This document shows positions 1 to 16,617 of a stretch of DNA of 16,617 nt, one piece after another. Below the pieces are notes generated by a model. That model was not told the origin of the DNA, made no database searches, and saw nothing but the letters and a program-made list of their open reading frames with translations. Numbering within the stretch: position 1 is the stretch's first letter; each line of letters begins with the position of its first letter. The translations under genes were made by a program, and so were the position numbers. Origin of the DNA: a virus; IMG/VR virus record IMGVR_UViG_3300029913_000003, positions 192,001 through 208,617 of that record. One strand, given 5' to 3'.

Positions 1-1392
1 AAATTTTGGATAAAAACCATTCTTATCATATTTATAAGCTCCTCTTCTTCCGATTTCAGTTGCTGCTGCAACAGGGTCGAATACTGAGTAATTTATATTT
101 CCGATAAAACTTGAATAACAAGGATTAACTTTTATTAATATTAATCCATTATTATCACAATGTTTATTTATTAAATTTGTTTGGAAGCCTAAGTTCCAAC
201 AATTATTTATTTTACGACGAACTTCTTTTGACATTTCATCCTGACTATTTGATTTAAAGTTTAAGTCTTCCATCACAAAATAACCACACTTGTAGTGAGT
301 TATTATATCAAATATCTTAACGTAAATGTTACCGATTTCATGTTTTCTTTTTCTGGTTAGATAAAGACTTTCGTCTACGGTAACATCTTTACCTGATTTT
401 TTCATCAACTCACTTAAGTCATAACATTTACTATCAATTACTTTAACTTCATCATTTGATGTTTTATCTAAGATTACTAAACCAATATAATCAGGATTTA
501 AATCAACTGCAGCAAATCTATTTTGATTTTTGCCTACAAGTTTTCGTGATGTTTGTTCTTGTTTATGTTTAATGTAAATGTTTTTGTCGTACTTACCATT
601 ATTCTTTTCTTTGATTTCCTTGATGTAAGTTTTATAATCAAAAGGTTCACCATTAATCATTTCATTATCAACTGTAATACAAAGATATTCATGATCTAAC
701 TTGACTGAAATAGGTAATATATTTAAGTCTTTAATTAATTGAAGATCCTTCAATTGTTTCTTATAATTACCTTTAACTACATAATTGATATAAATTTTAT
801 TCTCGCTGTTCATTTTATAAATGATTTGATTATTAGTAAAATCAAATTCAAAAAATCTATTAGAATTAGGATCACATTTAGATCCGTAAAGACTCAAAGG
901 AAGGATTCTATTCGAATGATATTCATCTGTTTTAGTAATTATAGTGTTTTTATTTTCCTTTTTATCATTATTTAAGTAGGATATTTCTTTTAGTAGTTTT
1001 CTTGTACCGAAAGTAATATCCTTTGATAAATTTCTATTTTTATAACTTAAGTTTTTCTGATATTTAAATAGATTCCTTGTTTCTTTTTTGGTTAATTTTA
1101 TTTTTGATTGTAATTCTTTTATATCATCTTGTAAATCAAGTATTTCCTGTGATAATTTATCTTTATTTGTTTGAATTTGCTTAAATTTTGTCTTAACATC
1201 AATTATTAAACAGTTAGACTCGTAAACACTCAAACCATATATTTTAGTTAATTTAGTAATATATTCTTTATCATTAATTTTATCATAATGTTTATAAAGT
1301 TTACGAAAGAAATATGAAAACTGTTTCTGACGATTTAATATTTTAAGTTTACCCTCTTCACTAACGTTAAATCCAACTTTTATTGATATCAT
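1..1392 (-). CDS. tnpB: IS607-family TnpB/Fanzor-like (OrfB) RuvC-type nuclease. It is 5'-complete (ATG at 1392-1390) and open through the window start, with 464 codons in the window and the C-terminus beyond position 1.
   Basis: I translated the minus strand from 1392 and found it open to position 1 in one frame. I spot-checked the frame at three places. The motifs fit TnpB: RFAAVDLNPDYIGLVILD (RuvC-I Asp), FVMEDLNFKS (RuvC-II Glu), VNPCYSSF (TnpB VDPxYTSQ-like) and FDPVAAATEIGRRG (RuvC-III D..AA.NI..RG). A coiled-coil-like K/E/L-rich N-terminal region is also present. The gene lies directly downstream of a MerR-HTH serine-recombinase tnpA, which is the IS607 arrangement. The CxxC..CxxC zinc finger normally found between RuvC-II and RuvC-III seems to be missing. 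Confidence 0.75.
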   Translation of the reverse strand, partial: MISIKVGFNVSEEGKLKILNRQKQFSYFFRKLYKHYDKINDKEYITKLTKIYGLSVYESNCLIIDVKTKFKQIQTNKDKLSQEILDLQDDIKELQSKIKLTKKETRNLFKYQKNLSYKNRNLSKDITFGTRKLLKEISYLNNDKKENKNTIITKTDEYHSNRILPLSLYGSKCDPNSNRFFEFDFTNNQIIYKMNSENKIYINYVVKGNYKKQLKDLQLIKDLNILPISVKLDHEYLCITVDNEMINGEPFDYKTYIKEIKEKNNGKYDKNIYIKHKQEQTSRKLVGKNQNRFAAVDLNPDYIGLVILDKTSNDEVKVIDSKCYDLSELMKKSGKDVTVDESLYLTRKRKHEIGNIYVKIFDIITHYKCGYFVMEDLNFKSNSQDEMSKEVRRKINNCWNLGFQTNLINKHCDNNGLILIKVNPCYSSFIGNINYSVFDPVAAATEIGRRGAYKYDKNGFYPKF

Positions 1393-1458
1393 ATATTATC
1401 TTGTAGTTCTTTTTTAATTTTATATCATTTATTATCTTGTAGTTCTTTTTTAATTTTA
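1386..1458. repeat. Near-perfect 36-bp tandem duplication (two copies, 1386-1422 and 1422-1458) spanning the tnpA stop and the tnpB start
   Basis: The unit tatcat[a/t]tattatcttgtagttcttttttaatttta occurs twice head to tail with one mismatch. Copy 2 carries the last nine tnpA codons plus its TGA stop. Copy 1 carries the tnpB ATG. Confidence 0.9.
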
Positions 1459-2027
1459 TTTAATTTTCTTCTATTTGAATATGATTTCATAGAGAAATAA
1501 TGAATAATAGAAATCAAATCATCTGTTAATTCTTGTTCATAACTTTTGTTTTGTATGTTATCACTTATGACTATAATTTTAGTACCAAAATATTTAAATA
1601 CTTCAGTAATAAGGTCGAATCCAAATCTACATAATCTATCTTTATTTTCAACTATAACGCATTCAATTTTACCTTCAATAACAAGTTTAATTAATTTATT
1701 TAAACCATCTCTTTCAAATGACATACCTGACTTAATATCTTCAAATTGCTGTTCAATTACTATATCATTTAATATAGAGAATTCATAAATTCTATTAGAT
1801 TGTTCTTTTAAATCATTTTTTCTTGGTTGGTTTGAAACTCTGGCATAACTAACATTAATTCTTTTATGTTTTATTTTTTTAACTCCAATTAATTTATATA
1901 CATCTTCGTCATTATAAATATATGAATAATTATTTATTTTATTAATTTTTATTAATCCTTTTTTAATATATTTACTTAATGTAACTTGGGTTATACCCAA
2001 TATTTCTTTTACTTCTTTTGCTTTCAT
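1425..2027 (-). CDS. tnpA: IS607-family TnpA: serine recombinase with an N-terminal MerR-like HTH
   Basis: This is a 200-aa ORF. The N-terminus MKAKEVKEILGITQVTLSKYIKKG is a MerR/excisionase-type HTH. It is followed by the catalytic-serine motif VSYARVSNQPRKNDLKEQ (YxRVS..Q) and the resolvase core DG..KLIKLV....IECVIVENKDRLCRFGF. The HTH-then-catalytic-domain order is specific to IS607 TnpA, because Hin/Gin invertases have the opposite order. The stop codon is TGA. Confidence 0.85.
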   Translation of the reverse strand: MKAKEVKEILGITQVTLSKYIKKGLIKINKINNYSYIYNDEDVYKLIGVKKIKHKRINVSYARVSNQPRKNDLKEQSNRIYEFSILNDIVIEQQFEDIKSGMSFERDGLNKLIKLVIEGKIECVIVENKDRLCRFGFDLITEVFKYFGTKIIVISDNIQNKSYEQELTDDLISIIHYFSMKSYSNRRKLNKIKKELQDNK

Positions 2028-2078
2028 AATTATATATATTAAATAAAAAATACCGTTTTTTGCTAAAATAATATAATT

Positions 2079-2096
2079 TATATAACGTTATATAAT
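2079..2096. promoter_or_regulatory. 18-bp perfect palindrome ttatataacgttatataa, about 50 bp upstream of the tnpA ATG. It is a candidate TnpA operator or subterminal recombination site.
   Basis: The sequence is exactly self-complementary and centred on a rare CG dinucleotide in otherwise pure A/T DNA. Its function is inferred only from its position. Confidence 0.35.
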
Positions 2097-2168
2097 TATA
2101 ATTAATAGTCTTTTATTATTTTTGTATTACATTTTCAGTTATAAATTCAATATATTTTTTCATATTTT

Positions 2169-4652
2169 TTATTCCCATCTATTATTATAAATATTTGATG
2201 TATACAATTCTTTAGTTGCATTATCAGCTAATATTAAATTATTAGAATCTTGCACTACTCGTTGTAATAATAAATTAGATTTAGATTCATCAGGAATAAC
2301 ATCATCATATATCCTTATATTTGTCAATTTTATATTAGATGAATTTATTATTATATTTTGATCAACATTAAATGTATTTAATGGTACAGTTACTCCTTCA
2401 TATTCATCAATATATTTTATTGACGCTATATTATATAAACTTGTGTCAGTTAATTTATCAGCAATTTCAGTATTTTTAACTGGTCTATATCCATTTGATG
2501 TATAATACGATATGTCATTTATATTTGTATTATCTAATATAACACTTTTATAATTAGGTGTAAACATTGTTATTTTATAATTATATCTTCTTTTAAATAA
2601 ATCTAAACTTATTGTTCTTTGTCTATTATCTAAATTTACAGTTAAACCATACCACATATTTGTTGTTAATCCTGTTATTGGTAAACTATAATTTATGTTA
2701 TTTATAGTCAATGTTATATTATTATTTGCGTAAGATAATTTATATCCTTTATTATTAATTGAATCATAGTTGTTTATAAATTCAAAATAACTTTTATTAC
2801 TAACATAATAAGAATTAAATATATTTTCATCAATTGCCTTATTTGGATCAAAACTATTATTAAAATTAAACCACACATTAAATGCTCTATTATCACTAAA
2901 ATTCAAATTTGAATCTTTATATGTATAAGTAACTGCGGTTGTACCAGAAGATAATGATGATAAATTATAATAGCTATCTGCTATTTTTATATCTTTTAAT
3001 GAATTATAGATATCTTTTTTAATTATCTCTAATTTTGGATTAACAATTAATCTATAAACTTCGTGTGTTATAGGTTTTAATTGTTTATTTGCAATTTTAT
3101 CTTCTTGTTCTCTTATTTCTCCGCCAAATAAAGAATCTATAGTATTATTATTTGTTAATGATTCAATAAGATTTTTTGATGCATTAGAAACATTAGTTTC
3201 ATTTGCAAGTTTTTCATATTTTTCAAGAACAACATTATAATAAACACCCATATACATAATATCTCTTTTTACTTGAGCATGTTTAATTCTATACATACGA
3301 TTTGCTTGACAAAAATATATAATATCTTTTTGGAATGGTCTTTTTTCTATTCCAAATGCATTATGAAATTCGTCTTTTAATATAATAACTTGAAATGTAT
3401 CCATCATATCTAACATATATTCATTTATTTGAACTTGATTATCTGGAAAATTATTTTCAGGTACAATTATTTTTATTTTTTGTGTATCTACTATATTAAA
3501 TAATTGATATTCATGTAATATACTATCTATTCCTTTACCGTCAGGATCTGTTAAATGATAATCAACTGTCCATCCAAATATTTTACCTACTGTATTTGAT
3601 AAATATGTATACCAATCTCCTATTTTTTGTCCAGCATAAGGATTAAATATGCCTTGTGATGCTGCTGTTTGAGTTGAATCTAATCCAGTTGTATTACTTT
3701 GTGAACTTAGACTTGGTATAACATTACCTGATATATAACAACTTAATCCTTTTGTCACCCAATCTTTACTATAATCTAATGGAGTTTTACTATCACCTTT
3801 ATATGATGTTATACCATTTAAACAAACTGAATTTGTACCACTATCTGTTGAATTTGAAATTGTAGTTCCAGTATTTACTGCAGGATAAGAAACTGCACAA
3901 TCCTCTCTAACTCCATATCTATTAGTTTTAAGATAATTATTATTAATATTTTGAAAATCTCCTAATAATATAATATCATAAATTTTAGATGTTGTTCCAG
4001 TATTTATTTTAGAAACTGAATACTCAACTTGTGCAAATCTAATTGGATTTATTTTTACAGTTGATATATTTTCTGTTGTTAAATTTTCCCAAGGCGTATA
4101 TGTTCTACCATTATCTTGAGTGAATCTATATTTAATTTGTAAATTATTAGTATTTGATCCATATATTTCATAACCAGTTAATTTGAAAACTTTATAAATA
4201 TCTTTTGGGGTAAATAATATAAATTCATTATCTGGTATATTAACAATTGTATCTGTTTGTTCAATATCATAAGTTCCTTCGATTACAATTGTATTTATTG
4301 TAAGTGCTGGTATTGTAGTAGTATCAGCATCAATTCTATAATAAGCTAAATTTAAATATAAGTTATTTAATGAGCAATAATCTTGTGTAATTCCTGTAAT
4401 AGGAGAATACTCACTATAACTTATACCACTTCTTGTATTGCTATAAGAAAAATATTTTTTGAAATAATGATCATTAGTTTCTCCTTTTACAATATCTGTA
4501 AATTTTGTAATTGATGATATGCTTTTTAATGGAACGATAGAAAAATTTTTAATATCACGAATTTGAGTAGATATTTCATCTGTATACGTTGGAGTACCTA
4601 ACCAACTCATTGTAAAAGTACCATCAAATTTAGGAGTGTAAATATATCTCAT
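2169..4652 (-). CDS. Hypothetical 827-aa protein rich in N, Y, T and I. It is probably a structural protein.
   Basis: This is a long uninterrupted ORF in a roughly 75% AT background. Its composition and codon usage match the neighbouring genes. I recognised no specific motif. Confidence 0.6.
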   Translation of the reverse strand: MRYIYTPKFDGTFTMSWLGTPTYTDEISTQIRDIKNFSIVPLKSISSITKFTDIVKGETNDHYFKKYFSYSNTRSGISYSEYSPITGITQDYCSLNNLYLNLAYYRIDADTTTIPALTINTIVIEGTYDIEQTDTIVNIPDNEFILFTPKDIYKVFKLTGYEIYGSNTNNLQIKYRFTQDNGRTYTPWENLTTENISTVKINPIRFAQVEYSVSKINTGTTSKIYDIILLGDFQNINNNYLKTNRYGVREDCAVSYPAVNTGTTISNSTDSGTNSVCLNGITSYKGDSKTPLDYSKDWVTKGLSCYISGNVIPSLSSQSNTTGLDSTQTAASQGIFNPYAGQKIGDWYTYLSNTVGKIFGWTVDYHLTDPDGKGIDSILHEYQLFNIVDTQKIKIIVPENNFPDNQVQINEYMLDMMDTFQVIILKDEFHNAFGIEKRPFQKDIIYFCQANRMYRIKHAQVKRDIMYMGVYYNVVLEKYEKLANETNVSNASKNLIESLTNNNTIDSLFGGEIREQEDKIANKQLKPITHEVYRLIVNPKLEIIKKDIYNSLKDIKIADSYYNLSSLSSGTTAVTYTYKDSNLNFSDNRAFNVWFNFNNSFDPNKAIDENIFNSYYVSNKSYFEFINNYDSINNKGYKLSYANNNITLTINNINYSLPITGLTTNMWYGLTVNLDNRQRTISLDLFKRRYNYKITMFTPNYKSVILDNTNINDISYYTSNGYRPVKNTEIADKLTDTSLYNIASIKYIDEYEGVTVPLNTFNVDQNIIINSSNIKLTNIRIYDDVIPDESKSNLLLQRVVQDSNNLILADNATKELYTSNIYNNRWE

Positions 4653-4707
4653 TTTTAATTATTTTATATTTCTCTTATATATAAAAAATTTAATTATAAT
4701 ATATTTT

Positions 4708-5454
4708 TTAAAAATTAACTCTTTCTTTTACTCTTATTGCATAACTTAATATTGATTCATATGTATAATAAGAATTTTTCATTTTAGGGTCTTTATATAA
4801 TTTAAAATCAGGAATAGAAGAAATATCAACTTCTAATATTACCCATTCGTCGATATTCATATTGAATAATTCTGTCTTATCATATTTATTTTTAAAAAAT
4901 TTTCTTTTTTCTGCACAAAATTCTTTAGCATCTGACAAATTGTCAGTTAAATATACTCTATCTACATCATTAGATATCATATTTTGAGATTTAGGAACTA
5001 ATCCTATTTTTTTAATTTTTTCGTAATAATATTTTGTTGTTGCATGATATAATATATCAGGTGTTCCATCAGGTACATCAAATCTTTTTTGAAATGTTAT
5101 ATTAAATATTGTATCTTTTGATATCATTATACTTTTTATTTCTAATCCATTATTATCAATTATACTAGGTTTAAAATATCCCATATTATGCATAAAACTA
5201 GTCAATTCTTTATTAAATTGTTTTTTATTTACATTTGAAATATCAATTGATAATGAAATATATCCTTCTAATTTTTTTATTTCATATTTAATATTATATG
5301 ATTTTATTAAATTATCTAATTTTTCACAAAAAAAGTCATAATCAACAGAATGAATTAATCCCTCCTTCATAGCTAAATAAAAATGATTGTGAAAATAATC
5401 TGCTTCTTCATTAAAATTTCTATATTTTTCAAAATTTTTAAACCTATCTAGCAT
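4708..5454 (-). CDS. 248-aa protein whose C-terminal half resembles the NAD-binding lobe of Tpt1/KptA RNA 2'-phosphotransferase (ADP-ribosyltransferase fold). The catalytic motifs look divergent.
   Basis: The segment ILYHATTKYYYEKIKKIGLVPKSQNMISNDVDRVYLTD lines up with E. coli KptA [32 protein letters not shown], sharing LYH.T, EIKK.GL and R..(V/Y).L. The Tpt1 signature RH and RxHxH histidines are not conserved. I am recalling this from memory and did no search. Confidence 0.4.
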   Translation of the reverse strand: MLDRFKNFEKYRNFNEEADYFHNHFYLAMKEGLIHSVDYDFFCEKLDNLIKSYNIKYEIKKLEGYISLSIDISNVNKKQFNKELTSFMHNMGYFKPSIIDNNGLEIKSIMISKDTIFNITFQKRFDVPDGTPDILYHATTKYYYEKIKKIGLVPKSQNMISNDVDRVYLTDNLSDAKEFCAEKRKFFKNKYDKTELFNMNIDEWVILEVDISSIPDFKLYKDPKMKNSYYTYESILSYAIRVKERVNF

Positions 5455-5492
5455 ATTTTTTATTTATTATAGTTAATATAATTATATAAGTT

Positions 5493-5524
5493 TATATAAA
5501 ATTTTGAATGATAAATTTTATATA
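5493..5524. promoter_or_regulatory. Inverted repeat (12-bp arms tatataaaattt / aaattttatata, 8-nt spacer) in the divergent intergenic region between 4708..5454(-) and 5544..6317(+). It contains the decamer AAAATTTTGA at 5498-5507.
   Basis: I verified the arms by reverse complementation. The ATG at 5508 listed in the ORF track sits in the loop, which argues that the real start is 5544. Confidence 0.4.
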
Positions 5525-5543
5525 TAAGAGAAAACATTTTTTT

Positions 5544-6317
5544 ATGGCTATAATCACCCCTAATGATCTTATTAATCCAACAGAAAAAACAATAAAGAAC
5601 TGGAATTGCTCATTTATTGCAGTTGAAGGTCCAAATATAATTGAAAAATTAAGCTTAGAAGATTTGGCTATTCCATATGAATCTCAATATAGATCGAGAA
5701 TAGTTTTAAAAGCTGGTGAATCTAATAAAATGCTTTACGGATTTATTGGTAAGGCTGTTACATTCTTAATGATAAAAGTAACTTATGATAGTTTATCTGA
5801 TCCATATTATACATATGAACAAGAAAAATATAATATAAATTATTATTTTGAAAATGATCCTATTCTTAGACCATTAAATAGATTATTAATAATGACAGGT
5901 TCTTCTGATGAAAGAATACCACAAATTTATGTGACAAATCCATTAGATTATGACGTAACATTAGATGTATTAGAAGCAACAGTTGATTCTGAATTTGATG
6001 AAGATGATGATATACCTGCTGATTATCAAATACATTATGCTATAACAAATATATCAAGTACATATTCTGGAAAAACAGATGATGAATATATAAGATGTTC
6101 TGGTACAACAGAATCAGGTTCTACATATTCATTATATTTACCGTTAGCAACTGGTACAGGAAATGTATTAACAATCAAAAATATATTAAACGGAGTTATA
6201 ACTATTTTAACACAAGATACAGATTTGATTGATGGTTTAAATTCATATGTATTAAATACTCAATATGAAGTAGTCGTGCTAATTGATGCAGGTACTGGTA
6301 TCTGGGATAAAATATAA
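5544..6317 (+). CDS. Hypothetical protein, paralogue A of a tandem pair. Its N-terminal domain is shared with 6325..7200.
   Basis: I prefer the start at 5544 (MAIITPNDL...) over the track start at 5508. The paralogue begins MAKITSNSL at an equivalent position, and 5508 lies inside a hairpin loop. The conserved blocks are IKNW..F....GP, AIPY.S.Y.SRIVL, KVTY and DPYY.YE...YNINYY......P..RLL...GS......QIY..NPLDYDV.LDV..A. Confidence 0.6.
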   Translation: MAIITPNDLINPTEKTIKNWNCSFIAVEGPNIIEKLSLEDLAIPYESQYRSRIVLKAGESNKMLYGFIGKAVTFLMIKVTYDSLSDPYYTYEQEKYNINYYFENDPILRPLNRLLIMTGSSDERIPQIYVTNPLDYDVTLDVLEATVDSEFDEDDDIPADYQIHYAITNISSTYSGKTDDEYIRCSGTTESGSTYSLYLPLATGTGNVLTIKNILNGVITILTQDTDLIDGLNSYVLNTQYEVVVLIDAGTGIWDKI

Positions 6318-6324
6318 TATAAAT

Positions 6325-7200
6325 ATGGCAAAAATAACAAGTAATAGTCTTTATGGTAAAACAAAAAGAGAAATAAAAAATTGGGGTAGAGATTTTAGAA
6401 CATCAGATGGACCTCAAACATCTTCTGTTATGAGTCTCAGTGATATTGCAATACCGTATGATTCATGTTATACATCAAGAATAGTATTACCTTCTTATAC
6501 TGAAGATTTTTTATTAAATTATGGTATAATTGAAGAATCTACTTTTTTATTATTAAAAGTTACATATAATGGTAATTATGATAATGAGAATGAAGATGCG
6601 TATGATCCATATTATTATTATGAACCAAGTACATATAATATTAATTACTATTATGATTCTAATTCAGGTATAACATATCCAATTGGAAGATTATTGCTTT
6701 TAAATGGCTCATTTCCAAATAAATTAGGACAAATTTATTTGAATAATCCATTAGATTATGATGTAGTTTTAGATGTAATGCAAGCTAATATTGAAGCTCC
6801 AATAGTTCAACCACCAAGTAGTGCAGTAACGATATCAAATTTGTATTATAGTGACATTATAACAAATCAAGTTGAATGTTATTCTTATACTGGATTAACA
6901 ACAGGATCTACTGAATTTATTATTACTGGAATTACATCTTCAATAATAAGTACAGGTTATACAATTACACAATATATAATTCCATATAATACTATTATAT
7001 CAATAAATTCAGATACATCATTATATTACATTTACATAAACACTACATCAACTTATTATACTATTAAATTTTTAACTCAATCTGATTATGAACAAGCATA
7101 TTTTAGAATAATATTCGCGTATTCATCATATACAGATGGTAATTGTAGATATTTAACTACAACAGAAACATACGATAGTGGTAATAATATAAATTGTTAA
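6325..7200 (+). CDS. Hypothetical protein, paralogue B of the tandem pair. Its N-terminal domain is conserved and its C-terminal half is unrelated.
   Basis: The same conserved blocks as 5544..6317 are present. I chose the start at 6325 (MAKITS...) rather than the track start at 6283, which overlaps the previous gene. The gap after the upstream stop codon is 7 nt. Confidence 0.6.
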   Translation: MAKITSNSLYGKTKREIKNWGRDFRTSDGPQTSSVMSLSDIAIPYDSCYTSRIVLPSYTEDFLLNYGIIEESTFLLLKVTYNGNYDNENEDAYDPYYYYEPSTYNINYYYDSNSGITYPIGRLLLLNGSFPNKLGQIYLNNPLDYDVVLDVMQANIEAPIVQPPSSAVTISNLYYSDIITNQVECYSYTGLTTGSTEFIITGITSSIISTGYTITQYIIPYNTIISINSDTSLYYIYINTTSTYYTIKFLTQSDYEQAYFRIIFAYSSYTDGNCRYLTTTETYDSGNNINC

Positions 7201-7219
7201 AAATAAAAATTAATTATAA

Positions 7220-7960
7220 ATGACTATTATATATTATAATTCTCCTATAAGTGGAACTACTTGGATTGGTAGTGGAACTACTGTACCACATAATGCATAT
7301 TTGCATTTATATCATGATAGTGTTACAGGTTGGACATTAAATAGTTTAAAACATCTATTCATTAGTGGAATAACTGGTTGCATTTCAGTGAATATACCAT
7401 TAGATAATATAACTTTTGAGTTATATGAGAAAGGTACAAATATACAATTATATGAATTAACAAAATATGGACAATATTTTATATATATTTCAATTTCAGA
7501 TTCTGTTGGAAATATAACTACATCATATATTTATAATATTGTTGTAAATGATAGTTCTCCTGAAATAATATTTAATTGTAATATTTTTAATTCAGGATTG
7601 ACAGGAAATACTATTGATTTTTCTGGAGCAACTGGTATAACATCAGGAATTAATATTTATTCTGGCGTAACATTTAATCTTTTTGAATTTGATAAAAATA
7701 TAATTAATAAAGTTGATATAATTTATAATTGTATATGCTATGTGATTGATAATATTGATTATTGTATCAATAAATATATGATAAATGTTTTAATTATAGG
7801 ATCAAATTTATTAAATAATAATGAGTATCAAGAAATTTCTATACCAGGTTATTATTGCATAAAATTATCTTTAATAAATAGTACAAATTATGAGATTGTT
7901 TATTATTTTCTTGTAGATGCTGTTTATGATCCAAATAATTATAATTCTAATATTTATTAA
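7220..7960 (+). CDS. Hypothetical 246-aa protein
   Basis: The ORF is co-directional with its neighbours and starts 19 nt after the previous stop, in a TAAATG context. I recognised no motif. Confidence 0.5.
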   Translation: MTIIYYNSPISGTTWIGSGTTVPHNAYLHLYHDSVTGWTLNSLKHLFISGITGCISVNIPLDNITFELYEKGTNIQLYELTKYGQYFIYISISDSVGNITTSYIYNIVVNDSSPEIIFNCNIFNSGLTGNTIDFSGATGITSGINIYSGVTFNLFEFDKNIINKVDIIYNCICYVIDNIDYCINKYMINVLIIGSNLLNNNEYQEISIPGYYCIKLSLINSTNYEIVYYFLVDAVYDPNNYNSNIY

Positions 7961-8013
7961 TATTATTGACCTAATAAAATAAATATATAAATTAGTAAAA
8001 ATTAAATAAATAA

Positions 8014-8631
8014 ATGAGTAAAGTAACTTTTGATGGATCAGCAAAAATAATAACTATAAATAGTGGAGTAACAAGTATTGATGTTAAAACTGATTTATAT
8101 TTAGAATGGAAGCAATGGGTATTAGAAGGAGATAATTCTAAATGGCTAGCTGCATTCAGATCATTTGGTGGTGATCCAACTACATTAAATCAAAATGCTC
8201 CAAGCTACTTTTTTTTAACTAATAATTGGATAGTTAAAATAGAAAATTTAAATGTAGCAATACAAGATAATTTATATTCAGATGATTATGATATTCCTTA
8301 TCTAAATATAAATTCTACAATATTATCAAAAAATTCTGATATACCTAGTATTGATAGTTTAACTGGTATTACAGAAACATTATCAGATATGAATAATACT
8401 ATCATAGATATTTCATTTGATGTTAAACATATATTAGGATTATCACAGCAAAATTATAGATTAAGTAATCATGTTTATGATGATGATTTTAGATTGACAT
8501 CAGTTACAATAAAATTATTTAATACTAAAACTGATTGTAATAATAATGTTAATAGTTTTGCTAATTATACAATGAATGCGGCTTATGATGATAATGGATT
8601 ATTAATTGATTATAAAGTAGTTAAAAATTAA
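8014..8631 (+). CDS. Hypothetical 205-aa protein
   Basis: This is an ORF in the same co-directional cluster. Its N-terminus KVTFDGSAKIITINSGVTSIDVKTDLYLEWKQWV looks like a globular beta-rich domain. I recognised no confident family. Confidence 0.5.
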   Translation: MSKVTFDGSAKIITINSGVTSIDVKTDLYLEWKQWVLEGDNSKWLAAFRSFGGDPTTLNQNAPSYFFLTNNWIVKIENLNVAIQDNLYSDDYDIPYLNINSTILSKNSDIPSIDSLTGITETLSDMNNTIIDISFDVKHILGLSQQNYRLSNHVYDDDFRLTSVTIKLFNTKTDCNNNVNSFANYTMNAAYDDNGLLIDYKVVKN

Positions 8632-8639
8632 TTCTTATT

Positions 8640-8978
8640 ATGATTAATCACATAACAACAAATTTAGTAACTAAAGGTTTATTGAATATTTCTAATATTA
8701 CAAAAGGAATGATACAAATTAAGTATCAAATAATATTTAGAAAAAGAGGAGGATCGAGTGCTAATGTTGTTCATTCATATGATAATGATGAAGCATTCTA
8801 TGATGAACTTAGAAAGCATAAAGAAGAAGAAATTGACTACATAAAAGTGTTTGTTGATTGGAAAGGAGCAAAATTAAAAGCATTTAAAAAAATTGAAGTT
8901 AAATTATTAAAAGAACATATTGAAGCAGAAATATTATTAAAAACAAATAAAAAATTCACAGTAGAAATAATAAAATAA
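8640..8978 (+). CDS. Hypothetical 112-aa basic protein
   Basis: The ORF starts 8 nt after the previous stop, and a hairpin follows it immediately. Confidence 0.45.
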   Translation: MINHITTNLVTKGLLNISNITKGMIQIKYQIIFRKRGGSSANVVHSYDNDEAFYDELRKHKEEEIDYIKVFVDWKGAKLKAFKKIEVKLLKEHIEAEILLKTNKKFTVEIIK

Positions 8979-9008
8979 AAAAGATGTAATTTATATTACA
9001 TCTTTTTT
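8977..9008. terminator. Perfect AT-rich stem-loop between the convergent genes 8640..8978(+) and 9023..9583(-). The stem is up to 14 bp (core aagatgtaat/attacatctt) and the loop is ttat.
   Basis: I verified the arms by reverse complementation. There are only two G:C pairs and the T-run is part of the stem. This looks more like the AT-rich 3'-end hairpins reported for Mimiviridae transcripts than a classical rho-independent terminator. Either way it is a bidirectional 3'-end signal candidate. Confidence 0.5.
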
Positions 9009-9022
9009 TATAAATATTTAAG

Positions 9023-9583
9023 TTATTTAAATGAATCAAATTTCATTATACTGGAAACTACTTTTTCTTCTTTTTTAGATTTTTCTGTTTCTTCATCAAC
9101 ATCTTCTTCAACAATTTCTATTTTTTTCTCAAAAGCTGCTTCCAATTTTGAGATTGTGTCATTTTTCTCGACTACTTTTTCAACTTTTTTTTCAACTTTT
9201 TTTTCAACAATTGGTTTATTTTCAAATTTTGTTTCTGATACAGATATTCTTGGTTTATTTGAAGGTTTTTGAATTTCAGATACCATTTCTTCTATTTTAA
9301 TAGAAGCTTTACTTTTTATTTCAAAATTATCTTGCCACACTGGAAAATATAAATCTTCTGATATAATTTCAAATTTTATTTTTCCATTATCACCTTTTTC
9401 ATATAGACTCAATTTAGGAATTTCAAATCTACAAATATCATTTTCAATCTTACCTATTAAAAGAACATTTTTATTTTCTTTTGTCATTAATATTAATCTT
9501 GGCTCAACATCATTTACGTTAATGCCATCACTATTTATTTTAAATTTTAAAATATCATTCTCTTTATTGTTAAATAAATCCAT
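9023..9583 (-). CDS. Hypothetical 186-aa protein with a K/E-rich acidic-basic repetitive C-terminal tail (VEKKVEKKVEKVVEK)
   Basis: It is the only minus-strand ORF in this stretch. Its own AT-rich upstream region is 9584-9688. Its C-terminal tail is low-complexity. Confidence 0.5.
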   Translation of the reverse strand: MDLFNNKENDILKFKINSDGINVNDVEPRLILMTKENKNVLLIGKIENDICRFEIPKLSLYEKGDNGKIKFEIISEDLYFPVWQDNFEIKSKASIKIEEMVSEIQKPSNKPRISVSETKFENKPIVEKKVEKKVEKVVEKNDTISKLEAAFEKKIEIVEEDVDEETEKSKKEEKVVSSIMKFDSFK

Positions 9584-9603
9584 ATTAATTATTTATTTTT
9601 TAT

Positions 9604-9651
9604 ATTCTATATATTAATAAAAAAATATAGAATTATATATTAAAATTTTGA
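9604..9651. promoter_or_regulatory. Divergent promoter region. A 9-bp inverted repeat (attctatat / atatagaat, 12-nt spacer) lies at 9604-9633, and a second copy of the decamer AAAATTTTGA lies at 9642-9651.
   Basis: The arms are verified. The decamer sits 47 nt upstream of the 9689 ATG, and the identical decamer sits 46 nt upstream of the 5544 ATG. Confidence 0.35.
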
Positions 9652-9688
9652 TCTTCTTTTTTTAATATATAATAAAAAATTAAGTTTA

Positions 9689-11047
9689 ATGTCAACTGGA
9701 GTAATACTTCCAAATAATTCGTTAATAGCAGATTTGACCAGTAAATATTGGCTTTATTTTTCAGATAATTTTGGAAGTATAAATGCTACACTTATTAATG
9801 ATTCTAATGGACATCCAATAACAGGATATATATCTGGAAGAACCTCAATTTATTATGATTTTGATTATTCTGGTAATACTCAAGAAGGTAGAATACCAAA
9901 CACTGATGTAGATTTTACTGCTGTTGCCATTGGGCAAAATATCGCTAGATATTCTATAATTAAAGGTGTAATCACAAGTGGTTTAACAAATATAATTTTA
10001 ACTTCGGATACAGATTGGAATTATTCTGGTAATACTCAAGGAACAAGTGGCACATCAGGAATAGATGGAGAAAATGGTACATCAGGAGCTTCTGGTAGTG
10101 AAACTCTTGAACTTACAATTACTGGAGTTCAAGATGGTATAAATAAGAATTTTATATTATCTAGCGGAGTCAGTTATATCCACATGTTTTATGTTGATGG
10201 TCAATTACAAACATATAATAACGATTATTATGTTTCTGGATTAACTTTAACATTTATTAAAATACCACCTAAAGAAAGTGATATTTTAAGATTATTCATC
10301 ACACAGCATGGCGGTGTTTTTGGTACATCAGGAACAGATGGAACATCAGGAACAGATGGAACATCAGGAGCTTCTGGTAGTGAGTCTCTTGAAATTACAA
10401 TTACTGGAATTCAAGATGGTATAAATAAGAATTTTATATCATCAAGTGGTATTAGTGAAAATCATATGTTTTATGTTGATGGTCAATTACAAACATATAA
10501 TAACGATTATTATGTTTCTGGATTAACTTTAACATTTATTAAAAATCCTCCTAAAGAGAGTGATATTTTAAGATTGTTTATTACTCAGCATGGCGGTGTT
10601 TTTGGTACATCAGGAACAAACGGTACAAGCGGATCATCAGGGTCATCAGGTAGTTCAGGGTCATCAGGTAGTTCAGGTTCATCAGGTAGTTCTGGAACAA
10701 ATGGTACATCAGGTATAAATGGAGATATTATAAACGAAATTGATATTTCTGGAATTCAAGATGGAGTAAATAAAAATTTTATATTATCAAATGAAATTGT
10801 AAGTGAAAATCATATGTTTTATGTAGATGGACAATTACAAACATATAATAATGACTATTATATCTCTGGATTAACTTTAACATTTATTAAAATTCCGCCT
10901 AAATATAATTATATTTTAAGATTGTTTGGTAGTATAGGCACAAATTATCATAATGGAATTACTATTAATCAAAATATTGTTGTTGATAATTATGGAACAA
11001 TAAAAACATTAAATATTGTTAATGGTTTGATAATATCAATAACATAA
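9689..11047 (+). CDS. Collagen-like repeat protein of 452 aa. It has G-X-Y tracts (GTSGTDGTSG...) alternating with three globular modules of about 94 aa each. I read it as a fibre/fibril component.
   Basis: G-X-Y runs occur at about 10040-10100, 10321-10385 and 10606-10735, including (GSS)8. The module ITG(V/I)QDG(I/V)NKNFI.S....S..HMFYVDGQLQTYNNDYY(V/I)SGLTLTFIK.PPK...ILRLF is repeated three times. Confidence 0.7.
   Translation: MSTGVILPNNSLIADLTSKYWLYFSDNFGSINATLINDSNGHPITGYISGRTSIYYDFDYSGNTQEGRIPNTDVDFTAVAIGQNIARYSIIKGVITSGLTNIILTSDTDWNYSGNTQGTSGTSGIDGENGTSGASGSETLELTITGVQDGINKNFILSSGVSYIHMFYVDGQLQTYNNDYYVSGLTLTFIKIPPKESDILRLFITQHGGVFGTSGTDGTSGTDGTSGASGSESLEITITGIQDGINKNFISSSGISENHMFYVDGQLQTYNNDYYVSGLTLTFIKNPPKESDILRLFITQHGGVFGTSGTNGTSGSSGSSGSSGSSGSSGSSGSSGTNGTSGINGDIINEIDISGIQDGVNKNFILSNEIVSENHMFYVDGQLQTYNNDYYISGLTLTFIKIPPKYNYILRLFGSIGTNYHNGITINQNIVVDNYGTIKTLNIVNGLIISIT
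10132..10940 (+). repeat. Three internal direct repeats within the collagen-like gene. Copies 1 and 2 are almost identical at the nucleotide level, and copy 3 is diverged.
   Basis: For example, caagatggtataaataagaattttata occurs at 10132 and again at 10414, a period of about 282 bp. The third copy is near 10756. There is also a 9-bp-unit microsatellite (ggtagttca/ggttcatca) at about 10630-10700. Confidence 0.85.
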
Positions 11048-11098
11048 ATTATCAATAACATAAATTATCAATAACATAAATTATCAATAACATAATTT
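11035..11098. repeat. 16-bp tandem repeat atcaataacataaatt in four copies, the last with one mismatch. It overlaps the stop codon of 9689..11047 and ends 35 bp before the fibre gene ATG.
   Basis: I counted the repeat directly: 11035-11050, 11051-11066, 11067-11082 and 11083-11098. Confidence 0.9.
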
Positions 11099-11132
11099 TA
11101 TATATAATATAAATAAAAATAAATTAAAAATA

Positions 11133-14100
11133 ATGAGTACAAGATTAGATGCGAATGATAGATTAAAAGGATTAAGTTTTAAAAAACCTTGTATCGTTGC
11201 GACATTAGAAAATGTAAATTTAACAGGGTCAACTAATGTAATTGATGGAGTATCTTTAAATTTAAATGATAGAATATTAGTCATAAATCAGATAGATCAG
11301 ATAGATAATGGTATTTATATTGTTTCAAATGTTGGTACAGGTTCTGATGGCGTTTTATTACGAGCAAATGATTTTTCTACAAGTGATGATATATTTGCTG
11401 GAATTAACATTTATATTTTATCAGGAGATACATATAATGATAGTTATTTCATATTAAATACCGAAAATCCTATATTAGATATTACTCCGTTATTTTTCTC
11501 TAATAAAAAAATGTTAGATACTCAAAATGTAAGTAATAATCAAGTATTATTATATAATAATAATTCAATAATTGGTTATACAGGACTAACATATGATGGT
11601 AATACATTAGATATAAATGGTAATGTTAATATAACAGGTAATACAACAGTAATTGGAAATATTATTTCAAATACAATATCTGTAACAGGAGGAACTTCAA
11701 CTCAATTTTTAAAAGCTGATGGATCTATTGATTCAACATCATATACTGATTTTAATTTATTTACTGGTGAAACATTTGATAGAATAAGTGGTGATACATA
11801 TTTGAATAATTTATTAACAGGTGAAACATTTGATAGATTATCAGGTGATACATTTTTAAATGAATTATTAACAGGTGAAACATTTGATAGAATTTCAGGA
11901 GATACATTTTTAACTGAATTATTAACTGGTGAAACATTTGATAGAATTTCTGGAGACACAGTATTAAATGATTTAATTACAGGATTAACTTCAACAGTTA
12001 ATAATAATTATAATTTATTAACAGGTGAAACATTTAATAGAATAAGTGGAGATACAGTATTAAATGATTTAATTGAAGAGTTATCAATAAATGCTCAAAA
12101 TCAAATGAATAATGAAATTAATAATAGAATTTCAGGAGATACATTATTGAATAATTTACTAACTGGTGAAACATTTGATAGAATAAGCGGAGACACTTTT
12201 TTAAATGAATTATTAACAGGTGAAACATTTGATAGAATAAGCGGAGACACAATATTAAATAATTTAATTACTGGATTGACATCAACAGTTACGGATAATT
12301 ATAATTTATTAACAGGTGAAACATTTAATAGAATTTCAGGAGACACATTTTTAAATAATTTAATTACAGGATTAACACAGAATATTATAAATAATTATGT
12401 ACCTTATACTGGATCTACATCAAATATAGACTTAGGATATAATAATTTAACAGCTAGTTCAATTATTAAATCTGGTGGTACATCTAATCAATTTTTAAAG
12501 GCTGATGGAACTATTGATATAACTACATATTCAAATACTGGTCATAGTCATTATCAATTATTTCAACCAAATGGTACAACTCCTTTTGTCTATACAGATA
12601 ATGGTGGGTCATTTCATATTGATGGAAATATTATTCAATCAGGATCAACATATGAAACTCATACAGAACAAATATACACTACTAAAGATTATATTTATTT
12701 GAGAAGTGGAGCAACTTCTGGATTACCTGATGGACAATATGCAGGATTTACAGCTAAATTATATGACGGATCTAATGATGGTCAATTAGTCTTTGATAAT
12801 AAAGGCTTTGCAAGAGTTGGAGACGTAGGTAGTTTATTGAAATTAGCAGCTATTCAAGAAACACCTACAGATACACAATTTACTTACTATGATGCTGCAA
12901 CTTATTCATTAAAAACACGTGCTTTTTTAAGTGGTGATATTACAACGGCTTTAGGATTTACTCCTTATAACGCAACTAACCCATCTAATTATATAACAAT
13001 TGGATCAGTTCCTGTTGTAGCTACAACAACTCCTTTAATAAATGGAATTGCTGCAATTGGAGCAAGTGGTAAATGGGCTGATGGAGCACATGTTCATCCA
13101 GTTGATACTTCAAGACAAGTTGCATTAAGCGGAACTGGATTTGTAAAAAGCACATCAGGAACTATTAGTTATGACACTTCTACTTATATTCCAGTCACAG
13201 GAAATACAAATACAATAAACTTAGGTGTTAATAATTTAACAGTAGATACAAATACTCTGTTTGTTGATTCTGTTCATCACTATTTAGGTATTACTACAAA
13301 TAATCCTAATGCGTCAGTTGATATTGGAGGTTTTGGTACACCTTCTGATTATGGAGGAGGAACTGGTACGGCTAAAGTTTTAATTGCTGATAACGCGACA
13401 GGGTCATCTGGTGTTCAAATGTATAATTCTAATTCAGGAACAGCCTCTGATTTTAGATTTGCCATTTTTAATAATAATAAAAATGAATATATGGCATTTT
13501 CAACGCCAGCCGATACTAATACTAATACTTTATTTGGATTTGCAAGAAGTACATCTAATTATTTATTTAATAATTTAAATGGAGTAGGTGGCACTCTTAG
13601 AAATTTAACTATTGGTACGGTTGGAAGTTCTGACCTTATATTTGGAACTAACAATGTAGAAAATTTAAGAATAAAATCTGGAGGTAATGTCGGGATTGGA
13701 ACTACTACTCCAGGAACGTTATTAGAAATAAGTAACTCTGCAAATATATCTATTAATTCAATTTTAAGGATTAGAGACATTAATACTGGTGGTTCATATT
13801 TTGATATCGGTTCTGCTAATGGTAGTAGTGGATTATTCATTAATCAAGGCTCTACTAAGATAATGCAAATTAGAAGTAGTGGAAATGTAGGATTTGGAAC
13901 TTCATCAACCCCTAACGCAAGATTTAATATTTATAAAAGTGGAATAATTGATTATTTCAATATTACAAGTTCAGTTGATGGTGATGTGATGGTTATCTTA
14001 AATAATGGCAACGTCGGGATTGGAGCTACCACTCCAGACCAAAAATTATCAGTTTGGGGTGGTTCACAAAATATTATTGATCCAACAACTTTAGGTTCTG

Positions 14101-16617
14101 AAAGCTTAACTAATGGTACGTTATCTGGTGGAACTTCTTGGACTGCAACAAATGATTGTACTTTAGTATCTAATAACGCAACTTGGACTTTTTCTGGTGG
14201 AACTGCTTCAACTCTTACACAAACGAATGCTAATTTAACAGTTGCAGGAGTAGGATATAGATGGTATAAATTTGTTTATACAGTATCAGCTATTTCTGGA
14301 ACTCCATCTGCATCAATAACAACATCTTTTGGCGGATCAACAACTTCTCTTACTATAACAGCTGGAGCACAAACTACTTATTTTAAAGCAGCTACTACAC
14401 CTACTGATTTTGTTATTACTTCTACTTTGGTATCAGGACAGACATTCACATTGGGTACGTTTTCGTTAAAAGAAGTTCAAGGTGGAAATTTAATAACTGG
14501 TGGATTGTTAACTGGTGGAGGTACAACTGGTATTAAAGTTTTAGCAAATGGAAATGTTGGAATTGGAACAACTACTCCTGGACAATTACTTGAAGTAAAT
14601 AATGGGCACATAAATGTTTTAAATACCAATTATGGACTTCTATTAGCTTCTAATCAAGCTCTAACTAGGAATGGAGCAAAACTTGTACTTGCTAACTCAA
14701 GTGCATTTACTTCTATGGGGTTGAGTACCGTAGGAGTTGAAAGAATTTCTATTGATAGTTCAGGGAACGTAGGTATTGGAGTAACTCCAACGTCTATGCT
14801 TACTCAAAAATCTACAACCGCATTAGAATCTGCTACGTTAGGAACTGAATTAACAGCTTCTGGAGATACTTGGGGATTAGCAACAACTAAAAGCATAACT
14901 GCTTTTGCAAATTATGGATCTACTGTTGCTGGAACAGTTGAAGTAACTTCAAATGCTCATGGATTTCCAGCTGGAACAACAACTAATGTTGTAATATCAG
15001 GAACTACTAATTATAATGGTACATACACAATAACATATATTGATGTTAATAACTTTTATATTACGGCAACTTGGGTATCGAACGATGCAACTGGAACTGC
15101 AACTCAAACTGGTTGGTCTGGAACTTATGCTGGTGGATACACACACTCAACTGGAAATACAACAGCATTAACTGATTCTACATTGGTTCCAGTGGTTGGT
15201 AATTTATACCAAATAACTTATACAGTAACAAATAGGACGACAGGAACATTTACGATTACATTCGGCGGAGTTACATCTTATACTTATTCAGCAACAGGCT
15301 CATATGGTCCTAAAGCTGCAACAGTAGGAACATTAACTATTGCTCCAACGACTGATTTTAATGGCACAATAATACTTTCAATTAAATTAATTGCATCATA
15401 TTCTCCTATTTATGTTATTCAAGATAGTTCTTCTGCTAATACATTAGAAATTCGTAGTTCTTTAAATACTTCAGTAAATTTATTCATAGGTAAAAACTCT
15501 GGAAGATATAATACAACAGGTATTAATAATACTTCACTTGGATCTGGAGCGTTACCGATAAATTCAACTGGATTTAATAATGTTGCAATTGGTGGTAGTG
15601 CTATGCAAGCGAATACAGCTGGATTTTCTAATATCTCTATAGGTTTTAATTCCCTTTTAAGCAATACTGTCGGTTATGCCAATACATCAATTGGTAATGC
15701 AACTCTACAAAATAATTCTATTGGTTATTATAACACAGCAGTTGGTATAAGTGTTCTTGTCACTAACACAGCTGGGTATTATAATACAGGCATTGGAGCA
15801 AGCGCGCTTAGTTCAAATTCTACTGGATATTATAACACTGCGATAGGAATTAATTCTATTAATTTAAATACTACTGGTTTTTATAATACTGCATTAGGTG
15901 GTAATTCTCTTAGTTCAAATTCAGTTGGATCATACAATACTGCTGTTGGCTATTCATCGATAAGTAATATTGTATCTTCATATAATACTGCTATTGGTTA
16001 TATATCTGGTCGTTATATAACTGGAGGGGTAACAACTAATATCAATTCTTATAATTCTGTCTATATTGGAGCAAATACAATGGCATCTGCTGATGGCAAT
16101 TCAAATGAAATAGTAATTGGATATAACGCAACTGGTAATGGAAGTAACTCAGTAACATTAGGTAATACATTAATTACTAAAACTATTTTACAGGGTAATA
16201 CTGGTATTGGCGGATATACAACTCCTTTACATTTCTTAGATAATACTCAAACTCAGAATCAACGCACTGTTTATGGATTAAACGTGGTGATGAATGCTAC
16301 TAATCTTCAACAAGATATAGTATCTACAGGTAATGATGAACCACTTTTAAATCAATACTATGCCTGGAAATTTACCGCAAGTGCTGCAAACACAATGGGT
16401 TCGTTATCAGTTAGATTGAAGAAAATAGGTACTGTTACAAATACAACAGATTATATTAGACTTAAATTATATTCAGATACAGGTACAGCCCCAAATGCTT
16501 TATTATACACTTCTGATCAGGTTAAAATGGGCACATTAACGACTTCTTATGTTGAATACTTGTTTGGTGGAGACTATACGATGGTTAATGGTACTTCATA
16601 TTGGTTAGTAGTTGAAA
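11133..16617 (+). CDS. Giant fibre/adhesin-like protein of more than 1828 aa. It is 3'-truncated by the window edge. It carries tail-fibre-like repeats and YadA-head-like beta-helical repeats.
   Basis: The ATG is at 11133 (MSTRLDANDRLKGL...) and the frame stays open to the last base, verified at 13380 and 16560. All ORFs the track lists in this span are antisense or off-frame shadows. The fibre contains 18-aa tandem repeats LTGETFDRISGDTxLNxL at about 11755-12390, five SGNVGIGTTTP(G/D)..L-type motifs from 13681 to 14790, and N-T-A-(I/V)-G 14-15-aa repeats at about 15520-16000. The composition is G/T/N/S-rich throughout. Confidence 0.8.
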   Translation, partial: MSTRLDANDRLKGLSFKKPCIVATLENVNLTGSTNVIDGVSLNLNDRILVINQIDQIDNGIYIVSNVGTGSDGVLLRANDFSTSDDIFAGINIYILSGDTYNDSYFILNTENPILDITPLFFSNKKMLDTQNVSNNQVLLYNNNSIIGYTGLTYDGNTLDINGNVNITGNTTVIGNIISNTISVTGGTSTQFLKADGSIDSTSYTDFNLFTGETFDRISGDTYLNNLLTGETFDRLSGDTFLNELLTGETFDRISGDTFLTELLTGETFDRISGDTVLNDLITGLTSTVNNNYNLLTGETFNRISGDTVLNDLIEELSINAQNQMNNEINNRISGDTLLNNLLTGETFDRISGDTFLNELLTGETFDRISGDTILNNLITGLTSTVTDNYNLLTGETFNRISGDTFLNNLITGLTQNIINNYVPYTGSTSNIDLGYNNLTASSIIKSGGTSNQFLKADGTIDITTYSNTGHSHYQLFQPNGTTPFVYTDNGGSFHIDGNIIQSGSTYETHTEQIYTTKDYIYLRSGATSGLPDGQYAGFTAKLYDGSNDGQLVFDNKGFARVGDVGSLLKLAAIQETPTDTQFTYYDAATYSLKTRAFLSGDITTALGFTPYNATNPSNYITIGSVPVVATTTPLINGIAAIGASGKWADGAHVHPVDTSRQVALSGTGFVKSTSGTISYDTSTYIPVTGNTNTINLGVNNLTVDTNTLFVDSVHHYLGITTNNPNASVDIGGFGTPSDYGGGTGTAKVLIADNATGSSGVQMYNSNSGTASDFRFAIFNNNKNEYMAFSTPADTNTNTLFGFARSTSNYLFNNLNGVGGTLRNLTIGTVGSSDLIFGTNNVENLRIKSGGNVGIGTTTPGTLLEISNSANISINSILRIRDINTGGSYFDIGSANGSSGLFINQGSTKIMQIRSSGNVGFGTSSTPNARFNIYKSGIIDYFNITSSVDGDVMVILNNGNVGIGATTPDQKLSVWGGSQNIIDPTTLGSESLTNGTLSGGTSWTATNDCTLVSNNATWTFSGGTASTLTQTNANLTVAGVGYRWYKFVYTVSAISGTPSASITTSFGGSTTSLTITAGAQTTYFKAATTPTDFVITSTLVSGQTFTLGTFSLKEVQGGNLITGGLLTGGGTTGIKVLANGNVGIGTTTPGQLLEVNNGHINVLNTNYGLLLASNQALTRNGAKLVLANSSAFTSMGLSTVGVERISIDSSGNVGIGVTPTSMLTQKSTTALESATLGTELTASGDTWGLATTKSITAFANYGSTVAGTVEVTSNAHGFPAGTTTNVVISGTTNYNGTYTITYIDVNNFYITATWVSNDATGTATQTGWSGTYAGGYTHSTGNTTALTDSTLVPVVGNLYQITYTVTNRTTGTFTITFGGVTSYTYSATGSYGPKAATVGTLTIAPTTDFNGTIILSIKLIASYSPIYVIQDSSSANTLEIRSSLNTSVNLFIGKNSGRYNTTGINNTSLGSGALPINSTGFNNVAIGGSAMQANTAGFSNISIGFNSLLSNTVGYANTSIGNATLQNNSIGYYNTAVGISVLVTNTAGYYNTGIGASALSSNSTGYYNTAIGINSINLNTTGFYNTALGGNSLSSNSVGSYNTAVGYSSISNIVSSYNTAIGYISGRYITGGVTTNINSYNSVYIGANTMASADGNSNEIVIGYNATGNGSNSVTLGNTLITKTILQGNTGIGGYTTPLHFLDNTQTQNQRTVYGLNVVMNATNLQQDIVSTGNDEPLLNQYYAWKFTASAANTMGSLSVRLKKIGTVTNTTDYIRLKLYSDTGTAPNALLYTSDQVKMGTLTTSYVEYLFGGDYTMVNGTSYWLVVE
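11755..12390 (+). repeat. 54-bp (18-aa) tandem repeat array inside the fibre gene. Copies of ttaacaggtgaaacatttgatagaat(t/a)(t/a)caggagatacattttt are interrupted by two NNYNLLTGETFNRISGDT variants.
   Basis: I read the array directly. It is flanked by two roughly 60-nt related segments encoding (T/S)GGTS(T/N)QFLKADG(S/T)ID at about 11680-11740 and about 12470-12530. Confidence 0.85.

Follow-up and report, generated by a model that had tools for sequence, protein, structure and literature searches.

Positions ~1-2131 of the window (the whole 16,617-nt stretch of viral DNA analysed here) probably make up the left 90% of a ~2.33-kb insertion sequence of the IS607 type, carried by a huge tailed phage and encoding a zinc-finger-less TnpB with an omega-RNA-like 3' end. 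This account, which we consider the likely one, rests on the gene identities, the fold of TnpB, its conserved residues, the ends of the element and covariation in the RNA. Within the TnpB/Cas12 superfamily, this TnpB falls in a large branch that Pfam does not detect and whose named member is the TnpB of ISCaje4; the branch is known but uncharacterised, and this locus adds a further copy to it, not a new kind of system. A sequence-only reading of the same DNA had assigned positions 1-2168 to the element; it is indeed present there, but its left end lies at ~2131, and positions 2132-2168 are flanking DNA.

Host genome and neighbourhood

The element lies within a variable island, between the gene for an 827-aa protein of the virion region and one for a GNAT acetyltransferase. 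The 827-aa protein is closest to proteins of uncultured phages of 634-735 kb, its next-best relatives being those of Sphingomonas, Chryseobacterium and Tenacibaculum phages. It matches a "neck protein" across just 18% of its length, and this partial match, together with the collagen-like and repeat proteins encoded in the neighbourhood, gives the earlier description of the surroundings as a structural region a weak basis. Genes for a UvsW helicase and an M15 peptidase are found near the element. Cellular homologues of its TnpB come mostly from Bacteroidota MAGs, some of which contain multiple copies, and the phage homologues from Lak and Campylobacter phages. The phage-like neighbours, the UvsW and M15 genes and these bacterial and phage homologues indicate that the host genome belongs to a phage and not to a giant eukaryotic virus: a huge tailed phage of at least 346 kb and ~22% GC, probably with Bacteroidota as hosts.

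The GC content of the window is 0.18-0.36, and GGAG, GAGG or AGGA motifs were found at none of 11 gene starts (25 nt upstream of each), in agreement with the AT-rich, Shine-Dalgarno-less context described from the letters. Scarcity of Shine-Dalgarno sequences is also typical of Bacteroidota. A scan for sigma-70 promoters gave 21 hits, no better than the 24.6 expected from shuffles.

The tnpA gene and its junction with tnpB

The tnpA gene (1425..2027, minus strand) encodes a 200-aa serine recombinase of the IS607 family, in which an N-terminal MerR-type HTH precedes a resolvase catalytic domain bearing a YARVS motif (MerR_1 and Resolvase in Pfam), the arrangement expected of IS607. It scores 154 bits against NCBIfam NF033518 (transpos_IS607; cutoff 110), an equivalog-level match, and matches PHROG 6620, "transposase", at E 2.6e-44. 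It also aligns with catalytic domains solved for TnpAs of the IS607 family, including those of ISC1926 and IS1535 (PDB 6dgc, ISC1926 TnpA, E 1.9e-22; also 3ilx and 6dgb). These matches confirm the IS607-type tnpA-tnpB pair that had been called, with both ORFs as placed.

Where the two genes meet there is a 36-bp tandem duplication (1386..1459; period 36, 2.1 copies, 97% matches by TRF), which puts 32 nt between the tnpA stop and the tnpB start. On contigs L001 and L196 of the same phage the duplication is absent, and the genes overlap by the 4 nt ATGA.

The TnpB protein and its catalytic residues

The tnpB-like gene (1..1392, minus strand) runs off the left end of the window, which contains the first 464 of its 533 codons; the gene's last 69 codons and its stop, like the right end of the element, lie past position 1. 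As the sequence-only reading had advised, the gene was followed beyond that point: identical metagenome contigs supply the complete, frameshift-free tnpB, encoding 533 aa, and the intact full-length protein is present on 17 contigs, the longest of 346 kb.

The peptides that had been quoted for intact RuvC-I, -II and -III residues are present, the translation containing RFAAVDLNPDYIG, GYFVMEDLNF and YSSFIGNINYSVFDPVAAATEIGRRG. Three residues are invariant in a set of 38 diverse homologues with 32-72% identity to this TnpB: D297 of RuvC-I (motif AVDLNP; codon 502..504, minus strand), at the end of predicted strand 289-298; E375 of RuvC-II (FVMEDL; 268..270, minus strand), at the end of predicted strand 369-375 and within the TIGR01766 match (aa 364-428); and D439 (FDPxxAxxEIGRRG; 76..78, minus strand), the first residue of predicted helix 439-452. 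From its motif and the topology, D439 is proposed to be the RuvC-III aspartate. The protein shows the RuvC (RNase H-fold) domain with split D-E-D triad of the TnpB superfamily.

D439 lies only 7 residues past an invariant YSSFIGN, and the zinc finger is absent between them. No conserved Cys occurs between RuvC-II and RuvC-III in the 38 homologues, and the C4 zinc finger (TNB domain, PF07282) is detected in just one of the 38 members, at E 0.05, so that the absence first noticed in this protein holds for the whole family. The TNB zinc-finger insertion is, to our knowledge, a constant feature of the TnpBs, Cas12f proteins and Fanzors that have been characterised biochemically. Loss of the C4 finger has been described for some large TnpB branches (PMC10691335). 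The finger-less branch considered here has a C-terminal extension of ~90 aa.

The AF2 model of TnpB (pLDDT 86) has the WED-REC-RuvC architecture of TnpB and Cas12f, and in Foldseek it matched Cas12k (E 2.4e-8), Cas12f (4.6e-7), Fanzor2 (7e-4) and TnpB (3e-3). Profile searches for a TnpB/Fanzor relationship, which had been suggested as a check, gave mixed results. TIGR01766 picks up 34 of the 38 relatives at E<=0.01, its best E being 2.2e-10, and four of the 38 match NF040570 (guided_TnpB); on this TnpB, TIGR01766 scores 28.4 bits (E 1.7e-6), under its curated cutoff of 32. Pfam, including OrfB_IS605 (PF01385), returned only coiled-coil noise for the truncated protein, the full-length protein and the 38 relatives; when PDB was searched by sequence, neither the protein on its own nor the family profile retrieved a TnpB or Cas12 chain, and the profile retrieved no Fanzor; and the one canonical TnpB compared (ISCaje3) gave no significant hhalign alignment to the family profile. 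The branch is sizeable, more than 467 proteins reaching E <= 0.001 in the protein search, and most of its members on viral contigs have no adjacent tnpA.

Comparison with known systems

The closest named relative is ISCaje4 of Campylobacter phage CP220, an element annotated to the IS200/IS605 family, whose TnpA is a resolvase-like fragment and whose TnpB has 465 aa. The two TnpBs align over their whole length, hhalign giving a probability of 100% and E 2.6e-50 for 428 aligned columns; they share YSSFIGN and ASIEIGRRG, both lack the zinc finger and are both detected only by TIGR01766; ISCaje4 is likewise phage-borne and adjoins uvsW, and the 3' RNA module described below is common to the present element and the ~430-aa size class that includes ISCaje4 TnpB. 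The identity between the two proteins is ~28-30%, however, and ISCaje4 TnpB is without the ~50-residue coiled-coil insertion found here in the REC region (aa ~75-125). The tnpA gene is truncated in ISCaje4 but intact here, and the terminal motif of the right end is of the GTATTTTA type in the short class and GTATATA here.

The canonical TnpBs of IS605/IS607 elements (ISDra2 TnpB, PDB 8EXA/8H1J; ISFba1 TnpB, 8IAZ) are ~400 aa long, compared with 533 aa here; unlike them, this TnpB has no C4 zinc-finger/TNB insertion, carries ~90 extra C-terminal residues and goes unseen by Pfam OrfB_IS605 and PDB sequence searches. With IS607, IS1535 and ISC1926 the element shares the type of TnpA and the gene order tnpA->tnpB, but it departs from the family's rule for ends. 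IS607 elements have no TIRs, are mostly GG-terminated, insert at GG and have G-rich TAMs (PMC13565253); here there is a 26-nt, 85% inverted repeat, the ends (TGTAAT... and ...GTATATA) are of A/T and not of GG type, and there is no GG in the flanks. Rfam gave no match of this element to the RNAs known from IS607, RAGATH-18 among them.

The RIIIr-4 clade of Altae-Tran et al., 2023 also lacks the zinc finger and is enriched in viruses, and its RuvC-III Asp is replaced by His (PMC10691335). Assignment to that clade was rejected on its description, D439 being invariant here and no conserved His being found at that place.

A structured RNA at the 3' end of tnpB

A covarying RNA structure spans the final ~200 nt of the tnpB ORF and the 26-nt tail behind it. 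In an alignment of 13 sequences (A2; 39 pairs), 92.3% of the cells are paired as against 42-53% with slid partners, compensatory changes occur at 17 pairs, and 0/500 shuffles reach as high a value. A caveat is that the covariation falls within coding sequence. The covarying helices (columns 13-57 and 114-133) reach ~200 nt into the ORF. With a covariance model (R1), the 3' module was recognised in ~45 further loci, at the tnpB 3' end and on the tnpB strand, including the ~430-aa ISCaje4-like class; in the 32 distinct sequences of alignment A4, which was fitted to the model, the pairs are 87.6% paired as against 43-63%, and 16 of 22 show compensatory changes. The module is kept in solo elements without tnpA. 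A T run comes after its terminal hairpin. The fold of the L001 copy is thermodynamically unexceptional (z -0.8), and a permissive Rfam search of the whole element returned nothing but a spurious miRNA hit.

Structure, location at the ORF 3' end and termination at the transposon right end are the marks of an omega/reRNA, and all three are seen here, by covariation and co-localisation. Both the position and the extent match those of the omega/reRNAs of characterised TnpBs (PMC13565253). The guide-RNA-like region that had been predicted past position 1 is supported by covariation and by the covariance-model matches, and the conserved structure fits, as judged from aligned sequences, an omega-RNA scaffold.

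Ends and occurrence of the element

The left end (2102..2131, minus strand) contains a 26-nt inverted-repeat arm at 2102-2127 that pairs with the right end, its outer boundary lying at ~2131 (TGTAAT...). A repeat search on contig L001 places the two arms at 9302-9327 and 11599-11624 (26 nt, 85% complementary). The motif TGTAAAxGAAAA is shared between this left end and those of independent insertions (L017, L034, L021, L019 and L097). At the right, beyond position 1, the element stops ~26 nt past the tnpB stop (...TTGTTTTTGTATATA); in independent insertions (L017/L034/L021 and L018/L033) similarity breaks off sharply 26-28 nt past the stop codon. The right-end tail and the left end have the motif TATTGTTTT in common. 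The stretch that separates the left end from the start of tnpA contains a perfect 18-bp palindrome, TTATATAACGTTATATAA (2078..2095), read off the sequence and also found as an inverted repeat; this palindrome is a candidate operator or TnpA site.

Copies with defined ends are found at many unrelated sites, several per genome, and the window contains no further right-end copies. No empty site was seen: all 19 of the contigs with an identical 827-aa neighbour gene bear the element, and the guide-flank sequence was found only at IS-bearing loci and nowhere in IMG/VR. Since related phages are without the flanking acetyltransferase altogether, no target site could be reconstructed. Six left flanks are inconsistent as to a TAM or crossover dinucleotide, with mostly T or TT before TGTAAA and AA in this phage. 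The acetyltransferase and two small downstream genes were considered as cargo of the element, a reading that was rejected because the similarity of independent insertions ends 26-28 nt past the tnpB stop.

Proposed mechanism and alternatives

The element has four parts: a left end that carries an imperfect inverted repeat of 26 nt, then tnpA, tnpB and a 26-nt tail after the tnpB stop. TnpA, as a MerR-HTH serine recombinase, would excise and insert it as double-stranded DNA. The conserved multi-helix scaffold of an omega/reRNA would arise from the final ~200 nt of the tnpB mRNA and the tail, and read-through into the flanking DNA (ACAGCAGAAAAAAAAATTG... in this phage) would supply the guide. 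The RNP would then cut element-free copies of the flank next to a TAM, probably an A/T-rich one, and cleavage would lead to retention of the element or to its homing, for example into co-infecting relatives. RNA-guided cleavage, the TAM, homing and replacement of the zinc finger by the C-terminal extension are the parts of this scheme that we infer.

The sequence-only reading had pointed to the Fanzor2 lineage, that is, to a nuclease that a giant eukaryotic virus carries on an IS607 element. This is very improbable, given neighbours with matches in huge tailed phages and in Bacteroidota and Sphingomonas phages, the nearby UvsW and M15 peptidase genes, homologues in bacterial (mostly Bacteroidota) MAGs and in Lak and Campylobacter phages, and a lack of Shine-Dalgarno sequences that fits Bacteroidota too. 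Fanzor2 proteins occur in eukaryotes and giant viruses, retain the zinc finger and have the RuvC-II Glu relocated to just upstream of it (PMC13565253); here, in contrast to ApmFz2 (PDB 9B0L), the context is that of a phage, the finger is missing, and E375 sits on the canonical FVMEDL strand ~50 residues before YSS. Cas12f, Cas12k and bacterial TnpB outscore Fanzor2.

The protein might instead derive from TnpB but no longer cut DNA, loss of the TNB finger having left a factor that binds or nicks DNA under RNA guidance, or a regulator of the TldR type, which the phage would keep for its own use; we regard this as unlikely, though less so than a Fanzor2. The TNB finger is missing from the whole family, the best Foldseek match is the nuclease-inactive Cas12k, and tnpA is usually not adjacent on viral contigs, but solo tnpB elements are the norm for canonical active TnpBs (PMC10691335). 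Invariance of D297, E375 and D439 over 38 sequences, down to 32% identity, is unlike TldR or Cas12k, and defined ends at many unrelated sites, with multiple copies per genome, are the behaviour of a transposon and not of a domesticated single locus. Slightly less probable again is that the 3' structure is a stability or terminator element of the mRNA, or a set of right-end DNA sites for TnpA, and no guide scaffold. The T run after the terminal hairpin would suit a terminator, and TATTGTTTT at both ends is what recombinase sites would show; helices reaching ~200 nt into the ORF, however, exceed the needs of a terminator or of a serine-recombinase dsDNA site, compensatory changes preserve the pairing and not the sequence, the module persists where tnpA is gone, and its position and extent are those of characterised omega/reRNAs (PMC13565253).

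Significance

Going beyond the IS607-type element itself, we propose tentatively, and with a little less than an even chance of being right, that proteins of the ISCaje4-like branch work as RNA-guided DNA endonucleases without the TNB finger. The role of the finger would fall to the ~90-aa C-terminal module and to a ~225-nt omega RNA of a kind that Rfam does not contain, the TAM would be A/T-rich, and huge Bacteroidota phages, along with Lak and Campylobacter phages, would spread the system as a homing or competition device between co-infecting phages. Cas12 descends from TnpB nucleases, which are in use as miniature genome editors. A large finger-less family that has an invariant triad and still behaves like a mobile element would show whether the zinc finger is dispensable, and could provide editors with A/T-rich TAMs. 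As current Pfam models miss this branch, phage and Bacteroidota annotations under-count the family, whose abundance in huge phages has a bearing on the exchange of genome segments, or competition, among such phages.

The tnpA and tnpB-like genes

The left edge of the window carries, on the minus strand, a tnpA gene (1425-2027) and a tnpB-like ORF, which starts at 1392 and exits at position 1 after 464 codons. Judged by its sequence, the 200-aa TnpA is an intact IS607-type serine recombinase, as a sequence-only reading had proposed: it scores 154 bits against NCBIfam transpos_IS607 (cutoff 110), contains the Pfam domains MerR_1 and Resolvase, matches PHROG 6620 "transposase", and aligns to solved IS607-family TnpA catalytic domains (e.g. 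ISC1926, IS1535) with its YARVS serine motif in register. A 36-bp tandem duplication (2.1 copies, 97%) at the junction of the two genes (1386-1459) is polymorphic within the phage population, being present in the window, L002-L004 and L197 and absent from L196 and L001, a contig of the same phage that carries the complete element. In the latter two the tnpA stop and tnpB start overlap as ATGA; where the duplication is present, 32 nt uncouple the two reading frames and the final TnpA residue is K instead of I.

All of the peptide motifs quoted in the sequence-only reading are found in the translated tnpB-like ORF. Residues 1-464 of P0001, a 533-aa protein present on 17 contigs, the longest of 346 kb, match the window copy with 100% identity; the complete gene has neither a frameshift nor a premature stop, so that ground for doubting an intact nuclease falls away. 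Neither this protein nor any of 38 relatives has a Pfam family match, a sequence search of the PDB with the family profile found nothing, and its only sequence-profile link to TnpB, TIGR01766 ("TnpB-related"; aa 364-428, E 1.7e-6), scores 28.4 bits, below the cutoff of 32. The same profile matches 34 of the 38 relatives (best E 2.2e-10), guided_TnpB NF040570 matches four, and in Foldseek the AlphaFold2 model (pLDDT 86) matches Cas12k (E 2.4e-8), Cas12f (E 4.6e-7), Fanzor2 (E 7e-4) and TnpB (E 3e-3).

In an alignment of 38 homologues with 32-72% identity to the protein, D297, E375 and D439 are invariant, as are NP299-300, Y426, S428, FIGN429-432, E446-I447 and R449-R450, and the interval between RuvC-II and RuvC-III holds no conserved cysteine. 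The intact acidic triad and the missing zinc finger, both noted earlier for the window copy, are therefore family traits. Two features point to D439 as the proposed RuvC-III residue: it sits in a D-x-x-[NSA]-A-[AS]-x-E-I motif (compare NADxNAAxNI), and it is predicted to open the helix that follows the fifth strand. About 90 residues lie C-terminal to RuvC-III in this family.

Element ends and insertion site

A 26-nt inverted repeat, 85% complementary, pairs L001 9302-9327 (window 2127-2102) with L001 11599-11624. Independent insertions of related elements diverge 26-28 nt past the tnpB stop on the right side (L017/L034/L021; L018/L033) and at a common TGTAAA... motif on the left. Together these therefore define an element of ~2.33 kb (L001 ~9298-11630), with its left boundary at window ~2131, where the repeat and the motif place it. 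Window position 1 corresponds to L001 11392, which leaves the right 238 nt of the element outside the window. The acetyltransferase downstream was rejected as cargo on the same right-hand limit; its called TTG start falls within the element's right end. With its A/T ends and inverted repeat, the element does not follow the textbook description of IS607 (PMC13565253).

Across the family the post-stop tail measures 15-50 nt and has clade-specific terminal motifs (GTATATA, TCTGA, ATCTCA, GTATTTTA). Sharply conserved right-end motifs differ by clade (TGTSTCTGA, TATCTCA, TTTTGTATTTTA; L099, L100, L102, L106, L109, L136 and others), which suggests that recombinase cores, and possibly TAMs too, are specific to each clade. 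No tnpA is found beside most viral copies. No empty site was found, all 19 contigs with the identical 827-aa neighbour carrying the element, and no TAM could be deduced from six left flanks.

That 827-aa gene adjoins the left end. In the related phages L010 and L011 it is followed directly by a 161-aa gene, and in L005 by other genes, so the IS lies in a variable island. Compared with L005, L010 and L011, the island (window 2169-5454, L001 9261-12705) holds nothing in some relatives and two unrelated genes in others; in the window phage the IS shares it with the gene for the GNAT acetyltransferase and two small ones. Upstream, a 248-aa gene (4708-5454) has a weak, sub-threshold Tpt1/KptA match (E 0.0096), and nothing matching it was found in related phage loci L005-L015. 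Another family member (L008/L028 1464-3059, IMGVR_UViG_3300009502_000053; 36% identity, without tnpA) is inserted directly upstream of the 827-aa gene's orthologue; insertions have therefore reached the intergenic regions flanking this gene independently.

Other genes of the window

Two adjoining, overlapping genes (5508-6317 and 6283-7200; 269 and 305 aa) are paralogue-like, sharing the N-terminal motif ...IKNW..F...GP....LSL.D[LI]AIPY[ED]S.Y.SRIVL..., and neither has a family match. The 452-aa protein at 9689-11047 is probably a fibre protein; it has three ~95-aa repeats (a 282-nt tandem repeat, 1.9 copies, 90%) with collagen-like G-T-S/G-S-S spacers between them (Pfam Collagen E 2e-9). Five tandem copies of the 16-nt unit TATCAATAACATAAAT (11034-11114, intergenic) directly precede a giant ORF of at least 1842 aa (11091-16617), which exits the right end and reaches 1857 aa on L001. 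It has no Pfam match and contains 54-, 96- and 291-nt tandem repeats (11753-12398); GC climbs from ~0.22 to ~0.33 from ~12500 onward.

A predicted structured RNA at the right end

Alignment of the final ~200 nt of the tnpB ORF plus tail from 13 clade members gave five helices with 39 pairs, in which 92.3% of cells are paired (42-53% with slid partners), 17 pairs show compensatory changes, and none of 500 shuffles reached the observed pairing; single-sequence folds recover the main helices. A covariance model built from the 3' 85 nt detected this module at the 3' end of tnpB, in the same orientation as the gene, at ~45 further loci, including the short ISCaje4-like class. Among 32 distinct sequences, in an alignment fitted to the model, 87.6% of cells pair (43-63% slid), with compensatory changes in 16 of 22 pairs. 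Rfam gave no match. A second match at L085 442-526 (46 bits), ~3.5 kb upstream of that locus's tnpB 3'-end match, could represent either an isolated omega-RNA/right-end remnant or another element.

The omega RNA had been expected at the tnpB 3' end and right end, beyond position 1, and the covarying helices lend this computational support: the structure is consistent with an omega/reRNA scaffold whose end coincides with the right end. The flank ACAGCAGAAAAAAAAATTG... would then be its guide; we infer its expression, binding, TAM and cleavage.

Host genome and family placement

The sequence-only reading had related the element to the Fanzor2 lineage of giant viruses. The AT-rich context without SD sequences that it described is real (GC 0.18-0.36; no GGAG, GAGG or AGGA within 25 nt upstream of any of 11 gene starts), but the neighbours match huge phages. 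The closest relatives of the 827-aa protein belong to uncultured phages of 634-735 kb (LR756501-4, LR745206), followed by Sphingomonas PAU, Chryseobacterium and Tenacibaculum phages, and orthologues sit on IMG/VR contigs ranging from about 20 to 500 kb; genes near the element encode a UvsW helicase, an M15 peptidase and an ExoX-like protein. Cellular copies of the family occur mainly in Bacteroidota MAGs, some of them multi-copy, and phage copies in Lak megaphages and CP220-like phages. The host genome is that of a huge tailed phage, which probably infects Bacteroidota, and this would account for the missing SD motifs. Fanzors are distinguished by the position of RuvC-II (PMC13565253), which is canonical here; with the tailed-phage host, this rules out the Fanzor2 reading.

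A named relative, the insertion sequence ISCaje4, came to light through a megablast match between tnpA and Campylobacter phage CP220. Its 465-aa "TnpB" matches the family profile with 100% probability (E 2.6e-50), lacking only a coiled-coil insertion; the present protein thus belongs to the ISCaje4-like branch. The canonical TnpB of ISCaje3, also from CP220, is not detected with this profile. In a 2023 survey of TnpB and Cas12, the C4 zinc finger is gone from some large branches, and the RIIIr-4 clade, which lacks the finger, is enriched in viruses and described as having a RuvC-III Asp-to-His change (PMC10691335); compared by that description, the present protein lacks the change. The locus is a new copy within a known, uncharacterised, zinc-finger-less branch of TnpB, and its interpretation as TnpB with an omega RNA is supported computationally.

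Follow-up and report, generated by a model that had tools for sequence, protein, structure and literature searches.

A predicted two-directional terminator hairpin at a convergent gene junction of a very AT-rich, Mahaphage-related huge phage

The perfect AT-rich hairpin at 8977..9008 is very probably a bidirectional intrinsic terminator, belonging to a huge phage related to the Mahaphage group that probably infects a Bacteroidota-type host which initiates translation without Shine-Dalgarno (SD) sequences. The window, meaning the whole stretch of 16,617 nucleotides that was analysed (positions 192,001 to 208,617 of the IMG/VR record IMGVR_UViG_3300029913_000003), has a GC content of 22% and carries the hairpin at the convergent junction of genes 8640..8978 (plus strand) and 9023..9583 (minus strand). 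Termination itself, the RNA polymerase involved, the function of the promoter-like boxes, and the identity of the host are what we infer. A signal that looks like that of a giant virus can be accounted for by ordinary bacterial-type termination, together with the known SD-independent translation of the Bacteroidota type. The hairpin and the two units that meet at it comprise the following features.

8977..9008, either strand: perfect inverted repeat of 14 bp with a 4-nt loop, predicted terminator hairpin
8983..9002: core stem-loop GATGTAAT-TTAT-ATTACATC, 8 bp with 2 G:C pairs
9003..9009, plus strand: T7 run, read directly from the sequence, U-tract for the rightward transcript ending after 8640..8978
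8977..8982, minus strand: A6 run on the plus strand, giving a U6 tract for the leftward transcript past 9023..9583 and continuing as UUUUUUAUUUUAUUAUUU
5544..8978, plus strand: rightward gene block closed by the hairpin
9023..9583, minus strand: 186-aa gene transcribed leftward into the hairpin, with 76 metagenome homologues

The arms of the hairpin, AAAAAAGATGTAAT at 8977..8990 and ATTACATCTTTTTT at 8995..9008, form 14 perfect pairs around the loop TTAT (8991..8994), with G:C in 2 of the 14. The TAA stop of 8640..8978 contributes the first two bases of the stem, and 14 nt separate the stop of 9023..9583 from the opposite stem end. Folded as RNA, the hairpin reaches -13.2 kcal/mol on the plus strand and -13.1 kcal/mol on the minus strand, with z-scores of -5.6 and -5.3, respectively, and 0 of 200 shuffles were equally stable. 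In first-order Markov simulations of the whole window (n = 200), 0.005 perfect stems of at least 14 bp are expected, as against one observed, which bears out the perfect 14-bp hairpin that a sequence-only reading of this DNA had placed at the convergent 3' ends. On the plus strand the stem, whether it is taken to end at 9002 or at 9008, runs into the T7 run, and on the minus strand it runs into U6, followed by AUUUUAUUAUUU. The core is the portion that can fold with the U-tract still in the RNA:DNA hybrid; its free energy is -6.4 kcal/mol in plus-strand RNA and -6.0 kcal/mol in minus-strand RNA, within the span of -5.3 to -10.5 that the family shows at other junctions. A terminator scan that demands three G:C pairs missed the hairpin and called no more sites in the window than in shuffles, and neither Rfam at gathering thresholds nor a tRNA scan gave a match in the window. 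Several palindromes of 8 and 9 bp also lie inside genes of the window.

The family was surveyed in 11 non-redundant related loci, amounting to 190 kb, in which perfect hairpins of at least 9 bp were counted and genes were called with our own ORF heuristic. The density of hairpins is 14.2 per kb for convergent spacers, 1.3 in same-strand spacers, 0.9 in divergent spacers, and 0.17 in coding sequence. A hairpin is present at 15 of the 29 convergent junctions; 11 of the 29 have gaps shorter than 15 nt (8 of them overlaps), and 4 with enough room have no hairpin. The 1st percentile of folding energy in coding controls is reached by 12 of 18 convergent gaps of at least 15 nt, as against 5 of 59 in the same-strand class and 1 of 27 in the divergent class. 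Of the 75 short same-strand gaps, not one has a strong hairpin, and of the 59 longer ones 5 have. Same-strand neighbours lie a median of 6 nt apart, with overlap in 47 of 134 pairs, and this tight spacing with its overlaps indicates polycistronic operons.

The case from polarity is statistical and based on the family, as a perfect palindrome such as 8977..9008 has an A/T polarity that is not assignable to one strand: the order A-run/stem/T-run is found 27 times at gene 3' ends versus 3 for T-run/stem/A-run, compared with 0 versus 6 at divergent junctions and 15 versus 13 in coding sequence (Fisher's exact test, p = 4e-5). This polarity puts a U-tract at the end of both transcripts. The 186-aa protein is 80-94% identical in five relatives (L040, L041, L043, L044, and L045), all of which keep the GATGTAAT stem, and the loops vary, being ATAA in the window (read on the strand of the 186-aa gene) and TTAA, a T-rich loop, or AACA in relatives. 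In one close relative, A has changed to G, and the sense RNA of the 186-aa gene retains a G:U pair there. The more distant orthologous junctions carry unrelated stems between their A- and T-runs, including GCTGCAA, GCTGATCA, GCCTC, CCTCTAAA, CCTTC, and CCTTCT. An A-run/stem/T-run hairpin stands at the same place in 7 of 15 orthologous 3' ends, and only where the next gene converges across a gap of 15-60 nt. Across orthologous junctions, the shape of the hairpin is conserved and its sequence is not. The exact stem pattern is absent from the scanned IMG/VR viral contigs, and elsewhere it was found only at the orthologous junction of close relatives.

Judged by the homologues of its genes, the window is the virion-gene (neck, fibre) region of a very AT-rich huge bacteriophage related to Mahaphage. 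Three genes are central to this assignment.

2169..4652, minus strand: virion protein of 827 aa, combining lectin-type jelly rolls with a domain similar to the T4 neck proteins (gp13/gp14 type)
9689..11047, plus strand: collagen-like tail-fibre protein with three repeated modules
11133..16617, plus strand: fibre or tail-spike gene that continues past the window edge, encoding more than 1828 aa

The homologues of the 827-aa protein tie the window to the huge-phage clade. Relatives that are 61-86% identical lie on contigs of up to 711 kb, with a 79%-identical homologue on the 711 kb contig and another homologue on a contig of 501 kb. Homologues are also encoded by the curated huge phages LR756501 to LR756504 and LR745206, at 39% identity over 100% of the length for LR756501 and LR756503, and at 29-34% identity over 83-98% of the length for LR756502, LR745206, and LR756504. 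The Mahaphage genomes with these homologues measure 634-735 kb, and the full-length 39% match includes the one of 735 kb. In at least LR756501 and LR756504, the divergent gene adjoining the 827-aa homologue is itself a homologue of 5544..6317 and 6325..7200, and the window thus has both virion genes and local gene order in common with genomes of more than 630 kb. Phages of Tenacibaculum and Chryseobacterium have weaker matches to the 827-aa protein, in genes labelled 'neck protein'. A fold search with its AlphaFold model matched T4 neck/portal-neck-tail chains (gp13/gp14-type neck proteins), and PDB sequences searched with a profile of this protein family gave no match. The fibre genes match PHROG tail-spike and tail-fibre families, the same contig also encodes a UvsW-type helicase and an M15 peptidase, and an identical TnpB is found on a contig of 346 kb. 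Ten flanking proteins of relatives were scanned against PHROG, and none matched a capsid, portal, or terminase family. Megablast of the window against phage records yielded only a 200-nt match, to the IS607 transposase of Campylobacter phage CP220, and single-sequence pattern scans of IMG/VR returned nothing for the 205-aa protein and one locus only for the 186-aa protein.

The cargo had been described as a collagen-like protein and a GNVGIGTTTP/YadA-like fibre. The collagen repeat is recognized by Pfam (PF01391, E 2e-9) and motifs of the GNVGIGTTTP type occur four times in the fibre gene, and the YadA-like part of the description finds no Pfam YadA or Hep_Hag match in the fibre cargo. The rightward block consists of 5544..6317 (257 aa), 6325..7200, 7220..7960, 8014..8631, and 8640..8978, with spacers of 7, 19, 53, and 8 nt, none of which contains a hairpin. 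An ORF start at 5508 is probably wrong and should be replaced by the ATG at 5544; gene calls on near-identical contigs give the 257-aa product that begins at this ATG. The gene map otherwise agrees with that of the sequence-only reading, including the convergent junction. The standard code yields a tight gene map that is 97% coding. Reading TGA, TAG, or TAA as sense was tried and rejected, the gene map not being improved, and under code 4 (TGA as sense) the tnpA frame becomes slightly longer with all other genes unchanged. TGA is a true stop codon here, which answers the suggested check of TGA usage.

For the host, we infer a Bacteroidota-type, SD-independent bacterium. The lack of SD sequences reported at eleven starts is confirmed, with GGAG, GAGG, or AGGA upstream of 0 of the 11 in the window, as are the two TAAATG starts, at 7220 and 8014; the upstream sequences, described as pure A/T, are almost but not wholly so. 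SD motifs precede approximately 4% of 191 genes in close relatives and approximately 2-3% of 210 genes in Mahaphage loci. The leaders of the relatives have a frequency of A of 0.6-0.73 at positions -10 to -18, with no more than a slight excess of A at position -3 (0.51-0.58). Bacteroidetes are a phylum naturally without SD sequences (PMC6847099), with which the SD scarcity and the A-rich leaders agree (PMC6847099; PMC9723704), and Bacteroidetes are the predicted hosts of Mahaphage genomes larger than 634 kb (PMC7162821). An AGGAGG before one small gene in relatives, apparently a conserved strong SD, was rejected as a functional SD because it falls within the 3'-terminal codons (..LGGYK*) of an upstream gene that overlaps the small one. 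The MAG labels of homologous contigs were also considered as a source for the host and rejected, as they conflict (Cellvibrionaceae, Saccharofermentanales, Trichloromonas, Ignavibacteria, and Bacilli). At present, several of the homologous huge-phage contigs stand in bacterial MAGs whose taxa are unrelated.

Short boxes upstream of genes are candidates for the promoters of these units.

5518..5527, plus strand: candidate promoter box TTATATATAA, 16 nt before ATG 5544, candidate start of the rightward unit
9607..9616, minus strand: candidate promoter box TAATATATAG, 23 nt before ATG 9583, candidate start of the leftward unit
4675..4684, minus strand: candidate promoter box TTATATATAA, 22 nt upstream of the start codon (ATG) of the 827-aa neck-like gene
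7982..7990, plus strand: candidate promoter box AATATATAA, 23 nt before ATG 8014, possible internal promoter of the rightward block
9663..9672, plus strand: candidate promoter box TAATATATAA, 16 nt upstream of the start codon (ATG) of the collagen-like gene
11098..11107, plus strand: candidate promoter box TTATATATAA, 25 nt upstream of the start codon (ATG) of the fibre gene

The TTATATATAA box is palindromic, and the one at 5518..5527 is found at the same place in eight related loci (L005, L006, L007, L009, L010, L011, L013, and L017). Genes of the Mahaphage loci are repeatedly preceded by TATATTTG, which agrees with TAnnTTTG, the -7 box of Bacteroidetes sigma-A. The close AT-rich clade is without this recurrent box and has TTATATATAA instead; TAnnTTTG is not enriched there, occurring at 2.43 per kb in intergenic versus 2.41 per kb in coding sequence, and a sigma-70 promoter scan of the window gave fewer sites than shuffles. 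The recurrent TTATATATAA box represents a testable promoter candidate for an uncultured lineage of huge phages. Back-to-back promoter boxes also form a palindrome at 5493..5524.

At 8977..9008, a stem-loop leads directly into a U-rich tract on both strands, it sits where a transcription unit ends, and its class is enriched at gene ends with a U-tail polarity, all of which is expected of an intrinsic terminator. The stem is not G+C-rich and stable, with two G:C pairs in 14 and a core of about -6 kcal/mol, and the hairpin may be a weak or factor-assisted terminator. As proposed, two converging units would share it, the rightward one running through 5544..8978 and the leftward one being the single gene 9583..9023. 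A TTATATATAA box specific to the phage, 15-26 nt upstream of start codons, would probably direct the start of transcription, and translation would begin without SD on A-rich, unstructured leaders. RNA of either strand would form the 8-bp core GAUGUAAU/AUUACAUC, directly followed by 6 or 7 U, and the weak rU:dA hybrid, together with hairpin formation, would release the transcript. After release, pairing of the A-run with the U-run would complete the 14-bp stem, which would also shield the 3' end. The terminator would stop the antisense transcription of each unit into the other. In a further version, which we consider unlikely, AT-rich hairpins would be too weak alone and would need a phage factor or a modified polymerase, forming with TTATATATAA and the SD-free leaders a phage-specific expression code; if true, this code would be a convergent counterpart, in a virus of bacteria, to the hairpin rule of mimiviruses.

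It is also doubtful that the hairpin is an element of phage RNA processing or stability, acting as an RNase III site or a block to 3'-exonucleases, with termination taking place elsewhere or via Rho. The length of the 14-bp duplex is sufficient for recognition of the RNase III type, and the duplex would shield the 3' end; as a terminator, the core stem is weak, and the G+C-based scan makes no terminator call. However, the T-run that comes right after the stem throughout the family is a hallmark of intrinsic termination that a stability hairpin does not need, and the enrichment is specific to convergent junctions. The two roles are not exclusive, since a terminator hairpin stabilizes the 3' end as well.

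A function at the level of DNA, whether as the target of a dimeric protein, in recombination or replication, or as a small mobile palindrome, is very unlikely. The perfect symmetry would suit it, and palindromes resembling DNA sites exist elsewhere (5493..5524, and the T-run/stem/A-run elements at divergent junctions), but what is kept between orthologous junctions is the pairing and the A/T runs and not the stem sequence, which a protein site would keep. The data contain neither a sequence motif common to many of these palindromes nor copies away from junctions. The placement is linked to transcript ends, and the restriction of the exact stem to one orthologous junction of close relatives shows that it is not a dispersed repeat.

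The terminator reading also has to be weighed against a giant eukaryotic virus, in which the palindrome would be a cut site for a viral RNase III-like enzyme before polyadenylation, under the Mimiviridae 'hairpin rule'. IS607-type transposase pairs are known in giant viruses too, and they fit this explanation, as do upstream regions without SD. The genome is AT-rich, and the palindrome at gene 3' ends is AT-rich and unconserved in sequence, as in mimiviruses (PMC4402537). The explanation is nevertheless highly improbable, with homologues of the 827-aa protein running across curated huge phages (full-length in the 735 kb genome), a T4 neck-like domain in that protein, and fibre genes that match phage tail-fibre and tail-spike families. 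Operon packing and gene overlaps are incompatible with monocistronic translation of the eukaryotic type, and most same-strand genes have no hairpin behind them, where the rule would have one after the great majority of genes. The strict A-run/T-run polarity would be unnecessary for RNase III recognition or for a rule of structure only, and the upstream boxes are TTATATATAA, not the mimivirus AAAATTGA. No NCLDV core genes were seen within the approximately 30 kb of genome examined. The eukaryotic-virus-like signals of the sequence-only reading are therefore not sustained by the operon packing, the few same-strand hairpins, and the polarity; of its two options, the phage of an SD-independent host is upheld by the homologues, the fold, and the fibre families, and the giant virus is not. 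A chance palindrome is barely credible, as 22% GC does make palindromes likelier and several of 8 or 9 bp lie within genes, but stems of this length are expected 0.005 times per window, no shuffle folds as well, and the stem is kept in five relatives despite a varying loop.

A hairpin of this kind shows that terminator finders which demand G+C-rich stems miss terminator-like elements in extremely AT-rich phages, for which the A-run/stem/T-run polarity and the enrichment at convergent junctions are better criteria. Additionally, the absence of SD along with such hairpins provides a cheap hint of host range for unbinned huge-phage contigs.

Among known systems, Byrne and colleagues reportedly described in 2009 the Mimiviridae 'hairpin rule' for the formation of transcript 3' ends. 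Under this rule, a poly(A) polymerase and an RNase III-like enzyme of the virus take part, and polyadenylation happens within the hairpin (Priet et al. 2015, PMC4402537). Both cases show AT-rich palindromes at gene 3' ends in a large AT-rich viral genome, without sequence conservation, whereas here a phage with operons has hairpins chiefly at convergent junctions and with an obligatory A-run/T-run polarity. Genes for RNase III or poly(A) polymerase were found neither in the window nor in L046 (approximately 30 kb). Mahaphage (Al-Shayeb et al. 2020, PMC7162821) likewise has 827-aa homologues, no SD, and A-run/stem/T-run hairpins, but its loci have a GC content of 27-34% versus 22-28% for the window and its close relatives, and its protein identity to the window is only 29-39%. 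SD-independent initiation in Bacteroidia (Baez et al. 2019, PMC6847099) is matched by the 2-4% of genes with SD and by the A-rich leaders. It differs in the A at position -3, which is just slightly enriched here. The late promoter of phage T4 is TATAAATA, which is read by gp55. The boxes of the window resemble it as short A/T-only elements at a fixed short distance before virion genes, in a phage that also has a T4-like neck and UvsW, although the sequence differs, being the palindromic TTATATATAA here. Lastly, the bidirectional intrinsic terminators of bacteria and phages also have a hairpin followed by a U-run on both strands between converging genes, with free stem sequence, kept structure, and enrichment at the ends of units; their textbook stem is far less AT-rich than that of the window, and the hairpin at 8977..9008 is most likely of this already known, two-directional type.

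The hairpin at 8977..9008 is formed by two arms, 8977..8990 and 8995..9008, which pair perfectly over 14 bp around a TTAT loop, with two G:C pairs only. The sequence-only reading had placed a 14-bp hairpin at the convergent 3' ends of two genes, and its position is exact: the stem begins within the TAA stop of 8640..8978, and a 14-nt gap separates its other end from the stop of 9023..9583. The RNA folding energy is -13.2 kcal/mol for the plus strand and -13.1 for the minus strand (z-scores -5.6 and -5.3), and Markov simulations of the window give 0.005 perfect stems of at least 14 bp expected per window. With the standard bacterial code the coding fraction of the 16.6 kb is 97%, and no alternative code improved the gene map. 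GC rises from about 22% at the left to 33-36% within the last gene. Rfam and tRNA scans of the window returned no matches. The genes are as follows.

1..1392, minus strand, TnpB-like protein, truncated at the window edge
1425..2027, minus strand, IS607-type TnpA (MerR helix-turn-helix and serine resolvase)
2169..4652, minus strand, 827-aa protein
4708..5454, minus strand, 248-aa protein
5544..6317, 6325..7200, 7220..7960, 8014..8631 and 8640..8978, plus strand, rightward five-gene block
9023..9583, minus strand, 186-aa protein
9689..11047, plus strand, collagen-like protein
11133..16617, plus strand, fibre gene, over 1828 aa and running past the window edge

The DNA is that of a phage and not of a nucleocytoplasmic large DNA virus. 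Five curated huge-phage genomes (LR756501-LR756504 and LR745206) encode homologues of the 827-aa protein, which matches the 735 kb genome (LR756501/LR756503) over its full length at 39% identity and the others over 83-98% of its length at 29-34%. The lengths of these genomes, 634, 636, 642 and 735 kb, are those given by Al-Shayeb et al. 2020 for the Mahaphage clade, with predicted Bacteroidetes hosts (PMC7162821). At least in LR756501 and LR756504, the divergent neighbour of the 827-aa homologue is a homologue of 5544..6317 and 6325..7200. Nearer relatives of the 827-aa protein (61-86% identity) are abundant in metagenomes, on contigs of 330, 501 and 711 kb, and weaker matches include "neck protein" genes of Tenacibaculum and Chryseobacterium phages and gp88 of Sphingomonas phage PAU. 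Its AlphaFold model (29-sequence alignment, mean pLDDT 70) matches chains of the T4 portal-neck-tail and gp13/gp14 neck complexes (E 7e-6 to 2e-5; target-normalised TM-score 0.47-0.56), as well as lectin-type jelly rolls. For the fibre gene, matches include Flavobacterium, Prochlorococcus and Roseobacter phage genes for tail spikes and tail fibres, as well as PHROG 4636 (3e-20); for the collagen-like protein they include PHROG tail-fibre families. Beyond the window, L046, an 86 kb contig of 99.7% identity to it, encodes a GNAT acetyltransferase, an ExoX-like protein, an M15 peptidase and a UvsW-type helicase.

The collagen repeats and the GNVGIGTTTP-type motifs noticed earlier are real, the latter occurring four times in the fibre. 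Further fibre repeats are an 18-aa unit (LLTGETFDRISGDTFLNE) in about ten copies at aa 205-415, and a block of YNTAIG-type repeats (aa 1470-1690), the portion matching phage tail-spike families. The collagen-like protein consists of three repeated modules (282-nt repeat, 90% identity) with G-x-x runs between them; the same region of L046 (382..1740) is split between two ORF calls, of 193 and 219 aa. L046 differs there in length by about 32 nt, which reflects either genuine variation or misassembly of the repeat. A 16-nt unit, TATCAATAACATAAAT, stands five times in tandem (11034..11114), reaching from the 3' end of the collagen-like gene as far as the fibre gene's promoter-like box. Genes 5544..6317 and 6325..7200 encode paralogous proteins (about 45% identity across the first 160 residues), and the 7220..7960 gene has one to three additional partial copies in relatives; 5544..7960 is a virion gene set duplicating locally.

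The left end, 1..2126 with a junction at about 2127, belongs to an IS607-family element (L046 9402..11996) encoding TnpA and a 533-aa TnpB, the latter present in the window as 1..1392. The element interrupts a GNAT acetyltransferase gene at about its 18th codon; this gene lies immediately downstream of the 827-aa gene. L021, a 99.3%-identical contig, keeps the empty site (5250..5330) with the 142-aa gene intact. The identical TnpB occurs on at least 17 contigs, at the same insertion site in all four places examined. At the tnpA/tnpB junction, a 36-nt tandem duplication (1386..1459) is single copy in L046, so that the two genes overlap there; in contigs L047-L049 they are 33 nt apart, as in the window.

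The junction hairpin is conserved. Five close relatives with 80-94% identity in the 186-aa protein (L040, L041, L043, L044, L045) share this convergent junction and its GATGTAAT stem. Read along the sense strand for the 186-aa protein, the loop is ATAA in the window and TTAA, T-rich or AACA in the relatives, and an A-to-G change in one stem gives a G:U pair on that gene's transcript. Distant orthologues of the 186-aa gene, recovered through an alignment of its homologues, have hairpins 3' of the stop with unrelated stems (GCTGCAA, GCTGATCA, GCCTC, CCTCTAAA, CCTTC, CCTTCT), each flanked by an A-run and a T-run. These are present where the next gene converges across a gap of 15-60 nt; among the same orthologues there is no hairpin where both genes overlap or the following gene runs in the same direction. 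Core stems in this junction set range from -5.3 to -10.5 kcal/mol, and that of the window (-6.4 and -6.0) falls within the range. Selection acts on hairpin shape and flanking runs and not on sequence.

The same class recurs in a census of 11 non-redundant close loci (190 kb; genes called by an ORF heuristic). Perfect stems of at least 9 bp with loops of 3-8 nt reach 14.2 per kb in convergent spacers, 1.3 in same-strand spacers, 0.9 in divergent spacers and 0.17 in coding sequence, and are found at 15 of the 29 convergent junctions. A folding-energy threshold set at the 1st percentile of coding-sequence controls (-12.5 kcal/mol) is reached, among gaps of at least 15 nt, by 12/18 convergent, 5/59 same-strand and 1/27 divergent gaps. 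The layout is stereotyped: 4-7 consecutive A, then a short stem that includes some G:C pairs, its loop, and 4-7 consecutive T (for example AAAAAAGAATCTTAATTTAAGATTCTTTTTT, AAAAACCTCTTAAAAGAGGTTTTT). Across all non-redundant loci, A-run/stem/T-run outnumbers T-run/stem/A-run by 27 to 3 at the 3' ends of genes, counting convergent together with same-strand junctions, against 0 to 6 at divergent junctions and 15 to 13 inside genes (Fisher's exact p = 4e-5). Only the former polarity places a U-tail on both transcripts, which favours an intrinsic terminator, where a U-tail is needed, over a purely structural signal, where it is not.

The best explanation for the hairpin is that it serves a huge and extremely AT-rich Mahaphage-related phage as a bidirectional intrinsic terminator. 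A rightward unit starting at about 5530 and a leftward unit starting at about 9600 would both end at it. Since the G+C of the stem is unusually low, termination may be weak or factor-assisted. A G+C-based terminator scan did not detect the hairpin; such scans fail on genomes this AT-rich. Two other palindrome types occur in the relatives. T-run/stem/A-run palindromes (L007 5890..5917, L009 13975..14016) are almost confined to divergent junctions and may be promoter-region DNA sites. A long palindrome, GAATTAAAGATTAAA...TTTAATCTTTAATTC, with stems of 18-23 bp, lies at convergent junctions (L006 18025..18064, L007 10199..10252) and differs from the terminator class in lacking A/T runs and in its conserved sequence.

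Upstream of genes in the close clade, the nearer AT-rich relatives, the most over-represented word is a palindromic box with the consensus TTTTATATATAA(a/g)nAAAAA. TATATATA is found in 48 of 105 upstream regions (74 occurrences, 3.5 expected), its position peaks 15-24 nt before the ATG, and 38/191 genes have the box 8-32 nt upstream. The boxes are likely promoters. They resemble the T4 late promoter, TATAAATA. Six window genes are preceded by one.

4675..4684, box of the 827-aa gene
5518..5527, box of 5544..6317
7982..7990, box of 8014..8631
9607..9616, box of the 186-aa gene
9663..9672, box of the collagen-like gene
11098..11107, box of the fibre gene

The second-best perfect palindrome of the window (5493..5524; 12 bp, 8-nt loop, divergent region) is two such boxes back-to-back (AAATTTTATATA), a pair that relatives also have where the 827-aa gene and its neighbour diverge. 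Inside the palindrome is an ATG, at 5508, that is probably not the true start; gene calls on near-identical contigs give 257 aa, matching the ATG at 5544. The 248-aa gene has only a sub-threshold Pfam match to Tpt1/KptA RNA 2'-phosphotransferase (E 0.0096). It is found in the window lineage (L021, L046) and missing from all other relatives, where the 827-aa gene directly adjoins its divergent neighbour; it looks like a recent insertion that brought its own copy of the box.

In mimiviruses, where AAAATTGA is the early promoter, a palindrome terminates essentially every monocistronic transcript, and polyadenylation follows once a viral RNase III-like enzyme has cleaved it (PMC4402537). Here hairpins stand only at the ends of same-strand runs, which extend up to 10 genes with a median spacing of 6 nt and 47/134 overlapping pairs; such close packing is that of operons with internal translation starts, a prokaryotic feature. 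The Mimiviridae hairpin rule is rejected on this packing and this confinement. The TAAATG starts pointed out earlier do exist, at 7220 and 8014, and are trivial, since TAA is the dominant stop (153/194 genes) and spacers are short.

The claim that Shine-Dalgarno (SD) motifs are missing also held: none of the 11 window starts has an upstream GGAG, GAGG or AGGA. At -20 to -4 these words precede about 4% of genes in the close clade (of 191) and about 2-3% in the Mahaphage loci (of 210), and A is enriched to 0.6-0.73 at -10 to -18. AGGAGG is conserved 6-8 nt ahead of a small ORF (77-107 aa) near the UvsW helicase gene (L046 19243..19275, L005 about 19085..19115, and equivalent sites in L006, L008, L010 and L017). 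These genomes avoid SD elsewhere. The motif coincides with the final codons (..LANILGGYK*) of the upstream gene, which overlaps the ORF, and may reflect protein-coding conservation, a real if rare SD, or the two together. Contigs carrying the 827-aa homologues (L037, L038, L039; the proteins P0096, P0118) are deposited within bacterial MAGs and are probably mis-binned phage; their labels (Cellvibrionaceae, Saccharofermentanales, Trichloromonas, Ignavibacteria, Bacilli) conflict and give no host information. We infer from relatedness and SD avoidance that the SD-free starts reflect a Bacteroidota-type host; for the close clade these two carry the argument, as no enrichment of a TAnnTTTG-type box was found there. 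In the Mahaphage loci TATATTTG recurs from a few to 30 nt ahead of many genes and conforms to the Bacteroidetes -7 box, TAnnTTTG. Likewise, the SD scarcity and A-rich upstream regions of the phage genes match the Bacteroidetes, which are naturally without SD and in which upstream adenines and low structure tune initiation (PMC6847099; PMC9723704).

Follow-up and report, generated by a model that had tools for sequence, protein, structure and literature searches.

The open reading frame that starts at the ATG at position 11133 of the DNA analysed here (the window: 16,617 nt, positions 192,001 to 208,617 of IMG/VR record IMGVR_UViG_3300029913_000003; all coordinates refer to the plus strand) very probably encodes a homotrimeric fibre belonging to the virion of a jumbo phage not yet cultured, most likely its adsorption tail fibre, built as a chain of exchangeable modules. 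The trimeric-fibre reading, already put forward in the initial annotation as a host-recognition fibre, is well supported by the jumbo-phage context, by PHROG matches to families named 'tail spike' (phrog_4636, 3e-20) and 'tail fiber protein' (phrog_11518, 1.9e-12), by a beta-helix match to solved structures (E=1.4e-29), by His-x-His motifs, and by a distal cassette that also ends a 797-aa protein of a small phage. That the chains form a trimer is suggested by this homology and by the His-x-His motifs, and the AF2 models describe monomers only. In the arrangement that we propose, an N-terminal beta domain of ~110 aa would be followed by a shaft of 18-aa repeats held between GGTSxQFLKADG junction motifs, then by a conserved His-x-His domain and beta-helix segments that each open with a GNVGIGTTTPxxLxV capping loop, then by small T/G/S-rich insert domains and a solenoid of 17-aa repeats. 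The chain would end in a cassette of ~460 aa, in which a beta-sandwich leads into a 10-aa repeat, followed by a C-terminal domain and then a conserved tip of ~50 aa. Host specificity could evolve by swapping of cassettes, at the conserved junction motifs, with phages of the same host, and also by replacement of patches within the 10-aa repeat. Both processes are visible as sequence patterns; their effect on function is inferred.

The gene and its genomic context

The frame stays open from 11133 to the end of the window at 16617, giving 1828 codons without a stop and confirming the initial description of a giant single-frame ORF that continues beyond the sequence at hand. The complete product (P0001) has 2152 aa and is 100% identical to the portion in the window, which holds the first 85% of the fibre (codons 1-1828 of 2152); a second allele (P0349) is also 2152 aa long. 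A near-identical ENA contig (L028), taken as a stand-in for the source contig, carries the gene as a call of 6459 nt at 10001-16459, and by extrapolation the gene would end at about position 17591, 974 nt past the window. Searches recovered no homologue spanning the whole fibre; separate modules matched separate proteins. The whole protein and ten separate pieces of it gave nothing significant against Pfam, and a 26-bit DGOK match on the 18-aa array was discarded as a repeat artefact. In the NCBIfam scan, choice-of-anchor R was the sole match.

The source genome belongs to a jumbo phage not represented in culture and is very AT-rich, with a G+C content of ~26% and source contigs of 244,678 and 346,561 bp. 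Homologues that span the whole of an adjoining 827-aa gene occur in megaphages of 634-735 kb (LR756501-4 and LR745206), and the synteny of this gene with divergent paralogues of 269 and 305 aa is kept in LR756501. Partial homologues of the 827-aa product include gp88 of phage PAU, from a gene located between those of the large terminase and of the tail sheath, and a protein annotated 'neck protein' in a Chryseobacterium phage. Downstream of the fibre gene lie a homing endonuclease, an NAD synthase and glycosyltransferases, as in jumbo phages, and no baseplate, sheath or tail-tube gene was present within the 26 kb viewed. The megaphage group had no cultured member as of 2021 (PMC9723777). A counterpart of the giant gene was sought in megaphage LR756500 and rejected, the modules occurring there in separate ORFs of 333-961 aa.

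The N-terminal domain and the position on the virion

The N-terminal head of about 190 aa, initially regarded as unique, proved to contain a very widespread module. A beta domain of ~110 aa (aa ~15-125, within 11133..11522) has 13,002 relatives when searched at E<=1e-3, and a re-scan showed as many as 10 copies of it in one protein. Its AF2 model is confident (pLDDT 88) and finds fold matches in BFVD at a TM score of ~0.7; Foldseek with the same model returned none from the PDB (best E=0.9), and no Pfam family covers the domain. Profile comparison with the PDB matched the tail fibre of the Legionella podophage LME-1 (9EFK, 2.7e-14), which is present as 18 chains forming six trimers, and a capsid decoration protein (9NX3, 8.2e-14), while the PHROG matches comprise phrog_11518 and a 'head decoration' family (phrog_2647, 1e-13). 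Judged by these relationships, the family of the domain is very large, uncurated and made up of virion-fibre and decoration proteins, and we presume the domain to form the virion-proximal end.

This dual affiliation bears on where the fibre would be attached. A site away from the baseplate, with the fibre borne on the capsid (as a head or decoration fibre) or on the neck (as a whisker) and having a role in reversible adhesion or environmental sensing and not in primary receptor binding, is unlikely in our judgement. It would accommodate the match of the N-terminal domain to the N-terminus of 9NX3, its occurrence in head or capsid decoration proteins of PSS2, Phrappuccino and Yvonnetastic, in phrog_2647 and in BFVD entries, and also the neighbouring gene, whose homologues with informative annotation or position are neck-like. 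However, the domain is also found inside the LME-1 tail fibre, and among the N-terminal-domain matches listed, tail-fibre names outnumber decoration names. The distal cassette, moreover, is the end piece of short fibres in small phages; in some relatives a Peptidase_S74 chaperone domain, typical of tail fibres and spikes, comes after it, and patch-wise diversification together with cassette exchange is expected of a specificity determinant. An adsorption tail fibre remains our preferred assignment, and proteins that share its modules carry Peptidase_S74, BppL_N, Phage_tail_C or PTR domains.

The presumed shaft and the His-x-His motifs

The duplicated segments reported to bracket the repeat array are indeed present, with the consensus GGTS(T/N)QFLKADG(S/T)ID. 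Motif searching placed the first, GGTSTQFLKADGSID, at aa 186-200 (11688..11732) and the second, GGTSNQFLKADGTID, at aa 448-462 (12474..12518), and the 57-nt stretches starting at them (11688-11744 and 12474-12530) are 81% identical. The first motif reappears at module borders in many unrelated matches, and match coverage in the N-terminal half of the protein peaks at the second.

Between the two lies the 18-aa repeat array (aa 209-423, 11757..12401), defined by a repeat search and by related 18-mer arrays in four other proteins (P0029, P0042, P0056 and P0075). Its eight full units, LLTGETF(D/N)R(I/L)SGDTxLxx, are accompanied by a half unit and by three spacers of 14 aa (LITGLT...), and the whole is built from a higher-order duplication of 97 aa (291 nt); the array seen initially is real, and its count of about eleven repeats is fair only if partial units are included. 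The repeats of the fibre are far above chance level, with Tandem Repeats Finder scores of 280-710 at periods of 54, 96 and 291 nt and multi-copy families in a separate repeat search. Profile search of the array against the PDB gave no match, and we presume that it forms a shaft. The array had been proposed as a substrate for recombinational length change, and an exact 41-nt repeat, with in-frame copies 345 nt apart, would make such change mechanistically possible. Comparison across genomes revealed no variation in repeat number: both alleles, from seven contigs in all, are 2152 aa long and identical through residue 1853.

Beyond the second bracket is a conserved domain of ~150 aa (12519..12992), at the start of which stands the His-x-His motif HSH (nt 12543-12551). 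Many fibre-like proteins, among them the fibre of the small phage on contig L001, share the domain at 53-73% identity, and it matches phrog_34297 (1.8e-17). It is followed by a poorly conserved stretch of ~210 aa (12993..13622) with a second motif (HVH, nt 13089-13097), the AHVHP context of which is shared by one other protein (P0115). Two His-x-His motifs occur in 0.17% of shuffles, and the first is kept in homologues. In T4 gp37, His-x-His motifs bind metal on the threefold axis, and a similar axial metal site may be present here. The profile of the His-x-His domain found no relative in the PDB; a weak match to 6OE6 in the PDB searches of the repeat and His-x-His modules was set aside, as it aligns to a run of six histidines resembling a His-tag. 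The region between the array and the first capping loop, put initially at roughly 500 aa, measures ~390 aa from the second bracket.

Beta-helix segments and their inserts

Five copies of GNVG(I/F)G...P...L.V begin at aa 851, 917, 959, 1140 and 1211, at spacings of 66, 42, 181 and 71 aa, in agreement with the five SGNVGIG copies 40-180 aa apart noted from the outset; a sixth, degenerate copy, GNTGIGGYTTPLHFLD, was found at aa 1688. The first three (nt 13683-13730, 13881-13931 and 14007-14054) lie in a module at 13623..14087, the profile of which (A6) matched five crystal structures of MAT (mosaic adhesive trimer) fibres in the PDB: 8OND (1.4e-29), 8OML (1.1e-15), 8OJN (3.7e-13), 8OL4 (1.2e-8) and 8ON4 (1.6e-6). 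With the single sequence in place of the profile, the match to a solved beta-helix had E=0.0018. The copies align directly to the loops of the Bdellovibrio protein Bd2133. The MAT fibres of that bacterium analysed in PMC10769870 are intertwined trimeric beta-helices in which a capping loop, V-G-G/N-pi-x-x-P-x-x-x-L, marks the edges of segments. The profile comparisons thus establish, at the level of sequence, that the SGNVGIG segments are homologous to solved intertwined trimeric beta-helices.

The wide gap between the third and fourth loops is filled by a T/G/S-rich insert (14088..14522), matched over aa 975-1115 by one other protein (P0074) at 36% identity and by no family; its sequence pattern suggests to us a small, beta-sandwich-like domain. 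Motif searching located the other two capping loops (nt 14550-14597 and 14763-14780) at 14523..14822, and module matches in relatives delimit further T/G/S-rich domains at 14823..15473. The last ~125 aa of these (nt 15090-15473) are conserved, and in relatives always stand just before the 17-aa repeats.

The 17-aa repeat

At 15474..16190 the protein continues as a repeat, NTA(I/V)G..(A/S)L..N(T/S).G(Y/F)Y, identified by repeat search, by phrog_4636 and by tblastn. The match to phrog_4636 covers aa 1478-1593, and the tblastn matches fall mostly under genes annotated as tail fibre, tail spike or virion structural. About ten units in clean register occupy aa 1448-1617, with degenerate units up to ~1686; the period is strictly 17 aa, and not the 14-15 aa first given. 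A beta-solenoid is a plausible, presumed fold for this region.

The likeness of these repeats to the YadA head or Hep_Hag roll, also suggested initially, received no profile support. They share short, Asn/Gly-punctuated units with an N-(S/T)-(A/V)-(I/V)-G core, but differ in period (17 aa against 14) and in the lack of a YadA anchor. Hep_Hag was not matched by the whole protein in Pfam at E<=1; the isolated repeat region, searched at E<=10, gave UspA1_rep (E=2.5) as the only match related to trimeric autotransporter adhesins (TAAs), and none of 13 segments homologous to the repeat matched any family. The module profile matched nothing in the PDB, TAA structures included. We accordingly rejected membership in Hep_Hag (PF05658) or YadA on the grounds of profile and period. 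The YadA membrane anchor was likewise absent: in the complete protein, no Pfam family was matched by the C-terminal 343 aa.

The distal cassette and its variable patch

The end of the window (16191..16617) contains the degenerate sixth capping loop (nt 16194-16211) together with the opening part of the distal cassette, delimited by identity to the L001 protein, by AF2 and by the choice-of-anchor R family. The cassette is 91% identical in nucleotides to the L001 gene and 73% identical in amino acids over an alignment beginning at aa 1655, with residues 1710-1880 ~97% identical. In the small phage, which has its own terminase and portal nearby, it is the C-terminal part of the 797-aa protein, itself probably a fibre; it also ends proteins of 547-800 aa on contigs of 30-43 kb. 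The match to choice-of-anchor R (NF041539), at aa ~1724-1866 of P0001, scores 31.0 bits (E=2.1e-7; curated cutoff 30) and coincides with the sole confident part of the AF2 model (pLDDT 80-88 at aa ~1723-1845; mean for the cassette 52), for which fold matches in the PDB were weak, generic jelly rolls. The first part of the cassette is, on the strength of this family match, a beta-sandwich of the choice-of-anchor R family. Past the window follows a fourth repeat class, ~11 units of the 10-aa STNSxGVxGx at aa 1885-1994. A C-terminal chaperone had been anticipated; Pfam search of the full-length protein showed the S74 chaperone (PF13884) to be absent. S74 occurs in relatives of other modules (P0016 and P0025) and of the distal cassette (P0092 and P0093).

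The two alleles differ by 35 substitutions, all of them within aa 1854-1960, a patch of 107 codons in the region of the 10-aa repeat, and the surrounding 15.2 kb shows no substitutions between the window and L028. The alternative patches have sharp borders, and that of one allele is identical at 93 of 107 residues to the fibre of a different phage. The patch is probably a hotspot of specificity, and we infer a role of the distal cassette in receptor binding. A more far-reaching proposition appears improbable to us: that the 10-aa repeat segment is a dedicated diversification site, independent of a diversity-generating retroelement (DGR) and fed by programmed gene conversion, for which other parts of the 245-347 kb genome would supply silent donor cassettes, instead of by occasional recombination during co-infection, and that the 18-aa array, the His-x-His domain and the 17-aa solenoid would each have a fibre fold new to the solved structures.

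Template-directed adenine mutagenesis by a DGR, in place of recombination with a diverged cassette, is a very improbable origin of the patch. In its favour, many large phages have DGRs, which act on the tips of fibres; the substitutions are very tightly confined, in genomes that are identical elsewhere; and proteins named 'Major tropism determinant N-terminal domain-containing' are among those that resemble the fold of the N-terminal domain in BFVD. Nevertheless, no template-like copy of the patch was detected within 10 kb on either side (best non-self matches <=23 nt), and no reverse-transcriptase Pfam family was found among the genes called in L028. The amino-acid comparison also places Gln, Lys, Met and Trp at variable sites, residues that, to our knowledge, mutagenesis of AAY codons cannot yield. 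The 93/107 identity to another phage's fibre is what exchange would be expected to leave, and recombination remains the explanation that we favour.

Comparison with known fibres

Among the closest known counterparts are the MAT fibres of Bdellovibrio bacteriovorus (Bd2133, solved as 8OND, Bd1334 and Bd3182), which have a homologous beta-helix module and capping loop, and are, like the phage fibre, mosaics in which the proximal part is conserved while the distal tips can be swapped (PMC10769870). The phage fibre is without an S74 chaperone, as is the non-S74 subgroup of MAT fibres (PMC10769870). In contrast to the MAT fibres it is phage-encoded, in a jumbo-phage context, and does not sit on the surface of a predatory cell; it shares modules with the Bdellovibrio set but falls outside it. 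At 2152 aa it has double the length of Bd2133 (1031 aa); it also has a tip unrelated to it by sequence, and adds the 18-aa array, the His-x-His domain, the 17-aa solenoid, the choice-of-anchor R sandwich and the 10-aa repeat, additions for which no solved match was found.

We attach almost no credence to the idea that the gene belongs to a bacterial chromosome or a prophage remnant and encodes, instead of a phage structural protein, an adhesin of the cell surface resembling MAT fibres or trimeric autotransporters. In favour of this idea, the beta-helix module has solved relatives only among the cell-surface MAT fibres; the choice-of-anchor R match comes from NCBIfam, which was built to annotate the proteins of bacteria and archaea, and choice-of-anchor domains mark surface proteins; and the NTAIG repeats are superficially YadA-head-like. 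Against it, the N-terminus reads as having no hydrophobic, signal-peptide-like stretch, and searches of the full protein detected neither a YadA anchor nor Hep_Hag nor any further family of cell anchors. The neighbouring genes, moreover, are conserved in megaphages in kept order with jumbo-phage-type genes downstream, and the closest relative of the distal cassette adjoins a terminase and a portal.

Among phage proteins, the L-shaped tail fibre pb1 of T5 (4UW8) and the K1F endosialidase stalk (3GW6) contain a trimeric beta-helix of the same kind as Bd3182 (PMC10769870). Relatives of the modules described here end in Peptidase_S74 as do these S74-type fibres, whereas the fibre itself does not, and sequence searches gave no direct match to 4UW8 or 3GW6. 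Like the long tail fibres of T4 (gp34-gp37), the virion fibre proposed here is long, segmented and equipped with His-x-His motifs, with distal parts exchanged horizontally between unrelated phages; it differs in being one chain of 2152 aa, in place of four proteins. The solved T4 fibre proteins showed no detectable sequence homology, and one tblastn match fell under a P-SSM2 gene annotated 'T4-like proximal tail fiber'. The LME-1 tail fibre (orf22, 9EFK) and 9NX3 share the ~110-aa beta domain. In LME-1 this domain is internal (residues 293-385), as opposed to N-terminal, and the source paper left the distal regions unmodelled; the remainder of the 9EFK and 9NX3 proteins had no other match to the phage fibre.

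Taken as a whole, the fibre is unusually long yet otherwise an ordinary, module-shuffled host-recognition fibre, and the current view of tail-fibre mosaicism stands, with nothing overturned. It provides a well-delimited module map for a very long fibre of a megaphage-related jumbo phage, and indicates that the capping-loop beta-helix of Bdellovibrio MAT fibres is a building block in environmental phage fibres too. Several of its abundant modules, including the N-terminal domain with its 13,002 relatives, are without a Pfam family or a solved structure and are targets for structural work. For the 18-aa array, the His-x-His domain, the 17-aa solenoid and the C-terminal domains, neither a solved nor a curated relative was found, and their structures are conjectural. 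The shared distal cassette would tie the jumbo phage and the small phage to one low-G+C host, and the 107-codon patch marks a likely spot for the tuning of specificity, which is useful in host prediction and engineering.

Sequence composition and minor features

Rfam and tRNA scans identified no features, and walking along contigs leftwards from TnpA led to short contigs only. Sites resembling sigma-70 promoters were no more frequent than in shuffles; a TATATAA-type element upstream of genes, common to them, was matched 10 times (3.75 expected), which is weak evidence where the DNA is so AT-rich. The higher G+C content in the 3' two-thirds of the gene was considered as a mark of foreign DNA and rejected, because GC3 is uniformly low (0.00-0.21) and the difference along the gene arises from differing amino-acid composition. 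The last module, with a GC3 of 0.21, is the only one in which this value is slightly raised.

Modular composition of the fibre

Sequence comparisons demonstrated that the fibre is modular in composition. As the initial annotation had claimed, its single reading frame continues past the window, with no stop from the ATG at 11133 (plus strand) to the last base (1828 codons). A database protein search identified the full-length copy P0001, of 2152 aa, which is 100% identical across the window-encoded part and was found on six contigs, the longest of 346,561 bp; in the near-identical genome L028, the gene was called with 6459 nt. No Pfam family matched the protein, whole or in pieces, and BLAST against 74 database hits revealed a mosaic in which separate modules match separate proteins, with no full-length match except P0001 itself.

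The repeat classes named initially were all present, far above chance. The 18-aa array (aa 209-423) was confirmed as a repeat, but the estimate of about eleven units resolved into eight full units, LLTGETF(D/N)R(I/L)SGDTxLxx, one half unit and three 14-aa LITGLT spacers, and a 291-nt higher-order duplication lies inside it. The two bracket motifs of the GGTSxQFLKADG type were located at aa 186-200 and 448-462, and the five GNVG(I/F)G motifs at aa 851, 917, 959, 1140 and 1211, with an additional, degenerate sixth copy at aa 1688. The NTA(I/V)G repeat was likewise present, not with the proposed 14-15-aa period but in a strict 17-aa register (~10 units, aa 1448-1617), and a fourth class, the 10-aa STNSxGVxGx (~11 units, aa 1885-1994), lies past the window end. 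Length change in the bracketed 18-aa array would be physically possible because of a 41-nt exact repeat, with copies 345 nt apart and in frame; no such change was seen between the two available alleles.

N-terminal modules

The N-terminal head had been described as unique. We found instead that residues ~15-125 (nt 11133-11522) belong to an uncurated family of 13,002 proteins at E<=1e-3, in which the domain often forms tandem arrays (as many as 10 copies were found in one protein) and stands at the N-terminus in 27 of the best 150 of these relatives. No Pfam or NCBIfam model covers it, and this family of 13,002 members deserves consideration as a newly defined domain family. Its profile matched, in the PDB, the tail fibre of the Legionella podophage LME-1 (9EFK, E=2.7e-14), whose 18 chains make up six trimers, and a 'capsid decoration protein' (9NX3, E=8.2e-14). 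AF2 modelled it confidently as a small beta domain (pLDDT 88) with no fold match in the PDB and many in BFVD, mostly tail fibre, Mtd N-terminal domain and lambda Stf repeat, and a few named capsid decoration; proteins with this domain in cultured phages are annotated both as tail fibre and as head decoration. A position on the head or neck of the virion, which would be consistent with the occurrence of the domain in capsid decoration proteins and with the lack of a baseplate gene in the region seen, is in our judgement improbable.

The 18-mer array is akin to 18-residue arrays of other fibre-like proteins, some of them Glu/Ala/Gln-rich and helical-looking, and has no solved relative. Residues 463-620 form a domain that opens with (S/T)GH-x-H-Y-Q-L-Y-Q-P-N-G and is 53-73% identical across many proteins; the fibre of L001, a small phage contig, shares it (66% aa, 85% nt). 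With a second HxH motif at residues 653-655, four of the 12 histidines fall in two such motifs, an arrangement seen in 0.17% of shuffles. His-x-His motifs hold metal ions on the threefold axis in T4 gp37 and related fibres.

Beta-helix and 17-mer modules

A profile of the GNVGIG region matched crystal structures of the Bdellovibrio mosaic adhesive trimer (MAT) surface fibres 8OND (1.4e-29), 8OML (1.1e-15), 8OJN (3.7e-13), 8OL4 (1.2e-8) and 8ON4 (1.6e-6), demonstrating that this module class is homologous to solved trimeric beta-helices. That homology is the strongest evidence for the trimeric fibre proposed initially, and argues for such an assembly here. The solved MAT fibres are intertwined trimeric beta-helices, with a capping loop V-G-G/N-pi-x-x-P-x-x-x-L at the edges, and were reported to be similar to phage T5 pb1 and K1F endosialidase (PMC10769870). 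The motif first recorded as SGNVGIGTTTP is this capping loop.

The suggested resemblance of the next repeat to Hep_Hag/YadA was not upheld: its period is 17 aa, no Pfam family matched, and the fibre is not a Hep_Hag/YadA protein. Together with the preceding ~125-aa domain, the 17-mer module forms a conserved cassette that is the most often matched part of the fibre (up to 40 of 74 proteins). The module matched a PHROG 'tail spike' family (3e-20), and most of its tblastn matches coincide with genes annotated as tail fibre, tail spike or virion structural protein; even profile searches turned up no relative in Pfam or the PDB.

Exchange of the distal cassette

Starting at aa ~1688, with the sixth capping loop, the distal cassette matches the 797-aa fibre of L001, which has its own terminase and portal, right through to the C-terminus, at 73% identity overall and ~97% over aa 1710-1880; window positions 16218-16617 are 91% identical to L001 DNA. 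These alignments demonstrate exchange of the cassette with another phage. Proteins of 547-800 aa on 30-43 kb contigs end in the same cassette, and among these relatives the 10-aa repeat differs in length, the extreme tip is swapped and, in some, a Peptidase_S74 (S74) chaperone replaces the C-terminal domain. P0001 lacks an S74 domain, the kind of C-terminal intramolecular chaperone that had been named initially as confirmation of a fibre. Its C-terminal ~50-aa motif (…GGMYFDTTLNKMRIGGATGWETITSV) is present on numerous unrelated contigs (65-90% identity), and four proteins flagged PF26696 end in it. AF2 was confident for aa ~1723-1845 only, a beta-sandwich that matches NCBIfam 'choice-of-anchor R' just over cutoff and has weak PDB fold matches to CBMs, TNF-like domains and phage fibre jelly rolls.

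A hydrophobic, multi-pass membrane-like protein of 150-166 aa seems to travel with the cassette. In the jumbo phage it is encoded immediately after the fibre (L028 16476-16976; 1092-1592 in L002, another near-identical contig) and in L001 one gene later (12785-13237), with 67% identity between the two phages. Pfam and PHROG gave no match, and it could be a holin, superinfection-exclusion or receptor-masking protein.

Just 5' of the L001 fibre, a 718-aa protein (7717-9873) has a sub-threshold Fib_succ_major match (29 bits vs cutoff 33.9). Such domains are characteristic of Fibrobacter and Bacteroidota, and the match is a weak hint of a shared host lineage.

A localised variable patch

The P0001 90% cluster has one other member, P0349, from a 244,678-bp ENA contig. 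The two alleles are of equal length and differ by 35 substitutions, all at aa 1854-1960 in the 10-aa repeat, with zero differences in the other 2045 residues. This comparison demonstrates a sharply localised variable patch of 107 codons (about 80-400 nt past the window end; L028 15560-15880). Window and L028 DNA have no substitutions across 15.2 kb and only two tandem-repeat copy-number differences; L002 carries the P0349 allele and has 1 mismatch to L028 in 11 kb. Compared with the L001 fibre, the patch is identical at 93/107 positions in P0001 and 73/106 in P0349. We favour replacement of the patch by recombination over diversification by a diversity-generating retroelement, which is unlikely because no template-like copy occurs within 10 kb either side, no reverse transcriptase family is listed among the genes called in L028, and Q, K, M and W are among the residues at the variable sites.

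Proposed organisation and relation to known fibres

In the recombining mosaic fibre that we propose, the N-terminus would be virion-proximal, the repeat arrays and beta-helices would build a long trimeric shaft, and the distal cassette would attach to the host surface, the candidate contacts being its beta-sandwich and 10-aa repeat. Recombination may take place at the conserved junction motifs, GGTSxQFLKADG and capping loops alike. Such a fibre would work like the MAT fibres and S74-type phage fibres, and has modules in common with both; it is not itself an S74 protein. Mosaic phage fibres are a known class, to which it adds a new, very long member, and the novelty is descriptive: a module map, several abundant and so far uncharacterised modules, the sharing of a cassette between jumbo and small phages, and the variable patch.

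Genome context

The source genome is that of a jumbo phage, neither a cell nor a small phage, and a cellular adhesin is very unlikely. The G+C content of the window is 26%. An 827-aa gene (2169-4652, minus) has full-length homologues (29-39% identity) in LR756501-4 and LR745206, uncultured phages of 634-735 kb that are recognised megaphages (PMC9723777). Its product has partial homologues in gp88 of Sphingomonas phage PAU, encoded between the large terminase and tail sheath, and in a 'neck protein' of Chryseobacterium phage MA9V-2. It matched no Pfam, PHROG or NCBIfam family, and the gene is a structural marker conserved in this jumbo/megaphage lineage. Divergent from it are two adjacent paralogous genes of 269 and 305 aa (5508-6317 and 6283-7200), which share ...IAIPY(E/D)S.Y.SRIVL... 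and NINYY motifs; LR756501 retains this arrangement. Nearby, a 248-aa protein (4708-5454, minus) has a sub-threshold match to the RNA 2'-phosphotransferase Tpt1/KptA (E=0.0096, 16 bits).

Upstream of the fibre, a 452-aa collagen-like protein (9689-11047) contains three ~94-aa repeats (period 282 nt, 86-91% nt identity) separated by Gly-X-Y runs; it matches Pfam Collagen (2e-9) and several PHROG tail-fibre families, and may be a second, shorter fibre. In L028 and L002, the fibre gene is followed by genes for a small membrane protein, NAD synthase, a GIY-YIG/NUMOD3 homing endonuclease, glycosyltransferases and an IPT/TIG protein.

Mobile element and small repeats

An IS607-type element (1-2027, minus) comprises TnpA and a TnpB-related ORF. 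TnpA (1425-2027), a serine recombinase with a MerR-type HTH (phrog_6620, 2.6e-44), occurs as the same protein on 21 contigs, and its region is 77% identical over 204 nt to ISCaje4 of Campylobacter phage CP220. The TnpB-related ORF (465+ aa) leaves the window and scored 28.7 bits to TIGR01766, under the cutoff of 32. A 36-nt tandem duplication around the TnpA stop (1383-1454) is single-copy in L028.

The 16-nt tandem repeat TATCAATAACATAAAT (11034-11114) runs across the stop codon of the collagen-like gene to ~20 nt short of the fibre ATG. Its copy number is polymorphic between near-identical genomes, with 5 copies in the window and 3 in L028, and the best promoter-like match takes its -35-like hexamer from the last copy. 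A TATATAA-type element ~20-35 nt 5' of the starts of the fibre, the 827-aa gene and several others could be a shared late promoter, but its frequency exceeds expectation only slightly in DNA as AT-rich as this. The stretches before the 827-aa gene and the fibre (4651-4686 and 11096-11131) are 86% complementary across 36 nt.
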